A DNA stretch of 64,000 nucleotides from Terrimicrobiaceae bacterium (GCA_044342325.1 JBIIPZ010000003.1:36930-100929), one strand, 5' to 3'; shown: positions 1-64,000, counted from the stretch's first letter. Notes: generated by a model from the letters alone, not told the origin. Made by a program: numbers and translations.

Positions 1-1039
1 TGAATGAGCAGCGGAGTGCCGCGAATCAGCTCGATATAGAGTGTGGCGAGCCACCTGATAGGAAATGGGCCGTAGACCCTCATAATGGCGAGAGTGAACC
101 CCAGCAGGACGGCTCCAACCATGCCGAGGAGGCTGACTTCGACCGTCAAAAGCGAGGCCTCCAGCAGCAGTGGCCAGAAGCGGGTGTAGCCGATGATGCG
201 GTTCAAAAGGGTGGGTTGCTCGGCCGTGGAGGCCACAAAGGCCCGATACTCGGTGTCGGGAAGCGAGGGATCCTCCGGTTGTCCGAATGTGTCGGCGACC
301 ATCGCGGTCCAGAGTCCCCAGCGCGAGAGGATGTCGCGCATTTCTCCGCTGGCGATGACACGGGCGAGCGCGGCGTTCATTTCAGCCACGAGGGCGGAGT
401 TCCCCTTCGAGAGGGCGATCCCGTAGCTGATCTGGCCGAACGGCGGGCCGGTGAATTTCAGGTTCGGATTGGCAAAGGCGTAATATTTCGCAATCGGATA
501 ATCGAGGAGCACACCGAAGATACGGCCGTTCGCAACATCCGCATAGGCGTTCACCTCCTCGTCGTAGGTTTTGACGATGACTCCGGGAGTTTTGGAGAGC
601 ATGTTGAACGAGGCCGTCTGACTGAGGGTGCCGACTGGTTTGCCTATGAGCTGCTCGAGGCTGGTGACCGGATCGGTGCCTTTCTTCACGACGAATTGCT
701 CGTAGGTCACATAGTAGGGATTTGTGAAAAGCACCTCCTGCGCCTTGTCAGGAGTCACCTCGATACCGCAGATGACACAGTCGTAGAGTCCTCGGCCGAG
801 GCCGGGAATGAGGCCGTCCCAGTCATTGGGCACGAAAACAGGCTCGCGCCCCATCTCGCGGGCGATGGCCTGGATGACCTCGTATTCAAAGCCGGTCAGC
901 TTGTTGCCGGGGCCATAGAAGGCATAGGGCGCGTTGCTGTCAGTCGCCGCCGCCCAGCGGAGAGTCTTGGTGTCGGCCAGCGCGGAGGATTGCAGAATGA
1001 CAGCCAGTGCCAGCAACAGAAGTAGGGTGATTTTTTTCA

Positions 1040-1040
<1 letters not shown>
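1..1040 (-). CDS. Polar amino-acid ABC transporter, fused substrate-binding + permease protein (3' end runs off the window)
   Basis: Manual translation from ATG 1040 gives MKKITLLLLLALAVILQSSALADTKTLRWAAATDSNAPYAFYGPGNKLTGFEYE (signal peptide + SBP family 3). Near the window edge it reads WLATLYIELIRGTPLLI (HisM/GlnP permease motif). The start overlaps the stop of the ATPase gene (TGATG). Confidence 0.9.
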
Positions 1041-1807
<767 letters not shown>

Positions 1808-1938
1808 TGGTGGCGATGTCCTATGCTGGGCCTTGGCAGGAAACAAGGTCTGAAATGTGACCAATTTGTTGAAAATGCGGAGGCACTCTTAGGAATACAG
1901 CCTTTCCATTCCCTGCCACAGTCCTTTAGCGTTACATC

Positions 1939-2736
1939 ATGAAATACGCGTTTCTCGGAGCAGGAAAAATGGCATCCGCCATCATTCAAGGAATGTTGCG
2001 CGGCAAGGTCTGCAATGCGGAGGACATCATCGCCTCATGTCCAGAAGTGTCGATTCTGCAAAGCCTTCAGGATGCCACCTCGGTGCGCGTAACAACCTCA
2101 AATGAACAGGCCGCAGGCGCAGCTCCCGTTTTGATCCTTTGCGTTAAGCCGCAGGAGGCCGCGACCGCCATTGGACAGGCCGGTGCGGCCCTTGATGGAA
2201 AACTCCTCATCTCGATTGCTGCGGGACTTAGTCTGGCAACCTTGGAAAAAATGGCACCGAAATGCCGCATCATTCGTGCCATGCCAAATACGCCCGCCCT
2301 CATCGGCCGAGCCGCGACGGCATTCACGGGTGCTGACAACGCCACTCAAGCCGACAGAGACTGCGCCGAGGCGATCTTCGCGAGTGTGGGGGTTGTTTCC
2401 TATGTTCAGGAAAAACTCCTCGATGCCGTCACCGGCCTGAGCGGGAGCGGCCCGGCTTATATTTTTCTGGTCATCGAAGCCCTCACAGATGGCGGAGTTT
2501 CTTGCGGACTTCCTACGAACTTGGCGCGCCAACTCGCCATCCAAACCGTGCTGGGAGCGGCCGAACTCGCCAAGGAAACCGGCGAGCATCCCGCTATTCT
2601 GCGCGAAATGGTGACGAGCCCCGGAGGAACCACTGCTGCTGCTCTCGGCGAACTGGAACAGCACGGAGTCCGCGCTGCGTTCATCCAAGCCGTCCGCGCC
2701 GCTGACCGGCGCTCGAAGGAACTCTCCGGACAATGA
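1939..2736 (+). CDS. proC: Pyrroline-5-carboxylate reductase
   Basis: FLGAGKMA Rossmann motif, RAMPNTP, GLSGSGPAY, VTSPGGTT. Confidence 0.96.
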   Translation: MKYAFLGAGKMASAIIQGMLRGKVCNAEDIIASCPEVSILQSLQDATSVRVTTSNEQAAGAAPVLILCVKPQEAATAIGQAGAALDGKLLISIAAGLSLATLEKMAPKCRIIRAMPNTPALIGRAATAFTGADNATQADRDCAEAIFASVGVVSYVQEKLLDAVTGLSGSGPAYIFLVIEALTDGGVSCGLPTNLARQLAIQTVLGAAELAKETGEHPAILREMVTSPGGTTAAALGELEQHGVRAAFIQAVRAADRRSKELSGQ

Positions 2737-3401
2737 TCCGCCGCGCTGCCGTTCGCTTGCTTCTAGCGGCATGCTCAATGGGAATTGCACACAGCCTGTC
2801 TGCCGGAGAATCGGAGAAAAATTTTAGCCCTCGCACTCTAGCTGCAGCTATTGCGGAAGGGAATGTGGCTTTTGAACGGAAGGATTACAGCGCTGCACGA
2901 AACGCCTACTCCCGCGTTCTTGCTCTGGATCCGGACAACCTCATGGGTCTTGTGAACCTCGGCATGGTGGAATTTTATTCAGGCCATCCCGACAAGGCGG
3001 AGGAACTACTGAAGAAGGCCGTCCGTCAGCGCCTCGAATCCGCTCCAGCCTGGCTCACGCTTGGCATGATCTACATGGACCGCAATGAACCGGACGCCGC
3101 CCTAGCCGCACTCTCACAAGCCATGGTGCAGGATCCGCTGAACGCCCGGACTCGCAATTTCCTCGGGGTTGTCATGGGGCGACGGGGTTGGATCGAAGGA
3201 GCCCAGCACGAACTCCGCCGCGCCGTCGAACTCGACCCCTCGTATGCGGATGCCCACTACAACCTAGCCGTTTTTTATCTGGAGGAAAAACCGCCCGCGA
3301 TCGAGCTTTCCCGCCGACATTATCAGAAGGCTCTCGAACTCGGGGTTGAAAAAAATCCCGAAATGGAAAAGTTATTCAGCACACCGCCAAAAAAACCTTA
3401 A
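2733..3401 (+). CDS. Exported tetratricopeptide-repeat protein
   Basis: Signal peptide-like N-terminus, several TPR units (AWLTLGMIY, AHYNLAVFY, ALELG), ATGA overlap with proC. Confidence 0.85.
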   Translation: MIRRAAVRLLLAACSMGIAHSLSAGESEKNFSPRTLAAAIAEGNVAFERKDYSAARNAYSRVLALDPDNLMGLVNLGMVEFYSGHPDKAEELLKKAVRQRLESAPAWLTLGMIYMDRNEPDAALAALSQAMVQDPLNARTRNFLGVVMGRRGWIEGAQHELRRAVELDPSYADAHYNLAVFYLEEKPPAIELSRRHYQKALELGVEKNPEMEKLFSTPPKKP

Positions 3402-3410
3402 CTTCACGAC

Positions 3411-4244
3411 ATGACCGCCCGCCTGCTTCCAGCATTTCTTTGCCTCCTCGCCATCATCCCACTTCAAGCCGCACCCGTTCCAGAGATCAGCGCCAAGTCG
3501 GCGATTCTGGTGGATGCGAACACCGGCAAGGTCCTCTTCTCAAAAAACGACACCGCACAGCGCGCAGTCGCAAGCACTCAAAAGCTCCTCACTGCCCTCA
3601 TCGTCGCCGAGGCTGGTGATCTGGACAAACGAGTCGAAGTCGAAGCTACGGACACAAACTGCGAGCCCACTAAAATCTATGTCAAACCAGGACAGAGCTA
3701 CACACGGCGTGAACTTCTGAACGCCCTCCTAGTGAAGAGCGGCAATGATGTCGCCCGCACTCTTGCTCGCGATAATGCCGGAAGCGTGAGCGCGTTTGCC
3801 GATAAAATGACTCAGCGCGTTCGCAGTCTTGGTGGGTCGAATTCAAATTTCGAGAATCCCAACGGACTGCCAGCCAAGGGGCAGTATTCTACCGCCCGCG
3901 ATATGGCCCGCGTTGCCCGCATGGCCTACCGCAATCCAGCGCTTCGCGAGATCATGAGGACGAAAAATTATAACTTCCGCTTTTCTTCAGGAAATGTCGT
4001 GCCTCTCCGCAACACAAACCGCGTCCTTCGCACCTACTCGTTCTGCAATGGAATGAAGACAGGTTACACACACCTGGCCGGCCATTGCCTCATCTCCAGC
4101 GGATCCTATAACGGGCGAGATGTCATAGCCGTCGTTCTCGGGAGCACAAAATCACGCATCGCCGACGAGTCGGCAAAACTTCTCGCCTACGGACTGAACA
4201 TCCCTTCATCCAAGCTCGGCGCGCTGCGCATCTCGCAAAACTAA
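3411..4244 (+). CDS. D-alanyl-D-alanine carboxypeptidase (peptidase S11)
   Basis: SxxK (ASTQK), SGN, NPNGL and KTG motifs; signal peptide. Confidence 0.92.
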   Translation: MTARLLPAFLCLLAIIPLQAAPVPEISAKSAILVDANTGKVLFSKNDTAQRAVASTQKLLTALIVAEAGDLDKRVEVEATDTNCEPTKIYVKPGQSYTRRELLNALLVKSGNDVARTLARDNAGSVSAFADKMTQRVRSLGGSNSNFENPNGLPAKGQYSTARDMARVARMAYRNPALREIMRTKNYNFRFSSGNVVPLRNTNRVLRTYSFCNGMKTGYTHLAGHCLISSGSYNGRDVIAVVLGSTKSRIADESAKLLAYGLNIPSSKLGALRISQN

Positions 4245-4251
4245 AACCGGC

Positions 4252-6285
4252 GTGGCCCGCTCCTACACACTGCAAGCGCCTCCGGCCTCCTCCAGCGGCA
4301 TCGACTACCCCTCGGAACTCAATGACCAGCAACTCGCCGCTGTGACATCTCCCGGCGGCCCGGCGCTGGTCATTGCCGGCGCTGGCAGTGGAAAAACACG
4401 CACACTGACCTACCGCGTGGCTTGGATTCTGGAACAAGGCGTTCCCGCCCGCTCCATCCTGCTCCTCACTTTCACGAACAAAGCCGCGCGTGAAATGACC
4501 GAGCGGGTGCACACACTCATCCCCGGCGCCGCCGATGGACTCTGGGGTGGCACATTCCACTCGATCGGCAACCGCATCCTCCGCCGACACGCCGAGGCCG
4601 TCGGGTTCCGCCAAGGATTCAGCATTATGGACCGCGAGGATGCCGAGGACATGATCGCCTCCGTTGTGGCCCAGGAGGGCATTGTTTCCACCGACAAGCG
4701 ATTCCCAAAAGCTGGCGTGCTCTCCGACATCTTCAGCTATTCGATCAACACCGGCCTTCCAATTTCAAAAGTGCTCGTCGAGAAATACCGCTACTTCATT
4801 CCCCTCGCCCAAGACATCGAACGCGTTCAGACCGCCTACGAATCGAGAAAAAAGGAGGCGAACTCGATGGACTTCGACGACCTCCTCGCTAAGACCCTCG
4901 AGCTTTTCCTGACGAATCCCGAGATCGCTGCGCAATACCAACGCCAATTCCAACACATCCTCGTCGATGAGTATCAAGACACCAACCGACTCCAGTCCGA
5001 ACTCATCGACCTCCTCGCTGCACACCATGGGAATGTGATGGTCGTAGGCGACGATGCGCAGAGCATCTACTCGTGGCGCGGGGCGAATTTTGAAAACATC
5101 CTGCGTTTTCCCGAGACACACCCCGGCGCACAGGTCTTTAAAATCGAAACAAACTACCGCAGCGTGCCCGGCGTTCTGGATGTCGCCAACGCCGCCATTC
5201 TCACAAACGAAAACCAATTTCCAAAAAACCTCGCGCCCGTGCGCAAGCCGCATGCGGTGAAGCCCGCCCTCGTTGCCTTGCCGAACAACAACCAGCAGGC
5301 AGCCTTCGTCGCGCAGCGCATCATTGAACTCTCGGACGAGGGCGTGCCGCTCGAGCAGATCGCCGTCCTCTACCGCGCCCACTACCACTCGATGGAGATG
5401 CAGCTCGAGTTCACACGGCGAGGCATCCCCTTTAGTATCACCAGCGGGCTTCGATTTTTCGAGCAGGCCCATATCAAGGATGTCGCCGCATTCCTCAAAT
5501 TCACCGTCAACCCGCGCGATGAAACCGCCTTCAAGCGCATGATCCGCATGCAACCGGGCATCGGCAACAAAACCGCCGAGACGCTCTGGCAAAAGACCTC
5601 GGCGATCCTCGATGGGAAAACCAATTTCAAAGACCTCGCTGGCCTCAAGATTCCTGCCAAAGCTCAAAAGTCGTGGGACCAATTTATTCACACCCTTGGA
5701 GACCTCGCTCCTGCCGAGGGCCCCATGAAGCCAGCCGAGATGATCTCCTGCGTCCTCTTCGCCGTTTACGAGGACTACATGAAGGAGAAATTCCCGAACT
5801 ACGACGCCCGCCATGAGGATCTCGTCACGCTGCAGGAATTCGCCGGGCAATTTGAAACGACATCCGACTTCCTCTCCCAACTCGCCCTGCTGGGCAGTTT
5901 GGAAACGGCCAACGCCTTCGCCGAAGCGGGTGAAACCGAGAAAGTGACCCTCTCCACACTCCACCAAGCCAAAGGCCTCGAGTGGAAAGTCGTCTTCCTC
6001 ATCTGGCTCGCCGACGGAATGTTTCCAAGCAGCCGCAGCATCGAGGACCCTCGCGCGCTCGAGGAGGAACGCCGTCTTTTCTATGTCGGCGTGACCCGCT
6101 GCATGGACGAACTCTACCTCACCTACCCCGAGATGCGCCTCGCCGCCGGCTACGACCAGTCATTCTACTCCCCCTCGCGCTTCCTCCGCGAAGTCCCGGA
6201 ATCCCTGTTTGAATGCTGGGAAGTCAATCAAGCACCGCGCACCTTCTCCTCCACCCGCCACGAAGACGGCGAAATCCCGTTTTAA
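4252..6285 (+). CDS. ATP-dependent DNA helicase, UvrD/PcrA/Rep family
   Basis: AGAGSGKT, VDEYQD, GDDAQSIYSWRGA, NYRS, TLHQAKGLEW, EEERRLFYVGVTR. Confidence 0.95.
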   Translation: MARSYTLQAPPASSSGIDYPSELNDQQLAAVTSPGGPALVIAGAGSGKTRTLTYRVAWILEQGVPARSILLLTFTNKAAREMTERVHTLIPGAADGLWGGTFHSIGNRILRRHAEAVGFRQGFSIMDREDAEDMIASVVAQEGIVSTDKRFPKAGVLSDIFSYSINTGLPISKVLVEKYRYFIPLAQDIERVQTAYESRKKEANSMDFDDLLAKTLELFLTNPEIAAQYQRQFQHILVDEYQDTNRLQSELIDLLAAHHGNVMVVGDDAQSIYSWRGANFENILRFPETHPGAQVFKIETNYRSVPGVLDVANAAILTNENQFPKNLAPVRKPHAVKPALVALPNNNQQAAFVAQRIIELSDEGVPLEQIAVLYRAHYHSMEMQLEFTRRGIPFSITSGLRFFEQAHIKDVAAFLKFTVNPRDETAFKRMIRMQPGIGNKTAETLWQKTSAILDGKTNFKDLAGLKIPAKAQKSWDQFIHTLGDLAPAEGPMKPAEMISCVLFAVYEDYMKEKFPNYDARHEDLVTLQEFAGQFETTSDFLSQLALLGSLETANAFAEAGETEKVTLSTLHQAKGLEWKVVFLIWLADGMFPSSRSIEDPRALEEERRLFYVGVTRCMDELYLTYPEMRLAAGYDQSFYSPSRFLREVPESLFECWEVNQAPRTFSSTRHEDGEIPF

Positions 6286-6390
6286 AAAGGGCTCGCGCAA
6301 GGCACATCCGGCTTGGCAGGAGTGCCCCGACCTTTTGCCAAGACAGGTTGCATGGCTCTCCATGCAGGACAACAGCCGAGGTTCGATCTA

Positions 6391-6696
6391 TCAGATAGAA
6401 TCAGAAACTGAAAGCTGCTGCTCGACCCACTTTGGCTTCCGGCGGCAATCCAAAACTCGATAGACAACGATATCGTCGCCTCTGACCTTGTAGTAGATGG
6501 CGTAAGGAAATCGTCTTGCAATTAGCCTGAAAAATCCCAGGTGAAGCGAATGGATTCCTGCAAAGACCAATAGGGAATCGATTTCAGAAAAGAAGCTGTC
6601 AAAAAAGTAATCTCCGAGACCATCGCCTTGGAGGTCATAAAATTTTCGCCCCTGAGAAAGATCCTCGATGGCGGAGGTTAGAACCCGCAGGTTCAT
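6391..6696 (-). CDS. Type II toxin, RelE/ParE family
   Basis: 101 aa with A..DL....FY, GLGDYF, RFPYAIYY, VYRVLDCRRKP pattern; ATGA overlap with the upstream antitoxin. Confidence 0.85.
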   Translation of the reverse strand: MNLRVLTSAIEDLSQGRKFYDLQGDGLGDYFFDSFFSEIDSLLVFAGIHSLHLGFFRLIARRFPYAIYYKVRGDDIVVYRVLDCRRKPKWVEQQLSVSDSI

Positions 6697-6908
6697 TCAA
6701 ATTCTTTTCTGAGCTTTCTTTTGGCCTCTTCCCAGTCGATCGCCTGGACTCTCCCAAGTTTGAAGTCCCTTTCTGTCTTTCGGAGTTCTTCGCCATGCCA
6801 AGAAGGGCTTTGAAAAAGCGCGTCCTCATCCGCAAGGTCAGACCAAAGAGCCTCGACAATTTGAAGCTTTTCCCGGCGGGGGAGTTGGCGCAACTCGGCG
6901 ATGCTCAT
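6693..6908 (-). CDS. Addiction-module antitoxin (putative addiction module component family)
   Basis: C-terminal 71 aa of ORF 6693..8237: MSIAELRQLPRREKLQIVEALWSDL...SPSWHGEELR...IDWEEAKRKLR; lies directly upstream of the toxin. Confidence 0.85.
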   Translation of the reverse strand: MSIAELRQLPRREKLQIVEALWSDLADEDALFQSPSWHGEELRKTERDFKLGRVQAIDWEEAKRKLRKEFE

Positions 6909-6943
6909 GGGCTGAAATTTATGCCATCTGTCAACAGATGCAA
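6909..6943 (-). promoter_or_regulatory. Sigma70-type promoter of the TA operon with a palindromic operator; probably leaderless
   Basis: Minus strand TTGCAT-16 bp-TAAATT-7 nt-ATG. Palindrome CATCTG-N4-CAGATG (6925-6940) lies in the spacer and runs into the -35. Confidence 0.7.
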
Positions 6944-7076
6944 GGCAATCTCGGACATCACCTCCTCTGTGTTCCCTGTGCGCTCTGTGGTCAATCCATC
7001 CAGACGCCGGTTTACCCACCACTCGTATCGGTTTGCAGGAGCGGACTGTTCCACATAAGATCCGCCTTTTTCCAAA

Positions 7077-9617
7077 ATGAGCACGCAGCGCAAGCAGTAT
7101 CCGTTCACTGAATTCGAAACCCGTTGGCAACAGCACTGGCTGGAAGCTGGAGCATTCCGCGCAGCCAATCCGGGCGATGCCAATTTCGACGCCTCCAAGC
7201 CGAAATACTACATTCTCGACATGTTCCCCTACCCCAGCGGCGATGGCTTGCATGTCGGCCATGTCGAGGGATACACAGCCACTGACATCCTTGCGCGCTT
7301 CCACCGCATGCAAGGCTTCAATGTTCTCCATCCCATGGGCTGGGACGCCTTCGGATTGCCTGCGGAACAATACGCCATCAAAACTGGACAACACCCGCGC
7401 GTCACCACGGCCCGAAACATCGACAACTTCCGCCGTCAACTCCAGGCCGTGGGTTTTAGCTACGATTGGGATCGCGAAGTCAGCACCACCGACCCCGGCT
7501 ACTTCCGGTGGACGCAGTGGATTTTCCTCCAACTCTACAACGCCTGGTTCAACCCCACGACACACAAGGCCGAACCCATCTCCACCTACACCGGCAATGA
7601 TACCGACTCCGTGCGCCTCGCCTATGTCGCCGAAATGCCGGTGAACTGGTGCCCACAACTCGGCACCGTGCTGGCCAACGAGGAAGTCGTCGACGGCAAG
7701 AGCGAAGTCGGGGGATTCCCCGTCGAGCGCCGTCCACTCCGCCAATGGATGCTCCGCATCACCGCCTTCGCAGAGCGCCTTCTGGATGGACTCGATGGAC
7801 TCGATTGGCCTGAGGGCATCAAACTTCTCCAGCGAAACTGGATCGGCCGTAGCGAGGGAGCCTTGGTTAAATTCCAAATCGAAAACGCGCCGTGCGAAGT
7901 GGAAGTCTTCACGACACGCCCCGACACTCTCTTCGGCGCGACCTACATGATCCTCGCGCCCGAGCATCCGCTCGTTACCGCCATCACCACTCCCGAACAA
8001 CGCGAAGCCGTCGAAAAATACAAAGCCTCCGTCGCCTCCAAGAGCGACCTCGACCGCACAGAACTCAACAAGGAAAAAAGCGGCGTCTTCACCGGCGCCT
8101 TCGCCATTAATCCCGTCAACGGCGACAAAATCCCTGTCTGGATCGCCGACTATGTGCTCATGGGCTACGGCACAGGAGCCATCATGGCAGTCCCCGCGCA
8201 CGACGAGCGCGACTTCGAATTCGCCACAAAATTCCAACTCCCCATCCGCGAGGTGGTGCGTGGCAGCTCAGCAAATGAAGCCTCCTCCTGCTTTGCAGGC
8301 GAGGGAGTGGCTGTGAACTCGGGATTTCTCGAAGGCCTGCCGACCTCCGAGGCCAAGCAAAAGATCACTGTTTGGCTGGAGGAAAAGGCCCTCGGCCGAG
8401 GCACTGTGAACTACAAACTTCGCGACTGGCTTTTCTCCCGCCAGCGCTACTGGGGCGAGCCATTCCCCATCGTGTGGGAAGGCGGACGCCATCGCGCACT
8501 GACCCAGGACGAACTTCCCGTCATCCAGCCGGACATGGAGGATTTCAAACCCACTGGCACGCCGGAGCCACCACTCAGCAAGGCTCTCGAATGGTTGAAA
8601 TACTCGAACTCCGCACAGCGTGAGACCAACACCATGCCTCAATGGGCCGGTTCCTGCTGGTATTACCTGCGCTTCTGCGATGCCACAAATTCCGACCGCT
8701 TCATCGGCAAAGAAGCCGACGAATACTGGATGGCGCGCAATGAGAAGCCCGGCGGCGTCGACCTGTATGTCGGCGGCACCGAGCACGCCGTGCTGCATCT
8801 CCTCTACGCCCGCTTCTGGCACAAAGTCCTCCATGACCTCGGCCATGTGGCGACGCCCGAACCATTCCAGCGTTTGGTCAACCAAGGCATGATCCTCGGA
8901 CCCGACGGCCAAAAAATGTCCAAGAGCCGGGGCAATGTCATCACGCCCGACAGTGTGATCTCGGAATACGGCGCCGACTCGCTGCGTCTCTACGAAATGT
9001 TCATGGGCCCACTCGAACAAATGAAACCCTGGAGCATGAAAGGCGTTGAAGGAGTTTACCGCTTCCTCGCCCGCGTCTGGCGCTTGGCCATGGAGGAAAA
9101 CCAGGAAGGCGAATGGATCCTCTCGAGCGACCTCGCCGAGATTCCGCTCACCTCGCAGCAACTCCGCATCGCCCACGCGACCATCAAGAAGGTGACATCC
9201 GACATCCGCCTGCTCGCCTTCAACACAGCGATCTCGCAAATGATGGTTTTCACAAACGAATTCGTGAACGCCAAGCCACGTCCACTCGAAGCGCTGCGCA
9301 TCCTCCTGCCACTCCTGAGCCCCTTCGCGCCGCACCTCGCCGAAGAACTTTGGAGCCGGCTTGGTTTCTCAGGCCTCGCCTCCAAGCAAACTTGGCCCGT
9401 GCACGACGAATCCCTCCTCGTCGAAAACGAAGTCGAACTCGCCGTGCAGGTGAACGGCAAAGTCCGCGAGCGACTTGTCATTTCAAAAGAGGCCACCAAG
9501 GAGGAAATCGAAAAAGCCGCCCTCGAGAGCCCAAAAATCCAAGAAGCCACCGCAGGACAAAGCATCGTCAAAGTCGTCGTTGTCCCCGGAAAACTCGTAA
9601 ACATCGTCGCCAAATAA
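7077..9617 (+). CDS. leuS: Leucine--tRNA ligase
   Basis: [14 protein letters not shown] (HIGH), editing domain [23 protein letters not shown]. Confidence 0.98.
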
Positions 9618-9665
9618 AACCTACCAAGCAACCAGCGCCGCTCGCAAAAAACAGGATTTTTCCCC

Positions 9666-9693
9666 TTGTCAAAGCGGCTCCGGCGCTTAGTTT
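9666..9693 (+). promoter_or_regulatory. Putative tRNA promoter
   Basis: TTGTCA-16 bp-TAGTTT ending 15 nt upstream of the tRNA. Confidence 0.6.
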
Positions 9694-9708
9694 CTTCCTC
9701 CCCAACAC

Positions 9709-9783
9709 GGCGCCTTCGTCTAGCGGTTAGGACACAGCCCTCTCACGGCTGGTGCACGGGTTCGATTCCCGTAGGCGTCGCCA
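9709..9783 (+). tRNA. tRNA-Glu (anticodon CTC)
   Basis: Acceptor stem GGCGCCT/AGGCGTC, D-arm TAGCGGTTAGGA, anticodon arm CAGCC-CTCTCAC-GGCTG, T-loop GGTTCGATTCC, encoded CCA. Confidence 0.96.
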
Positions 9784-9892
9784 TTTTTTTACCCTCCACT
9801 TTCACCCCATCAACCGCGCAACAAAATTAGTTCAGCCGGTGACTCTGCATAGTTTTGAGAGTTTCTTGAAGTTCGGTCTTCTTTGAAATTTT

Positions 9893-10203
9893 TTTCATGA
9901 AGCTGTGACAAAACTGGCCTGAGAGTTAGGCAGTCGAAAGTCGCGATCTTCGGCCAAGATTGGTCCAAGGTTACGAATTTGTAACATGCGTCCCATTGCA
10001 ATCGAGGTGGCACACAATAATTCAACAGGGTGCACTTGGTGTGAGAATCAGTGCAACAGGAACAGGCGGGGGCAGCGCCTCCGCCTGTTTCACAACTCCG
10101 CGAAGATCCCAGTTTGTATTCTCGGCAACTCGTCTTTTGACTGAAGAACCAGTCAACCCAAAACAACAGATCAAGCCCGTTTCCTTTGTGACAAGATTGT
10201 AAC
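9893..10203. promoter_or_regulatory. Cluster of 11-bp-period direct-repeat boxes (OmpR/PhoB-type) upstream of tpsB
   Basis: TTTCAT-N5-TGTGAC (9893-9909, weaker), GGTTAC-N5-TGTAAC (9969-9985), TGTGAC-N5-TGTAAC (10187-10203). Confidence 0.6.
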
Positions 10204-10252
10204 ATTACTCCGGTTGCCGGGTCTGGGTCCGACTGCTGACCTACTGCGCTCA

Positions 10253-11893
10253 ATGATTCGGAGTTCTCACACCATCCGCTTCAGACGCTTGATCCTTCAC
10301 TTGGTATTGGGAGTCTTTGTCGCCCTGTCTGCCCGCCTGGCCGCACAGGACGCGAATCCTTTTATCGATGAGGAACCGCCGCCAGTCGTGGATCCCGAGC
10401 CTCCGCAGACATTTTCCATACGCGAATTCCGCGTGGTGGGCGCCAAGACACTTCCGACCGGAGCGGTGGACAAGGCGCTCTACAGCCACACCGGGCCGGG
10501 CCGCACGCCGGAGGATGTCGAAAATGCCCGTATGGCCCTCGAGAAGGCCTACCATGATGAAGGCTACCAGACCGTTTCCGTCTCCGTGCCGCCTCAAGGC
10601 GTGAATACCGGCGTCATTGTGCTGCAGGTCACCGAGGCGACCGTTGGACGCCTACGCGTAAAGGGTTCCCGCTTTTTTGACATCGAGAGGATCAAAAAAA
10701 TGGCACCGGCGCTTGCAGAGGGCACGGTGCCGAATTTTAACGATGTGCAGCGCGACATCATCGCCCTCAACCAGACAGCCGATCTCCAAGTCACTCCATC
10801 ACTGGCTATTGGAAAAACACCGGGAACTGTCGATGTCGATCTGACGGTGAAGAACAAGTTTCCCCTGCACGGCAGCGTGGAGCTGAACAACCGCTACAGC
10901 ACGAATACAACGCCCCTCCGCCTCGACGCCTCAGTGCGCTATGACAATTTATGGCAGATGGGTCACACGATCGGCGCAGGCTTCCAGATCGCCCCGCAGC
11001 GCCCGAGCGACGCCCTGATTTTCTCCGGTTATTATATAGCACGCACGCCATCCATCGACTGGGTTGCGCTCATGCTCCAAGCCACACGCCAGAACAGCGA
11101 GGTCTCCACACTCGGCGGCACCGACTCGCTCGGAAACGGCGAAATCTACGGCGGGCGCTTCCTTTTCAACCTCCCCGCCAAGACCGGATTCTACCACTCG
11201 GCCAGTATGGGCATTGACTACAAGGACTTTGCTCAAGATCTCGTTGTGGGCAACCAAACGGTTTCCAGTCCCCTCACCTACTGGCCGTTTTCGATCAACT
11301 ACAACGCCAGCTCGATCGGCAAACACTACGAAACCGAGTTCGGTGCCGGCGTGACCTTCTCTTTCCGTGGAACAGGCACGCAGGAGGCGATTGATTTCGA
11401 CAACCGCCGCTACAATGCGAATGCGAATTTTTTCTACCTGCGCGGCAATCTGGCCCACACGCAGAAGCTGCCTTGGGATTTCCAACTCTTCGGCGAGGTG
11501 CAGGGCCAGGCGACGGCGAATCCCCTCGTGGACACCGAGCAATACAGCCTCGGCGGGCAATCCACCGTTCGCGGTTACCTCGAATCCGTCGTCACGGGCG
11601 ACAATGCCATCGCCGGCACGCTGGAATTCCGCACTCCATCGCTCCTCGGTTGGCTTCCGAAAGGGAACGAGTGGCGCTTTTTCGTCTTCATCGACGCCGG
11701 CTACGCCATGCTCAACGATCCCCTCCCCGAGCAGACCTCGACCTTCAACCTCTGGAGTTACGGCGTCGGCACCAGCATTCGTCTCGTGGACCACATCAAT
11801 GGCGATTTCTTCATCGGCATTCCTCAGATCACCCAATCACCCTCCGAGGCCTACCAACCGCTCTTCTCCTTCAGCATCTCCGCAGAACTTTAA
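10253..11893 (+). CDS. Two-partner secretion outer-membrane transporter TpsB (ShlB/FhaC/HecB family)
   Basis: POTRA-like region (LEKAYHDEGY..VSVPPQ), beta-barrel strands, GGQSTVRGY (VRGY loop). Start uncertain (ORF opens at 10214). Confidence 0.92.
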   Translation: MIRSSHTIRFRRLILHLVLGVFVALSARLAAQDANPFIDEEPPPVVDPEPPQTFSIREFRVVGAKTLPTGAVDKALYSHTGPGRTPEDVENARMALEKAYHDEGYQTVSVSVPPQGVNTGVIVLQVTEATVGRLRVKGSRFFDIERIKKMAPALAEGTVPNFNDVQRDIIALNQTADLQVTPSLAIGKTPGTVDVDLTVKNKFPLHGSVELNNRYSTNTTPLRLDASVRYDNLWQMGHTIGAGFQIAPQRPSDALIFSGYYIARTPSIDWVALMLQATRQNSEVSTLGGTDSLGNGEIYGGRFLFNLPAKTGFYHSASMGIDYKDFAQDLVVGNQTVSSPLTYWPFSINYNASSIGKHYETEFGAGVTFSFRGTGTQEAIDFDNRRYNANANFFYLRGNLAHTQKLPWDFQLFGEVQGQATANPLVDTEQYSLGGQSTVRGYLESVVTGDNAIAGTLEFRTPSLLGWLPKGNEWRFFVFIDAGYAMLNDPLPEQTSTFNLWSYGVGTSIRLVDHINGDFFIGIPQITQSPSEAYQPLFSFSISAEL

Positions 11894-11902
11894 CCGCACG
11901 AT

Positions 11903-13858
11903 ATGAAAACAACCGCATTCATCCGAACAGCCCTTCTCGCCGCCACGGCCCTTGTTTCCGTCACAGCGAACTCACACGCCTGGTGGAACAAAGATTGGAC
12001 CGCCCGCAGGCCCGTCACAATCGATACCACCAAGACCGGATTTGAAATCAGCGAACCGGTCGGCACCGCCACCATCCTCCTGCGCCTCCACCAAGGAAAC
12101 TTCGATTTCTCGACCGCCAAAGAGGACGGCACCGACATCCGCTTTGTCACCGAGGATGACAAGACACCCCTCGAATCCCGCGTGGAAAAATGGGACGCCC
12201 TCATGAACGAAGGCTTCGTCTGGGTCAAAGTCCCCGACATCAAGCCCGGCGCCCAAACCAAAATCTGGCTCTACAGCGGCAACCCCGAAATCACCGCTGA
12301 GGAAGCCGCAGACCCGCTCGCAGCCCACGACACCGACACCATCCTCGCCTACAACTTCACCGTCGCCACCCCAAAAGACGCCACAAAAAATGCCAATAAC
12401 GCCACCTCCGGCGGCACGCTCTCCGAGGGTGCCCTCATCGGCCCTGGCATGCGTCTCTTGGGCAATACCGCTACCAAGATTCCCGGTTCGGAAACCCTCC
12501 GCGCCGATGCTGGCCAGCCCTTCACCCTCTCGACATGGTTGAAACAATCTAGCCTCAACGAAAAAGGCGTCCTCTTTGATTGGGGTGATGACTCCGCCCG
12601 CTTCCAGGTTGTTTTCCAATCCGGCGCGCCGGTCGTTGTCATCAAATCCGCTTCCGGCACTTCCAAATCCACACCCGCCGACCCAGTCGCTCCCAATGTC
12701 TGGAAACACATTGCCGTGGTCTCCGACGGTTCGAGCACGAAACTCTTCGTCGATGGCAAGGAATATTCCTCCGTCGCGGCAGGTCTCCCCGCCATCGTGG
12801 GCGACGCGACACTCGGCGCCGATGCGGATGGCAAAAACGGCCTCATTGGCGAAATTGACGAGTTCAGCCTCTCGAAAACCGCCCGCCCCGCAGGCTGGGT
12901 CCAACTCGCCTACACCGGCCAAGCCGGCAACGACGCCAGCACCAAGCTCGTCGCCCTCGGCGAAGGTGAAGGCGGGGCCAGCGCAGGCGGTCACGGCGGC
13001 GCGATGGAGCATGTCATGCTTTTCGGCGACATCGCCAAGAACATGATGTTCGACGGCTGGATCGCCATCGGAGTCTGCGTGATCATGATGGCAGCCGGCT
13101 GGACCGTTGCCGTCGTCAAATTCATTAACCTCGACAAAATCAAAAAAGGCAACGCCGAGTTCCTGCGCCTCTGGAAAGATGTCGCCACCGACCTCACCGC
13201 GATGGATCTCGACAACCCCGAATCCTCAAAAACATTCGGCGGCAAGATTGGCAAAAAAGGTCTCACCCTCCTCGCCGACTCCCCCCTCTACCACATCTAC
13301 CATGTCGGCTCGGAGGAAATCCGCCACCGCCTCGGCTTCGGCAAAAACAAGGGCCAAGGTCTCTCCGCCCGCTCGATCCAAGCCATCCGCGCCTCGTTGG
13401 ATGCCGCCCTCGTGCATGAACAGCACCGCTTGGGCAACGGCCTCGTCTACCTCACCACCAGCATCGCCGGCGGCCCCTATGTCGGCCTGCTCGGAACTGT
13501 CGTGGGCGTTATGATCACCTTCGCCATCATCGCGAAATCGGGCGAGGTGGATGTGAACTCGATAGCCCCCGGTATCGCCAGCGCGCTCCTCGCCACCACA
13601 GTCGGCCTGCTGGTCGCGATTCCCGCGCTTTTCATGTATAGCTTCCTGAATACCAGCATCAAACACACCGTTTCAGCCATGCAGGTATTCATCGACGAGT
13701 TCGTCGCCAAGGTCGCCGAATTCTACCCCACCCCAGGAGATTCGGCCCTCACGGTTCCCATTCGCCAAATCCGCACCCCAGAAGAGGCCGCCCGCTACGA
13801 GGAAACCAAAGGCGATGAGAATGCCGCCATCATGGACGGCCTCATCAAACGCAAATAA
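11903..13858 (+). CDS. exbB: DUF2341 + LamG-like + MotA/TolQ/ExbB fusion protein
   Basis: Signal peptide, WWNKDW...DG.DIRF...WVKVP (DUF2341), WKHIAVV..KLFVDG..GEIDEF (LamG), GPYVGLLGTVVG and GIASALLATTVGL.VAIPA (ExbB). Confidence 0.88.
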   Translation: MKTTAFIRTALLAATALVSVTANSHAWWNKDWTARRPVTIDTTKTGFEISEPVGTATILLRLHQGNFDFSTAKEDGTDIRFVTEDDKTPLESRVEKWDALMNEGFVWVKVPDIKPGAQTKIWLYSGNPEITAEEAADPLAAHDTDTILAYNFTVATPKDATKNANNATSGGTLSEGALIGPGMRLLGNTATKIPGSETLRADAGQPFTLSTWLKQSSLNEKGVLFDWGDDSARFQVVFQSGAPVVVIKSASGTSKSTPADPVAPNVWKHIAVVSDGSSTKLFVDGKEYSSVAAGLPAIVGDATLGADADGKNGLIGEIDEFSLSKTARPAGWVQLAYTGQAGNDASTKLVALGEGEGGASAGGHGGAMEHVMLFGDIAKNMMFDGWIAIGVCVIMMAAGWTVAVVKFINLDKIKKGNAEFLRLWKDVATDLTAMDLDNPESSKTFGGKIGKKGLTLLADSPLYHIYHVGSEEIRHRLGFGKNKGQGLSARSIQAIRASLDAALVHEQHRLGNGLVYLTTSIAGGPYVGLLGTVVGVMITFAIIAKSGEVDVNSIAPGIASALLATTVGLLVAIPALFMYSFLNTSIKHTVSAMQVFIDEFVAKVAEFYPTPGDSALTVPIRQIRTPEEAARYEETKGDENAAIMDGLIKRK

Positions 13859-13864
13859 CCAATT

Positions 13865-14263
13865 ATGGACGCTGGCGACGACAAATCCTTCGACGACATC
13901 AATGTGACCCCGATGGTAGACCTCTACCTCGTGCTTTTGTTGATTTTTATCATCATGACCACAGCCGGAGTCCAGGGAGTGAAAATCGATCTCCCGAAAG
14001 GCAGCAAGGCCCCGGCTCTCGGCGGCCCCAAGGGAAAATCCATCACCATCAACAACGAGGGCAAGCTCTTCCTCGACACCGTGCCGGTGACCATCGCCGA
14101 ACTCGAGGCCAAGCTCAATGAGCACAAATCCAAGGTGCCCGAGTTCCCCGTCGTCGTCCGTGGCGACCGCGCCACGCAATACATGATGGTCATGGAAGTC
14201 CTCGATGTGCTCGGACGCCTCGACATCAAGCAAATCGGCCTTGCCACCCAAGCGCCCAAGTAA
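13865..14263 (+). CDS. exbD: Biopolymer transport protein ExbD
   Basis: INVTPMVDLYLVLLLIFII, VVVRGDRATQY. Confidence 0.92.
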   Translation: MDAGDDKSFDDINVTPMVDLYLVLLLIFIIMTTAGVQGVKIDLPKGSKAPALGGPKGKSITINNEGKLFLDTVPVTIAELEAKLNEHKSKVPEFPVVVRGDRATQYMMVMEVLDVLGRLDIKQIGLATQAPK

Positions 14264-14272
14264 CCCAAGACC

Positions 14273-14965
14273 ATGCCCGACGAAGAAGACGACGAGCCAA
14301 GTTTCTTTGCGAAGCACAAAATCAAGATCATCCTTGGTGGCGTTCTCATCGTTGCGTTGGGCATTTACTTCATTGGCGCACCAAAATCGGCTCCGAAGAA
14401 AAAATCCTCCGGCCCGGTCATGATTTCCCTGCCGCCGCCTCCGCCACCACCTCCCCCGCCACCACCTCCTCCGCCACCCAAGGAGCAACCGCCCGAGCCC
14501 GACACGGTGAAAGAGGAAAAATTCACACCCGAGGAGGTTTCCGAGCCCGAACCTCAAGCCGCACCCGAACCCGCCCCGATGGGCACGAACCTCGAGGGCA
14601 ACGGCCCAGACGCCTTCGGCCTCGCCAAAGGCGGCGGCAGCGGCATGATTGGAGGCACCGGCACAGGGAAAGGCGGCAAGAGTTCGAAATTCGGCGGCTA
14701 TGCCTCCCAAGTCCAAGGCTCCGTCGTCCAAGCCCTCCGCAACCACAAAAAAACCAAAGCCGCCGCCCTCAATGTCACCGCCCGTATCTGGCTGGACGCC
14801 ACCGGCCGCGTGACCCGCGCCACCATCTCCGGTTCCTCCGGCGACCCCGCCACCGACGCCGCCCTCCGTAACGAAATTCTCACCGGTCTGCAAATGCAGG
14901 CTCCCCCACCGGAAGGCATGCCGATGCCCATCGTCATGCGACTCAAAGCCACTCGACCCAACTGA
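14273..14965 (+). CDS. tonB: TonB/TolA-like energy transducer
   Basis: Single TM helix, 15-residue poly-Pro run, C-terminal IWLDATGRV..SSGDPATDAA domain. Confidence 0.82.
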   Translation: MPDEEDDEPSFFAKHKIKIILGGVLIVALGIYFIGAPKSAPKKKSSGPVMISLPPPPPPPPPPPPPPPPKEQPPEPDTVKEEKFTPEEVSEPEPQAAPEPAPMGTNLEGNGPDAFGLAKGGGSGMIGGTGTGKGGKSSKFGGYASQVQGSVVQALRNHKKTKAAALNVTARIWLDATGRVTRATISGSSGDPATDAALRNEILTGLQMQAPPPEGMPMPIVMRLKATRPN

Positions 14966-14969
14966 TCCC

Positions 14970-17048
14970 ATGAGCCTGCCCACCACACTTCGCCAACTCT
15001 CCGCAGCCACGCTGCTGGCCACCACCATCCCGCTCAGCGCGCAGGACTACACAGTTAGCGAACCCGCAAAAAACAAGATCGTCATCGACTACGCGCAGAA
15101 TACGGCACCAGCCCCCACGCCTGCTCCAGTCGCTCAGCCGATCACCGACGCCCCTCTCCCGCCGGTTCCAATTTCAACTCCAACGCCGCAACCATCGCCG
15201 ACTCCCGCTCCTGAGCCTGCACCGGCAGCGACGCCTGAACCCAAGCCGATCAACACCACCGTCCAAGAAACCCAATCGAACGCCGCGCCACTTCCCGTTG
15301 TCGACTCCCCGCTTCCCTCGACTCCATCCACCCCCACCGGCAATGTCACCATCAACCTCATCCAAAAACTCGTGAAACGCGGCATCCTCACCCAAGAGGA
15401 AGCTAACGAAATGATCCGCCAGTCGGAAGCCGAGGCCGAGGCCGTCCGCGCCCAGAGCCAGACCGACATGGTGGCCATCGCCCAGGCCGCCGCCGTTCAG
15501 GTCGTCGCCACATCCGCCCCCGCAGGTTCCGACCTCCCACCCTCCTCACCGGATGACATCCGCGTGACGCACATCCCCCAACCCGTCAAGGATCAGATCA
15601 AAGAAGAGATCAAACTCGAACTCGCCACCAACCGCACACCTCGAGAAATCAACGCCGCACTGCGCCTTCCGAAGTGGGTTGAAAATGGCAAAGCCGCTTA
15701 CGACCTCCGCGTGCGTTACGCCGGCACCTTCTTCCCGACCGGCAACGACGCCTCGGGCGCCTTCCCGAATTTCAATGCCATTAACACCGGCGCTCCCTTC
15801 GATACCACCGGCACCCAGTTCGCACCCCAGCTGAATGTTGACCAGAACCGCAACCAGTATCTCCTCCGCGCCCGCTTCGGCATGGACTTCGCCATGAGCG
15901 AAAACTTCTCCTCTGGCTTCCGCGTGGCCACCGGCAGCAACAACTCACCCGTCTCTACCAACCAAGGCATGGGCGTCGCCAACTCTGCCACCCAAGGCCA
16001 AGGCGGCAACTTCAGCAAATACGCCATCTGGCTCGACCGCGCCTTCATGCGCTACGATTTCAATGTCACCGAGGCCATCAAGACCACCGCGTGGGCCGGT
16101 CGTTTCGAGAACCCGTTCTTCAGCACCCGCCTGACCTGGGATGACGACCTCGGCTTCGACGGCGCCGCCCTAACCACCAAAGCCAATATCACAGAAAACT
16201 TCGCCCTCTTCGGCACTGGCGGCGCGTTCGTTGTTTACAACACCGACTTCAACTTCTCCTCCAACCAGCCAGCAAAATTCGCCAGTTACGACAAATACCT
16301 CATCGGTGGACAGGCTGGCTTCGAGTGGAAAATCGGCGAAGACCTGACATGGAAAACAGCCGTCGCCATTTACTACTTCGACAATATCGAAGGCCAACTC
16401 TCCGATCCCTACACGCCCCTCACCGTCAACGACGCCGGCAACACGGATAACAGCCGTCCCTCCTTCGCCCAAAAGGGAAACACCTACATGGCCATCCGCG
16501 ACATCGTTCCAGATGCCAGCAACGACTTCGGCGCGATCAACCAGTGGCAATACTACGGCCTTGCCACTGAGTTTACGGAACTCGCCCTCACCTCCCAGAT
16601 CGACTACGATGGCTTTGAGCCCGTTCGCATTTCCCTCGTCGGCGAATATGTGCAGAACGTCGCCTATAACGAAACCGACATCAGCGCCATCGCCGTCAAC
16701 AATCGCGGCGCGATCGACGAGAACGGTCTCACCGACATCGGAGCCTTCGAGGGCAGCCCCTACGGCTGGTTTGTCGATCTCCGCGTCGGCACGCCTGCCC
16801 TTACCAAACGCTGGGACTGGCTCCTCTCCGTCGGCTACCGCTGGATCGGTTCCGACTCCGTGGTTGACGGCTTCAACGACTCCGACTTCGGCGGAGGCGG
16901 CACCAACATGCAGGGCTTCACAGCAGCCGGCTTCCTCTCCCTCTCCGAGAATGTCTACCTCGGCCTGCGCTGGATGGGCTCCGAAAGCATCGCCGGACCG
17001 CAATACGACACCAATATCTTCTACCTCGAGCTCAACTCCAAATTCTAA
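14970..17048 (+). CDS. Putative porin with Pro-rich N-terminal extension
   Basis: Signal peptide, LIQKLVKRGILTQEEA segment, amphipathic beta-strands, SPVSTNQ, C-terminal Phe (LELNSKF). Confidence 0.78.
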   Translation: MSLPTTLRQLSAATLLATTIPLSAQDYTVSEPAKNKIVIDYAQNTAPAPTPAPVAQPITDAPLPPVPISTPTPQPSPTPAPEPAPAATPEPKPINTTVQETQSNAAPLPVVDSPLPSTPSTPTGNVTINLIQKLVKRGILTQEEANEMIRQSEAEAEAVRAQSQTDMVAIAQAAAVQVVATSAPAGSDLPPSSPDDIRVTHIPQPVKDQIKEEIKLELATNRTPREINAALRLPKWVENGKAAYDLRVRYAGTFFPTGNDASGAFPNFNAINTGAPFDTTGTQFAPQLNVDQNRNQYLLRARFGMDFAMSENFSSGFRVATGSNNSPVSTNQGMGVANSATQGQGGNFSKYAIWLDRAFMRYDFNVTEAIKTTAWAGRFENPFFSTRLTWDDDLGFDGAALTTKANITENFALFGTGGAFVVYNTDFNFSSNQPAKFASYDKYLIGGQAGFEWKIGEDLTWKTAVAIYYFDNIEGQLSDPYTPLTVNDAGNTDNSRPSFAQKGNTYMAIRDIVPDASNDFGAINQWQYYGLATEFTELALTSQIDYDGFEPVRISLVGEYVQNVAYNETDISAIAVNNRGAIDENGLTDIGAFEGSPYGWFVDLRVGTPALTKRWDWLLSVGYRWIGSDSVVDGFNDSDFGGGGTNMQGFTAAGFLSLSENVYLGLRWMGSESIAGPQYDTNIFYLELNSKF

Positions 17049-17054
17049 CGCCAC

Positions 17055-17705
17055 ATGAAAATCAAAACTTACGCCCTCCTGGCCGCAGCCGCCGTCCTCC
17101 TCGCGCCTATCCTCCTCGCGCCTATCCTCCACGCCGCCGAGGAAGACCCCACCGCAAAGTTCCGCGAAGCCCTCAAGGACACCATGCTCAAGCTCCGCGC
17201 CGCGCAAACCGACCTCGCCAACGCCCAAGCCGCCCAATACGCCGCCGAGGCCAAGGCGACCGAACTCACCGCGAAAACCGAGTCCCTCAACAAGGAACTC
17301 GCCAACGAGCGCAACACCTCCACCAACATGATCGCCGATCTCAATAAAAAGATCGCCGACCGCGACGGCTCGATCCTTGAACTCAACGCCGCCCTCGCCA
17401 AATGGAAAAAATCCTACGGCGAAGTCGCCAAACTCGCCTCCAAACGCGAAGGCCAACGTGCCACACTCGACACCAAACGCATCGAACTCGAACGCAAAGT
17501 CCAAGACGAACAACAAAAAAACATCGAGATGTATCAAGCCGGCATGGAAATCCTCGACCGCTACGAGAAATTCGGCCTCGGCGACGCCATCCTCGCCCGC
17601 GAACCCTTCACCGCCGCCAAACGCGTCAAATTCCAAAACCTCGTCCAAGACCTCTCCGACAAACTCACCGACGCCCGCATCCCCGCCGACGCCCCTGAAA
17701 AGTAA
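17055..17705 (+). CDS. Exported coiled-coil protein
   Basis: Signal peptide, heptad-rich helices, C-terminal EILDRY...EPF...RVKFQNLVQD. Confidence 0.7.
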   Translation: MKIKTYALLAAAAVLLAPILLAPILHAAEEDPTAKFREALKDTMLKLRAAQTDLANAQAAQYAAEAKATELTAKTESLNKELANERNTSTNMIADLNKKIADRDGSILELNAALAKWKKSYGEVAKLASKREGQRATLDTKRIELERKVQDEQQKNIEMYQAGMEILDRYEKFGLGDAILAREPFTAAKRVKFQNLVQDLSDKLTDARIPADAPEK

Positions 17706-17751
17706 CCAGATCCGTCCAATCAGCCCGATCCGTCCAATCCAAAAACCCACC

Positions 17752-18627
17752 ATGCTCCGCCAAACCACCCTCGCCCTCCTCGCCGCCACCTCACTCACCC
17801 TCCCAGCCCGTGCAGCCGACTCCGTCATCGCCCGTGCCGGCGACCGCGACATCACCGTCGCGCAAATCCAGCCCTACCTCTCCAGCCTTAGCGAAGCCGA
17901 CCGCGCCGCCCTCAAGCAAAACCCCGCCGCCCTCAGCCAAGCAGTCCGAACCCTCATTCTCCAACAAGTCCTCCTCAAAGAAGCCAGCAACGCCGACTGG
18001 GACGATAAGCCCGACAACCAGGCCCTCCTCGCCCGCGTGCGCGACGCCGCCATCGCCGAGAGCTACCTCGAATCCGTCACCAAAGTCCCCGCCGACTTCC
18101 CCTCGGATGCCGAAGTCAAGGAAGTCTACGACGCCCGCAAGGCCGAACTCACCCTCCCCAAGCAATACCGCCTCGCCCAAATCTTCATCGCCAACGGCAC
18201 CGACCCCGCCAAAGCCAAGGCCAAAGCCGACGCCCTCGCCAAACAGGTAAAATCCGGCGACTTCGCCGCCCTCGCCAAAACCAACAGCGACGAACCCCGC
18301 AGCGCTGCCAACGGTGGCGAGATCGGACTCCTCCCCGAAGACTCTATCCAGCCCGCCATCCGCAAAGCTCTCACCGGCCTGGCCAAAGGCGCCACCGCCG
18401 GCCCCATCGAGCTCGGCGATGGACTCTACTTCGTCAAAATCCTCGACATCCAAGAACCCCGCACCGCCACCCTCGACGAGATCAAACCCCAAATCATCCG
18501 CGCCCTCCGCACCGAGCGCCAGAACCTAAACCGCCAAGCCTACCTCCAACGCCTCCAAGCCCAAGCCCCCATCACCCTCGACGAAATCGCCTTACCCGCC
18601 CTCCTCAAACCAGACGACAAAAAATAA
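17752..18627 (+). CDS. Periplasmic parvulin-type peptidyl-prolyl isomerase (PpiC/SurA-like)
   Basis: Signal peptide from ATG 17752, YRLAQIF, DFAALAKTNSD, SAANGGEIG. Confidence 0.88.
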   Translation: MLRQTTLALLAATSLTLPARAADSVIARAGDRDITVAQIQPYLSSLSEADRAALKQNPAALSQAVRTLILQQVLLKEASNADWDDKPDNQALLARVRDAAIAESYLESVTKVPADFPSDAEVKEVYDARKAELTLPKQYRLAQIFIANGTDPAKAKAKADALAKQVKSGDFAALAKTNSDEPRSAANGGEIGLLPEDSIQPAIRKALTGLAKGATAGPIELGDGLYFVKILDIQEPRTATLDEIKPQIIRALRTERQNLNRQAYLQRLQAQAPITLDEIALPALLKPDDKK

Positions 18628-18634
18628 CCCCGCA

Positions 18635-18651
18635 AGTTACAAAATCGTCAC
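18635..18651. promoter_or_regulatory. GTNAC-N6-GTNAC box upstream of tpsA
   Basis: AGTTAC-AAAAT-CGTCAC, with the same 11-bp period as the boxes at 9969, 10187 and 39893. Confidence 0.55.
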
Positions 18652-18795
18652 ACAACCAACCCTAAACCCAAACCCAACCCCGCCGATCCTAAACCCTCAC
18701 GATCCATCCACCGTCAATAAGGTCACCAAGGTCAATCAGGTCATCCCGCTCCGTCAGACTTGCCCGATCCGCCCAATCCATAAAACTCACCACCC

Positions 18796-21700
18796 ATGTT
18801 GAAAACCGGCCACCGCACCAAATACCACCTCCGCGCATTCGAGTTCCTCGCAGCGCGTAGGCGTTCGCGTGCCGTTCTCACATGCACCCTCCTCGCCTCC
18901 TTCCTCGCCACCATGCCCACCGCTGGTCTGCAAGCCGGCGACATCCTCCGTGGGGGAGCCAGCGGCGGTAACGCCAAGCGAAACTCCGAAGCTCGTGCCA
19001 ACGCCGGAGCCGCTGCAGCCGAAGCCGCCAAAGTCCGCGCCCAAGACCGCCTCGCCCGCACCACGAAGGCCGTCAACGACATGCGCGCTCTCCAAGCCTC
19101 CGCCCGCGCCGCAGCCGCAGCAAATACCATACCCAACGGCCTCATAGAAGGCGGCTTGAACCCGATTGTGGGAGGCACATGGACAGGAGCCAACCCGGCA
19201 ACAGCCTCGGGCAACAATGTCAACATCAAGCAAACTGCCGCCCAAGCCCTTCTCCACTGGAGAACCTTCAATGTCGGCAGCCAGACCACCCTCAACTTCG
19301 ACCAATCCGCTGGCGGAGCCGACTCTGGCAAATGGATCGCCTTCAACAAAGTCTTCGATCCGGACGCCAAACCCTCCCAAATCCGAGGCAAAATTAACGC
19401 CCAAGGCCAAGTCTACATCATCAACCAGAACGGCATCGTCTTCGGCGCCGGATCCCAAGTCAACGCCCGCACCCTCGTCGCTTCTGCCCTTCCCATCAAC
19501 GACAATCTGGTCGCCAACGGCCTCCTCAACAACCGTAATGCCGAGTTCCTATTCTCCAAGGATTTCGCAAATGATCCCACCGCCACATTCGGCGATATCG
19601 TCGTTGAACGCGGGGCTCTCTTGAGCAGCCCCGAAGGCGAAGGCGGCAACGGCGGACGCATCATGCTCTTAGGCGCGAATGTCCGGAATGCCGGTGAAAT
19701 TTCCACCCCCTCGGGCCAGTCAATCCTCGCCGCAGGCCTCCAAGTCGGTGTCGCAGCGCACGCCGAATCCGACCCCAGCCTTCGAGGGCTTGATGTATGG
19801 GTTGGAGATGTTGGAAGTTACGGCGGCACTGTCGCCAATTCAGGCTTAGTCGAGTCCCAGCGCGGATCCATCGTCGCTGTCGGCAAGCAAATCACCCAAT
19901 CAGGCGCCCTGGAAAGCTCTACCTCCGTAAACCTCAACGGCCGCATCGATCTCCTCGCTAGCTATGGCGCGGTGGGCTTTCCGGGATACGATTCCTCCTT
20001 CCAACCTCCATTCTTGAATCGCTCGACCGGAATCGTGGAGTTTTCGTCTGGCAGCACAACTCGAATCCTTCCAGATTTCTCCTCCAACAAAAAAATCCCT
20101 GGCACCAAGCTCGCCCAGTCATCCCAAGTAAATATTGAGGGCTTGGGAATCCACTTTGCGGGAGGCTCTTCCCTCATCGCAACCGCGGGTGCCGTCGGCA
20201 TCCGCGCGGGAATCTGGCCGTTTGTGGACACCAACAACGACGGCATTGTCACAAACGCTACTGAAGCCTCTCAGCAAATCAGCAACGGACGCCAACGCTT
20301 CCTCCTATCCGGGGGGCAGGTCAATATCGCCTCCAGCGCACTGCTCGATGCCAGCGGAACGATGGATGCCTTTGTGCCGCTTGCGAATAATTTCCTCGCC
20401 GTCCAACTCCGCGGTTCCGAACTCGCCGACTCTCCCCTCCAGCGCTCCGGCGGCCTTCGAGGCAAACCTCTCTTGGTCGATCTACGTCGCTCAGGCAGTT
20501 ACGGAGGACGCGGCTGGATCGGCACGCCGCTCGGCGACCTGACCGGTTTTGCCAATATCACTGAACGCGACATCGCCCAACTAACTACTCACGGTGGATC
20601 GATCTCTATCTCCGCCGGCGATTCGGTCAGTGCCGCCACCGGGGCCACCATTGATGTATCGGGAGGCTATTTCACCCACGAGGGAGGGGCTGTCAGAACT
20701 TCACGCCTGTTGCGCGACGCCAATATTGTAGACATGCACAACGCCACCCCGGATGTCGAGTATGATGGCGTCTATGACGGCCTCTCGACTTTCGGCTCCT
20801 CAAAATGGGGAGCTACCGAAACCTACACCCACCCGCTTGCCCCGCTGGGTGGTGGAAACGAACGCTCTCATGTTGAAGGCGCTGCCGCTGGAACATTGTC
20901 CATTACAGCGCCAAAAATGGCTCTGGCTGCCGAACTCCTCGGCCAATCGATCACCGGCCCTCGCCAGCAACTCCTGCCGGCAGCCCAAGGAACGCTCCAA
21001 ATCAAATTCCAAGGAGAGACCAAGTTTTCGACCGGTGGTTCCAACTTTGTTTTCCTGAACCAATCACCGGCATCACCGAATGTCGTGTTTACCAACAACT
21101 CTCCAAGCGCAGCGCCTTTTGATTTCAAGGTGGTCGACGGAACTCCAACAGAGATGCCCTTCAGCGCAGGGGCCACTTTTGCGGTTTCGTCGGACTGGTG
21201 GGAGGAAGAGGAAGGAGGTTTCGGAAACATCGAAATCGAAAACACCGAAGGAGACATTACGGTGCCCTCTAGCAATCCCCTCGCCCTCCCCGCTGGCGGC
21301 TCGTTGAAAATCGCCGGTCGCAACATTTCGGTGAACTCGAATGTTTCCGCTCCCGGCGGATCAATCCTCATGACCGCCTACAACTACACGCCGATGGCCT
21401 ATGCCCGGGCAGCGGCGGAAGGCTTGTTCCAAAATGTCGCCGCCCCGGCCGCCATCGCAGGCCAAGGAACGGTCCGTGTCGCAAAAGGCGTATATTTGGA
21501 TGTTGCTGGACAATTTGCTGATGAACGCCCCTCCTCGATCAATCCTTATCAAAACAAGGTTCTTCTTTCGGGCGGCACGGTCTCTCTCACGGGCTACTCG
21601 GTCTTGCTTGAACCCGGATCGCTGGTGGATGCCTCCGGTGGCGTTCGAGGCAGACCAAGTGGCAAATTCCAATACGGCAACGGTGGCTCGATTTCCATAC

Positions 21701-24700
21701 TGGCCGGAAAGGATCCATCCCTCTCGACCACGACGGGCGGCAAGCTACAGCTCGATGGCACGCTCCAAGCCTACTCGGTTGCCAAGGGCGGTTCCCTCTC
21801 GCTTCAGGCAAATACAGTTCAAATCGGCGGCACCTCTGCGCCCGAAGGCACGTTTTTCCTACAACCTGACTTTTTCCGTAAAGGAGGCTTTACGAATTAC
21901 TCGGTCCAAGGCATTGGAGCTCGCGCCACAGATGGATCTTATGTGCCCGGCGTGAAAGTAGTCTCGGGAACCGTCATCGAGCCAGTGGCAGAACAATGGC
22001 GTCACTTGCCCATGGCAGATGCGAAAAAACTATCAAATGCCATTGCTCGTCTCGGCGATCAGGAAAGCGCGCAAACCGCATCAATTTTGGCCGAAGCGGG
22101 ATCATACTCGGATTTGAGCAGCTTGGGATTCCGCCGAATGGGCATGGATGCCCTGTTCCCTGTGCTTTTGCCCGAGGGTCTGCGCCAACCAGCCAGCCTG
22201 ACACTTTCCGCTTCAGGTTATGACGATGCCTTCACCGAGGATCGGGTGGAAGCCCTCGGCATAGTGGATTTCCAAGAAGAAGCCAAGATTCTCACCGATG
22301 CAGGTGCAACTGTTCGGATGTCGGGTGATTTTGTTCGAGTCGCCGGAGAAATCAGCGCGCCGGGTGGCACGATAGAAATAACCGGTCGGTCTTCATTCCG
22401 CCTCCCCCAAACGACCGTGGCCAGCTTTGCTTTGCCTACTGTCCACCTGACACCCTCCGCCAAGCTTTCTGTGGCGGGCAAAACAGTCCAACTCGATGAC
22501 CCCTACACATGGAACGCCGGCATCATCCACCCCGGCGGCACAATCAAGATCTCGGGCAACATCCTCGCCGAATCCGGATCTCTGCTCGACGCTTCAGGCA
22601 CATCGGCCGTTCTGGATTTTCACCCCTCGCGCCTTGACCCGGAGCTTGTCGGCAAAGCTCCCGCCAACTCCGGTTTGAACTCGGCCCCATGGCAACGCCA
22701 GGCCGTTGCGGTTAGAGTGGACAGCGATGGCGGTCGCATCGAACTCTCGGGCTCGCAATTTCTTTATGCAGACTCGACACTTCTGGCAAAAGCCGGTGGC
22801 GAAACGGCGGTTGGTGGAACTCTTTCAGTTTCCTCGGGGAGGTTCTACGCCTCGGGCGAATCCCGAACCGGCGCTGACACCAATCTCTTCCTGGCGGCAA
22901 GCGGCCAAGCCTCGCGCATTGCTTCCACCTCCACACTGTCGAATATTTCCAGCGGCCTGCTCGCCAGCTCAACGCCGGACGCCTACCTTGCCTCCACACT
23001 CCTATCGGCCACGACAGGCTCTCAAGGCGTCGGGTTCTTCGCCATGGATCGTTTCATAAGCGGTGGATTCGACTTCCTCGACCTCGGATTCAAATATTTC
23101 AAGGACGCCTCGCCGATTCCATACGGCGGCAATTTGGAATTTCTCGAATCTGTATCGATCAATGCCAAAGGTGCGGTTCGTCTCGCCGGTGGCGGGGTCA
23201 TTCGCTCCACATTCCCTGTCTCCGTCTCGGCCCCCTATGTTGCCATCGGCCAGGAATTCCTCGCACCACTCAACCCCGCAGACCCCTACCAACCTTTCCG
23301 CGAATTCAACGCAGGCACAGGAGGAACTCCATCCTACAACTTCGCGCCTTCTTTGGGTGACGGCTCTCTCACCGTCTCAGCGAAGCTGATCGATATCGGA
23401 ACACTCGTCACCAGGGGAATCTCAAACACCAAGTTCACCTCGGAAGGCGATATCCGGGGCAACGGCATCGTCAGCGTTGCAGGCAAGCTCTCTTTCCAAG
23501 CCGCCCAGATGTATCCCACCACCGGCTCTCGCTTTGATGTGTTCGCCTACGACAGCGGTGCCACGAAAGGCTCGATCTCCGTCACCTCGACATCCACCCC
23601 CTCCCTTCCTCTTTCCGCCGGAGGCCGACTCCGCATGTTCGCCGACTCCATCCAGATCGCCGGAAATCTCCGCGCCCCGATGGGGTCGATTGTCTTGGGT
23701 TGGGATGGAACCGCCTCCTCCAAGCCAGAAAACATTGTTGTCGGCAGCACAGCCACCCTCTCAGCCACTTCCAGCTTGAGCTTGGCCAAGGGAGCATCCA
23801 TTTCCGTATCGGGCGTCGATCCCACAACAGGAACTGAAATTCTTGTTCCCTACGGCATCAGCCCGGATGGCCTAACTTGGATCGATCCACGCGGCGTCGA
23901 TATCACTGTTTCGGGCCTCCCAGACCGCGGTGTCAGCCTTGCAGGAAATAGCGTCGCCATGGATTCCAGCGCCACCATCGACCTGCGCGGCGGAGGCGAT
24001 TTATTGGCCTACCGCTGGATTCCAGGCATCGGTGGATCGGCTGACCCTCTCGGCACTGCCACGCGCTCTTGGTCTTCGGGCTCGGAATACAATGCTGGCG
24101 ACCTCGTGAGCCACAGCGGGAAAACATGGTCGGCCCGCCGCGATATCGACCCGACCGACTTCACATCCTCTCCCACGCCCTCCGAAAGCGTCTATTGGAG
24201 TCTCGTTCCCGAATCCTACGCCGTCTTGCCGGGAACAGCCCTTAACTTCTCTCCTTTCAACCCCTTCAACTCCGGCGTGAACTCTGGCAGCCTCTCGGGC
24301 GATCCAGGATTTGTCTCAAGCTCCTTGCGGGTTGGCGAGCAGGTCGAACTCCCCGCTTCAAGCGGACTTGCCGCGGGATCGCACACACTCCTGCCCAGAC
24401 GCTATGCGATCCTTCCCGGAGCCTTCCTGGTTGTGCCTCAAAGCGGATCACTCACAAACACAAGCGCCGTCAGGTCCACCCGCAGCCCTGGGGCACTTAA
24501 ATCAGCTCCTTCGAATACCCAAGCAGTCGAGATGGCGGAAGGCTCGCGCTTTGTCTCGGGGCGGACTCTCAATGGACTTACCTCAACCACCGAAACCTCG
24601 CCCGTGCTCTCCCGCTTCGAGGTAGTCCCTCCGACCGTCATCGCTGACCGCGTGCAGTTCGACACCTACAAGGCCAATGAATTCCTCGCAGCGGCAGCAG

Positions 24701-27700
24701 CCCGACTTGACCTGCCTGAAACCCAAATGCTCCCAAAGGACTCGGCTCCGCTCCACATCCAAGGAAACCACCGCCTCTCTCTCGAAGGAACAGTCCTCTC
24801 CCCCAGCGTTGTCGGAGGTCGAGGCGCGCGCGTGGACATAGGGAGTGATGCTAATATATATATCATTGGTGGAGAAGGAACAGCTCCGGGAGGAATCTCC
24901 GCCATTCTCTCAACGCCGATCCTGAACTCCTGGAAAGCGGACAGCCTATTCATTGGCGGTCTCCGTGAAAAATCCTCCACTGGAACGACTGCCAGCATCC
25001 GGACCAATTCGATCACTGTTGCCAATGCCGGGGATACTCTCGAGGCACCAGAAATCACCTTGGCATCAAAGTCCAGCATCACCCTCTATGCCGGTTCCTC
25101 TCTCGCAAGCTCCGCACCTCCTTCGACTTCAGCTGAAAACATAGCCATCGCGGGCGATGGAAGTCTCCTGCGGGTTTCAGGGGATTCCTCCGCCTCCATC
25201 ACTCGCACAGGCGCAACCTCCTCCTCGGCACCATCACTTTCCATCGGGGCCAATGCCCGCATTACAGGAAAAGGAGTGATATTGGATTCGACGAACGCCT
25301 CGATTATTGCCCCATCGTTGAACCTGGCAGCCTCGGCCCTTACTCTCGGAAGCGGTCAAATCAGCGTTCTTTTCGAGCCACAGCCCACCGGATTGGCGGG
25401 TTCTGTAGTAAACAATCATCTAACTCTTCAAGGCGATTTCCTGAGAAACGCCTTTGCCTCGAATGCACTCACGCTACAAAGCTACCGCACGATCGACGTG
25501 TATGGCTCCGCAGCGTCCACTCATCAACTAAACTCGCTCAAACTGCTCTCTTCCGGTGTCCGTGGCTACACATCCGCAGGCACAAACATCCAACTCAACG
25601 CATCGGATGTCCTCTTCTCCAATCCGAACAGCGCTGCTGGACTTGCCAATCCCAGCACCAACACGGGGCTCCTTGCCATCACAGCACAGAACATCCGCTT
25701 CGGGGAGAACGGATTTGCAATCGCCGGATTCAACTCTCTTGATCTGGCATCAACCAACGGTGCCAAAGCCGACTCCAAGGGGTCGTTCTCGACAACAGGA
25801 AGTCTTTCGCTCTCCACTCCGCTTCTGACAGCCTCCCAAGGTATATCCTACAGCCTCACGGCATCTTCTGCGTTATCGATGCTCGCATCAGGCCATTCCT
25901 CAACCATCACTCCGGGTCTTGGAGCAACGCTAAATCTCGCAGGTTCCTCGGTGAGTTTAGCGTCAAATATAGCTCTACCAAGCGGCTCACTCATTGCAAC
26001 CGCCTCATCGGGAGACATCATTGTTTCAGGAACCCTGATGGCAGAGGGAACTGCGAAAAATTTTTATGATGTGACCCGATTTACCGATGCAGGAGCCATC
26101 GAGTTGAACGCCAAGGCCGGTAAAGTGACACTCGCCAACGGCAGTCGTGTTTCGGTCGCCGCTTCTTCCGCAGGCGGCAACGCAGGTTCGCTGACTATCA
26201 AATCTCCGAGCGGAATTTTTGTGAATGATGGGCTCATCTCCGGTGCCGCAGGTCTCGCCGGACTCGCTGGCACATTCTCACTCGATGCAGGAACAATCGC
26301 CTCATTTGCCGATCTTTCAACCGATCTTGCCTCATCCGGCTTCAGCCGCGAACAAAACCTGCGAGTGCGCAATGGCGATATAGCAATTGATCAAAATCTG
26401 ACCGTTCAGAAATTCACCCTTTCCACAGATAATGGCGGAATTGTTGTGAATGCTCGCATTGACGCATCAGGTCAGACTGGTGGTCGGATCGAACTCATTG
26501 CGCGGAACAATCTAACCCTTTCGCCAACTGGAAGCCTGACCGTGGCGGCCCAGCGCTTCAGCAATGCCGGAAAAGGTGGCCACATCCACCTGGAGGCAGG
26601 CTCGGCGGTCAATGGATCTCCAAACACCGCCGCCCTCCTCGATCTCCAATCTGGTTCTAACATCAACCTCTCAGTCTCCGAGTTCGTCGCGGGCGATTAC
26701 CTCACCGCCGGGTCCAGCGCCTTCAGCGGCAAATTCCAAGGAACCCTCCACCTCCGCGCTCCACGAAGCGGCAACGATGTCCGCATCGACCGGATAGACT
26801 CCACCATCACCGGAGCCTCAGCCATCTCGGTGGAACCATTCCGAGTCTACGAACCGGCTGGCGGCACCATGAACATTGTCTTGAGGAATACTATCAACAC
26901 AGACAACACCTCGTTCATGAACGCTGGCGAAGCTGCGATGCTTGCCCGTCTTCTCCCCAGTGGGAGCACATTGGGAAGCGCTCTAGCCATCACTCCAGGT
27001 GTTGAAATCCTCAACCGCACCGGCGACCTCACTCTAGGCCTGGCCAACAACTCAAACGCAGGAAGCACCAATGTGGAAGCCCTCTCGGGAGCGGACTGGG
27101 ATCTTTCCTCCTTCCGTTATGGAACCCGCCAAGCCCCTGGTGTCCTGACTCTCAGAGCAAAGAACGATTTGGTTTTCAACAACACCCTCAGCGACGGGTT
27201 CACACCCATCGCGCAAGGATCAGCCGCGAATTTCGCGGACATTGGTCATTCCCAAATGTGGCTTGCCACACCCCAATCCATCAACACCCTGCTCCCAATA
27301 AACCTTCAGTCCTGGCGCTACCGCTTCGCTGCGGGCTCGGATTTGGCATCCACAGCCCACCGCCGCACAGTGTCTGCGGACACCCTGGCCGCCGGCAAGG
27401 GATCAATTCTCGTAGGAGAATTTTATTCCACTGTTCCAAACACCGCCACCTCGGGAGCCAACGCCGCGATCGGCAAGGACGGCCAGACGGCTGATTCTAT
27501 TCGGATATCCAGCACAACATCAGATCGCGGCACGCGTTATGAAGTCGTTCGCACCGGCACTGGAGATATTGACATCGCCGCTGCCAAAGATGTCCAGCTT
27601 CGCAACGCTTTCGCCACCATCTACACTTCCGGCGTCGCCTTGCCCGATCCCACACGGATTTTCAAAACAGGCGATTTTTCCCTGCCGATTGTAGTGCGTG

Positions 27701-30588
27701 CCAGCCGACACCCCGATCAAGGCAATCTCGGCGCGATTCAACAAGCCACCAATCCCTCTTATACCATGGCAGGCGGCCTCGTTGCCATCTCCGCAGGCAA
27801 TGACATCGGCCGCTTCACTCGGATCAGCGGACAAACTGTAGCCGACGCCAGTCGTCAGATCCCCACAAACTGGCTCTACCGCCGCGGACAGGTGGACTCC
27901 GCAACGGGGCTTTTCGTTGAAGGCGGCGTCGGAAATCCCGGAAGCCTTGGTTCGTTCACAGACCAGTCGGCCTCCACCACGTGGTGGGTTGATTTCAGCA
28001 ATTACTTCGGCGGCTTTGGAGCTTTAGGTGGAGGAGGCGTTACGCTTGCCGCAGGCAGGGACTTGATAAATGCCGATGCCTCCGTGCCAACGAACGCCCG
28101 CATGGCCGGCTTGGACAACAACCAACGGATTGCTCCGTCACTGGAAAAACTCCAGCAACTCGGTGGCGGCGATCTTTCCATTACTGCCGGGCGCAACATC
28201 GACGGTGGTTCGTTCCTCGTCGACCGGGGAGGCGCATTGCTCGTAGCTGGGGCTGAAGTCACGACGAATTCCGCCCAATCCCCCTCGCGCGGCAATATGG
28301 GAACCTCCGGCCAATCTTCCTTGGTTTACGACGAACTTGTCTGGCAACCCGTCACCCTCTTCGGATCGGACTCGACATTTACCATCAACGCCCGGGGAGA
28401 CATCTTGGTCGGCGCCGCCACAAATCCTTTTCTCATGCCTCAAGGTGTGAACAACAAATTCTGGTATAAAACCCAGTTCAATACGGTGAACCCAACTGCT
28501 GCCGTATCCGTCAATTCCTTTGGCGGAGCCATCACCCACCGCCTCGCAGTCACTCTTCCAGGCGACTCACTCGCCATTCCAGTCCTTGAGGCAGCCTATC
28601 GGCAAACCTCTGCAATTTCACCCCAGTCCGCAGGATACTTCCGCCCATGGTTGCGACTCTCCGAATTGAACACCAACATGTTCCGGACAGCGGCCACAGT
28701 GGCGCTGCCATCCCTCAAGTCGAATGCGTTCGGTGGGGATATCAATATCGTCGGACCACTCAACCTCTTCCCATCCCCTCAGGGCGGATTGGAACTCCTC
28801 TCCTCCGGGACCCTCAATGGTCTCAACCCTTCCGGCATCACTACCACGACAGTGGATGGGGCCAGCAAACAGGTCACCGCTTGGACCGCCACCAGCCTCA
28901 ACCTCTCCGACGCGAATCCCGCAGCACTCGCACGCTCCACGACTCCCTATTCGATCCAAGCCTCACTTGGTGTTCGCGATGCCCTGACCCTCCGCGACAC
29001 CACCTTGAACCCATTTGCGGATTTTGATGCTGCTTTCTCGGAGACCGGAGCATTCACGGGCGAGGCGGCAGCCATCGATATCAAGAGCGCTTTGCACAAT
29101 CCATCGCCTCTCCACTCAGGCAACCCGAACCCACTACGCCTCTATGCGACCGGCGGAGATCTTACCGGGGTGACCCTCTACTCGGCAAAAAAAGTCCAGA
29201 CGATGGCCATGCGCGATGTTACAGATATTGCTTTTTACTTGCAGCATACTGGATCGGAGGATGTCTCCATCGTCTCGGCCGGGCGGGATATCATACCGTT
29301 CAATGAAAACTCCAGCCGCCGTGCGACAGCTGGCGATCTGACACTGGGTAACCTCATTGTTGACGAGGCGATGGATACAGCGCTCGATGATTCCAACGGC
29401 ACTCCTGTGCAAACCAAAGCCCTTCCTGGCGACATCCAAATCGGTGGCAGGGGAGTTCTGGAGGTTCTTGCTGGGCGCAATGTGGATCTCGGCACCGGCC
29501 CCAACCTCGTTGATGGACGAGGCAAAGGCATCACAAGTATTGGGCGCTCCAGAAACCCGTTCCTGCCATTCGAGGGAGCCGAACTCGTCGTCCTCGCAGG
29601 AGTGGGTGGCACCTCAGGCGGTCCGGCGATCGGCTTGGCCAAGAGCATTTTGAATTTCTCTGCTCTCAAGGGCGGGACGCCCACCACAGAGTTCGCCGCT
29701 GTCACTGCCCTTAAGGGCCTGTTTGTGGAACTCGCCCGAATCGGCGAGTCTGCCTTGGAATCAAGCGACTACTCCGAAGGCTATGCCTTGGTAAATAAAC
29801 TCTTCGGATCCGCCGTATCCACCGGCGACCTCTTCACCCGCGCCCGCGATATCCGCACCGGCAACGGCGGAGCCATAACCATCGCCACACCTGGCGGCGG
29901 CGTCACCATGGCCTCGGACATCTTTGGCAATCCCCTTACCCCTCCGGGTATTGTGACGGAATACGGTGGTGCGGTTTCAATTCTGACAGACGGTGATGTA
30001 AACATCGGCCAGGCCCGTATCTTCACCCTGCGCGGTGGAGACCTCACCATTTGGTCCTCCAACGGCGACATTGCCGCAGGCAACGCCCCAAAAACTGTCG
30101 TCACCGCCCCTCCGACTCGTGTGTTGATCGACGCCACGAGTGCCGACATCCAAACCGACCTCGGCGGTCTTGCCACCGGTGGTGGTATCGGCGTTCTTGC
30201 AGCCGTTGAAGGCGTTGAAGAAGGGGCCGTCAACCTCATCGCCCCTGGCGGAACGGTGGATGCGGGCGATGCAGGCATCCGCGCCACAGGCGACATCAAA
30301 ATCGCTGCCGCCGCTGTAGTAAATGCTGACAACATCTCCGCAGGAGGGACTTCAGCAGGCGTTCCCTCCTCGCCCACCGTCGCCGCACCGAACATCGGCG
30401 GCCTGACTTCCGGTTCATCGTCATCCGCCGCAGCGAGCAGTGCCGCCAGCCAAGTCAGCCAACAATCCAAACCGGAAGAGAAACCTGTCGAGGAAACCCC
30501 GTCTCTCATAACCGTCGAGGTCCTCGGCTACGGCGGCGGTGACAGCTCATCCGAAAAAGAGGATGAGGAGACTTCGGCGGAGGGCTAA
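18796..30588 (+). CDS. Giant filamentous-haemagglutinin-family TpsA exoprotein (3930 aa) with DUF3739-like C-terminus
   Basis: TPS domain (QALLHWRTFNVG, YIINQNGIVFGAGSQVN), G/S/T-rich beta-helix repeats, C-terminal LTIWSSNGDIAAG..KT..APP..GTVDAGDAGIR, terminal ITVEVLGYG. Confidence 0.92.
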   Translation: MLKTGHRTKYHLRAFEFLAARRRSRAVLTCTLLASFLATMPTAGLQAGDILRGGASGGNAKRNSEARANAGAAAAEAAKVRAQDRLARTTKAVNDMRALQASARAAAAANTIPNGLIEGGLNPIVGGTWTGANPATASGNNVNIKQTAAQALLHWRTFNVGSQTTLNFDQSAGGADSGKWIAFNKVFDPDAKPSQIRGKINAQGQVYIINQNGIVFGAGSQVNARTLVASALPINDNLVANGLLNNRNAEFLFSKDFANDPTATFGDIVVERGALLSSPEGEGGNGGRIMLLGANVRNAGEISTPSGQSILAAGLQVGVAAHAESDPSLRGLDVWVGDVGSYGGTVANSGLVESQRGSIVAVGKQITQSGALESSTSVNLNGRIDLLASYGAVGFPGYDSSFQPPFLNRSTGIVEFSSGSTTRILPDFSSNKKIPGTKLAQSSQVNIEGLGIHFAGGSSLIATAGAVGIRAGIWPFVDTNNDGIVTNATEASQQISNGRQRFLLSGGQVNIASSALLDASGTMDAFVPLANNFLAVQLRGSELADSPLQRSGGLRGKPLLVDLRRSGSYGGRGWIGTPLGDLTGFANITERDIAQLTTHGGSISISAGDSVSAATGATIDVSGGYFTHEGGAVRTSRLLRDANIVDMHNATPDVEYDGVYDGLSTFGSSKWGATETYTHPLAPLGGGNERSHVEGAAAGTLSITAPKMALAAELLGQSITGPRQQLLPAAQGTLQIKFQGETKFSTGGSNFVFLNQSPASPNVVFTNNSPSAAPFDFKVVDGTPTEMPFSAGATFAVSSDWWEEEEGGFGNIEIENTEGDITVPSSNPLALPAGGSLKIAGRNISVNSNVSAPGGSILMTAYNYTPMAYARAAAEGLFQNVAAPAAIAGQGTVRVAKGVYLDVAGQFADERPSSINPYQNKVLLSGGTVSLTGYSVLLEPGSLVDASGGVRGRPSGKFQYGNGGSISILAGKDPSLSTTTGGKLQLDGTLQAYSVAKGGSLSLQANTVQIGGTSAPEGTFFLQPDFFRKGGFTNYSVQGIGARATDGSYVPGVKVVSGTVIEPVAEQWRHLPMADAKKLSNAIARLGDQESAQTASILAEAGSYSDLSSLGFRRMGMDALFPVLLPEGLRQPASLTLSASGYDDAFTEDRVEALGIVDFQEEAKILTDAGATVRMSGDFVRVAGEISAPGGTIEITGRSSFRLPQTTVASFALPTVHLTPSAKLSVAGKTVQLDDPYTWNAGIIHPGGTIKISGNILAESGSLLDASGTSAVLDFHPSRLDPELVGKAPANSGLNSAPWQRQAVAVRVDSDGGRIELSGSQFLYADSTLLAKAGGETAVGGTLSVSSGRFYASGESRTGADTNLFLAASGQASRIASTSTLSNISSGLLASSTPDAYLASTLLSATTGSQGVGFFAMDRFISGGFDFLDLGFKYFKDASPIPYGGNLEFLESVSINAKGAVRLAGGGVIRSTFPVSVSAPYVAIGQEFLAPLNPADPYQPFREFNAGTGGTPSYNFAPSLGDGSLTVSAKLIDIGTLVTRGISNTKFTSEGDIRGNGIVSVAGKLSFQAAQMYPTTGSRFDVFAYDSGATKGSISVTSTSTPSLPLSAGGRLRMFADSIQIAGNLRAPMGSIVLGWDGTASSKPENIVVGSTATLSATSSLSLAKGASISVSGVDPTTGTEILVPYGISPDGLTWIDPRGVDITVSGLPDRGVSLAGNSVAMDSSATIDLRGGGDLLAYRWIPGIGGSADPLGTATRSWSSGSEYNAGDLVSHSGKTWSARRDIDPTDFTSSPTPSESVYWSLVPESYAVLPGTALNFSPFNPFNSGVNSGSLSGDPGFVSSSLRVGEQVELPASSGLAAGSHTLLPRRYAILPGAFLVVPQSGSLTNTSAVRSTRSPGALKSAPSNTQAVEMAEGSRFVSGRTLNGLTSTTETSPVLSRFEVVPPTVIADRVQFDTYKANEFLAAAAARLDLPETQMLPKDSAPLHIQGNHRLSLEGTVLSPSVVGGRGARVDIGSDANIYIIGGEGTAPGGISAILSTPILNSWKADSLFIGGLREKSSTGTTASIRTNSITVANAGDTLEAPEITLASKSSITLYAGSSLASSAPPSTSAENIAIAGDGSLLRVSGDSSASITRTGATSSSAPSLSIGANARITGKGVILDSTNASIIAPSLNLAASALTLGSGQISVLFEPQPTGLAGSVVNNHLTLQGDFLRNAFASNALTLQSYRTIDVYGSAASTHQLNSLKLLSSGVRGYTSAGTNIQLNASDVLFSNPNSAAGLANPSTNTGLLAITAQNIRFGENGFAIAGFNSLDLASTNGAKADSKGSFSTTGSLSLSTPLLTASQGISYSLTASSALSMLASGHSSTITPGLGATLNLAGSSVSLASNIALPSGSLIATASSGDIIVSGTLMAEGTAKNFYDVTRFTDAGAIELNAKAGKVTLANGSRVSVAASSAGGNAGSLTIKSPSGIFVNDGLISGAAGLAGLAGTFSLDAGTIASFADLSTDLASSGFSREQNLRVRNGDIAIDQNLTVQKFTLSTDNGGIVVNARIDASGQTGGRIELIARNNLTLSPTGSLTVAAQRFSNAGKGGHIHLEAGSAVNGSPNTAALLDLQSGSNINLSVSEFVAGDYLTAGSSAFSGKFQGTLHLRAPRSGNDVRIDRIDSTITGASAISVEPFRVYEPAGGTMNIVLRNTINTDNTSFMNAGEAAMLARLLPSGSTLGSALAITPGVEILNRTGDLTLGLANNSNAGSTNVEALSGADWDLSSFRYGTRQAPGVLTLRAKNDLVFNNTLSDGFTPIAQGSAANFADIGHSQMWLATPQSINTLLPINLQSWRYRFAAGSDLASTAHRRTVSADTLAAGKGSILVGEFYSTVPNTATSGANAAIGKDGQTADSIRISSTTSDRGTRYEVVRTGTGDIDIAAAKDVQLRNAFATIYTSGVALPDPTRIFKTGDFSLPIVVRASRHPDQGNLGAIQQATNPSYTMAGGLVAISAGNDIGRFTRISGQTVADASRQIPTNWLYRRGQVDSATGLFVEGGVGNPGSLGSFTDQSASTTWWVDFSNYFGGFGALGGGGVTLAAGRDLINADASVPTNARMAGLDNNQRIAPSLEKLQQLGGGDLSITAGRNIDGGSFLVDRGGALLVAGAEVTTNSAQSPSRGNMGTSGQSSLVYDELVWQPVTLFGSDSTFTINARGDILVGAATNPFLMPQGVNNKFWYKTQFNTVNPTAAVSVNSFGGAITHRLAVTLPGDSLAIPVLEAAYRQTSAISPQSAGYFRPWLRLSELNTNMFRTAATVALPSLKSNAFGGDINIVGPLNLFPSPQGGLELLSSGTLNGLNPSGITTTTVDGASKQVTAWTATSLNLSDANPAALARSTTPYSIQASLGVRDALTLRDTTLNPFADFDAAFSETGAFTGEAAAIDIKSALHNPSPLHSGNPNPLRLYATGGDLTGVTLYSAKKVQTMAMRDVTDIAFYLQHTGSEDVSIVSAGRDIIPFNENSSRRATAGDLTLGNLIVDEAMDTALDDSNGTPVQTKALPGDIQIGGRGVLEVLAGRNVDLGTGPNLVDGRGKGITSIGRSRNPFLPFEGAELVVLAGVGGTSGGPAIGLAKSILNFSALKGGTPTTEFAAVTALKGLFVELARIGESALESSDYSEGYALVNKLFGSAVSTGDLFTRARDIRTGNGGAITIATPGGGVTMASDIFGNPLTPPGIVTEYGGAVSILTDGDVNIGQARIFTLRGGDLTIWSSNGDIAAGNAPKTVVTAPPTRVLIDATSADIQTDLGGLATGGGIGVLAAVEGVEEGAVNLIAPGGTVDAGDAGIRATGDIKIAAAAVVNADNISAGGTSAGVPSSPTVAAPNIGGLTSGSSSSAAASSAASQVSQQSKPEEKPVEETPSLITVEVLGYGGGDSSSEKEDEETSAEG

Positions 30589-32790
30589 GTGGATAAATCT
30601 CCTCGCTGGATTTCGTTTTCCCTTCTTGCCTGCTTGGTGGTTGTCCTAGCCACAATCGCTCTCGACAGCGCAGCCCGTCTTGGCAGCGTCGAGAAAATCT
30701 CCGCGGTCACTTTTTCGGAAACCCCGCCGAATTCGCAACCACTACCTCCCGGATGCCGTCAGGAAACCATTCTTCTGCCCCAGGCCTCGGTGGATGGCCG
30801 TTGGTGGGTGATCCACACGCGAGAGATGCTCCGCGAAGGAGCTTGGAGGGTTCGCCACAGCGATTTGGACAACGCGCCTGCGGGCCGCGAAGTTCACTGG
30901 AGTTCTTTCCTCATGTGGGTTCTGTCGGGCTTGGCATGGCTTCGCTCATGGGGCACCGGCGAGCCTATCCATCACTTCGTTGCGGATGCCGCGCTGGCAG
31001 CCGGCCCCTTTTTGATGGTCGCGCTTCTGAGCGGATTGGCTCTCATAGCCTCTCGCGCTTGGGGATGGTCGACCGCTCTCTTTTACCTCTTGGTTCTGCT
31101 AACAACCCGCGCCGTGATGCGCACCTTTTTCCTTGGCGAGGCCGATCACCACGGGATCGTGCTGGCCTTTGCATCGGCGTGTCCGCTGGCCCTCCTTGCG
31201 GGGGGATGTGGTTTTTTCAAAACACAAAAATCCAAGCGGGAAAAACGGCCTGAGAAATCAAGCCTGCACTGTTGGGTTGTCGTCTCCGGCATCGCTGGCG
31301 CGGTGGCCTTGTGGGTGAGCGCCTCCACCACCCTGCCGATCCTTGCGGGCACCGGGTTGGGAATCCTCGCCTGCGTCCTGCTGCTCAAACCCGAACCCGG
31401 CTCGCGGCAAGAGCCGGGAATTTGGTTACTCTGGGGTCTCTCGGGATGTCTGGCGAGTCTAGCATTTTACCTTTTGGAATATTTCCCAAGCCACATGGGG
31501 TGGCGGCTGGAGGTGAACCATCCCCTCTACGCACTCGCATGGCTCGGCGGCGGTTGGATTCTCGACCAAGTTGTAGCTTGGCGCTCGACGGGACGATTTC
31601 CCGTCAGAGGATTCGGCGGTTCCCTTCGCTTGATTCTCGCTTTGGTGGTTTGCACCGCCCCGCTGGCCGCCATCCTATTCGCAGGAGACCGCGTCTTTTG
31701 GGTTTCGGACAAATTTCTTCTCTCCCTTCACAAGGAATACATCCTCGAGTTCCAGAGCCTTTTTGGTCTCTACGGGAAAGAAAAACAGTCTCTGTGGATT
31801 CCGCTTTTCTACCACTTCTGGATTTTTGCCATTGCCGCCGGGATCACCTTTTTGGGAATCCGTCGATCCATCGACTGGAGGCTTCGTTGCGATCTGTGCC
31901 TTCTGGCTCCGCCAGTTTTCGTGATGCAGGTGCTCGCCATCTGGCAAGTGCGCTGGGGATCCGCCGCTGCGGCGCTTTGGGCACTCGTGGCACTTGCCGT
32001 CTTCGCCGCATTCCTGCGCTTGCCAATAGGCAATTCCACACGCACTTTCGGGGTCATGGGAGCCTTGGCCTCCATTGCGGTCGCATTTTTCAGCGCCACG
32101 CTCCCGACCGCTGTCGCCAGCTACCACGAGGAGACCATCGCCCTGAACTCGCCCATGGCGGAGTCGATCGGAGGCAATCTCCTCCTGCGTGATGTGGCCC
32201 GCCGCATTTCGGAGTCGTCGCCGGGCGCCGTGCCAACCGTCTTAAGCGGCCCGAATTCCTCGACCGAGCTTTCCTACCAAGCCGGACTCAAAACACTCGG
32301 CACCCTCTACTGGGAAAACATGCCGGGGCTCAAGGCCGCCGCCCGCATTTTTGCCGTTCCTGACGGTGACGAAGCCCTACGGTTGCTCACCGCCTCCGGA
32401 GTCACACACATCGTTGTGCCTTCTTGGGACAACTTCGCCGCTGCCTACGACGATCTTTTGGCGAAAACCGAGGGACGCCCCGGCGGCATGGCGTTTTTCA
32501 AATCCATTCTGGAAAACGAGGAATATCCGACATGGCTTCGCCCATTTGCCTACCCCATCCCCAGCGGCTCGGGCATCGATTCCCAATCGGTGAGAATCTT
32601 CGCCGTTCTCCCTTCGCAAAACGCCTTCGAGTCTTGGTTCTACAGAGGCGTCTATCATTTCGAGTCCGGTCAGCCGGAAAAAGCGAAGCGGGCCTTCGAG
32701 CAAGCGGCACTCCTTCGCCCCGCCGATGCACGCGTGAAAAGCTACCTTGAGAATCTCCCAACCTCTCCTTCAAACTCCACACAGCCATGA
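30589..32790 (+). CDS. Polytopic membrane protein, AglB/PglB/STT3-like GT-C glycosyltransferase (divergent)
   Basis: About 13 hydrophobic segments; SVDGRWW, NAPAGREVHW, LGEADHH, YILEFQSL, AARIF...EAL.LL..GVTHIVV; C-terminal TPR. GTG start abuts the tpsA stop. Confidence 0.65.
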   Translation: MDKSPRWISFSLLACLVVVLATIALDSAARLGSVEKISAVTFSETPPNSQPLPPGCRQETILLPQASVDGRWWVIHTREMLREGAWRVRHSDLDNAPAGREVHWSSFLMWVLSGLAWLRSWGTGEPIHHFVADAALAAGPFLMVALLSGLALIASRAWGWSTALFYLLVLLTTRAVMRTFFLGEADHHGIVLAFASACPLALLAGGCGFFKTQKSKREKRPEKSSLHCWVVVSGIAGAVALWVSASTTLPILAGTGLGILACVLLLKPEPGSRQEPGIWLLWGLSGCLASLAFYLLEYFPSHMGWRLEVNHPLYALAWLGGGWILDQVVAWRSTGRFPVRGFGGSLRLILALVVCTAPLAAILFAGDRVFWVSDKFLLSLHKEYILEFQSLFGLYGKEKQSLWIPLFYHFWIFAIAAGITFLGIRRSIDWRLRCDLCLLAPPVFVMQVLAIWQVRWGSAAAALWALVALAVFAAFLRLPIGNSTRTFGVMGALASIAVAFFSATLPTAVASYHEETIALNSPMAESIGGNLLLRDVARRISESSPGAVPTVLSGPNSSTELSYQAGLKTLGTLYWENMPGLKAAARIFAVPDGDEALRLLTASGVTHIVVPSWDNFAAAYDDLLAKTEGRPGGMAFFKSILENEEYPTWLRPFAYPIPSGSGIDSQSVRIFAVLPSQNAFESWFYRGVYHFESGQPEKAKRAFEQAALLRPADARVKSYLENLPTSPSNSTQP

Positions 32791-33719
32791 AAACCACACA
32801 CCTCCTCGCCTCGATCCTGCTCCTTGGCCAACTACATGCCGCCGACCCGACACCGGCGGTTTCCGAATTGGATGCCGCCGCATCCTCGGGAAACGCCACC
32901 GCACAATTTCAACTCGGCCGCGCTTATTTTCGCGGTGACGGCGTCACCGCCGACAAAGCCAAGGCCCACGAATGGATTTTGAAATCCGCCGAACAAGGCA
33001 ACCCCGATGCCATCACCAGCATGGGGTATTTTTATTCCCAGGGAGTCGTCCTTGAAAAAGACGAAGCCAAGGCCATCGAGTGGTTCCGCAAAGGTGCCGA
33101 GGCCGGATCCCCCAAGGCCCAAATGAACCTTGGTCTCATGCTCCGCCAATCCAAGACGCTCGACCGCAACCATGATGAAAGCATGGAATGGCTGGAGAAA
33201 GCCGCCGCCACCGGCGACCCCGATGCCGTCCGCACCCTCGGCCAACTCTACTTTCTTGGTGATTCCCTCCTGATGCCGGCGCCGGCCAAATCGATTCCCT
33301 ATCTCACAAAAGCCGCCGAAGCGGGCGACCCCGCCTCCATGAACATGCTCGGTGTGGCCTACCGCGAAGGCCACACAGGAAGCATCGACAAGGAACAAGC
33401 CAAGGAATGGTTTCGGAAAGCCGCCCAACTTGGTGAAGTCAAGGCCCAGTCGAACCTCGGTCATATCCTCGGAGTGGAATCGCCCACAAGCCCAGACCGC
33501 AAGGAGGCGCTCAAGTGGCTACTCATAGCCAAAGAACAGGGCGAAGCCACATCCACCAAAACCTACAAGGAACTTCTCCATACATTTCCGCCAGTCCTTC
33601 TCGCCGCTGCCCAAAAGGAAGCCAACAAATTCCTCCTCTTCGCCCGAGCCAAATCCTCCAAGCCAACCGCTTCCCCAGAAGAAAAACAGCCCGCGAATGA
33701 CGCGAATCCTCGCGAATAG
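32787..33719 (+). CDS. Exported Sel1-repeat protein
   Basis: Repeated AQFQLG.Y..G.GV..D..KA.EW..KAAE.G units; ATGA overlap with the upstream gene. Confidence 0.9.
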   Translation: MKTTHLLASILLLGQLHAADPTPAVSELDAAASSGNATAQFQLGRAYFRGDGVTADKAKAHEWILKSAEQGNPDAITSMGYFYSQGVVLEKDEAKAIEWFRKGAEAGSPKAQMNLGLMLRQSKTLDRNHDESMEWLEKAAATGDPDAVRTLGQLYFLGDSLLMPAPAKSIPYLTKAAEAGDPASMNMLGVAYREGHTGSIDKEQAKEWFRKAAQLGEVKAQSNLGHILGVESPTSPDRKEALKWLLIAKEQGEATSTKTYKELLHTFPPVLLAAAQKEANKFLLFARAKSSKPTASPEEKQPANDANPRE

Positions 33720-33745
33720 AATGGCGATCCGATTCAAGCGGAATC

Positions 33746-33783
33746 TTGACAGATAAGCTCGAAGACATATGTTGTGACATATG
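33746..33783 (+). promoter_or_regulatory. Promoter/operator of vapBC, probably leaderless
   Basis: TTGACA-16 bp-TATGTT-7 nt-ATG; GACATATG direct repeats at 33764 and 33776. Confidence 0.75.
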
Positions 33784-34020
33784 AAAGCCGTAACCATTCA
33801 TTTGGATGAATCTGTTTATTCTGAATTTCAAACGTTAGCCAGAAAATCCAAGCGAACTGCCTCGGAGTTGATCCGTGAGGCAATGGATTTGTATCGGCAA
33901 AAAGTCAAAAAAAACACCCACTCCCTTATTGATTCGCCCCCGGCTGCCTCCGTGGGAAGCGTTCTTCAACCCTGGTCCGACCGCTCCGAGATGATTGACA
34001 ACTTTTTTAACCGCGAATGA
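33781..34020 (+). CDS. CopG/ribbon-helix-helix antitoxin (VapB-like)
   Basis: MKAVTIHLDESVY...KRTASELIREAM RHH pattern; ATGA overlap with the PIN gene. Confidence 0.82.
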   Translation: MKAVTIHLDESVYSEFQTLARKSKRTASELIREAMDLYRQKVKKNTHSLIDSPPAASVGSVLQPWSDRSEMIDNFFNRE

Positions 34021-34460
34021 TCGGTCTCGATACCACAGTCTTGATCGCCCATGAACTCACTGAAGCTCCCCTGCATCGGCAGGTGAGGAATCACATTGCC
34101 TTGCTCTGCCGCGAAAGGGGCACCCGCTTAGGATTGGCTCCCCAAGTGCTTCAAGAGTTCATACATGTGTCCACAGATCCTCGCCGTTTCCAGCAGCCTC
34201 TGACGATGGAACAGGCCTTGTCGCGCGCCAACTTCTGGTGGGATGCTTCCGAGGTGGTTCATTGCCACATCACCGACAAGGCTTGGCATCATGCCATGAG
34301 CTGGATGGAAAAGTATTCCTTGGGGCGAAAACGCATTCTGGATACCACATTGGCTGCCACCTACCACGATTGCGGCATCCAATTATTGGCTACTGCAAAT
34401 CCCGCCGATTTCGCAGTTTTTGGTGTTTTTCAATTTGAATCTTGGGCCCGAGCTTGTTGA
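34017..34460 (+). CDS. PIN-domain toxin (VapC family)
   Basis: LDTTVLI, QVLQEF, ILDTTLAAT, TANPADF acidic PIN residues. Confidence 0.88.
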   Translation: MIGLDTTVLIAHELTEAPLHRQVRNHIALLCRERGTRLGLAPQVLQEFIHVSTDPRRFQQPLTMEQALSRANFWWDASEVVHCHITDKAWHHAMSWMEKYSLGRKRILDTTLAATYHDCGIQLLATANPADFAVFGVFQFESWARAC

Positions 34461-34790
34461 CACGCTTAAGCCCGAAGCCAGCAGAATTAACCACAACCGG
34501 AAAGGTGGGACCCTTGGAGGAAGAGCAACCAAACGTTGGCCCCGAAGGGGTGAGACGAGCGGGAGCGAGCGAATCAAAGGACACAGAGGATGAATTAAAG
34601 TGAATCCCATTGGGTAGTTTTGTGCGGTTCGCCACTTTCGGAAACCGCTCCTGTTAATATTGTAACTCCTGTGCTCTTGTCTAAAAATCTGTTTTCGGAG
34701 TCGATGGCAACTCGATTTGCCTCTCACCGAGTCACAAAGTCACAAAGATAGACTTACCACTCCTCCGTGCTCTCCGTGGTAAAATTTTAG

Positions 34791-35501
34791 TCAAGGGGCC
34801 TTGGGATTGGCGCGCTTTTCCTTCAGCGCCTCCTTGGCGGCTTTGATATGATATTGATTGTAAGCTTGATATCCGAAAAGGGTCATATAGCGCTCGTCGG
34901 CGATTAACCTCGCCGCATCCCAAACCTCTTCTTGGGTCATCCCTTCGGGAATTTCACTTACATTTTGCTCAAACTCGCTGGCAATACGATCCAAGGCCTT
35001 CATTTGCTGAGGAGGCTTGGGCGCGTCGTCCTGAAAAAGGGCCGGCACCTTCGCCCCTGCGGGAACCGGAATGGTTATTTCGCGAATCGGTCCACCAGCC
35101 CCCCCCCCACCGACAAATGGCCCGTCATCCACCCCATAGACGGCGGTGGGAATTTGTGTCGCCTCGCTGCCCGAAGCCCCGTCGCTCTTTGAGCTACCAC
35201 CCGAAGCCCCACCAGCCACTCCGGGAGTCGTTGCCAATCGCGGCGGCGGCATCGGCTGGAGTGGAGCAGCCATCGACCCTGTGCCAGAGATGGTTGCCAT
35301 CACAGCCGGGGACGCCTTCCCCTCCGTCTTGTTAGCCCGCTCAACCGAGGGCCGTGGCGTTGTAGCTCCTGTGGCTCCTAGCTTCGTCTCCCGAACCGGT
35401 CGATCCACCACCGCCTCCGACTGCACTGTCGGCATCGAGAGCAAAGCCCATCCACCCGCCCCCGCGATGACAATAAGACTAAAGAGAATAATAAGTTTCA
35501 T
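34791..35501 (-). CDS. Hypothetical protein with N-terminal membrane anchor/signal
   Basis: 236-aa ORF, hydrophobic N-terminus, low-complexity linker, helical C-terminal domain (WDAARLIADERY..FGYQAYNQY). Confidence 0.65.
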   Translation of the reverse strand: MKLIILFSLIVIAGAGGWALLSMPTVQSEAVVDRPVRETKLGATGATTPRPSVERANKTEGKASPAVMATISGTGSMAAPLQPMPPPRLATTPGVAGGASGGSSKSDGASGSEATQIPTAVYGVDDGPFVGGGGAGGPIREITIPVPAGAKVPALFQDDAPKPPQQMKALDRIASEFEQNVSEIPEGMTQEEVWDAARLIADERYMTLFGYQAYNQYHIKAAKEALKEKRANPKAP

Positions 35502-35560
35502 AGGGTATCTGGAAAATTCATACTGTATTGGCTCACTATAGAGGCAGGAAAATGAATTGT

Positions 35561-35624
35561 TGTAGCGGCGGTCTATGACCGACGAATTCGTTTCGCCCCT
35601 CGGCGGTCATAGACCGCCGCTACA
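35561..35624. repeat. REP/REPIN-like inverted doublet
   Basis: TGTAGCGGCGGTCTATGACCG...CGGTCATAGACCGCCGCTACA: 21-bp perfect arms starting with GTAG, each arm internally palindromic. Confidence 0.8.
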
Positions 35625-35746
35625 GTGCCCCCTGGAACCAACGCTTTCTCCTTCCATTCAGTAAATTAAGATATTTCAGTCAAAACCTCCTGTCTCTCTT
35701 GCCAATCTTGTCCTCCTGTCAAAATTCCCTGCTCTGCTAAAATGAA

Positions 35747-35776
35747 GGAAGCCGACACCTTGCGGTGTCGGCTTCC
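35747..35776 (-). terminator. Rho-independent terminator after the PstS-like gene
   Basis: GGAAGCCGACACC-GCAA-GGTGTCGGCTTCC hairpin followed by TTCATTTT on the minus strand, 18 nt after the stop. Confidence 0.75.
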
Positions 35777-35794
35777 AGCAGGTTGAGGGTTCGA

Positions 35795-37153
35795 TTAGAG
35801 CGGAGCCACGATGGGGAAACCATCATCCGGACGGGTCACAGTCACATCGCCGAGGCGCACGCCATTGGCTGTGATCTGAAGACCAGAAGGAAGATAGGTG
35901 TTCTTCATGGAGTCATACCAAGCTTGCTCGTTGGCACTCAATGATCCGTGGTAGTAGAGATGCTGATAGCTCCATGCGGAGTAGGCACCCGTGGCGATTT
36001 TCTTGAAATCAGCCTCATTGAATCCACTGCTCTGGTAGCTTCCTGCCGCAGCGATCGGAGTGACTTTTACACCATTGTAGCCAAGAATTTTGGCGCCGGC
36101 GGTTGCTGCATTGAGGCAGTCTGCGGTGGAGAGCCAAGTCAGTAGAACAATGTCTTGATTTTCCATATCGGGAGCCTCATCCACACCATTGTAGATAGTC
36201 ACATTCGAGGATGTGTAACCCATGAGTGTGCGGAGCGCCGAGGAACTGCTGTAGCCACCATTGCCGACATTTGTGTTGCCCCAAAGCGTGGAGGCATCGC
36301 TGGTGCGATTGGTTGAGAATGCTCCGGAACCAATGCCGTTGGCAGGAACAAGGGTGAGCTTGCTGATGCTGCCATTTCCACTGGAGCTGGTGCCACCATT
36401 CACAGCCGTGTATTGATTCACAAGGTTCGCCACACCAAAAGTCCACTCCGTAAGATAGGCAGACCGCGTTCCGGATCCGTCGTTACGACCAGTTGCCAGC
36501 ACATATTTGGTATCCGCAGGATCGCCAGTGAATAGCGAAAGGGGCTGGATACCATTGGTCCAAAGTTGGCGGCATTGCTGAATTGTCACATTTTCCAAAT
36601 TCGAAGGAGCACCTTCGTTGGCGATCATGGCGAAGGTCACGATGCCGACTGCGGATGCACCGACTGGATTCAGAACCTCATTATCCACGGGTGAAGTGGA
36701 TTGATAAACATCCGAGAAGCTGAACTTCGGACGGAGCGTCTCAGTTGGCGAGGTCGTAAGATCCTTGATCCCAGCCGTAAAGTTGCCAGACGTCAGCGCC
36801 GCTTGGGTTAGGAATGTCGGATTGTTGTTGCCAGCAATAGCGTTAAGCCCCTCGGTTGATCCGTTGAAAGAAGTGCGGATCACCGTGGTTCCCGTGATGC
36901 CAGGGAAACTGCCGCTGAAGATGGCCCGGTTGGAGGCGATCAACTGGCTGATGTTCGCCCCGTTGAAATCGTGGGCGACATTGAATGTTGTTCCGGCGGC
37001 ACCTGCTGAAGCATAGGCATCATAGATGGCACGCATGGTGGCTTGGCGGAACGCTGTGGCGCCCGTGATGGTGATTTCGGTGGTCGTCTGGGCCGAAGCC
37101 GACGCCGCTAGCCCGGCAAAAAGAGTGCCGGCAAGGATGTTTTTGATTTTCAT
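35795..37153 (-). CDS. Exported PstS/DING-like phosphate-binding-fold protein
   Basis: Signal peptide; ITGATAF, GSTEG, FSFSD, GRNDGSGTR, GYNGV, IATGAYSAWSY occur in the order of PstS-family motifs. Confidence 0.7.
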   Translation of the reverse strand: MKIKNILAGTLFAGLAASASAQTTTEITITGATAFRQATMRAIYDAYASAGAAGTTFNVAHDFNGANISQLIASNRAIFSGSFPGITGTTVIRTSFNGSTEGLNAIAGNNNPTFLTQAALTSGNFTAGIKDLTTSPTETLRPKFSFSDVYQSTSPVDNEVLNPVGASAVGIVTFAMIANEGAPSNLENVTIQQCRQLWTNGIQPLSLFTGDPADTKYVLATGRNDGSGTRSAYLTEWTFGVANLVNQYTAVNGGTSSSGNGSISKLTLVPANGIGSGAFSTNRTSDASTLWGNTNVGNGGYSSSSALRTLMGYTSSNVTIYNGVDEAPDMENQDIVLLTWLSTADCLNAATAGAKILGYNGVKVTPIAAAGSYQSSGFNEADFKKIATGAYSAWSYQHLYYHGSLSANEQAWYDSMKNTYLPSGLQITANGVRLGDVTVTRPDDGFPIVAPL

Positions 37154-37204
37154 CTTATTTTATTATTTAGTTGGTTTGTTTGGGTTATGTTTTGCTGGTT
37201 TGCG

Positions 37205-39784
37205 TTACTTCTTGGCTTTCTTTTTGCCTCCGGCTTTTTTTCCCGAAGATTTTTTGGCGTCGGACTTCTTAGCGCCCGAGGACTTCTTGGCACTCGAGGA
37301 CTTGCCCTTCTTTTGAACTTGTCCAGAGCTGCTACCTCCACCACCGCCTCCAGATGGGGCTCCTCCGCCTCCGCCGGTAGATGGAGATCCGCCGCCGCCG
37401 CCGCTCACTGTGACTGACACATTGCCGGTCACACTGTTGTAATTTGCACTATCCGTTGGCGTGAAAGTAAACGAATGTTGTGCAGTGCCAACTGGGGGCA
37501 CTGTGCTTGGCGTCGTGAAGGCAAAGGTGCCAGCAACGCTCCCGACACCACCACTCAATGTCGAACTCGCAAGAGTCTGGCCAGAAGTGATTGCGCTTGC
37601 TGTAGGTTGCGTCGTGATCGTTGGAGTTGCCTTACTTATGGTGATCGTTAGCGTTCCATTTCCTGTGCCTCCGGCATTGGTGGCACTGATCGCTACGGCA
37701 GATATCCCTTCGCTTGTTGGCGTGCCGCTGATCACACCAGTTGCGCTATTGATGGTGAGTCCAAGAGGAAGGCCTGTTGCCGCATACAATGTCGGGCTGT
37801 TGCTTGCTGTGATCGTGTAGGGTGTGAAAACTGTCCCTACCGTGCCACTTATCGACTCGCTGGTGACCACCGGAACGGCAACCGATTCTCGAACATCAAG
37901 GGTCAGTGTTTTCGAGTCACTTCCCCCTGCGTTTGTGGCTGTCAGAGTGACACTGAAGTTTCCAGCCGTTGTTGGCGTGCCGCTGATCACACCGGTTGTG
38001 GAATTCAGCGTAAGGCCAGAGGGAAGAGTTTCGGCCTTGAATGATGTTGGCTTATTGGAAGCTGTAATCGGATAGCTAAAAGTGGCTCCTACATCACCGC
38101 TGGCTGTCGTTTCGCTGGTGATAAGTGGAGGCTGACCAACGGACGCAATCACTGAAACAAATCGGACAGATCCATCTGCCAAAAGCGTCAAAGTTCCCAA
38201 GAAGTCGGCTCGTGCACCATTGTTAGCTGGATAAGTTTTGCTTGAGTATGTTGCCGTTTTAAAATTTTCGGCGTGCCATGTTGTGTCCAAATCGGCATTC
38301 GCGCCTGTGGTCTTGGTCACCCGGTAGAGGTCCAGCATCGCAACCACATTTTCCACATCCGCGAAAGTTGTCGCTGTGGTAAGCGGGCCTTGGATGCCAC
38401 CGGCAACCGCCCCGTAAGCGGTAGAGGGATTGCCGTTGCTGAACGGGTTATTAATGGAAAGGGGGCCGCCAACCGCTACTGCACCGGGTTGAGTCATTCC
38501 AGCGATATTATTTGCTCCGGCGATGGTATTTGCCACAGCAGTTTGTGCGGGATCGAACAGCGGGGACGCGGAATTGGCCTCGCCTGCCGTGCCTACCGCC
38601 GCGCGAGGCTTGGTCACATACACCGTGCGGGCGTAGTCGCCGTTGGTGATTCCAGTCGAGAGCGCGCTGGTCGCGCCGTTCTGGCCAGCAGCACCAATGA
38701 AGATCGTGGAAGCTTTGTTTGTCCAGTCAGCACCAAATGTCGTTGTCAATTGGGTATTAATGTTTCCTAAATCCGTAATCGTTGATTCTGGCCCATCGCG
38801 GAATACATCCACCACGCTACCTAAGCTATAATAAACCACCTGGTCGGTTCCGATTGCTCCACCGGGATTTTGTAAAAACATAAGTAGATCATTTGGATCG
38901 TATGAGTCATCAGCTCCAGCGACAGGCTCGGCAGTAAATTGAGAGACAAAATTCAAGTCTCCAGTTGATGAAATCGTTATCGTTCCAAGATAGTCCGCTC
39001 GTGCACCGTTGTTTCCAGGGTATGAGTCGTTGAAATAAGTTGCTTTTTTGTAGTTGCTGATGTGCCAAAGATCGCTGCTGTAGGAATCCGGCGTCGTGGT
39101 TTTGGTAACGCGGTAGAGGTCCAACATGGCCACAACATTTTCCACATCCGCGAAAGTTGTCGCTGTTGCAAGCGGGCCCTGGATGCCCCCGGCAATTGCC
39201 CCGTAAGCGGTAGAGGGATTGCCGTTGCTGAACGGGTTATTAATTGAAAGGGGGCCACCAACTGCTACTGCACCGGGTTGAGTCATTCCAGCGATATTAT
39301 TTGCTCCGGCGATGGTATTTGCCACAGCAGTTTGTGCGGGATCGAACAGCGGGGACGCGGAATTGGCCTCGCCTGTCGTGCCTACCGCCGCGCGAGGCTT
39401 GGTTACATACACCGTGCGGGCGTAGTCGCCGTTGGTGATTCCAGTCGAGAGCGCGCTGGTCGCGCCGTTCTGGCCAGCAGCACCAGCGAAGATCGTGGCA
39501 GCCTTGTTTGTCCAGTCGGCACCAAATGTCGTTGTCAACTGGGCATTGAGATTGCCCAGTGGTGTTGCCGTCCCCTGAGGTGCATCGCGGAAGACATCCA
39601 CCGCGCTGCCAAGGCTGAAGTAGACCACTTGATCCGTCCCTAAGGTTCCCGCCGGGTTTTGGAGGAACAGGAGAACATCGTTGGCGGTGTAGGCATCGTC
39701 TTGTGCGGCGATGACTGAACTGGGCATTGCGAACGAAGCCGCAAGAAATGCGGTGCATCCGAGCTTGGATAGGATTGATTTCAT
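37205..39784 (-). CDS. Exported protein: tandem duplicated ~263-aa domain, two putative Ig (He_PIG) domains, Gly linker, Lys-rich tail
   Basis: Signal peptide; 789-bp DNA duplication; LP.GLT.NS.TGVISGTPT twice; tail KKGKSSSAKKSSGAKKSDAKKSSGKKAGGKKKAKK. Confidence 0.8.
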   Translation of the reverse strand: MKSILSKLGCTAFLAASFAMPSSVIAAQDDAYTANDVLLFLQNPAGTLGTDQVVYFSLGSAVDVFRDAPQGTATPLGNLNAQLTTTFGADWTNKAATIFAGAAGQNGATSALSTGITNGDYARTVYVTKPRAAVGTTGEANSASPLFDPAQTAVANTIAGANNIAGMTQPGAVAVGGPLSINNPFSNGNPSTAYGAIAGGIQGPLATATTFADVENVVAMLDLYRVTKTTTPDSYSSDLWHISNYKKATYFNDSYPGNNGARADYLGTITISSTGDLNFVSQFTAEPVAGADDSYDPNDLLMFLQNPGGAIGTDQVVYYSLGSVVDVFRDGPESTITDLGNINTQLTTTFGADWTNKASTIFIGAAGQNGATSALSTGITNGDYARTVYVTKPRAAVGTAGEANSASPLFDPAQTAVANTIAGANNIAGMTQPGAVAVGGPLSINNPFSNGNPSTAYGAVAGGIQGPLTTATTFADVENVVAMLDLYRVTKTTGANADLDTTWHAENFKTATYSSKTYPANNGARADFLGTLTLLADGSVRFVSVIASVGQPPLITSETTASGDVGATFSYPITASNKPTSFKAETLPSGLTLNSTTGVISGTPTTAGNFSVTLTATNAGGSDSKTLTLDVRESVAVPVVTSESISGTVGTVFTPYTITASNSPTLYAATGLPLGLTINSATGVISGTPTSEGISAVAISATNAGGTGNGTLTITISKATPTITTQPTASAITSGQTLASSTLSGGVGSVAGTFAFTTPSTVPPVGTAQHSFTFTPTDSANYNSVTGNVSVTVSGGGGGSPSTGGGGGAPSGGGGGGSSSGQVQKKGKSSSAKKSSGAKKSDAKKSSGKKAGGKKKAKK

Positions 39785-39892
39785 GTCTTGTTATTCTTTC
39801 TTGTTTAAAATTGGAGCGCGCCAACTCGGCTTGGCCGCCGATTGGATGCCTCGCGTTCTCTCAATGACTCGGCAATCGACCAACAAAAGTTT

Positions 39893-39910
39893 TGTGACAA
39901 TTCCGTAACA
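39893..39910 (-). promoter_or_regulatory. GTNAC-N6-GTNAC box upstream of the exported-protein operon
   Basis: Minus strand TGTTAC-GGAAT-TGTCAC, ~110 bp upstream of ATG 39784. Confidence 0.6.
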
Positions 39911-39969
39911 AGGCGTTTTTATGTTTTTTTGATCGCCCCGCAGAAGCCCATGGAATCAAGATGTGAGCC

Positions 39970-40683
39970 ATGCAATCCCGTTCGCAAAATCACTCCGTTG
40001 TGTCAGTGGTCATGCCTGTTTTCAACGAGTGCGCCACGCTGGAAACCGTGTTGAGTGAGGTTTTGAATCAGACCTGCGTGGCAGAAGTGATCGCGGTGGA
40101 TGACCATTCGACGGATGGCTCGTTTGAGCTTCTGGAGCGCCTCGCCACGCGGGAGGCACGTATCAAGGTTCTGCGCCACGAGCGCAATCAGGGAAAGGGC
40201 GCTGCCCTGCGAACCGGCATCAGCAAAGCCTCTGCGGACATCGTGCTCATCCAGGATGCGGATCTCGAATACGACCCGGCGGACTACGCTGCCTTGCTGA
40301 AGCCCATTCTCAGCGGCAAGGCGGACGCTGTCTTCGGCTCCCGCTTCATCGGGTCGCACGAGCACCGCGTTCTCTATTTCTGGCACTCCCTCGGCAACCA
40401 ATTCCTCACGCTCCTGTCGAACATGACGACCAATCTCAACCTCACCGACATGGAGGCCTGCTACAAAGTTTTCAAACGCGAGTTGATCCAATCCGTCACC
40501 ATCGAAGAAAACCGCTTCGGCTTCGAACCCGAGATCGTCGCCAAGATCGCCCGCACCGGGGCGCGCATCTACGAGGTCGCCATCTCCTACCACGGCCGCA
40601 CCTACGCCGAGGGCAAGAAAATCGGCTGGAAAGACGGTGTCAGCGCCATCCGCTGCATCCTCAAATACGGCCTCCTGCGCTGA
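39970..40683 (+). CDS. Glycosyltransferase family 2 (polyprenol-phosphate sugar synthase/DPM1-like)
   Basis: VVMPVFNE, VDDHSTDGS, NQGKGAALRTG, IQDADLEYDP, TDMEACYK, FGFEPEI. Confidence 0.92.
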   Translation: MQSRSQNHSVVSVVMPVFNECATLETVLSEVLNQTCVAEVIAVDDHSTDGSFELLERLATREARIKVLRHERNQGKGAALRTGISKASADIVLIQDADLEYDPADYAALLKPILSGKADAVFGSRFIGSHEHRVLYFWHSLGNQFLTLLSNMTTNLNLTDMEACYKVFKRELIQSVTIEENRFGFEPEIVAKIARTGARIYEVAISYHGRTYAEGKKIGWKDGVSAIRCILKYGLLR

Positions 40684-40974
40684 CCTGCGGGAGGGCAATC
40701 CTTTAGACGAGGAGCATTCCAGCAGATGGCGCCCATCGTTCGTATGGGAGGGGCTTCGGTTCGCATGACCCAAGCTTCAGCCGCGCAGCGGCGTCTCCGC
40801 GAGGCGTGAAATTGCCCAACAATGCGCGGAACCAAAGTGACGAATTTTGAAATGAAGCCGAGACACTGAAATGCCTGTCTATGTCTGCCGATTTCCCATC
40901 GATCCGGAAGTCGCAAAACGGCGCTCCAGTTTTTACGCTAAAAACCAGGTTACCAAACAGTCACTCCCTGTGAC

Positions 40975-41009
40975 TTGCGCCAATCAAGGCAGTGTGTATC
41001 GTTCCCGCC
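40975..41009 (+). promoter_or_regulatory. Promoter of the Rpn gene, probably leaderless
   Basis: TTGCGC-16 bp-TATCGT-7 nt-ATG(41010). Confidence 0.65.
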
Positions 41010-42005
41010 ATGCGCTACTTGGATCCAAAGAACGATCTCACCTTCAAGAAGGTGTTTGGCCAGCATCCGCACCTGCTCAAGAGCTTCCTCAACGCGCTGC
41101 TACCGCTGGAGCCTGATGCCCAGATCGTCAATTTGGAGTATCTCCCCAGCGAGCTGGTTCCGGAAATCCCAGAGGTGCGCAACAGCATTGTCGATGTTCG
41201 CTGCATAGACCAAAAAAAGCGGCAGTTCATCGTCGAGATGCAGATGCTTTGGACCGACAGTTTCATGAACCGGGTTCTCTTCAACGCCTCGAAGGCCTAT
41301 GTGAAGCAGTTGAAAACCGGTCAGGAATATCACCTACTGCAGCCTGTTTACTCACTCAACCTCGTCGATGACACATTCATCAAGGACAGCCCGGAATGGT
41401 ATCACCACTACCGGATCGTCCACGCCTTGGACACGGGACGACGGATCGAGGGACTGGAATTTGTTTTTGTCGAGCTGCCGAAATTCCGTCCACAGACGAT
41501 GCCCGAAAAACGCCTGCAGGTTCTCTGGCTGAGGTATCTGACAGAAGTGGGTGAAAAGTCGGCTGAGATTTCCAAAGACCTCCTCGAGCAGCGGGAAGTG
41601 CGAGAGGCGGTTGAATATGTGAAGGAATCGGGATTCAGCGAGGGCGAGCTTGCTGCCTACGACAAATACTGGGACGGCGTGAGCGTCGAACGCACACTCC
41701 TCGCCGATGCGGTTGCCGAAGGTGAAGCCAAGGGGCGTGCCGAGGGTGAAGCAAAAGGCCGTGCCGAGGGTGAAGCAAAAGGCCGTGCCGAGGGTGAAGC
41801 GAAGGGCCGTGCCGAGGGCGAAGCGAAGGGCCTCGCCGAGGGCGAGATGCTCGGACAACAAAAGGTGGCCCTAAAAATGTTGCGCAAGGGACTCGGAGTT
41901 CAAGATGTTTCGGCTCTCGCCGAGATCGATGAGGATGAAGTTCTCCGGCTTTCGAGATTACTCGAAAAGTTCGGCTCGTCTGCCGAAGAACATTGCGCCA
42001 GCTGA
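41010..42005 (+). CDS. Rpn family PD-(D/E)XK nuclease/putative transposase
   Basis: MRYLDPKNDLTFKKVFG, SIVDVRC, FIVEMQ, FVELPKF, C-terminal (AEGEAKGR)n repeats. Confidence 0.9.
   Translation: MRYLDPKNDLTFKKVFGQHPHLLKSFLNALLPLEPDAQIVNLEYLPSELVPEIPEVRNSIVDVRCIDQKKRQFIVEMQMLWTDSFMNRVLFNASKAYVKQLKTGQEYHLLQPVYSLNLVDDTFIKDSPEWYHHYRIVHALDTGRRIEGLEFVFVELPKFRPQTMPEKRLQVLWLRYLTEVGEKSAEISKDLLEQREVREAVEYVKESGFSEGELAAYDKYWDGVSVERTLLADAVAEGEAKGRAEGEAKGRAEGEAKGRAEGEAKGRAEGEAKGLAEGEMLGQQKVALKMLRKGLGVQDVSALAEIDEDEVLRLSRLLEKFGSSAEEHCAS
41715..41846 (+). repeat. Coding 24-bp tandem repeat (5.5 units, AEGEAKGR)
   Basis: GCCGAGGGTGAAGCAAAAGGCCGT-like units at 24-bp spacing. Confidence 0.9.
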
Positions 42006-42044
42006 GGATTGGAGCGGCTTTCCTGCCGTGGGCAAAATCTGAAT

Positions 42045-44222
42045 TTAGAACTCCACCTTCACGCCGGCATACCAGTTACGCGGCGCGGCGGGGTCGATGC
42101 CGTCGGCGCGGATGCGGGCGTAGTAGTCTTTGTTGAAGACATTGTTCACGCCGGCGATGACGCTCACGGTGTCTTTGTAGACCTTGGCCTCCACCGTCAA
42201 ATCCCAGACGTTGTAGGCGGGGATAAAGCGGTTGGCGGGATTGTTGTCGGCGGCATAGGTGGAGCCCATGAAATTACCCATGAAGGCGGCTTTGATGCGG
42301 TCGCGCCAGTTGTAGGTGAGGCCGAGGCGGAGGATGTAGTCGGAGAGATACTGGGGAGTTTTTCCATCGTTCGGGCCGTTGATGAATTGTCCCTTTTGCA
42401 GAGTGAGCGCGGTGTAGGCGGAAATGGAACCGTAGCGGTCCACCCAACCCTTGCCGTCGTCTTTGTTCCAAGCGGCATTGGCAGCGCCAACGAAGTCGAC
42501 TTCTGTGTAGAGGTCCCAGCCATAGACAATCGAGCGTCCGGAATTTTCGATGACGGTTGTGATCTGGCCGTCATTTACAGCGCGGGAGCCGATCTGGTCG
42601 GAATTGTCGATGAGGAAAAAGCTCGTGTCCCAGGTGATCCAATCCGCGGGCTCGCCTTGGAAGCCGATTTCATAGTTCACGATGTTGCTCTCCTGCAAAT
42701 TGCCAACGACAGCGACATTCGGCGAGGTGGGCACGGCCTGCGTGAAGATCGGCGGACGGTAGGCCTGCGAGACATTCGCGTAAACGGCCACCTCGGGCGT
42801 GAAGTCATACTCGAGGCCGAGGCCAAAGAGCGGGGCGAAATTATAAGTCGTCTCGTCCTGGAGCGGCTTGCCGGTCTGGAAGGAGGATTTGTTCACGAGC
42901 TCGCGCACGCTTTGCCAGATGTTCTCGAGACGGAAGCCGGGAGTGATAGAGAAGCTGCCGAATTGAAAAAGATTCTCGGCGAAGAGGCTGTAGTAAACAC
43001 TCTCGCGGTTGCTTTGGTTCACCGTGCTGCCGGTCATCGCTGTGGGCGAATTGCCGGTCTGATCCACGCGTGGCGACCAGTCGTAGTAGAACATCATGCC
43101 GCCGGTGAGCGTGTGGGTATTGTCGAGCCAGTCCCAATTGTAGCTCATGCGCGGCTCGGCGCCGTAGGTGTAAAATTGCTGGTTCTCGATCTGGTTGGTC
43201 TGGGCTTTGGGCCCTGTTGGCAGAGTGCCGAAGCCACCACCATTCTGACGGCGGCTGAAGCGCAAGTAGTAGTCGAACCAAGTGCGGAAGGTGAAGAGCG
43301 TGCGATCCGAGATGTCCCACTCGTTAATGATGGAAACGGCATAGCGGCTCACCCGCATGCGGTCGAAAAAGCGCGAAGTGCCGTTGCGGTCGGTGTTGTA
43401 ATTGACGGTATTCGGACCGTTTTCCAGCGTGAGTCCACCGGGTTCACCATGGGTTTCGTCATACGCGGTGGAATTCAAATACCAGCGCACGGGGCCTGTG
43501 GCCTCGAGAGCAAATGTGCCGCCCCAGGCGTTGAGAAAAAAGTCGCTGTTCGCCTCGCGGAAGCCGTCCGTTTGCTGGTGGTCATAGTAACCATAGTAGC
43601 CAAACTTCCCGATTGTTCCGCCGAAGGAGGTGAAATTCGAATACATGTCGAAGCTGCCGAGAATGTTTGTGGACTCGATGGTGAACGGCGTATCAAGCGG
43701 CGGCTTTTTCATCACAAAATTGATCGCGCCGGCAGGCTGCGGACCATACATGAGCGCCGCTCCGCCACGCACCACCTCGACGCTCTCCACAGCATCAAGG
43801 GGCGGTGTGTAGTAGGCCTCGGGATATCCCACCATGTCGGCATGGATCGGGATGCCATCCTCGAGGACTTGAAAAAACTGCGTCCGGTGCGGATCGTAAC
43901 CGCGATACCCGATGCTCAGCAGCGGCGTGTTTTCCTCGGCGAGGACGAGACCCGGCGTCTTAGAAATAACCTGCCGGTAGTTGTCCATGCTGATCTCTGG
44001 GATCTGCTCCAAATCGATATTCGAGGTTTTTTTCCCTGCGTGGATTTTTGTGCCATCCACATCCGGCAAAAAGGCGCCGCTGACCTCACGGTCGTAGTCG
44101 GCGCGCACCTGGACTTCGTCCATTTGTTGAACTGGAGTTTCAGCACGAAGGACGCCGAGAGTGAATGCGGCCAATAGGGCTGAAACTAAAAATGTCCGGT
44201 GACTGATGATCTGTTTTCGCAT
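42045..44222 (-). CDS. TonB-dependent receptor (FecA-like)
   Basis: Signal peptide, plug motif VEVVRGGAALMYGP..GAINF, GVNNVFNKDYY, PRNWYAGVKVEF C-terminus. Confidence 0.92.
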   Translation of the reverse strand: MRKQIISHRTFLVSALLAAFTLGVLRAETPVQQMDEVQVRADYDREVSGAFLPDVDGTKIHAGKKTSNIDLEQIPEISMDNYRQVISKTPGLVLAEENTPLLSIGYRGYDPHRTQFFQVLEDGIPIHADMVGYPEAYYTPPLDAVESVEVVRGGAALMYGPQPAGAINFVMKKPPLDTPFTIESTNILGSFDMYSNFTSFGGTIGKFGYYGYYDHQQTDGFREANSDFFLNAWGGTFALEATGPVRWYLNSTAYDETHGEPGGLTLENGPNTVNYNTDRNGTSRFFDRMRVSRYAVSIINEWDISDRTLFTFRTWFDYYLRFSRRQNGGGFGTLPTGPKAQTNQIENQQFYTYGAEPRMSYNWDWLDNTHTLTGGMMFYYDWSPRVDQTGNSPTAMTGSTVNQSNRESVYYSLFAENLFQFGSFSITPGFRLENIWQSVRELVNKSSFQTGKPLQDETTYNFAPLFGLGLEYDFTPEVAVYANVSQAYRPPIFTQAVPTSPNVAVVGNLQESNIVNYEIGFQGEPADWITWDTSFFLIDNSDQIGSRAVNDGQITTVIENSGRSIVYGWDLYTEVDFVGAANAAWNKDDGKGWVDRYGSISAYTALTLQKGQFINGPNDGKTPQYLSDYILRLGLTYNWRDRIKAAFMGNFMGSTYAADNNPANRFIPAYNVWDLTVEAKVYKDTVSVIAGVNNVFNKDYYARIRADGIDPAAPRNWYAGVKVEF

Positions 44223-44240
44223 AACGGCGAGCAGATTTAG

Positions 44241-44286
44241 TGAGACAGAGTCTCATTAGCAAGTTTTATTTTGAGACTGCGTCTCA
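44241..44286. promoter_or_regulatory. Two palindromic operators TGAGAC-N3-GTCTCA (Fur-family-like) in the divergent promoter
   Basis: TGAGACAGAGTCTCA 44241-44255 and TGAGACTGCGTCTCA 44272-44286. Confidence 0.75.
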
Positions 44287-44331
44287 TTTTCGACATGACT
44301 CCGTGAGTTCCTTGTGCTTAAAACAGGCTCT

Positions 44332-45024
44332 ATGGAAACACTGATGGACTATTTCATTCGAGGTGGGGAGCTGATGTGGGTGCTGCTGGCCTTTTCGGTG
44401 GTGGGTGCGGCGGTGATTGTCGAGCGGGCTGTGGTTTACCTTTCATATGGTTTCGGAGCGGATCGATGGCTTGATCGAGTGCTCGTCGAGATGGAGGCCG
44501 GACGCACACCCGAGGCGCTTCAGATGGCACGAGCGAGTCGGCATCCCGTCGCGCGGGTGGTGCAGGTTTATTTGGAAAATCTCGAACGGCCCGCAAAGGT
44601 TCGTGTGGACAATGTGAAGCGGGAGGGCAGCCTCGTGCTGGAATCGGTCGAAAAACGCCTGCGAGTCCTGGCCTCGATCGCACATCTCTCGCCGCTGGTC
44701 GGCTTGCTCGGAACTGTCTTGGGAATGGTGGTGGCCTTTGCAAGCATCGAAACTCTTGCGGGAGCGCCAAAGCCATCAGACCTCGCCGGCGGCATCTGGG
44801 AGGCGCTTCTCACGACCGTTTTCGGGCTGGTGGTGGCAATCCCATGCATGGCTGCCTACCATGCGTATGAGAGCCACGCAGACAAAATCGCCCGCCGCAT
44901 GGAACTGGCCGTCACTGCACTTGATGACGCCCTACAACCAACATGCTCCTCGGTTTGCGCGGTGAGTGGAAAGACGATGCCGCTCAGACCGGAAGCGGCC
45001 CGCGACATGAACTCCGTAGCCTGA
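44332..45024 (+). CDS. exbB: MotA/TolQ/ExbB proton channel
   Basis: SPLVGLLGTVLGM, GIWEALLTTVFGLVVAIP. Confidence 0.92.
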   Translation: METLMDYFIRGGELMWVLLAFSVVGAAVIVERAVVYLSYGFGADRWLDRVLVEMEAGRTPEALQMARASRHPVARVVQVYLENLERPAKVRVDNVKREGSLVLESVEKRLRVLASIAHLSPLVGLLGTVLGMVVAFASIETLAGAPKPSDLAGGIWEALLTTVFGLVVAIPCMAAYHAYESHADKIARRMELAVTALDDALQPTCSSVCAVSGKTMPLRPEAARDMNSVA

Positions 45025-45030
45025 TTCGCC

Positions 45031-45438
45031 ATGTTCAGCCGTCCCAAACGCCCCACGCTCTCGATCGATATGGCACCGTTGATCGATGTCGTATTTTTGC
45101 TGCTGATTTTTTTCATGCTCACATCGAGCTTCATGCCGCCATCAGTTCCGCTCACGCTGCCGCAGGCATCGTCCAAAGACAGTTCGGATTCGGCGAAGGT
45201 GGTGGTATCCCTCGACGGGGAAGGCCGAGTTTCCATCTCAGAAACAGTTATTGCTGACGGTGACTTCGAGAACTTGCTGAAAATCGAACTCCAGAAAAAT
45301 GCAACCACCACTGTGCATTTCCGGGGTGACAAGTCGGTAGACTACGGAATTTTCCTTCAACTCATGAGCCGTGCACGAACCGCCGGAGCGCAGCAGTTTC
45401 AGTTGGTTCACGAGCCGCTCGGAGTGAGCAGACCTTGA
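45031..45438 (+). CDS. exbD: Biopolymer transport protein ExbD
   Basis: IDMAPLIDVVFLLLIFFML, FRGDKSVDYG. Confidence 0.92.
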   Translation: MFSRPKRPTLSIDMAPLIDVVFLLLIFFMLTSSFMPPSVPLTLPQASSKDSSDSAKVVVSLDGEGRVSISETVIADGDFENLLKIELQKNATTTVHFRGDKSVDYGIFLQLMSRARTAGAQQFQLVHEPLGVSRP

Positions 45439-45486
45439 AGTTTTAACCACGGAGGACACAGAGATCACAGAGTGAGAGGCAAAGGA

Positions 45487-46131
45487 ATGAATGCGTCTTG
45501 GGGATTTCGGGCATGGCTTTTCCCCGTGCTGCTCGGCATTTCGGCGCTTGCGCATTTTGTGCTCGTGAAAAATTTCCTCGTTCCTTCGAGCCCGCAAAAG
45601 ATCGAGTTCTCAAGCGGAGAAACAACGGAAGTTTTGATCATTGAGGAAGCCCCTCCCCTGCCAGAGCCAATTCCCGAACCGGCGCCAACTCCAGAACCAG
45701 TGCCCGAAGAACCAGCACCTCCTAAACCTGAAGAAATTCTCACAACCACCCAGAGCGAAGAGGTTGCCGCTCCGCAGCCAACTCCAGAGCCCAAGAGGGT
45801 CGAAAAAAAGCCCATCCCGCAACGCCCGACACCCGTGGCGGCGGCAAAGACGGCCAATGTTCCGCAACCCGTGGTGATCCGCAATACGCCTCCTATCTAT
45901 CCAGAGACAGCCAGACGCGCCGGTTGGGAAGGCCGGGTCACCGTGCGCGTGGAAGTCTCCGCCGATGGCTTGCCAATGAGTGTCGCGCTCCAAAAAAGCT
46001 CAGGCTACGGCGTGTTGGACCAAGCCGCGCTGCGAGCGGTCAAAACTTGGAGATTCCAACCCCGCACAATGGGCGGCGTTGCCATGGCAGGAACGGTGGA
46101 TGTTCCCGTAAACTTCACCCTCAGCCGCTGA
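45487..46131 (+). CDS. tonB: TonB energy transducer
   Basis: TM anchor, PE/PK-rich linker, PIYPETARRAGWEGRV...SSGYGVLDQAAL..WRFQP. Confidence 0.92.
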   Translation: MNASWGFRAWLFPVLLGISALAHFVLVKNFLVPSSPQKIEFSSGETTEVLIIEEAPPLPEPIPEPAPTPEPVPEEPAPPKPEEILTTTQSEEVAAPQPTPEPKRVEKKPIPQRPTPVAAAKTANVPQPVVIRNTPPIYPETARRAGWEGRVTVRVEVSADGLPMSVALQKSSGYGVLDQAALRAVKTWRFQPRTMGGVAMAGTVDVPVNFTLSR

Positions 46132-46165
46132 CCAAAAATTTGGACGATCGTCCAAATTTTTGGTC
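46130..46165. repeat. Perfect 36-bp palindrome between convergent genes (possible bidirectional terminator)
   Basis: GACCAAAAATTTGGACGATCGTCCAAATTTTTGGTC equals its own reverse complement. Confidence 0.85.
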
Positions 46166-46195
46166 GAAGTCGTGCGGGATTTTTTGAGGGGAGGC

Positions 46196-47890
46196 TTAGG
46201 CGAGAGTTTTTTCGAGGAGGGCGGTAGCGAGGGGCTCGGTGATGGTGTCGAGTTCGCGGAGGAGGGTTTTGAGATCCGCAGTGGAGCGGGCTTCCAGGGC
46301 GGCGCGGATTTTTTGGACGAGGCCTGAGATGGCGGTGCGGATTTCGGCCGGAACTTCCTCTCCGAGTGCTTCGAGTGCGGAGTCCACCGCTGGAAGCATT
46401 TCGTCGGCCTTGAGTTTGGCCTCGGTGAAAATGCGTTCGTCCATGTCCTCGAAGGCGTGTTCCAGCGAGTCGCCGAGCATTTTCTCGACGGCTTCATCGG
46501 AAACTTCGACCGCGCTTTGGATGTTGATGACGGTGTCGAGACCGGTGCTGGTGTCGCGGGCGAGGACATGAAGGATGCCGTTCGCATCGAGTTCGAATTG
46601 CACACCGACGCGGGCTTGGCCCTTTGGCACGGGCGGGAAGGCGACATCCATGCGACCGAGCGGCCAGTTGTCGCGGGCCATTTCGCGCTCGCCTTGCAGG
46701 ACCGTAATGCTCATGGCGGATTGGTTAGCCACGGCGTTTGTGAACATCTCGCCCGCCTTGCGTGGGATCGTCGTATTGCGGGGAATGATGACATTCATGA
46801 GGCCACCAAAGGTCTCGATGCCAAGCGAGAGCGGAGTCACATCGAGGAGGGTGAGATTTTGAAGTCCCCCTTCGAGGATGCCCGCCTGGATTGTGGCACC
46901 GAGGGCAACGGCTTCGTCGGGATGCTGACTCACATCAGGTTCGCGCCCGAAGATTTCAGCGACGAACTTTCGAACCACCGGCATGCGCGTGGCCCCGCCG
47001 ACCAAAACAACGGCATCCAGCGCAGAGGTCTCGAGATGGGCATCCGAGAGCGAACGCAGACAATGCCGACGGGTTCTTTCGATAATCGGCAAGCAAGCAG
47101 TCTCCAAATCGGAGCGATGATAGGTGCGACCATCGAACTCAACACTCTCCGCATCGGTGAGTGCGCGTTTGATTTTTTCGGCCTCGAAGCGGGAGAGGTT
47201 CCAGATTTTAGAGAGAGCGACATCGAGATCATCGCCACCGAGACTGGTGTCGCCGTTTGTGGAGAGCACTTCAAAGACTCCGCAATTCAACTCAAGCACA
47301 GAGACATCGAATGTGCCGCCACCGAGATCGTAGACGGCGACCTTCGCCCGCTCGCCGAGGCGGTCGAGTCCATAGGCCAATGCGGCAGCCGTTGGTTCAC
47401 TGAGAATCCGCTCCACGGTGAAGCCTGCCAACTCCCCTGCCTTCTTGGTGGCGGCGCGCTGGGCGTCGTTGAAGTAGGCAGGAACTGTAATGACTGCGCG
47501 GTTCACGGGAACGCCGCAGGATTGCTCGAGATCGGTTTTGAGTTTTGAGAGAATGATCGCGGAAATTTCCTCGGGCCGAAGAGAACGCCCTCCCACCAAG
47601 ACCCGAAGCTCCCCATCCGGCCCTGCTTCTACGGCGCACCCCGGCGATGAAGCCGCTGTCTCGCCAACCCGGCGGCCGATGAGGCGCTTCACAGAGGTCA
47701 CGACCTGCGCGGGATGCGTGGCTTTTTTTTCCAGCGCTTCCCAACCGACGACAGGCTCCCCTTCTTCAGGAAACCATACGGCGGAGGGCGTGAGGCGACG
47801 ACCCTCTGCATCGGCGATGAGAACCGGGAAGCCGCTTTCCATCACGCCCACGAGGGAATGAGTGGTTCCTAGATCGATTCCTGCAATCAT
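46196..47890 (-). CDS. Hsp70-family chaperone (HscA/DnaK-like paralogue)
   Basis: [47 protein letters not shown]. Confidence 0.92.
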
Positions 47891-47926
47891 GATTTGGAAA
47901 AGATTTTTCCCCTCAGAGCAGGCCAA

Positions 47927-48166
47927 TCAGCGCTGGGGAGGAGGGGATCCGGATTCGCGGAAAGTGATGCGACCCTTGGTGAGATCGTAGGGAGAAATTT
48001 CGACGGTGACACGATCCCCCGGAACAATGCGGATGAAGTGCTTTCTCATTTTTCCAGAGATGTGGCAGAGGAGAACATGGTCGTTAGCCAACTTGACCCG
48101 AAAAAGCGTTCCAGGAAGCACATCCACTACTACTCCATTACTTGTGATACAGTCGTCTTTGGCCAT
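47927..48166 (-). CDS. infA: Translation initiation factor IF-1
   Basis: MAKDDCI...[36 protein letters not shown] (C-terminal 79 aa of ORF 47927..48721). Confidence 0.96.
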
Positions 48167-48231
48167 GTCGTGTCTTTCATAGGTCAGGAAGGAAAGGCAT
48201 GCAACCCTTGGGCGAATGAAATCGGCCTCTA

Positions 48232-48288
48232 AAAAGTTGAAGCCCGTCGCAACGAGTGTCGCAACGGGCTTCTGTTCCCCCCAGAACA
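48232..48288 (-). ncRNA. Candidate small RNA, copy 1 (G-rich-loop hairpin + terminator)
   Basis: Own promoter (A-tract, TTGCGC-16 bp-TACTTT, TG extension; 48294-48321); 54/57 identical to 54846-54902. Confidence 0.7.
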
Positions 48289-48363
48289 ATTTCAAAGTAA
48301 CATGAGATCGGTGGTGCGCAATACTTTTTTTACTTTTTTTTCGCTGTCGGGTAGCGGCTTTTT

Positions 48364-49371
48364 TTATGGCTGACGAAGCGTGTAGTAACCGGTCTTTTTT
48401 CCGCCGATTTTCTCCACAACGCCAGCGTCCAACAAGGGACGGAGCAAGTCCATCGCGCCCTGTCGGGATATTTTCATGGTAGCCCAGATTTCCGCAGGAG
48501 CCATGCGGCCATGATCCCGGAGGAGCTGAAGCAGCCATTCCTGTTTGGGACGAAGCACCAATTTCTCCGGCAATCTCACCTCCAGCGCCTGCACACGGAG
48601 CCATGCATTCTCTAGCGTTAACCGAACACCCTCGGCACAGTATTCGAGCCATCCAGTGAGGTCTTCGCCAACCATCCGAACCGCATACAGCGCGGCATAG
48701 TATCCGGGGCGATCCTCCCAATAGTATTCATCCACGGAGAAAATGTGATGGCTGTCGAATCCACGCCGATAGAGTTCCCACAACGCCAATGCGCGACCAG
48801 TTCGCCCATTGCCATCGGCAAAAGGATGAATGTCCTCGAAACGATAGTGCAGGATGGCGGAACTGAGCACCGGCGAGAGTTTGGAGGACTCTTTGTTCCA
48901 CCAGTCCAGAAGCTCAAACATGAGGCCAGAGACATCCGCTGCGGCAGGCGGAAAATGGTTGCCTACCCGCACGGCGATCATTCGATAACTTCCGGCGATG
49001 CCTTGATCCATGACCTCACCCGCCAGAATCCTGTGCAACTCGAAGAGATCCTCGTGGCAGATTCGCTCCTTCATGGCGTGCTTCTCCACATAACGCAATC
49101 CGGCGAAGTAATTGAGCACCTCCCGCCGCGATCGAGTATCCGAGGCCACGACTTCCCGTCCCTCCTCCAGCGCACGGACCTGCTCCAGCGTCAACGGATT
49201 GCCTTCGATTGCCGTCGAAGCGTGAACATTACGAGTTCGGGTGTCTTTTTGCAACGCAGGAATCCACGAAACCTCCACAGCGGCACCTTGAATGCGTTCA
49301 CGCAATGCCGCTATCGTTTCCACCAGAGAAAGCAGGTGCGGAGTGATGGTAAAATGCGGGATGTAGGGCAT
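48364..49371 (-). CDS. Fic-family protein with C-terminal winged HTH
   Basis: Canonical [13 protein letters not shown]-terminal inhibitory motif STAIEGN, HTH-like C-terminus. Confidence 0.92.
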
Positions 49372-49454
49372 CCGATGAGTCAAGTATAAGTCAACTCATT
49401 AGTCAAGCCATCAGCGGAGAGCTTGTATGCGTGGAAGCGGGCGGGGCGTTTTTT

Positions 49455-50450
49455 TCAGAGGCTGCAAGCCGCATCGATCGCGGTGAGTTCCTCGGGGGTG
49501 ATGTGTGTTTTTTCCAAAGTGACTACATTTTCCTGAATCTGCTGGAGGCTGCTGGCTCCGATGAGAACGGATGTGACTGCGGGGCGGGTGAGCACCCATG
49601 CTAGGGCGAGTTGGGCGAGCGTCTGACCGCGATTCGCGGCGATCTCTGCGAGGGAGCGAATGCGTTGCATTTTTTCCTCGGTGACCTGGTCTGGCTTGAG
49701 GAATCCATGGGGCTTGCTGGCTCTGGATCCGTCTTCGATTCCGTTCAGATAGCGGCTTGTGAGAAGACCCTGTGCGAGCGGGCAGAATGCGATGCAGCCG
49801 GCGCCCACATGGAGGAGGACATCTGAGAGGCCGTCCTCTACCCAGCGGTTGAATAAATTATACTGGGGTTGGTGGATCAGGAGCGGAACGCCGGCGGATG
49901 CGAGAAGATCAGCGGCGCGGCGAGTCATGTCGGCAGGATAGTTTGAAACGCCTGCGTAAAGTGCCTTACCCGAGCGCACGGCTTGCACAAGAGCGCCGAT
50001 AGTTTCCTCTAACGGAGTTTCCGTATCGGGACGGTGACTGTAGAAAATATCCACATAATCGAGTCCGAGGCGCTTGAGACTTTGGTCCAGACTGGCGAGA
50101 AGGTATTTCCGGGAACCCCACTCTCCGTGCGGGCCGGGCCACATGCGGTAACCGGCCTTGGTCGAGACAACGAGCTCGTCGCGATGTGCACGCAGGTCGT
50201 TTTTTAAAATCCGTCCGAATGTCTCTTCGGCACTGCCGGGCACGGGGCCGTAGTTGTTAGCGAGATCGAAATGCGTGATGCCAAGGTCGAAGGAACCAAG
50301 GATCATTTCCTGGCAGTTTTCAAACACATCGACACTGCCGAAGTTATGCCACAAACCGAGCGAGATTGCAGGTAGGAGGAGGCCGCTCCGTCCACAGCGT
50401 CTGTAAGGCATGTGGTCGTATCGGGTGGTGGATGGGATATGGGACATCAT
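49455..50450 (-). CDS. gpr: Aldo/keto reductase, YghZ/Gpr-like (L-glyceraldehyde-3-phosphate reductase)
   Basis: YRRCGRSGLLLPAISLGLWHNFG, FDLANNYGP, STKAGY, YVDIFYSHRPD. Confidence 0.88.
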   Translation of the reverse strand: MMSHIPSTTRYDHMPYRRCGRSGLLLPAISLGLWHNFGSVDVFENCQEMILGSFDLGITHFDLANNYGPVPGSAEETFGRILKNDLRAHRDELVVSTKAGYRMWPGPHGEWGSRKYLLASLDQSLKRLGLDYVDIFYSHRPDTETPLEETIGALVQAVRSGKALYAGVSNYPADMTRRAADLLASAGVPLLIHQPQYNLFNRWVEDGLSDVLLHVGAGCIAFCPLAQGLLTSRYLNGIEDGSRASKPHGFLKPDQVTEEKMQRIRSLAEIAANRGQTLAQLALAWVLTRPAVTSVLIGASSLQQIQENVVTLEKTHITPEELTAIDAACSL

Positions 50451-51565
50451 AGGGTTTTTTCAAAAAGACCCCACTCGCGGTCGGGCTCGCCGCCGACGAT
50501 TTGGCATACATCGATGATTTCGGCGTTGGTGTCTTCGAGCCAGCCGAGTATGGCGTGGGTGTGGTGTTTTTTGGCTTCGCTGAATTGCTCATGCACGAGC
50601 CAGGCGTGGAGGCCCTTGTCGCGAAATTCCGGAACCACGCCGAGCACGGTCTGGCGGCAGGTTTTGATCTTCCGGGTTTTCATCAGGAAAAAAATATGGA
50701 GCAAGCGCAGCCAATGCGGCGTGTTTTTAGCTGCGGCGAGGATTTCGTTGAAGTTCGGCAGAGTGATGGCCACGCCGGCGTCACGGCCTTTCGATTCGCC
50801 GATGAGCAGCAGGCGGGGATCGGCGATGGCGCGAATATCTTCCGCCGAGTCGAGCAAGTCCTCCATGCCGATGGGAACGAATCCCCAGTTCCTCTCGAGG
50901 GTGGCATTGTAAACTTCGCGGACGATTTTAAGTTCCTCGTCGAGCCGCTTGAGTTGGAAGGGGCGGGTCGTGAGGTTGGCGCGTTTTTTCAAGCGCTCCA
51001 CGATGCGGGTAAACCTCTCCGGAGGATTGAGCTGGTGGAGAGGGAGACTGAGCACATAGAGGGTGCGGACTTTTTTGAAGCCCAGATCTTCGAGCAGGCT
51101 GGCGTAGTAGGAAGGATTCCATGGCAAGCCGATGACGGGCTGTTTTTCGAAGCCGTTCAGGAGAACCCCACAGTCGTCATTGATGCTGGGATTGTAAGGT
51201 CCGCGCAAGGTATCGAGGCCCGCTTCCCGGAGAACCTCGGCGGCCTTCTCAAAAAGCGCGCGGGCCACAGCAGGTTCATTCAGACAGTCAAAAAAACCAA
51301 AGAAGCCGACCTTGTCTTTGTGATATTCGTTGTGCGAGCGGTTCACGACCGCCGCGATGCGGCCGATGGGTCGTCCATCGCGCTCGGCGATGAAAGCTGT
51401 GATGGTGCCGTGGCGACGCTGGAATGTGGAATCAGGCGCGAGAAACTTTGCGACGCTACCGGGAAACGGCGGCACGAAGGCCGGATCCGTTTTGTGAATG
51501 CTCTCCGCCGTTCTCTCGAACCGCATCCTCTGCGACGGCGTCTGGCAAACGGAAATCGAAAACAT
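50447..51565 (-). CDS. GNAT-fold protein, YghO/bacterial ceramide synthase (bCerS)-like
   Basis: DPAFVPP, GRIAA, VGFFGFFDC, RGPYNPSINDDCGVLLNGF, WNPSYY, NWGFVP, LGVVPEFRDKG, WLEDTN. Start MFSISV inferred from the family N-terminus. Confidence 0.75.
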   Translation of the reverse strand: MFSISVCQTPSQRMRFERTAESIHKTDPAFVPPFPGSVAKFLAPDSTFQRRHGTITAFIAERDGRPIGRIAAVVNRSHNEYHKDKVGFFGFFDCLNEPAVARALFEKAAEVLREAGLDTLRGPYNPSINDDCGVLLNGFEKQPVIGLPWNPSYYASLLEDLGFKKVRTLYVLSLPLHQLNPPERFTRIVERLKKRANLTTRPFQLKRLDEELKIVREVYNATLERNWGFVPIGMEDLLDSAEDIRAIADPRLLLIGESKGRDAGVAITLPNFNEILAAAKNTPHWLRLLHIFFLMKTRKIKTCRQTVLGVVPEFRDKGLHAWLVHEQFSEAKKHHTHAILGWLEDTNAEIIDVCQIVGGEPDREWGLFEKTL

Positions 51566-52796
51566 TTTTACGGCGTCCTGGATTGGCATAGGCAGGGTCA
51601 TCAAAGGTTCCCAACTCGCGGGCGAGTTTCTCAAAAATTTCCAACACGCGATCAAGGTCTTCATCCGTGTGTGTGGCCATGAAGCTGGTGCGAACGATGG
51701 CTTCACCATAACGCACGGCGGGATAGATGGCTGGCGTGGCGAATATTCCCTCCTCAAAAAGACGCTGGGTGAAGACAAAGGCCTTCGCCTCACTGCCAAT
51801 GAGAATAGGCACAATCGGCGTTTTGGTTTCGCCGATATTGAACCCGATGCGCTTGAAACCCTCGTGCATCTTGCGGGTATTACGCCAAAGTTGTTCGATG
51901 CGCCACTCCTCCTCTTGCATGAGTTCCAGAGCCTTTTTCACGCCGCCAACAACGGCTGGGGCAAGGGCGGCTGTGAAAATCAAACATCGGGCGCGGTGCT
52001 TCAGATACTCGACCATCTGGCCATTTCCAGCGATGAAGCCGCCCATGGAGCCAAGCGATTTCGAGAAAGTGCCCATGGTGATGTCCACCTGGTCTTGCAC
52101 ACCGAAATGATCCACGGTGCCGCGCCCTTGGCGGCCCAGCACGCCGAGCGAGTGGGCCTCATCCACATAAACAAAGGCACCGTGGCGCTTCGACACAGGG
52201 ATGATTTCAGGCAGGTTGGCGATGTCGCCCGACATGCTGAAAACGCCATCCAGGATGACCAAGCGACCGGATTCGTCCGGCACGCGCTTGAGGCGGTTTT
52301 CGAGAGATGTGGCGGAGTTGTGACGGAAAGGAATCAACTTCGCAGGCGCAAACTGGCAACCATCGATGATGCTGGCGTGGTTCTCGCGGTCGCAGAGGAT
52401 GGAGTCTCCCTCCTCCGTGAGCGCGATCAAGGCACCTTGATTGGCAAAAAAACCGGTGGAGAAAAGAATGGCGTCCTCGCAGCCAAGAAAATCGGCAATG
52501 GCCTCCTCCAACTCCACATGCAGCTTGATCGTGCCATTCAGGAGTCGAGAACCAGTGCAGCCGGCACCATATCGTCGCGTCGCCTCGCAGGCTGCCTCAA
52601 CTACGCGCGCATCTTGAGCAAGACCGAGGTAATTGTTCGACCCGATCATGATCTTTCGCTCACCGTCACAGATCACATAATTGCCGTGCGGTTCCTCGAT
52701 AGATCGGAAATAGGGATAAAACCCTTGGGCGCGCGCATCCGCACTGTCCCTATATTCCCTGCATTTTTGAAAGAGATCTCTCGGTCCGTTAGCCAT
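51456..52796 (-). CDS. PLP-dependent alpha-oxoamine synthase, serine palmitoyltransferase-like
   Basis: GFYPYFR, GSNNYLGL, GCTGSRLLNGT, NHASIIDG, DGVFSMSGD, VDEAH, MGTFSKSL (PLP lysine). Confidence 0.85.
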   Translation of the reverse strand: MANGPRDLFQKCREYRDSADARAQGFYPYFRSIEEPHGNYVICDGERKIMIGSNNYLGLAQDARVVEAACEATRRYGAGCTGSRLLNGTIKLHVELEEAIADFLGCEDAILFSTGFFANQGALIALTEEGDSILCDRENHASIIDGCQFAPAKLIPFRHNSATSLENRLKRVPDESGRLVILDGVFSMSGDIANLPEIIPVSKRHGAFVYVDEAHSLGVLGRQGRGTVDHFGVQDQVDITMGTFSKSLGSMGGFIAGNGQMVEYLKHRARCLIFTAALAPAVVGGVKKALELMQEEEWRIEQLWRNTRKMHEGFKRIGFNIGETKTPIVPILIGSEAKAFVFTQRLFEEGIFATPAIYPAVRYGEAIVRTSFMATHTDEDLDRVLEIFEKLARELGTFDDPAYANPGRRKNVFDFRLPDAVAEDAVRENGGEHSQNGSGLRAAVSR

Positions 52797-52923
52797 CAAA
52801 TTAGTGAGCAAGATTTGCACCTGCACATGAGAAGTAAATCATTTTCCCATCCTCAAGAGAGTAGGTGCGGTTTGAGATTTCTACGAGCAAAGCCAATGGG
52901 AAGGTGCAAAAAAAATTAGCATC

Positions 52924-54297
52924 CTACTCAAGTGAGTAGCTGCGCCCCGACTCCGGAACGATCACCTCGGTGCCGCCGAGTTCACGGAAGAGCGCCAGTT
53001 GAAACCAATCGAGTGCCGGGCGGTCACCGTGAACGAGAAGGATTTTCGACGGCCGCAGGAGGGCGGCATAGTTTCTGATCGTTTCCCGGTTTGTGTGTGC
53101 GCTGAAACTGAACTCACGGACATCGCACTTCAGCGAAATCGCAGGGTGGTCCTTGTCGAGCATGATCTCATCCCCCGGCGAGGCTTTTCGGATGCGGGCC
53201 GAAGGTGAGTCGGGATCGGAATAGCCGACGAAGAACAAATGCTGCGAGGCGTCTCCAAGAATCCGGCGGGCAAAAATATTTGAGAGCGTGTGCTCGGTCA
53301 TCATACCGCTCGACAACGCATAGATCGCGCGCTTGCGGGGCTGCACATTTTGAATTTCGCGGCCCGAAAGCACGTAGGGAGCCATTTCCTGCAGCAGTTG
53401 CAACTCGGGATGGTTCCGCACCGAGGTCGCTGCCATGGCATCATACGCGGTCGTGACCTTCACGCTGAGGCCACCGATATAGACGGGAATGTTGCCGATT
53501 TCCCCGCGCAGCCGCATTTGCCAGAGCAGGGCCAGAACCTCTTGGGTCTTGCCAAGGGCGAAAACAGGAATCGTCACAGTGCCACCATTGGCAATCGCCT
53601 CGCTCACGGAGCGCGAGAATCGCTCCTCCTCATTCGCGCGGGAAAAACCCACCGGTGTCGGCGAGTCGCCGCGGGTTGTTTCCATGAGCAGGTAGTCGAC
53701 ACCCTCCTCCGGAAAGTCAGCCCCCGTCATGATCGTCTGGTTCTCGAAATTCACATCACCCGTGTAGAAAAACGACTTTCCTGCATGGCGGATGAGCACC
53801 CCCACCGAGCCGAGAATATGCCCCGCGTGGTAGAACTCGAAAGTGACTTCATGGTCATCATCGCACAGATCGCCCAGGAGGTTGCGACGCTGGCGCAGCG
53901 GGCATCGCACCCAAGCCTGCTGGCAAAAATCCACACCACGGTGTGTGTAGAGCGGATACTCCATGAGCTTCAACTCCTCGCGCTGGCGCGTCATGACATT
54001 CACGGAATTGTGCAGCATGATGTCTGCGATATTCGCCGTGCCCTCGGTCATGAAAACCGGACACTGCGGCTCACGGCGCGTCAGCACCGGCAATGAGCCG
54101 ATGTGGTCTTGGTGCGCATGGGTGATGATGATGGCATCCACCGTTCCCTGCGGAACGGTCGCCAGATTCGGAGTGGAGCCCAGCCCATCGACCTTCGGAT
54201 CCGCCCCCGCATCAAGAATGATATTTTTGCCCCCGACACGCAGCCAGTAACAATTTGAGCCGATCCCGAGGTGGCGGGTGAGGTTGACGAAATCCAT
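52924..54297 (-). CDS. Metallo-beta-lactamase/beta-CASP family ribonuclease
   Basis: THAHQDHIG, AGHILGS, YTGD, PVFALGKTQE, SSGMM, FSAH, LVHGD. Confidence 0.9.
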   Translation of the reverse strand: MDFVNLTRHLGIGSNCYWLRVGGKNIILDAGADPKVDGLGSTPNLATVPQGTVDAIIITHAHQDHIGSLPVLTRREPQCPVFMTEGTANIADIMLHNSVNVMTRQREELKLMEYPLYTHRGVDFCQQAWVRCPLRQRRNLLGDLCDDDHEVTFEFYHAGHILGSVGVLIRHAGKSFFYTGDVNFENQTIMTGADFPEEGVDYLLMETTRGDSPTPVGFSRANEEERFSRSVSEAIANGGTVTIPVFALGKTQEVLALLWQMRLRGEIGNIPVYIGGLSVKVTTAYDAMAATSVRNHPELQLLQEMAPYVLSGREIQNVQPRKRAIYALSSGMMTEHTLSNIFARRILGDASQHLFFVGYSDPDSPSARIRKASPGDEIMLDKDHPAISLKCDVREFSFSAHTNRETIRNYAALLRPSKILLVHGDRPALDWFQLALFRELGGTEVIVPESGRSYSLE

Positions 54298-54373
54298 GTG
54301 GAGCGAAGGTGGGTGAGGAATGGCGGTTCCTCAATGTTTAAATCCGGCCGCCAAAACAAAAGCGGGACGGGGA

Positions 54374-54787
54374 TTACATCCGTCCCTCATCCGCATCGAT
54401 GTAATGGAACATCGTTTGGATATCGTCGCGGTTTTCGAATCCGCTCTCTTTTTTGCGACTGACAAGGCGCTCACTGAGTTCATCGCTCCAACCGCGCTTC
54501 ACCATGAAGTTGTTCCAAATCTCGATTTGCTCCTCCGTGGGACGCGTGCCTTTTTGGAAGCACCACTCGAGCACCTCTTCATCGGTCCCACCCGCAAGCA
54601 CGCGGTTTTTCAAATCAGAGTAACTCACGGCGAGAAATGTTGAGATGCGTTCATCGAAGCCTTGGCCGAGATTCGCATGGAGATCCGAATGCAACTCCTC
54701 GGCAGCCATGAGGCGGATTTTATCCACCATGCGTCCGAAGTAGACGATTCCACCGACCTGATCCTTGGGTGAGCGCGGGTATTTCAT
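54374..54787 (-). CDS. DUF5069-like protein
   Basis: MKYPRSP..VGGIVYFGRMVDKIR...FD...FL...TDEEVLEW...IDADEGR. Confidence 0.75.
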   Translation of the reverse strand: MKYPRSPKDQVGGIVYFGRMVDKIRLMAAEELHSDLHANLGQGFDERISTFLAVSYSDLKNRVLAGGTDEEVLEWCFQKGTRPTEEQIEIWNNFMVKRGWSDELSERLVSRKKESGFENRDDIQTMFHYIDADEGRM

Positions 54788-54845
54788 GAGGCCATGCTGT
54801 CAGCGCCCCGACAGGCATGAAAGGCTGAAAAACAAGACCCCTGAT

Positions 54846-54902
54846 AAAAGTTGAAGCCCGTCGCAACGAATGCTGCAACGGGCTTCTGTTCCCCCCAGAA
54901 CA
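54846..54902 (-). ncRNA. Candidate small RNA, copy 2
   Basis: Own promoter (A-tract, TTGCAG-16 bp-TATGTT, TG extension; 54908-54935); 54/57 identical to copy 1. Confidence 0.7.
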
Positions 54903-54992
54903 GGATCAACATAACACTCGAGTCCGGAACTGCAACAACTTTTTTAATTTTTTTTGTGACCCGCAAGGACTGGTCTTTTCAAGAGAAGCGAA

Positions 54993-56015
54993 TCACTCCG
55001 CGCGGCGCGCCCAGCGGAGTTTGGCTGATGTGGCGCGGGGGTTGGTTCGGCACTCGTCGGACGAGGCTCGCGTAACCTCATCGGCGATGGAGCTGAAAAT
55101 CCCCTCGCGGAACCCAGCTTGGAATGCCTTTTTGACACGACGATCCTCGCCGGAGTGGAAGGTCAGGATGGCCACACGCCCGCCGGGACTCATGCAGGGG
55201 GGCAAGGCACGCAAGAGAGCATCCAAGGCGCTGAACTCTTCGTTTACGGCAATTCGCACGGCTTGAAAAACACGCCGGATCGCTTTCTCCACTAGTTCGG
55301 CAGGCCGGTGCGGAAGAGCGCTTCGGATGGCATCGGCCAAGTCTGTCGTGGTTTCGAGGCATTTCCCGGCAAGCCCCGCCGCGAGCGCGGCGGCATCCGG
55401 TTCATCGGCATTTTCAATCAATGCCTCCTCCAGCGCGGGCGGCCTTATTTTCAAGAGCCACTGGGCGGCGGAAACACCCCTCGAGGGGTTCATCCTCATA
55501 TCAAGAGGTCCAGCGGATTTCCAAGTGAAGCCCCTTGCGGGATTATCCAACTGCATCGAGGAAACTCCCAAGTCAGCCAGGATCACATTCGCTCCCGAAA
55601 AACCTGAATCCGCCAGGGCGGCAGGAAGTCCGGCGAAATTCGATTTCCTTGCGGTGAAAATCCCTTCACCAAAGCCCTCGGCACGCAAAGCGGCCTCGGT
55701 CTTGGGAAGCTCCAGCGGGTCGGCATCGAGTCCGATGACATGCCCGCCTGGAGCGACACGCGAGAGAAGACGGCGCGTGTGCCCACCGAAGCCCAGCGTG
55801 CAATCGACAGCGGTGTCGCCGGGACGAGGATCAAGGATCTCGAGGATTTCCTCCACCATGATTGGCACATGGCTGCCGGCTGGCGTCTTGCCTGAAGCGA
55901 GCACGCGGGCGAGCGTGTCGGGATTCCCCGAGAGTTCCTTGTATTTTTGATCAAACCGTCGCGGGTATTTGCCCGAATAGCGTGGTCGGCGGCGGTGCGG
56001 CGTCTCTTCGCTCAA
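54993..56015 (-). CDS. rsmH: 16S rRNA m4C1402 methyltransferase RsmH (MraW) family
   Basis: HVPIM, DCTLGFGGH, ADLGVSSMQLD, GPLDMRM, FQAVRIAVNEE, TFHSGEDRRVK, NPRATSAKLR. Confidence 0.9.
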   Translation of the reverse strand: MSEETPHRRRPRYSGKYPRRFDQKYKELSGNPDTLARVLASGKTPAGSHVPIMVEEILEILDPRPGDTAVDCTLGFGGHTRRLLSRVAPGGHVIGLDADPLELPKTEAALRAEGFGEGIFTARKSNFAGLPAALADSGFSGANVILADLGVSSMQLDNPARGFTWKSAGPLDMRMNPSRGVSAAQWLLKIRPPALEEALIENADEPDAAALAAGLAGKCLETTTDLADAIRSALPHRPAELVEKAIRRVFQAVRIAVNEEFSALDALLRALPPCMSPGGRVAILTFHSGEDRRVKKAFQAGFREGIFSSIADEVTRASSDECRTNPRATSAKLRWARRAE

Positions 56016-56362
56016 AGCTCGTTGTATTTTTTATTTGAGCCCCGCGCCTTGGAAACGGCATACCGCTCCTCGTTCCGAGCCAACTTCGCCCGCATCGCGG
56101 CAGCAAGATCCACTTCACAATTGGCCGCCATCTCAAAAAGCAAAATCGCCACATCAGCCATCTCGGATTCGATCTCCGCCCGGCGCGCCGAAATCCTCTC
56201 GAGCGATTGCCCCGCATCCTGCCAAACAAAGTGCTGAAGCAACTCGCCTGCTTCCGCAGCGATGGCCACTGCCATTTCCTTCGGATTGTGAAATTGGGCC
56301 CAGTCCCGCGCATCGCGGAAGGCGCAGATTTCCGCAGTGAGTTCCTTGATACTGTCGCTCAT
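56012..56362 (-). CDS. MazG-like nucleotide pyrophosphohydrolase (dCTP pyrophosphatase-like)
   Basis: FRDARDWAQFHNPK, EAGELL..F.W, EMADV, KLARNEERY. Confidence 0.9.
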   Translation of the reverse strand: MSDSIKELTAEICAFRDARDWAQFHNPKEMAVAIAAEAGELLQHFVWQDAGQSLERISARRAEIESEMADVAILLFEMAANCEVDLAAAMRAKLARNEERYAVSKARGSNKKYNEL

Positions 56363-56640
56363 GCCGAAATGTTATCTCCGGAAATAGGAAAACCGGCAAC
56401 CAAACCAACCAATTTTTTTCAGGCAACTTGAAGAGGCGTCACATTCGAGCACCATCGTCCTCGCATGGCCCATTTTTCAGCCAAGCGGGACGGAGGAAGC
56501 ACATCGCAAATGGCCCGAAAGGCGAAGCGAGCTGGCTTCCTGCTCGGAGAGCGATACAACTCGGAGAGGCGCGAGCAAAGCAAAAGTGGCCCCTCCAAGG
56601 GTCTGCGCGCTGCCGCGCAGGTCTGCCGGGCTGCGTAGGC

Positions 56641-57693
56641 TTAAAGTTCGGCTGCGAAGGATTCGATGTCGGCGCTGCGGATTGCGGCGCGGAGAAGTGA
56701 TTGCAACCTGGCAGTGTCGGCGATCGACTCGATTTCCTCGCGCAGACCCTCCGGAACTCGTTCGAAACGGATTTCCAGCGCTTCGAGGATGTCTTGTTGT
56801 TTGGAGAGGATCAAACCTTCCTGACGACCTTCCTGACGACCTTCCTGACGACCTTCCTGACGACCTTCCTGACGACCTTCCTGACGACCTTCGTGACGAC
56901 CTTCTTGGCGGCCCTCCTGACGACCTTCTTGGCGGAATTGTTCGGCGAGTGACATGGCGTTTTTGCTCAGTTTTGGGTTGTGCAGCGTTTGTAGTTTCCG
57001 ACGAAAGGCGGGCTTGTCAAGGTCGCGGTCCAGGATGTAGCGCATCAGCATTTCGAAGCACGCCGGGGACAACTGGACCAGTAATGATTCGTCCCAGACG
57101 GAGTCATCAAGGAGGGCTTGGAGTTTTTCGGCTTTGAGCGCTCGCAGGGTGAGGATCCCCATCGGCGTGCCGAGAATTTTTTCATACGGCATGCGGAACA
57201 ACTCCACGAGCTGGAATTCAAAGTCGGGGATGTGTTTTCTGATGTCCTCCCCTGCCCCTTCGGAAATGTCGATCAAGTCAGCGAAGCGGGTGGAACTTGT
57301 CCAGGGCTTGTTGTCCTGCGCGAGGACGAGCGGCAGGATGGGAGGGAGTTTCGTGGCGCCGGGATTGTTGCGGAGATAGTCGTTCCAGATGCGGACCATG
57401 TAGGTGAGCAGGCGCAGGCCGATGAGCGGGTCTTCCTGGTTCTGGTGCTCGAAGAGGATGTAGAGGAAGGCAGGTTGGCCGTCGATTTTCGCAGTAAATA
57501 GTAGGTCGCTCGAGGTGGCGGCGAATTCCGGGTCGATGAAAGTGCCACTGACCAGAGTCAACGAGCTCCAATCCATGCGGCGGGTGAGCTTGCGCGGTAG
57601 ATTGGCTTCCAGAAAGGCCCGGGCGTTGTCGGAGTCCGAAAAGGTGGACTTGACGAGCTTGTCGTGGGGTTGGTGGAGAGGACTCTCGGGCAT
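56641..57693 (-). CDS. Rpn family recombination-promoting nuclease/putative transposase (YhgA-like)
   Basis: PHDKLVKSTF, SDLLF, YILFEHQ, LPPILPLV, MSLAEQF-(RQEG)n tail. Confidence 0.92.
   Translation of the reverse strand: MPESPLHQPHDKLVKSTFSDSDNARAFLEANLPRKLTRRMDWSSLTLVSGTFIDPEFAATSSDLLFTAKIDGQPAFLYILFEHQNQEDPLIGLRLLTYMVRIWNDYLRNNPGATKLPPILPLVLAQDNKPWTSSTRFADLIDISEGAGEDIRKHIPDFEFQLVELFRMPYEKILGTPMGILTLRALKAEKLQALLDDSVWDESLLVQLSPACFEMLMRYILDRDLDKPAFRRKLQTLHNPKLSKNAMSLAEQFRQEGRQEGRQEGRHEGRQEGRQEGRQEGRQEGRQEGRQEGLILSKQQDILEALEIRFERVPEGLREEIESIADTARLQSLLRAAIRSADIESFAAEL
56815..56934 (-). repeat. Coding 12-bp tandem repeat (10 units, RQEG)
   Basis: ACCTTCCTGACG units on the plus strand. Confidence 0.92.
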
Positions 57694-58028
57694 GCTGGGA
57701 GAGAGTTGGGAACAACACGGGGCGTTTCAACGGGTGGAATGTGACGATTTTGACAGATTGTGGCGCCGTGCGGGTTCTGTAGCAGCGTCTCTATGAGCAC
57801 CGGAGGTGGTTTGACAAAATCATGGATAGCAAAATCATTTTTTATATGGAGTGGCGCGCGGCAGCGCGAATCGTAACCAGGGAGGGTTCATCGTCCTCGC
57901 ATGACCCAAACTTCAGCGGCGTTTCTCTTTTCCCTCCACCAGATTTTGTCTTTCTGTCTGAAAGGCCGATTTTATCCGCTAATTCTGTAAATTTTGTCTT
58001 AAAAAGCTTTCCGTGCTAGAAATTTGTG

Positions 58029-61000
58029 TCATGCGGGCCGATGACCCTGCAAAAGTTTTCGTTTGGCTCTGCGGCGGAGGTATTGGATGACGAGGCCGGC
58101 GAGGAGGGCGACGGCGTAGAAGTAGGTTTCGGTTTCGGGGACGGCTATGATTTGGCTGCCACCGCCAGAGAAGCCACTGACTTCGAATCCGCTTCCAACG
58201 AAGCTGTTGCCTGAGTCGCTGTAAAAACTGATGTTTGCGAGATTGGAAGTGAGGGTCGAGTTGTTGGAGAAGACGAGATTGCTGGGGGTTGCATAATTGT
58301 TGACTTGTGTTCCCCAATAGGTGGTTCCGCTCCAGTTCCAGATGGCGAGGTTGGCGCCGGTTGCCCAGGAGCCTATGCCACTGAAGCGGAGGGTGCCGAC
58401 GAAGCCGGAGAAGTCGAGGGTCGAGTTGGCACTGAGGGTGAGGGCACCGACCGTTTCATTGAAGGTTCCACTCACAGCCATGCGGCCGCCACCGAGATTG
58501 ATGGCGGTGTTGTCGTTGACGGCGTTCTCTGCCGTGACGAGGAAGGAGCCGCCGGTGACATTGATGACTGTGCTATTGCCCATGGCTCCGGCTGAGGCGG
58601 CGGTGAGGGTTCCGCTGGAGATGGTTGTGGTGCCAGTGAAGCCGCTGTTGTTGCCTGTGAGGACTTGGGTGCTGGCGCCGTCCTTCACGAGGGCGGAGCT
58701 GGAGCTTCCAGTGATGCGGCCGGCGTAGGTGGTGTTGCCGCTCGTGGTGCCAAGTGTGAGGGTATTAGAACCGAGGGTGACGGTGGAGGTGGTGTTGCCG
58801 GTGAGGGAGGCGATGGATTGGCTGGCGCCGAGGGCGAGTGTGGAGCTGCCGGTGCCGGTGGCGTCGATGGAGATAGCGCTGCGACCATTCGCGGTCGGGA
58901 GGGCGTTAGTGATATTGGCACTTAGCGTCGCGCCGTTAACGAGGGATGTCGGGCCGTTGTAGGTGTTCGTGCCAGTGAGGTTCACTGTGCCGCCATCGAT
59001 GACGAGGTCGGAGTTCGCGCTTGAGCCACTGATGGCATTACTGACCGTGATGCCGTTGCTGCCGCCTGCGAGGGTGAGTGTGGTGCCATTTTTGCTAAGG
59101 CCGCCGGAGAGGGTGAGGAGTCCGCTGCCGCTGTTGCGGATGGTGCCGGTGCCGCTGGTGACCGAGATCAAGCGGTCGAGGGTGGCGGCGGAGCCGGTGT
59201 AGGCGAGAGTGGTGGAGTTGGCGAGGTTGACGCCGGAGGTCGCACTGAGTGCTGTGACCGTGCTGAGCGAGAGGGTGCCGGCGCTGATGGTGGTGGCTCC
59301 GGTGTAAGTGTTTGTGCTACCTAGGACGAGTGTGCCGCTGCCTGCTTGCGTGAGATTTCCCGTGCCGCTGATGCTGTTGGCGAAATCCGTGCCTTGCGTG
59401 AGGGTATTGGAGCGCTTGAAGACCAGCGTTCCGTTGTTGGTGATCGTGCCGCTGGCCGAAAGCCCCCCGCTTGTGCCGCCATTGCCGATCTGCAGCGTGC
59501 CTGCATTGATGGTGGTGGACCCAGAGTAGGTGCTGTTGCCGGTCAGGATAAGCGTGCCAGCGCCGATCTTTGTGACAGTAACGTTGCCGGTGGAGATGAG
59601 GGAGCTTGCAAATGAAGTGGTGTTTAGGACGTTGAATGTTTTGCTACCTGTTGACGCGAAGGTGGCAGTGCCTGTGTCTGTAAATGTGAGGTTGCCTGTG
59701 CCCCCGTTGGCTTGGCCGAATGTATAGGACCAGGTTCCGCTGAGTCCGCCCACATTATTCGATATGGTGCGGTCTGTGCCATCGGTGCTGGCGATAGTCC
59801 CGCCGAGTCTGAGTATGCCGGTGCCGAAGGCTTTGTCATGTCCTACCAGGACCGTTCCGGTAGTGATGGTGGTTCCACCCGAGTAGGTATTGTTGCCAGA
59901 GAGAGTCAGGGTGCTGTTGCTGTTCTTGGTGAGTGCGCCAGCACCGCTAACGACTCCACTGATAGTCGTGCTGCTATTGCCCAGCATGGTGAGTGTGGCG
60001 TTGGCTGCGACGGCCACATTTCCGCCAAAAACAAGGCTACCCGTGTTGCCGGAGATTGTCTGGTTGGCGGCGAAGCTTGTGGCGACATTGATCGTCTGGG
60101 TTACAATAGAGTTGTTTGTGACCCCCCCGCCGATGGCGAGGGCTGAAGCGGAGTTGTAACCCGCCGACCCGGAGTTTGCCCCCAGCGTGTAGGAATTTAT
60201 GCCGTCAAAAGTGAGGCCGCCGATACTGGAGAGCGTCGCTGAGGCGATGTCGTTCGTCGCAGTTCCTCCCAAGCCAGCAAAGGTGGCATTGCCGCCGGTT
60301 GTAATGGCTGGGCTGAATCCCGTGGACCAGTTGCCCGTGCCGCCTGTGTAGGTCGGCGTATTCGCAGTGTAGGTGTAGGTCAAACGCAGCGTGCTGCCCG
60401 TATCGGTAAGGGCCCATGCGGAGGATTGGGCATCCAGATCACCTTGGAAAGCCGATGTGTTGAGAGTGAAGTAGGATGCGTTGAAACCATTGATTGTTCC
60501 GTAATCAATGATGTCCCACGACTGGTTGGAGGTGGTGTAAATCCAGTTTGACGGATTGCCAGAGGATGTGATGGCAATCGTGAATGTCGAGGTGGCATTC
60601 GAGCCGATGGTGAGGAGGCCGGTTGCGTTGATCTGGTCCCAACCGGTGCCGGCTGCGCCGGTTGCGTCCGCCATTTCCCACGAGTAGGTGGCGCCGCCAT
60701 TGAGCGTCAGGTTGCCCACGGTGAGTATGCCAGGAGAGCTGCTGGGGCCGATCTTGCCACCGCTGTTGATCGTGGTGGCTCCGCCCGTGCCGCTTCCGGC
60801 GAGCGTGCCGCCACTGTTGACCGTGATGGCACTGTTGGAATTCGTGCCGTTCAGCACAAGAGTTCCCGCGCTGATGGTAGTCGACCCAGTGTAGGTGTTG
60901 GCACCGGAAAGCGTGAGCGAACCGGAACCCACCTTGATGAGGCTGCCGCCAGAACCAGCGAGGATGCCGGTGAAGCTCGTGGTGGCATTGTTGGCACCGA

Positions 61001-64000
61001 CACTGATTGTGTTACTTCCAAAATCCAAGGTGTCGCCGCCTTGGATGGCTCCGATGTTATAGGTGTTGGCGCCAGCCACGCCGAATGTCACCGCCTGCGA
61101 CCCAGAGATGCCGGTATCGAGTGTGCTGTTTTGAAGAGCGTTTAAGTTGCCGAGAGAAAGTGTGCCCTGATTGATGGTGGCCGTGCCGCTGAAGGTGTTG
61201 GCCGCAGAGAGGGTCATGGTGCCGGTGCCGTTTTTGGTCAGGCCGCCAGAAGAGTTGGAGGAGACGACCGCCCAGCCGATATTCATGTTTGCGGAAGCCC
61301 CGATATCGAAGACTTGGGTCGACCCCTCCAAACTGATGCGACCAAGGCCCGTAGAAGCGTTGGTGAAGTTGGCCGTGGTATCAGCATCTACAGCCAGACC
61401 GCTGAGCAAGATTAGCCCCTTTGAGGCATTGCTTGCGTTGCTATAGGAAAAGGTGGCATTTCCAAGCGTAGTCTGCCCTGTGGTAATGATGCTACCGCCC
61501 GCGACAGTCATCGAAATCGTGCCGCCCGTGAAGCCAGCATTGGAAGAAAGAGTCAAGATGCCGCTACTCATGGACAGGGCTCCCCCAGACATGGCTATCG
61601 CGCCGATGGTTTCGTCTCTGTTTGCCAATACGAAGCTGCCGCTACTGAGCGTGACTGTGGCGGAGTTTGAAATTTGGTCATTCACCGTCGTTGCGTAGTT
61701 CAGCGTTCCGCCATTGATCAGGATGTCGCCTGAGATGGTGGAGTTGTTGCTGACGGCGTTGCCGAGGCGGATTGTGCCGCCGGAGATGGTAGTGGTGCCG
61801 GTGTAGCTATTGTTGCCGGAGAGCGTGAACGCGCCGGAACCCACCTTGGTGAGGTTGCCGCCGGAACCGGCGAGGGTGCCTGTGAAGCTCGTGGCAGCGT
61901 TATTGGCGCCAACGCTGATTGTATTGTTTCCAAAATCCAAGGTGTCGCCGCCTTGGATGGCCCCGATGTTGTAGGTGTTGGCACCGGCTACGCTGAAGGC
62001 CAGTGCCTGCGACCCGGAGGTGCCGGTATCGAGTGTGCTATTTTGGAGGGCGTTTACATTGTTGAGCGAAACCGTGCCTGCATTGACTGTGGTGGTTCCG
62101 GTGTAGGTGTTTGCCGCAGAAAGGGTCAGAGTTCCGGTGCCGTTTTTGGTGAGGGCGCCGGAAGAGTTGGTGGAGGCGAGTGCCCAGCCGATATTCATGT
62201 TTGCGGAGGCCCCGACATCGAAGACTTGGGTCGATCCCTCCAAACTGATCCGACCAACACCGGTGGAAGCATTGGTGAAGTTGGCTGTCGTGTTGGCGTC
62301 CACAATCAGACCACTCGAAAAGATCAGACCCTTTGTGGCATTGCTTGCGTTGCTATAGGAGAAGGTCACATTTCCGAGGGTGGTCTGCCCTGCGGTAACG
62401 ATACTACCACCCGCGACAGTCATCGAGATCGTGCCGCCCGTGAAGCCTGCATCGGAAGATAGGGTCAAGACGCCGCTGGTCATGGACAAAGCTCCCCCGG
62501 ACATGGCTATCGTGCCGATGGTTTCGTCTCTGTTTACCAATGCGAAGCTGCCGCTGCTGAGAGTGACCGTAGCGGAGTTGGAAATTTGGTCGCTGATCGC
62601 GCTTCCGTAGTTCAGCGTTCCGCCGTTGATTAGGATGTTGCCCGAGATCGTGGAGTTGTTGCTGGCAGAACTGTTGAGGGCAAGAGTGCCGGCTGAGATC
62701 GTGGTGGTGCCGGTGTAACTGTTGGTGCCATTGAAGGTGAGGGTGCCGGTGCCGGCTTGAGTGACATTGCCGGTGCCGGAAATGCCGCTGGCGAAATTCG
62801 TGCCTTGCGTGATGGCATTTGAGCGATTGAAGACGAGGGTGCCGTTGTTGGTGATCGCGCTGGAAGAGGATAGCGCCCCGGTGGTGCCGCCATTTCCGAT
62901 CTGGAGTGTCCCGGCATTGATTGTTGTGGCACCGGAGTAGGTGTTCGCAGCGGAGAGCGTGACGGTGCCGGATGTGGTTTTATTGACACCGACTGTTCCT
63001 GCCAGAATGGCCGCTGCCGTTCCGTTTTCCAAAATGAAGTCGCTGGTTGAGGTCAGGATGGGGTTTGTGCCGCTGATTGTTCCGTTCGCCGAAAGAATTA
63101 CCCCGGCCACGGTATCGTTGAAAGTGGCCATATTAAAGGTGCCTCCATTGACGCGGAGGGTGCTGGAGTCGCTGATGCGATTGTTGGCTCCTATTTGAAG
63201 GATACCGCTGTTAACCGTAGTATCGCCGGTGTAGTTATTGCTGCCAGCAAGCAGAAGCGTGCCGCTACCGTTTTTAGTCAGGCCGCCTGTTGTCGTTGTG
63301 GCAGTTCCAGAGATAGTGAGAGTGGTGCCTGCCGAAGAAACATCGATCACGCTGGTTGTGGCGTTCGAGAGCGTGAAGTTGCGGTCGGTCGAGCCGTTGC
63401 TGCCTGTGTAGAGGAGCGTTCCGCCACCGAGCACGAGGTTGGCTGCGGCGTTCGTGGAGTTACCCAAGGCCCCTGCCACACCGCCATTGGTGATGGCCGC
63501 GATGCTCAGCGTGCCGGCATTGATGGTTGTGGCCCCAGTGTAGGTATTTGAAGCGTTGAGGGTCAATGTGCCGCTGCCGTTTTTAGTAAGGCCGCCGCTA
63601 TTACTGGAATCCAAGATACTGGCAAAGGTCACGCTTTGTCCGTTGGTATCAATCGACATGGCGCTACCGCTGTTTTTGATGCGACCGGAGAGATCGACCG
63701 TAATGCCGCTACCGTATTGAAGGGCTCCACCACCAAATGTAATGTTTCCCGAAGTGCCAAGCGCATTTGCGTTGCCGATCTGAAGGATGCCGGCGCTGAT
63801 GGTTGAGTTGCCAGTGTAGGTGTTTGAAGCATTGAGGGTCAATGTGCCGCTACCGGTTTTAGTGAGGCCTGCGCTATTGCTGGAATCCAAGACGCTGTTA
63901 AGGGACACACTTTGCCCGTTGGTATCAATAAACATGGCGCTGGCGCTGTTTTTGATGCGACCGGAGAGATCGACCGTAATGCCGCTACCGTATTGAAGGG
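58029..64000 (-). CDS. Giant autotransporter-associated beta-strand-repeat surface protein with PEP-CTERM-like sorting signal (5' end beyond window)
   Basis: Many LTK.G.GTLTL...NTY.G.TTI..GTL repeats; C-terminal VPETETY + TM helix + RRRAKRK; the frame stays open from 63935 to the window edge. Confidence 0.9.
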   Translation of the reverse strand, partial: LQYGSGITVDLSGRIKNSASAMFIDTNGQSVSLNSVLDSSNSAGLTKTGSGTLTLNASNTYTGNSTISAGILQIGNANALGTSGNITFGGGALQYGSGITVDLSGRIKNSGSAMSIDTNGQSVTFASILDSSNSGGLTKNGSGTLTLNASNTYTGATTINAGTLSIAAITNGGVAGALGNSTNAAANLVLGGGTLLYTGSNGSTDRNFTLSNATTSVIDVSSAGTTLTISGTATTTTGGLTKNGSGTLLLAGSNNYTGDTTVNSGILQIGANNRISDSSTLRVNGGTFNMATFNDTVAGVILSANGTISGTNPILTSTSDFILENGTAAAILAGTVGVNKTTSGTVTLSAANTYSGATTINAGTLQIGNGGTTGALSSSSAITNNGTLVFNRSNAITQGTNFASGISGTGNVTQAGTGTLTFNGTNSYTGTTTISAGTLALNSSASNNSTISGNILINGGTLNYGSAISDQISNSATVTLSSGSFALVNRDETIGTIAMSGGALSMTSGVLTLSSDAGFTGGTISMTVAGGSIVTAGQTTLGNVTFSYSNASNATKGLIFSSGLIVDANTTANFTNASTGVGRISLEGSTQVFDVGASANMNIGWALASTNSSGALTKNGTGTLTLSAANTYTGTTTVNAGTVSLNNVNALQNSTLDTGTSGSQALAFSVAGANTYNIGAIQGGDTLDFGNNTISVGANNAATSFTGTLAGSGGNLTKVGSGAFTLSGNNSYTGTTTISGGTIRLGNAVSNNSTISGDILINGGTLNYATTVNDQISNSATVTLSSGSFVLANRDETIGAIAMSGGALSMSSGILTLSSNAGFTGGTISMTVAGGSIITTGQTTLGNATFSYSNASNASKGLILLSGLAVDADTTANFTNASTGLGRISLEGSTQVFDIGASANMNIGWAVVSSNSSGGLTKNGTGTMTLSAANTFSGTATINQGTLSLGNLNALQNSTLDTGISGSQAVTFGVAGANTYNIGAIQGGDTLDFGSNTISVGANNATTSFTGILAGSGGSLIKVGSGSLTLSGANTYTGSTTISAGTLVLNGTNSNSAITVNSGGTLAGSGTGGATTINSGGKIGPSSSPGILTVGNLTLNGGATYSWEMADATGAAGTGWDQINATGLLTIGSNATSTFTIAITSSGNPSNWIYTTSNQSWDIIDYGTINGFNASYFTLNTSAFQGDLDAQSSAWALTDTGSTLRLTYTYTANTPTYTGGTGNWSTGFSPAITTGGNATFAGLGGTATNDIASATLSSIGGLTFDGINSYTLGANSGSAGYNSASALAIGGGVTNNSIVTQTINVATSFAANQTISGNTGSLVFGGNVAVAANATLTMLGNSSTTISGVVSGAGALTKNSNSTLTLSGNNTYSGGTTITTGTVLVGHDKAFGTGILRLGGTIASTDGTDRTISNNVGGLSGTWSYTFGQANGGTGNLTFTDTGTATFASTGSKTFNVLNTTSFASSLISTGNVTVTKIGAGTLILTGNSTYSGSTTINAGTLQIGNGGTSGGLSASGTITNNGTLVFKRSNTLTQGTDFANSISGTGNLTQAGSGTLVLGSTNTYTGATTISAGTLSLSTVTALSATSGVNLANSTTLAYTGSAATLDRLISVTSGTGTIRNSGSGLLTLSGGLSKNGTTLTLAGGSNGITVSNAISGSSANSDLVIDGGTVNLTGTNTYNGPTSLVNGATLSANITNALPTANGRSAISIDATGTGSSTLALGASQSIASLTGNTTSTVTLGSNTLTLGTTSGNTTYAGRITGSSSSALVKDGASTQVLTGNNSGFTGTTTISSGTLTAASAGAMGNSTVINVTGGSFLVTAENAVNDNTAINLGGGRMAVSGTFNETVGALTLSANSTLDFSGFVGTLRFSGIGSWATGANLAIWNWSGTTYWGTQVNNYATPSNLVFSNNSTLTSNLANISFYSDSGNSFVGSGFEVSGFSGGGSQIIAVPETETYFYAVALLAGLVIQYLRRRAKRKLLQGHRPA

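Follow-up and report, generated by a model that had tools for sequence, protein, structure and literature searches.

An STT3/AglB-like GT-C protein without a WWDYG motif is encoded directly behind a TpsA gene in a Terrimicrobiaceae bacterium

To our knowledge, the relatives of STT3 described from bacteria are PglB enzymes, all of which read the sequon N-x-S/T through WWDYG. The role of this motif is to bind the Ser/Thr at sequon position +2, while a DK or MxxI motif completes the Ser/Thr pocket. PglL/PilO/TfpW, TMTC and PMT_2+TPR enzymes use no N-x-S/T sequon; working on the periplasmic or luminal side, they transfer from a lipid carrier onto Ser/Thr of low-complexity stretches. The fold of PglL is Wzy_C/O-antigen-ligase-like. 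The glycosyltransferases that we know of inside two-partner-secretion (TPS) loci are cytoplasmic, like HMW1C, and the HMW1C/EtpC-type enzymes use nucleotide sugars. Their gene is described as lying in the TPS locus beside that of the TpsA they modify (PMC5422565; PMC2877744), and the enzymes themselves as soluble and cytoplasmic (PMC5422565). Here we describe a locus that places a protein of the STT3 type in a TPS setting. It lies in a 64,000-nt stretch of DNA from a Terrimicrobiaceae bacterium (GCA_044342325.1, JBIIPZ010000003.1:36930-100929), hereafter the window, whose positions are used throughout; features are on the plus strand unless the minus strand is named.

The STT3/AglB-like GT-C protein is encoded at 30589-32790 (733 aa, GTG start). 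Its GTG (30589-30591) adjoins the tpsA stop TAA (30586-30588) with no base between them in the sequence read, as a preliminary description of this DNA had stated, and both ORFs lie in the same frame, with a single stop codon separating them. A ribosome-binding site, GGAGG (30579-30583), sits inside the tpsA end, 5 nt before the GTG, and the start is supported by an 87%-identical homologue that begins with M at the same position. All strings quoted in that description are found in the translation: SVDGRWW at aa 67-73, NAPAGREVHWSSFL at 95-108, LGEADHH at 182-188, YILE at 384-387, VLSGPNSSTEL at 551-561, AARIF at 584-588 and GVTHIVV at 604-610. A promoter and terminator scan of 29500-35800 returned nothing informative. 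Like HMW1C/EtpC, the protein is a putative glycosyltransferase encoded inside a TPS locus; unlike HMW1C (GT41, GT-B), it is predicted to span the membrane many times and to have a GT-C fold, with its conserved residues on the periplasmic side.

The family to which it belongs is large, with 716 homologues at E ≤ 1e-3 and 1053 representative clusters, mostly from Verrucomicrobiota. This extent, together with the near-invariance of the quoted acidic and His residues in 261 homologues, indicates that the ORF is not a chance one. All names seen for family members are "hypothetical protein", and the limited literature collection that was searched contained no paper on the family.

An AlphaFold (AF2) model of the protein (pLDDT 86.9, pTM 0.88) gave 26 Foldseek matches in the PDB at E ≤ 1e-3. 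The first eleven are all chains of AglB or of human or yeast STT3 (E 1e-11 to 5e-8), headed by AglB 7e9s_A (E 9.7e-12, TMq 0.58), and human STT3A reaches a TMq of up to 0.59. CeDPY19 (E 5.4e-8; TMq 0.53-0.58 for DPY19) and PglB (E 6.1e-8; TMq 0.45-0.46) come after these, and the isolated C-terminal domain of AglB-S2, 3vu0_A, aligns to the model at a TMt of 0.59. Sequence identity in the AglB fold alignments is 12-14%. The eleven leading matches bear out the GT-C/STT3 fold that had been predicted earlier, and the estimate of about 13 transmembrane (TM) segments stands as well, a Kyte-Doolittle plot giving 12 and the model adding helix 312-334. Charge distribution supports an N-in/C-out topology, with 21 K+R in the seven short cytoplasmic loops versus 2 in the four short periplasmic ones. 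In the model, a GT-C fold of 13 TM helices is followed by an alpha/beta domain like that at the C-terminus of AglB, and the best fold match is AglB (A. fulgidus AglB-L, PDB 7E9S/3WAK/5GMY; AglB-S C-terminal domains, 3VU0/3VGP). Shared with AglB are the 13 TM segments followed by the alpha/beta domain, a D-x-H motif and close spacings; the GT-C fold is also common to PglB (Campylobacter lari, PDB 3RCE/5OGL/6GXC) and eukaryotic STT3.

Family models and sequence profiles were also compared. The NCBIfam model TIGR04154 (archaeo_STT3) matches the protein weakly, at E 4.7e-7 over aa 97-474, its 28.6 bits lying below the curated score (cutoff 450); 28 of 39 relatives match it weakly too, and it is the sole NCBIfam family matched. 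A Pfam search of the protein itself gave no STT3 (PF02516) match. Among 61 representatives, the Pfam STT3 N-terminal model matches three, two of them above the gathering score, and in one relative (P0177) the match spans the equivalents of D69 and D186/H188; PMT_2 is matched by only 1 of the 61. Bacterial clusters labelled 'AglB core/STT3' are matched by Atlas features at 0.98. Among PDB sequences, searches up to E ≤ 10 found no full-length STT3, AglB or PglB: the single sequence retrieved TPR and chance matches only, profile A1 TPR proteins only, and the TPR-free profile A2 only 3vu0_A (E 0.2) and 3vgp_A (E 0.53), which are AglB C-terminal domains and align to the AARIF...GVTHIVV segment.

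Does the protein keep a catalytic centre? Proposed counterparts of PglB D56, D154/D156, E319 and R375 follow one another as they do in PglB. The motif SVDGRWW (30787-30807) in the first periplasmic loop holds the candidate catalytic Asp, D69 (conserved in 255 of the 261 homologues), which begins model helix 68-83 within loop 26-134. At the periplasmic end of TM4, LGEADHH (31132-31152) supplies D186-H187-H188 (258, 260 and 259 of 261). The long TM9-TM10 loop (EL5, loop 367-405) contains I385-L-E387 within YILEFQS (31738-31758), with I385 kept in 245 and E387 in 260 of 261; E387 is TIxE-like, TIxE/SVSE being the name of the EL5 motif that carries this Glu. Finally, QVRW (31945-31956) in the TM11/TM12 turn carries R455, a candidate (pyro)phosphate-binding Arg (R455 261/261, W456 260/261). 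D69, D186, H188, E387 and R455 are all kept together in 251 of 261 homologues, which confirms conservation at the acidic, His and Arg positions, and the predicted topology puts all five on the periplasmic side.

The spacings are close to those of AglB. D69 precedes D186 by 117 residues and D186 precedes E387 by 201, compared with 114 (D47 to D161) and 199 (D161 to E360) in AglB and 98 and 165 for the same pairs in PglB (PMC7226087). The second metal motif of AglB, D161/H163, is likewise reported as being of the D-x-H type (PMC7226087). R455 follows E387 by 68 residues, compared with 56 in PglB; the donor pyrophosphate-binding Arg is given as R375 in PglB and R404 in yeast (PMC7226087). In order and spacing, the D69/D186-x-H188/E387/R455 set resembles the site at which STT3/AglB/PglB oligosaccharyltransferases (OSTs; CAZy GT66) bind metal and (pyro)phosphate, and the proposed equivalence of D69 with PglB D56/AglB D47, like the other OST equivalences, rests on order, spacing, topology and conservation.

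Such a centre would suit an enzyme that is still an Asn-directed OST, using a pyrophosphate-linked glycan and another or a relaxed sequon, since the WWD/DK pocket would have been replaced. In PglB, D56/E319 are described as the carboxamide-activating pair and R375 as binding pyrophosphate (PMC7226087), and the near-invariance of their proposed counterparts D69/E387 and R455, along with AglB as the best fold match, favors this reading. However, a first-loop acidic residue is no mark of Asn chemistry, because it is common to GT-C enzymes making O- and C-links, as with Glu71 of DPY19 (PMC10154233). Two further observations, on the neighboring genes and on TpsA, bear on this reading below. The same residues weigh on the view that the protein is a catalytically dead STT3 relic that helps TpsA export as a scaffold or chaperone in the periplasm or inner membrane. 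The loss of the substrate-recognition motif would fit, and the TPR and the Sel1 partner hint at binding of proteins; yet a dead enzyme would not be expected to keep its acidic, His and Arg positions near-invariant in a family with members down to ~30% identity, where 251 of 261 homologues have all five. We consider this view highly improbable.

The acceptor side looks different. From order, spacing and secondary structure, we infer that the slot for WWDYG lies at GPNSS, within VLSGPNSSTEL (32239-32271), where the model has strand 550-552, a turn and helix 555-565. Across the 261 homologues, positions 554-556 read GPN in 111, GPT in 46, DPT in 16 and SPN in 15, among others, and the consensus of the slot is [GS]-P-[NT]-[ST]-[ST]-T. 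WWDYG is missing, as first noted: Trp occurs at the inferred slot in none of the 261 homologues, and the string WWD occurs anywhere in the sequence in none of 265 family proteins. The helix-strand unit that follows, AARIF...GVTHIVV (32338-32418), is common to the AglB C-terminal domain. Behind its strand HIVVP comes SWDNF (32422-32436; SWDDFG in many relatives), with W613 kept in 224, D614 in 148 and F616 in 234 of 261. The AglB segment aligned with that strand lies downstream of WWDYG, which puts SWD[DN]FG (aa 612-617) where the DK/MI motif would be expected, and no conserved Lys or Ile was assigned there. SWD[DN]FG was rejected as a displaced WWDYG on this ground and because its Asp is kept in only 148 of 261 homologues.

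In addition, the family has near-invariant motifs of its own. The first loop carries the family-specific D-N-A-P-x-G-R-E-V-H-W-S-S (30868-30912; D94 257, R100 257, H103 250 and W104 256 of 261). The most conserved motif, LLEYFP...WRLEVNHP, which is again family-specific, occupies the TM7-TM8 loop (31471-31524; E297 260, R306 255, E308 259, N310 258, H311 252 of 261), and GTLYWEN (32299-32319; T572 254, Y574 256, W575 258, E576 259, N577 260 of 261) lies in the periplasmic domain. The protein ends with a TPR at aa 681-712 (32629-32724; Pfam TPR_2, E 2.8e-6), a model matched by 29 of 32 relatives.

These features set the protein apart from each of the described systems. Unlike AglB, it lacks WWDYG, no DK-motif Lys was identified, and DNAPxGREVHWSS, LEYFP/WRLEVNHP and GTLYWEN are invariant motifs of its own family; moreover, it is bacterial, bears a C-terminal TPR and is linked to a TPS operon. 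Compared with PglB and STT3, it lacks WWD, no MxxI/DK motif was identified in it, and it shows DxH instead of DxD/DxE. The Trp C-mannosyltransferase DPY19 (PDB 7ZLH/7ZLG) likewise has 13 TM segments, long EL1 and EL5, a luminal dome and no WWDYG, and its donor is a polyprenyl-monophosphate monosaccharide, as a neighboring GT2 would suggest here. DPY19 (GT98) is described as metal-independent, with no metal-coordinating residues (PMC10154233), whereas the present family keeps the OST-like D/DxH/E set. The TPR-bearing O-mannosyltransferases (TMTC, PMT_2+TPR) share the order of a GT-C core followed by TPRs; in contrast to PglL and PMT_2-type enzymes, the variable module and C-terminal domain are of the STT3 type.

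The gene upstream encodes a protein of the TpsA/filamentous-haemagglutinin (FHA) family of 3930 aa (18796-30588), the candidate acceptor. It matches NCBIfam TIGR01901 at aa 154-232 (64.4 bits versus a cutoff of 29.1) and Pfam DUF3739 at aa 3747-3857; Pfam Haemagg_act gave no match at E ≤ 1e-3. A TpsB-like transporter (10214-11893; ShlB 7.1e-17, POTRA_2 7.1e-12) heads the same-strand gene array. With an N-terminal TPS domain and a TpsB partner, the upstream gene is, by its sequence, a tpsA. Its product had been called an S/T-rich cargo, which holds in part: the S+T content of the whole TpsA is modest, at 19.5%, and enrichment is clearer in a conserved C-terminal linker. This linker, bounded by two conserved motifs, measures 57-61 aa in 33 of 34 C-termini, with median contents of 29% S+T and 24% A. 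In the present TpsA, a S/A/T/P-rich low-complexity stretch at aa 3856-3891 (30361-30468) is a candidate glycosylation region, and the C-terminal motif SLITVEVLGYGGG (30502-30540) is kept in 33 of 34 C-termini. N-x-S/T sites are not enriched in TpsA (29 versus ~38 expected), which counts against an Asn-directed enzyme.

How stable is the association of the two genes? An FHA gene is found in 31 of 33 closer-group loci with at least 1 kb of upstream flank, directly upstream in 25 of them, so the adjacency of tpsA pointed out before is a linkage that has been kept. The FHA-linked copies form one Chthoniobacterales clade of 42 rows (SH-aLRT 97), in 36 of which FHA is present; five of the other six have ≤273 nt of upstream sequence. 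Farther out, in a distant group that is mostly Opitutaceae, FHA occurs in 3 of 29 loci, and the neighbors are unrelated and heterogeneous; PMT_2+TPR proteins adjoin some distant members. In nine related loci, a membrane ORF of ~480 aa follows the STT3-like gene and was considered as a second GT-C. This was not supported: Pfam gave only chance-level DUF3305/LAB_N matches, in one of seven at E ≤ 1, hhalign against profile A2 gave a probability of 4.5%, and the ORF is absent from the 64,000-nt window.

Further conserved genes lie downstream, as counted in 24 related loci with at least 3 kb of downstream flank. A secreted Sel1-repeat protein (32787-33719; Pfam Sel1, E 2.7e-45; 21/24 loci) has a start that overlaps the STT3-like stop by 4 nt. 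Three genes on the minus strand encode the membrane-anchored p236 (34791-35501; 18/24), which is part of the conserved neighborhood and has no Pfam match, the secreted PstS-fold protein p452 (35795-37153; AF2 pLDDT 84.5; 22/24) and a He_PIG Ig-domain surface protein (37205-39784; Pfam He_PIG, E 3.9e-20; 15/24). The 'PstS-like' label given to p452 in the preliminary description proved apt, its top Foldseek matches being PstS proteins (4lat, E 1.2e-9, TMt 0.78). A GT2 on the plus strand (39970-40683; Pfam Glycos_transf_2, E 1.9e-33; 7/24) is the candidate donor synthase and adjoins the He_PIG gene wherever it is present among the related loci. In Chthoniobacterales, the STT3-like gene is tightly linked to TpsA, Sel1 and a PstS-fold/He_PIG/GT2 block.

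Alternatively, the enzyme could be a protein glycosyltransferase that is not dedicated to TpsA but serves several envelope proteins, such as the PstS-fold and He_PIG proteins, or is general, with its position behind tpsA reflecting co-regulation. The STT3-like family does extend far beyond FHA-linked loci, as the distant group shows; one locus (L015) keeps the gene directly behind a PPIase and without FHA; the secreted PstS-fold protein is as constant as FHA; and five loci (L031, L032, L033, L063, L072) have second paralogues. Against this stands the Chthoniobacterales clade, where the gene follows directly behind FHA over a range of 36-93% identity, with stop and start abutting or overlapping by 4 nt. 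We regard a non-dedicated enzyme as unlikely.

The GT2 resembles polyprenyl-phosphate sugar synthases of the DPM1/AglJ-like type in sequence, with below-cutoff NCBIfam matches to AglJ (4.4e-33), PpgS (2.1e-22) and ArnC (2.4e-15). Neither a flippase gene nor one for lipid-linked-oligosaccharide (LLO) assembly was found in the 64,000-nt window. Unlike PglB, the STT3-like gene has no pgl-type LLO pathway near it, and the only GT2 nearby is of the monophosphate-sugar-synthase type; taken together with the sequon count in TpsA, this leaves an Asn-directed enzyme quite unlikely. A DPM1-like GT2 combined with a GT-C also follows the three-component logic described for glycan modification (PMC11127046), which is one argument for a non-protein acceptor, that is, an envelope glycan or lipid (LPS core, lipid A or polysaccharide) modified in the manner of ArnT, Gtr-type enzymes or arabinosyltransferases. 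ArnT (E 1.2e-5, TMq 0.34) and AftA (E 5.9e-5) are indeed among the fold matches. However, they are far weaker: the STT3, AglB, PglB and DPY19 matches exceed them by 3-6 orders of magnitude, and TM-scores are 0.45-0.59 for the protein-modifying enzymes versus 0.27-0.34. The AglB-type C-terminal domain and the TPR also speak against a non-protein acceptor, as does the failure to find a GtrA-like flippase ORF beside the GT2. We hold it to be improbable.

The reading that we prefer, with a probability of roughly one half, is that of an active periplasmic lipid-donor GT-C of STT3/AglB/PglB descent that does not read N-x-S/T and whose acceptor is probably TpsA, the basis for naming TpsA being synteny. 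Such an enzyme would take a sugar or glycan from an undecaprenyl-phosphate or -pyrophosphate carrier, which may be charged by the DPM1/AglJ-like GT2, and would transfer it in the periplasm, through an N-, O- or other linkage, to a protein recognized without a +2 Ser/Thr pocket. The most likely acceptor would be the co-translated TpsA as it crosses the periplasm unfolded, with the S/A/T-rich C-terminal linker of constant length as one candidate site. The TPR, perhaps together with the Sel1 protein, would hold the substrate.

Tentatively, we go one step further and consider that the family could represent an unrecognized class of bacterial protein glycosyltransferases, in which the WWDYG/DK pocket has been exchanged and which, in Chthoniobacterales, is dedicated to a TPS exoprotein. 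The new surface would then be formed by GP[NT][ST][ST]T, GTLYWEN and WRLEVNHP, and TpsA would be modified from a lipid-linked donor during its passage through the periplasm. If true, type Vb secretion would here be coupled for the first time to a periplasmic glycosylation step that draws on a lipid carrier, and relatives in more than 1000 sequence clusters, spread over the Verrucomicrobiota, would act on other substrates. As one conserved locus contains the candidate partners, acceptor, donor and linkage are directly testable. A large, conserved STT3-fold family that has the catalytic centre but no sequon pocket would throw light on the evolution of acceptor specificity in this lineage, could supply sequon-independent transferases for glyco-engineering, and would add a new protein glycosylation route in a poorly studied phylum.

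The STT3-like ORF (30589-32790, +) encodes a protein of 733 aa from a GTG start. As the preliminary description had stated, this start directly follows the tpsA stop: the TAA occupies 30586-30588 and the GTG begins at 30589, with GGAGG 5 nt 5' of it, and an 87%-identical homologue has a Met start at the same residue. In the window and in three related loci (L001, L004 and L005), one TAA alone divides the two ORFs, which lie in the same frame; in L008, a 4-nt overlap of tpsA and the STT3-like ORF takes the place of the abutting stop. Set against the single TAA elsewhere, this overlap fits termination-reinitiation coupling rather than conserved read-through. At the other end, the STT3-like ORF and the Sel1 gene overlap by 4 nt. 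All motif strings previously picked out are found in the translation, in the order reported: SVDGRWW (aa 67-73), NAPAGREVHWSSFL (aa 95-108), LGEADHH (aa 182-188), YILE (aa 384-387), VLSGPNSSTEL (aa 551-561), AARIF (aa 584-588) and GVTHIVV (aa 604-610). The count of about 13 transmembrane segments likewise agrees with the 12 given by hydropathy plus a model helix at 312-334. With the N terminus inside and the C terminus outside, seven short cytoplasmic loops carry 21 Lys and Arg residues versus 2 in four short periplasmic loops, and this topology places the conserved acidic, His and Arg residues all on the periplasmic side.

Pfam finds a single TPR only (aa 681-712), and NCBIfam gives one weak match, TIGR04154 (archaeo_STT3; E 4.7e-7, with 28.6 bits where the cutoff is 450), which places aa 97-474 on model positions 62-434. 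Since 28 of 39 family members match this model (best E 7.5e-11) and none of the 39 matches any other NCBIfam family, the weak archaeo_STT3 signal is, at the level of sequence, systematic across the family. With the Pfam model of the STT3 N terminus, matches come from 1 of 32 relatives in one set and from 3 of 61 in another, two of these three above the gathering score; in one relative, P0177, the match covers the equivalents of D69 and D186/H188. An AlphaFold2 model built with 32 homologues in the input (pLDDT 86.9, pTM 0.88) gave 26 Foldseek matches in the PDB at E<=1e-3, headed by Archaeoglobus fulgidus AglB (ranks 1-4, E 9.7e-12 to 4.8e-10, TMq 0.55-0.58) and human and yeast STT3 (ranks 5-11, TMq up to 0.59). 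Next come CeDPY19 (E 5.4e-8, TMq 0.53-0.58) and PglB (E 6.1e-8, TMq 0.45-0.46), with far weaker matches to ArnT and AftA (TMq 0.27-0.34), and the C-terminal domain of AglB-S2 alone reaches a TMt of 0.59. Sequence searches of PDB chains reached no full-length oligosaccharyltransferase (OST); the TPR-free family profile A2 found only two AglB C-terminal domains, 3vu0_A (E 0.2) and 3vgp_A (E 0.53), and both align exactly on GLKAAARIF...GVTHIVV, the C-terminal segment that had been flagged by eye. In a protein atlas, bacterial 'AglB core/STT3' clusters come up as matches with a feature score of 0.98. The Foldseek matches of the model, profile A2 and the atlas thus all bear out the GT-C/STT3 fold proposed at the outset.

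The family is large: 716 relatives at E<=1e-3 were found among 8000 candidates scored, and a 50%-identity library holds 1053 representative clusters at E<=1e-3, of which 549 reach E<=1e-30. Apart from one 'TPR repeat protein', the source names surveyed for its members, including the 16 named among 39 cluster members, are all 'hypothetical protein', and we found no description of the family in the literature searched. Conservation was read from an alignment of 261 members of at least 550 aa, with 4 shorter members left out. The Asp, DHH and Glu positions expected to be catalytic are indeed kept among homologues, with D69 in 255 of 261, D186 in 258, H187 in 260, H188 in 259 and E387 in 260; D69, D186, H188, E387 and R455 occur together in 251. 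The first loop further keeps D94 (257), R100 (257), H103 (250) and W104 (256), followed along the chain by E297 (260), R306 (255), E308 (259), N310 (258), H311 (252), R455 (261), W456 (260), R534 (257) and, in GTLYWEN, T572 (254), Y574 (256), W575 (258), E576 (259) and N577 (260). DNAPxGREVHWSS in EL1, LEYFP...WRLEVNHP between TM7 and TM8, R534-D535 and GTLYWEN are invariant family motifs for which we know of no OST counterparts.

In the account of OSTs given in PMC7226087, PglB uses D56 and E319 to hold both the metal and the acceptor amide, PglB R147, D154 and D156 (R154, D161 and H163 in AglB) complete the metal site, and R375 of PglB or R404 of the yeast enzyme binds the pyrophosphate. From order, spacing, topology and conservation, we infer that D69, D186, H188, E387 and R455 have equivalents in this set. 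The D69-D186 and D186-E387 spacings of 117 and 201 are close to the 114 and 199 of AglB, the 98 and 165 of PglB being a looser match, and the second motif has the D-x-H form described for AglB.

What the family lacks is the WWD motif. According to PMC7226087, the +2 Ser/Thr is bound by WWD and MxxI/DK. The WWDYG slot probably corresponds to a turn, 26 residues before the AglB-aligning segment, that links strand 550-552 of the model to helix 555-565. Here the protein reads VLSGPNSSTEL, as had been pointed out, and the string WWD is absent from all 265 family proteins. Across the alignment this putative slot reads GPN in 111, GPT in 46, DPT in 16 and SPN in 15 of 261 members, and Trp in none of the 261. 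The similar string SWD[DN]FG (612-617) was considered as a displaced WWDYG and rejected: coming after the HIVVP strand, it occupies the DK/MI position, and no more than 148 of 261 members have its Asp.

In an array of ten genes on one strand (10214-33719, +), the STT3-like gene comes ninth. The first encodes TpsB (ShlB/POTRA_2), followed by ExbB with an N-terminal DUF2341 and LamG domain, ExbD, TonB, a Porin_5 protein, a coiled-coil protein and a PPIase; the eighth is the 3930-aa TpsA of the filamentous-haemagglutinin (FHA) family (18796-30588, +), with TIGR01901 at aa 154-232 and DUF3739 at aa 3747-3857, and the tenth, after the STT3-like gene, is a secreted Sel1-repeat protein. The six genes between tpsB and tpsA are separated by gaps of at most 10 nt, except for 169 nt before tpsA, and a TonB-type motor within a two-partner-secretion (TPS) operon is unusual. 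Beyond the Sel1 gene, a VapBC-like pair of a small ORF and a PIN-domain ORF (33781-34460, +) with its own promoter-like site (33746-33773) is inserted before p236; L004 and L005 lack the pair at this position, and L002 has it. The divergent block beyond it comprises p236 (34791-35501, -), which is membrane-anchored and of no known family, p452 (35795-37153, -), the Ig-domain protein He_PIG (37205-39784, -) and GT2 (39970-40683, +). The secreted 452-aa p452 has no Pfam match; its AlphaFold2 model (pLDDT 84.5) has a PstS fold (Foldseek match to 4lat, E 1.2e-9, TMt 0.78), and the loops TGATAFR and GRNDGSGTR are invariant. The 237-aa GT2 best matches polyprenyl-phosphate sugar synthases in NCBIfam (AglJ 4.4e-33, PpgS 2.1e-22, ArnC 2.4e-15, all below cutoff), and the rest of the 64-kb window holds no genes for lipid-linked oligosaccharide (LLO) assembly or flippases. 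Two transposase-like genes, PDDEXK_2 and Transposase_31/YhgA-like, lie at 40992-42005 (+), directly after GT2, and at 56641-57693 (-). A second giant ORF (58029-63998, -; more than 1968 aa) with 13 passenger-associated transport (PATR) repeats extends past the window.

A genome scan gave 266 relatives, of which 78 loci were kept with flanks of at most 10 kb. Their hosts are nearly all Verrucomicrobiota (Chthoniobacterales/Terrimicrobiaceae, Opitutaceae and Akkermansia-labelled MAGs), the others being one Usitatibacter and one Rokubacteria MAG. The 41 loci whose phmmer score against the window protein is >=390 were set apart as the closer group. Where these have at least 1 kb of upstream flank, FHA lies directly upstream in 25 of 33, a count that omits L022 and L023 solely through over-extended ORF starts, and anywhere in the locus in 31 of 33; in L015, the PPIase is followed directly by the STT3-like gene without FHA. 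With at least 3 kb of downstream flank, Sel1 is present in 21 of 24 loci, p236 in 18, He_PIG in 15 and GT2 in 7, and p452, in 22 of 24, is as constant a neighbour as TpsA. FHA occurs in 3 of 29 distant loci, whose neighbours vary and include some PMT_2+TPR proteins. In a maximum-likelihood tree of 76 rows, the FHA-linked copies form one clade (42 rows, SH-aLRT 97), with FHA in 36 of the 42 and no upstream flank in 5 of the other 6. Five loci carry a second, divergent STT3-like paralogue (L031:15627-18314, L032:12055-14112, L033:14741-16759, L063:16123-18096 and L072:7131-12436); four of the five group with Opitutaceae-type copies, not with the FHA-linked clade. In nine loci (L006, L007, L012, L013, L014, L015, L017, L025 and L026; for example L012:12163-13602), the STT3-like gene and Sel1 are separated by the gene of a polytopic membrane protein of ~480 aa, which is absent from the window. 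In this protein, TM1 is followed by an invariant W-[FL]-D-E, and the motifs HDNNHP and SEARGYAP also occur; it has no meaningful Pfam match, and its hhalign probability against the STT3-like profile is 4.5%.

Of 34 TpsA orthologues, 33 share a strongly conserved C terminus (30250-30588, +; aa 3819-3930), in which a GTVDAGDAGIRATGDI block is followed by a linker rich in S, A, T and P, the motif PS.ITVEVLGYGGG and an acidic tail. The linker has a constant length of 57-61 aa (median S+T 29%, A 24%, P 9%), and N-x-S/T sites are not enriched in TpsA (29 observed versus ~38 expected).

We conclude that the STT3-like protein is a GT-C protein of the STT3 lineage. It keeps intact an OST-like set of acidic, His and Arg residues predicted to face the periplasm, apparently lacks the +2 Ser/Thr pocket and carries a TPR at its C terminus, and the linkage of its gene to tpsA is conserved. 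By predicted fold and catalytic motifs, it would work like AglB, STT3 or PglB; we do not file it in the N-OST family because it lacks the defining WWDYG feature and scores below the curated family cutoffs. PglL-type O-OTases have a different fold. DPY19, described in PMC10154233 as metal-independent and without metal-coordinating residues, differs from this family, which keeps a metal-type site, and the HMW1C-type glycosyltransferases of TPS systems, as presented in PMC5422565, belong to another fold and compartment.

The TpsA PdtA is of the DUF3739 type. The PdtA/PdtB system of Pseudomonas aeruginosa is described as regulated by phosphate starvation (PMC5422565), and the TPS/PstS-fold locus may encode a surface system for phosphate limitation. 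The STT3-like protein would act as a metal-dependent transferase, as OSTs do. It would draw a sugar from undecaprenyl-P or -PP and link it, in the periplasm, to a stretch of unfolded protein. A monophosphate-linked monosaccharide is the favoured donor, given the type of GT2 and the absence of LLO genes; the invariant R455 would fit a pyrophosphate donor equally well. The most economical acceptor would be TpsA, since it passes through the periplasm in an unfolded state, translational coupling joins its gene to that of the enzyme, and it carries the conserved low-complexity S/A/T linker.

Follow-up and report, generated by a model that had tools for sequence, protein, structure and literature searches.

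Two near-identical short stretches lie on the minus strand of the 64,000-nt piece of Terrimicrobiaceae DNA analysed here (the window), each directly ahead of a co-oriented protein-coding gene, and both have the predicted anatomy of a small RNA (sRNA) gene with its own promoter and terminator (Table 1). The start, end and expression of the sRNA are deduced from consensus features. The initial annotation had placed both stretches correctly to within 1 nt, and its 54 of 57 identical positions were recovered in our pairwise alignment, where copies A and B differ only by a GA/AG exchange in the upper stem and a C/T exchange in the loop, between dissimilar flanks. Both copies likewise carry the promoter it described: an A-tract, a TTGC −35 element, a 16-nt spacer, a TGnTAnnnT −10 element and a start G 7 nt further on. 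As the predicted +1 is G48287 in copy A and G54901 in copy B, the bases it took as first, T48288 and T54902, are probably position −1. Exactly two places in the window match the 27-nt 5′ part (48261–48287 and 54875–54901; 0 expected from 100 shuffles), and the promoter geometry (A6 tract, TTG, 16-nt spacer, TGnTAnnnT) is found at exactly these two sites in the 64 kb (0.02 expected). A covariance-model search of the window with filters off found no third copy.

Table 1. Positions of the two sRNA genes, their predicted promoters and the neighbouring genes in the window.
Feature	Position	Strand	Details
sRNA gene, copy A	48231..48287	−	Predicted transcript from G48287 to U-run 48235–48231; model R1, 87.2 bits
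Parts of copy A		−	GUUCU-GGGG-GGAAC, A, 15-bp hairpin 48272–48239, then AACUUUUU
Predicted promoter, copy A	48294..48341	−	A-tracts 48341–48325 (UP-like); −35 TTGCGC 48321–48316; 16-nt spacer; TG 48302–48301; −10 TACTTT 48299–48294
sRNA gene, copy B	54846..54901	−	Predicted transcript from G54901 to U-run 54849–54846; model R1, 89.1 bits
Parts of copy B		−	5′ hairpin as in copy A; 15-bp hairpin 54886–54853 with AG/UU upper stem and AUUC loop
Predicted promoter, copy B	54908..54955	−	A-tracts 54955–54940; −35 TTGCAG 54935–54930; 16-nt spacer; TG 54916–54915; −10 TATGTT 54913–54908
infA (IF-1, 79 aa)	47927..48166	−	PF01176, E 9e-26; start 65 nt past copy A
Fic-domain gene	48364..49383	−	Stop 76 nt ahead of copy A +1
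DUF5069 gene (137 aa)	54374..54787	−	PF16798, E 8.7e-42; start 58 nt past copy B
rsmH (MraW methylase)	54993..56015	−	Stop 91 nt ahead of copy B +1

Folding of both copies (z about −7) gives a 5-bp 5′ hairpin with a GGGG loop, one linker base and a 15-bp terminator hairpin that dominates the folding ensemble, followed by AACUUUU; among terminator-like sites in an 11-kb scan, the two copies rank top. The two alternative 5′ folds proposed in the initial annotation are indeed near-equal in energy (−4.8 kcal/mol for GUUCU/GGAAC with the GGGG loop, −4.3 kcal/mol for UUCUG/CAGAA). It suggested that both expose the G run; in the highly compact predicted structure, only the four Gs of the loop, one A and the 3′ tail are unpaired. 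The 56-nt sequence contains a single GGA, in the stem of the minimum-energy fold. By direct reading, the transcript lacks AUG and GUG, and neither strand of the ~120-nt unit holds a conserved open reading frame; a type I toxin–antitoxin module was rejected, as nothing beyond promoter and RNA is conserved between the paralogues.

The genes downstream have promoter-like elements of their own. A TTGCAT-17-TATGAA box pair, conserved in 11 orthologous loci, ends 9 nt ahead of the infA ATG, so that infA may, judging from these boxes, be self-promoted and have a near-leaderless mRNA. For the DUF5069 gene, the separate promoter suggested earlier is plausible given a conserved −10-like box (CAGCAT/CAGGAT) 6 nt before the ATG, but the consensus scan made no call there. 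Upstream, no terminator of rsmH itself was called between its stop and copy B.

The sRNA matches no Rfam family. At the gathering thresholds of Rfam 15, the window yields only a tRNA (9709–9780), and seven related loci (139 kb) gave tRNAs only. Permissive scans matched sar (RF00262) only, below its gathering threshold of 43 bits: the two copies in the window scored 24.8 and 21.8 bits, and a divergent family member (L026) 23.0 bits. The sar RNA is a single cis-antisense RNA in the immunity region of phage P22, antisense to ant. It shares with our sRNA the arrangement of two hairpins in <70 nt and a near-identical terminator base and tail (GAAGCCC...GGGCUUCAACU), but it has no G-run, and our sRNA, unlike sar, is chromosomal, multi-copy and without a phage match. 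Given these scores, and neighbours (rsmH, DUF5069, Fic, infA) that are not those of a phage immunity region, membership of sar was rejected. Searches with blastn in distant mode returned only chance-level 29-nt matches (E 0.3) from a phage collection and nothing meaningful from a plasmid collection.

The family is widespread among related genomes. A genome scan with an exact 18-mer (nt 4–21 of the RNA), whose reach excludes diverged relatives, found 72 unique places, 68 of them further family copies in 32 metagenome-assembled genomes (MAGs) at 1–4 per MAG, numbers that are lower bounds because the MAGs are incomplete. The remaining four are chance matches in unrelated taxa that lack the hairpin and promoter. 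Carrier MAGs are labelled Terrimicrobiaceae, Chthoniobacterales, Spartobacteria, Chthoniobacter or Verrucomicrobia, and with the window copies the family comprises 70 copies in 33 genomes. Model R1 was searched against the window and 67 of the 69 loci (920 kb; L031 and L037 were omitted as duplicates of L004 and L033). It scored every family copy at 80–90 bits and the best other match at 17.7 bits; within those 920 kb it detected no further or diverged copy, only those already identified and the hairpins antisense to them.

Alignment of these copies gives the RNA sharp boundaries. Information content is 1.78 bits per position within the RNA (1.69 when the 18 positions fixed by the search are left out), as opposed to 0.24 over the first 60 nt downstream and 0.64–0.73 upstream; conservation therefore runs from +1 to the U-run. 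Among 69 copies with evaluable promoters, a −35 TTG with a 16- or 17-nt spacer is present in 67. TAnnnT lies at −12 to −7 in 59 copies and is displaced by 1 nt in another six, and the TG extension occurs in 55. The terminator stem (helix 2, 15 bp) is paired in 100% of alignment cells across 46 distinct sequences, with four pairs changing on both sides, and its covariation values were reached by only 0–1 of 500 shuffles. In helix 1, by contrast, three of the four pairs never vary and pair 1 is broken in one copy; with no covariation, its structure is unsupported by the alignment, and the invariance of nt 4–21 is in part an artefact of a search that demanded those bases. In the two most divergent copies, L026 and L027, the upper stem is recoded throughout and the promoter lies 22 nt farther upstream, yet the G-run segment is retained. 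Since upper-stem variants are specific to a locus and common to its orthologues, the paralogues predate the species splits. Across genomes MurJ proteins share 75–100% identity (median 78%); for the sRNA copies beside murJ the range is 88–100% (median 96%).

Thus the proposal of an unrecognised sibling family is borne out by 68 additional copies that share one promoter-to-terminator layout and have no Rfam entry. On sequence grounds, we regard this family as real and new, consisting of sibling sRNA genes of freshwater Verrucomicrobiota relatives at 1–4 copies per genome. Very little work has been done on riboregulation in Verrucomicrobiota: a table in a 2022 review lists eight annotated sRNAs for the whole Planctomycetes–Verrucomicrobia–Chlamydiae group (PMC9029176), and we found no sRNA of Spartobacteria, Chthoniobacter or Verrucomicrobia matching the element in the full-text literature. 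A cleanly bounded and extremely conserved RNA gene, with a recognisable promoter and terminator, several paralogues in a genome and fixed neighbours (murJ, rsmH, infA), offers an entry point to post-transcriptional control in the abundant Verrucomicrobiota of fresh water, and the family supplies examples of the promoter and terminator architecture of the clade. Its alignment and covariance model could seed a new Rfam family.

The copies occur in recurrent genomic contexts. In the commonest, seen for 27 of the 70 copies and in 25 of the 33 genomes, the sRNA gene is convergent with murJ and faces its 3′ end (representative open reading frame identified as MurJ, E 8e-111); the murJ stop is ~9–12 nt beyond the 3′ end of the sRNA. 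One further copy is convergent with aspS. Other fixed loci are rsmH–sRNA–DUF5069, Fic or DEAD–sRNA–infA, a position after a DEAD-box helicase gene and one adjoining sucC, making at least five recurrent contexts with unrelated neighbours, in which the co-oriented downstream genes share no kinship. Linkage to infA survives replacement of the upstream Fic gene by a DEAD-box helicase gene. Tandem sRNA pairs 259 nt apart occur at L005 and L028, and at L006 a DDE transposase gene lies between two sRNA copies. At L060, the one murJ-type locus scanned for terminators, the shared hairpin was called in the sRNA direction only, and no murJ-direction terminator was called within 500 nt.

These contexts bear directly on whether the RNAs are leaders of the genes that follow them. 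That they are independent transcripts, as the initial annotation favoured, agrees with the promoter-like −35/−10 pairs in 67 of 69 copies, the copies facing murJ and the tandem pairs in two genomes. The alternative it kept, a cis-acting attenuator for infA and DUF5069 in which transcription from a strong promoter would run into a conditional terminator and the short RNA would arise only as a by-product, draws on the position of the window copies 58–65 nt upstream of a co-oriented gene, on the persistence of the sRNA–infA linkage through the Fic to DEAD-box change, and on a consensus scan that called no strong promoter in the spacers. However, a convergent gene (murJ or aspS) lies opposite 28 of the 70 copies, others are in tandem, and downstream genes are unrelated; anti-terminator pairing is not evident beside the dominant 15-bp hairpin, conserved −35/−10-like boxes stand directly ahead of the infA and DUF5069 start codons, and a matching Rfam leader is absent. 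We therefore exclude attenuation as a general function, on the strength of the 27 murJ-convergent copies and the tandem pairs, and think it very unlikely overall. Even less credible is a mobile or selfish repeat (MITE- or REP-like), or a reused terminator cassette without RNA function. A multi-copy palindromic element in intergenic DNA, with a transposase gene between two copies at L006, could be read in this way, but each genome has only 1–4 copies, and these keep their syntenic positions among genomes whose MurJ proteins are 75–100% identical, and what is conserved is a promoter and a non-palindromic 5′ segment rather than terminal inverted repeats; phage and plasmid collections gave no matches. 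Because the copies are few and syntenic and 67 of 69 have the −35/−10 pair, the promoter-less mobile repeat that would have undermined the sRNA interpretation was not seen.

The best explanation, to which we assign a probability of roughly 0.6, is that these are stand-alone ~56-nt sRNA genes of a paralogous family whose products act in trans through their 5′ part. A strong sigma-70-type promoter (UP-like A-tract, TTGC −35, extended −10) would give a transcript starting at G, with a small 5′ hairpin bearing a G6 run, a linker base, the 15-bp intrinsic terminator and a U-run. The 5′ part, constrained in sequence and made up of the G-run hairpin and AACAG, would most likely pair with mRNA segments rich in pyrimidines (C/U). 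Start contexts in this lineage appear to lack Shine–Dalgarno (SD) motifs; the start-codon contexts sampled (sucC, KDPG aldolase, DEAD, Hsp70-like and murJ) showed none. Multiple copies could serve dosage or differential control, and at the murJ locus the sRNA would also be a perfect antisense of any murJ transcript reading beyond its stop.

Searches for such targets, all within 10 kb of sRNA genes (~1 Mb), gave no complementarity signal above background, and the predicted fold exposes just four Gs; the earlier idea of a G-rich seed acting on C-rich leaders gains no support from these results. Complements of the 10-mer with at most one mismatch numbered 29, against ~54 expected by chance on our own estimate. 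A duplex-energy scan of the window found 84 sites at or below −20 kcal/mol, the sRNA's own antisense included, versus 28 in a reversed-sequence control, a modest excess confined to the extreme tail. Pairing with the infA leader and spacer was no better than the shuffle mean, and in 40 orthologue groups complementarity to the 5′ 17 nt was no better at 5′ regions than in gene interiors (similar medians). Within the 5′ regions of neighbouring genes, a conserved site of −18.4 kcal/mol at −44 of the DEAD-box gene is within chance for the amount of sequence scanned.

A less probable alternative, a form of which the initial annotation had also suggested, is that the RNA binds or titrates a protein. 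Its invariant G-run hairpin would then be a protein site, and the molecule would work as a sponge or cofactor and not by base-pairing. Helix 1 keeps its stem bases unchanged and does not covary, as would suit recognition of a specific sequence; part of this invariance comes from the search pattern. The UP-like tracts and extended −10 point to high output, there are 1–4 copies with tandem duplication in two genomes, and the mRNA complementarity signal was not found in the ~1 Mb near sRNA genes. The alternative UUCUG/CAGAA fold (−4.3 kcal/mol) would also place the GGA in a 7-nt loop. Sponges of the CsrA type (CsrB/RsmZ) are strongly promoted and sometimes multi-copy, with several GGA loop motifs. 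Our sRNA resembles them as a strongly promoted, non-coding RNA with a G-rich loop motif but each molecule has just one short hairpin and one GGA, and there is no Rfam match; the CsrA-sponge class was rejected on the single GGA, paired in the minimum-energy fold. Nor does any candidate protein stand among the conserved neighbours. It is improbable, though compatible with the commonest context, that the family is at root a cis-antisense regulator of murJ, which encodes the lipid II flippase, the tail-to-tail copy being ancestral and acting by pairing or transcriptional collision while paralogues add dosage in trans. The short distance to the murJ stop and the missing murJ-direction terminator call at L060 would suit such a role. 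That case, however, is one of position, the terminator scan covers one murJ-type locus, murJ termination could be Rho-dependent or of an unrecognised kind, and murJ is near neither the window's two copies nor at least four other conserved loci. GadY/gadX-type 3′-end cis-antisense pairs are a parallel in gene position alone, as the sRNA at murJ is likewise convergent with and abuts the 3′ end of a protein gene; unlike in that type, most of its paralogues lie away from murJ.

For the preferred trans-acting sRNA, the closest organizational parallels are Qrr1–5, LhrC1–5, PrrF1/2 and OmrA/B. Genomes with these families carry a set of nearly identical sRNA genes, tandem in some cases, each with its own promoter and terminator; the RNAs share a short single-stranded motif that does not vary, and their regulators and chaperones are known. 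Our family resembles these in copy number, own promoters, terminators, tandem cases and a short invariant motif, but it has a G6 run and belongs to Verrucomicrobiota, whereas their seeds are C/U-rich or mixed; we know of no sequence relationship to any of them. The 6C RNA of Actinobacteria (RF01066) pairs through C-runs with G-rich targets. It too is short and highly conserved, with homopolymeric runs in hairpin loops, and our G-run sRNA is its mirror case; 6C was not detected by the Rfam scan of the window copies. As a long shot, the sRNA may be no conventional riboregulator tied to particular conditions but a near-constitutive RNA, present in abundance, with a G6 hairpin that binds pyrimidine-rich elements across the transcriptome or ribosome. 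It would then set translation-initiation capacity in a bacterium whose mRNAs appear to be leaderless or SD-less, candidate partners being the C/U-rich, SD-less regions ahead of start codons in this lineage or the CCUCC tail of 16S rRNA. If so, this G-run mirror of 6C would be the first characterized riboregulator of this verrucomicrobial clade.

The two near-identical short sequences on the minus strand of the window, copies A and B (GTTCTGGGGGGAACAGAAGCCCGTTGC(GA/AG)CA(C/T)TCGTTGCGACGGGCTTCAACTTTT; see table), are members of a new family of sRNA genes that is real and well delimited. The 64 kb contain exactly two occurrences of the leading 27 nt, and 100 shuffles gave none; when 250 nt around the copies were aligned, 54 of 57 positions within the element were identical, and similarity outside it was poor save for spaced promoter-like blocks upstream. 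The initial annotation was thus correct in its description of the pair (coordinates, 54/57 identity, dissimilar flanks and promoter geometry); the ends that it gave stand but for the first base, as transcription probably starts one base inside them, at G48287 for copy A and G54901 for copy B. An A6 tract, TTG, a 16-nt spacer and TGnTAnnnT occur together only at these two sites in the window (0.02 expected). Each copy is predicted to fold (z-score about -7) into a short 5' hairpin followed by a perfect 15-bp hairpin and AACUUUU, and in a scan of 11 kb the two came out as the top terminator-like sites. Directly upstream of the A-tract of copy A, a hairpin with a T-run was called on the plus strand (48341-48357), which on the minus strand reads as a hairpin and then the A-tract; it may be incidental or may serve to block antisense transcription.

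Genes around the two sRNA copies, in the order in which the minus strand is read
Feature	Position (nt)	Strand
rsmH	54993-56015	minus
sRNA copy B	54846-54901	minus
DUF5069 gene	54374-54787	minus
beta-CASP/MBL RNase-like gene		minus
Aminotransferase gene		minus
ORF without assigned identity		minus
Aldo-keto reductase gene		minus
Fic-domain gene	48364-49383	minus
sRNA copy A	48231-48287	minus
infA	47927-48166	minus
Hsp70-family gene		minus

Representative genomes were scanned with the exact 18-mer CTGGGGGGAACAGAAGCC, and the matches were taken with 10-kb flanks, giving 69 loci and, once overlapping loci were merged, 72 distinct places. Four of these (in Kiritimatiellae, Paenibacillus, Dechloromonas and Pseudomonas) have the 18-mer alone in common with the others and were set aside as chance matches. 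The remaining 68 come from 32 MAGs whose titles read Terrimicrobiaceae, Chthoniobacterales, Spartobacteria, Chthoniobacter or Verrucomicrobia, labels that the NCBI taxonomy places in Verrucomicrobiota. Four copies were found in 4 genomes, three in 8, two in 8 and one in 12, counts that, given the fragmented assemblies, are minimum values. Cultured strains (Terrimicrobium, Chthoniobacter) gave no exact 18-mer match in the representative-genome set. Loci L033 and L004 are ~94% identical to the window over ~10 kb; the window therefore comes from a close relative and is identical to none of the loci. A covariance model built from the family alignment scored every family copy at 80-90 bits, and its best match outside the family was 17.7 bits over 920 kb (67 of the 69 loci together with the window; the remaining two loci duplicate others); in the window, with filters off, it returned nothing beyond copies A and B.

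When all 70 copies (68 and the window's two) were aligned on their predicted start, information content was 1.78 bits per position in the 58-nt RNA segment (1.69 if the 18 positions that the search pattern fixes are disregarded), compared with 0.64-0.73 upstream and 0.24 over the 60 nt that follow. The upstream consensus, aAAAaaaatt.AAAAaAattcTTGc...TGTTA.tTTGA..Tc, leads directly into GTTCTGG. Promoter features were counted in the 69 copies whose upstream sequence was long enough: a -35 TTG is present in 67, with a spacer of 16 nt (60 copies) or 17 nt (7 copies), TAnnnT lies exactly at -12..-7 in 59, and 55 have the TG extension. Among the ten copies without an in-register TAnnnT, six have it shifted one base upstream, two are ambiguous and two, at L026 (5075-5160) and L027 (9975-10055), have the entire promoter displaced upstream by 22 nt, so that an additional small hairpin, AUCUUU/AAAGAU, is predicted on the 5' side of the one with the G-run. 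These two, upstream of a TamB-like gene, are the most divergent family members; their upper stem is wholly recoded (CUUCUCACC/GGUGAGGAG) and their 5' segment kept.

The 15-bp terminator hairpin (helix 2) is paired in 100% of cells over 46 distinct sequences, with four pairs altered on both sides and three more on one side only, values reached by 0-1 of 500 shuffles. No covariation was seen in the small 5' hairpin with the G-run (helix 1), where three of the four pairs show no variation and +1 is A in one copy, an invariance partly imposed by the 18-mer search; since its pairs do not covary, its structure is unsupported. In the compact predicted fold, a GGGG loop is closed by GUUCU/GGAAC (-4.8 kcal/mol), a single unpaired A links this hairpin to the long one, and a tail of 7 nt follows. 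An alternative 5' fold (UUCUG/CAGAA, loop GGGGGAA) is weaker by just 0.5 kcal/mol. The family unit runs from promoter to terminator, has no start codon and is conserved as RNA.

We have high confidence that the family copies are stand-alone RNA genes. For all 70 copies, the adjoining ORFs were grouped into clusters whose representatives were then compared with Pfam. The largest context class (27 copies, 25 of 33 genomes) lies tail-to-tail with an ORF of ~528 aa, represented by MurJ (E 8e-111), the murJ stop codon falling ~9-12 nt past the sRNA U-run. Twelve copies have rsmH upstream (DUF5069 downstream in 10 of them), 11 have the infA/Hsp70 locus downstream (Fic upstream in nine), seven follow a DEAD-box helicase gene, and sucC and KDPG aldolase are each divergent from six; singleton contexts are TamB-like, ABC transporter, TPR and a convergent aspS. 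Two genomes have a tandem pair spaced 259 nt apart, in which each copy has a promoter of its own. At L006 (3056-4844) a DDE transposase gene (DUF772 / DDE_Tnp_1) separates two family copies, likely an insertion between copies once in tandem. Upper-stem variants track the locus class and are common to orthologues (GUUGUAGC/GCUGCGAC at murJ, GUUGCGAC/GUUGCGAC at infA, GUUUCAAC/GUUGAGAC after the helicase gene); it follows that the paralogues predate the species and that recent duplication does not explain their identical 5' parts. Identity across genomes is 75-100% for MurJ (median 78%) and 88-100% for the adjacent sRNA copies (median 96%).

The independent sRNA genes proposed initially are thus borne out by a promoter-to-terminator anatomy that persists across 70 copies in unrelated contexts. 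The alternative offered with them, an attenuator for infA and DUF5069, is contradicted as a general function: murJ-convergent copies, varied neighbours, tandem copies and own promoters exclude a leader or attenuator. A promoter-less mobile repeat, of which many copies were to be the sign, is excluded by the contexts, the synteny, the locus-specific stems common to orthologues and the copies' own promoters (-35 TTG in 67 of 69), with 1-4 copies per MAG. At the two window loci a side role of copies A and B through read-through into infA and DUF5069 is possible. Both spacers have conserved -35/-10-like boxes near the start codon: the infA spacer (48166-48230) has a conserved TTGCAT-17-TATGAA ending 9 nt before the ATG (11 orthologous loci), and the DUF5069 spacer (54787-54845) a conserved CAGCAT/CAGGAT ending 6 nt before it (10 orthologous loci), a pattern that suggests separate, nearly leaderless mRNAs. 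Neither was called by a consensus promoter scan; the promoter ascribed to the DUF5069 gene in the initial annotation is plausible, with a conserved -10-like box in its favour. Shine-Dalgarno motifs are absent at the infA and DUF5069 starts and, in related loci, at the sucC, KDPG-aldolase, DEAD-box, Hsp70-like and murJ starts. Those start-codon contexts that could be read in carrier genomes are A/C/U-rich, and this lineage may depend on initiation that is leaderless or SD-less.

The most likely mechanism is base-pairing in trans via the G-run segment. The RNA would act through its 5' segment, and because a G-run pairs with C or U and the start contexts are A/C/U-rich and SD-less, pyrimidine tracts near start codons are plausible targets. 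The seed complement is not over-represented in the window and the sequence within 10 kb of the sRNA genes, and duplex scans (window, neighbour-gene 5' regions, infA and DUF5069 spacers, 40 orthologue groups) found nothing above background, which over that coverage is weak negative evidence; the G-rich seed on C-rich leaders first envisaged is not substantiated there. The 5' region of the DEAD-box helicase gene (about -60 to -1), nearly identical in six genomes (L015, L024, L013, L022, L036, L041), includes AACCUCCCGGGAU, a possible pairing site for sRNA nt 1-11 (-18.4 kcal/mol with four G-U pairs) and a lead within chance expectation. The main rival to base-pairing is a role in protein binding, which would fit the invariant stem bases of helix 1 and the signs of high output, but there is one GGA per RNA and a candidate partner was not found. 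Locus-specific antisense interplay with murJ is a further possibility: at L060 (9998-10080) the shared hairpin was called as a terminator in the sRNA direction only, with no murJ-direction terminator within 500 nt, so that transcripts of murJ may extend across the sRNA gene on the opposite strand and carry its perfect antisense.

No Rfam 15 family matched at family thresholds in the window and 139 kb of related loci, in agreement with the family having gone unrecognised in the initial annotation. The best permissive match was always the sar RNA of phage P22 (21.8-24.8 bits, 43 being required), because both RNAs have two hairpins in a similar arrangement and terminators whose base and tail are almost the same; we regard this as resemblance, not membership. 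Phage and plasmid collections held nothing similar. Full-text literature searches on sRNAs or noncoding RNA in Verrucomicrobia, Chthoniobacter and Spartobacteria, judged by title and abstract, and on sRNAs with G-rich loops and C-rich sequence, where a paper on a Caulobacter regulator came up, gave no description of such an RNA among the papers listed. By analogy, the family behaves like the sibling sRNA families Qrr, LhrC and PrrF, and its G-run makes it a mirror image of 6C RNA with its C-run. The new family sits in a poorly studied phylum, the table of one review giving no more than eight annotated sRNAs across the entire PVC group (PMC9029176).

As longest-ORF calls on the minus strand, the 455-aa ORF without assigned identity and the aminotransferase gene overlap by ~360 nt (50447-51814 and 51456-52826), and the true start of the former is probably further downstream; a 473-aa plus-strand shadow ORF in the same region is without Pfam match. 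Some nine to twelve tandem 12-nt units (ACCTTCCTGACG) at 56791-56946, which would encode a repeated tetrapeptide, lie within a minus-strand YhgA-like ORF (56641-57693; Transposase_31 / PD-(D/E)XK). A G/A-rich tandem array with a 24-nt unit at 41714-41857 (reported as five overlapping 48-nt windows) is presumably a coding repeat, and several long internal direct repeats at 38307-39395 and 59261-64000 (300 nt with 75-94% identity; 213 nt with 88%) point to large genes with repeat domains.
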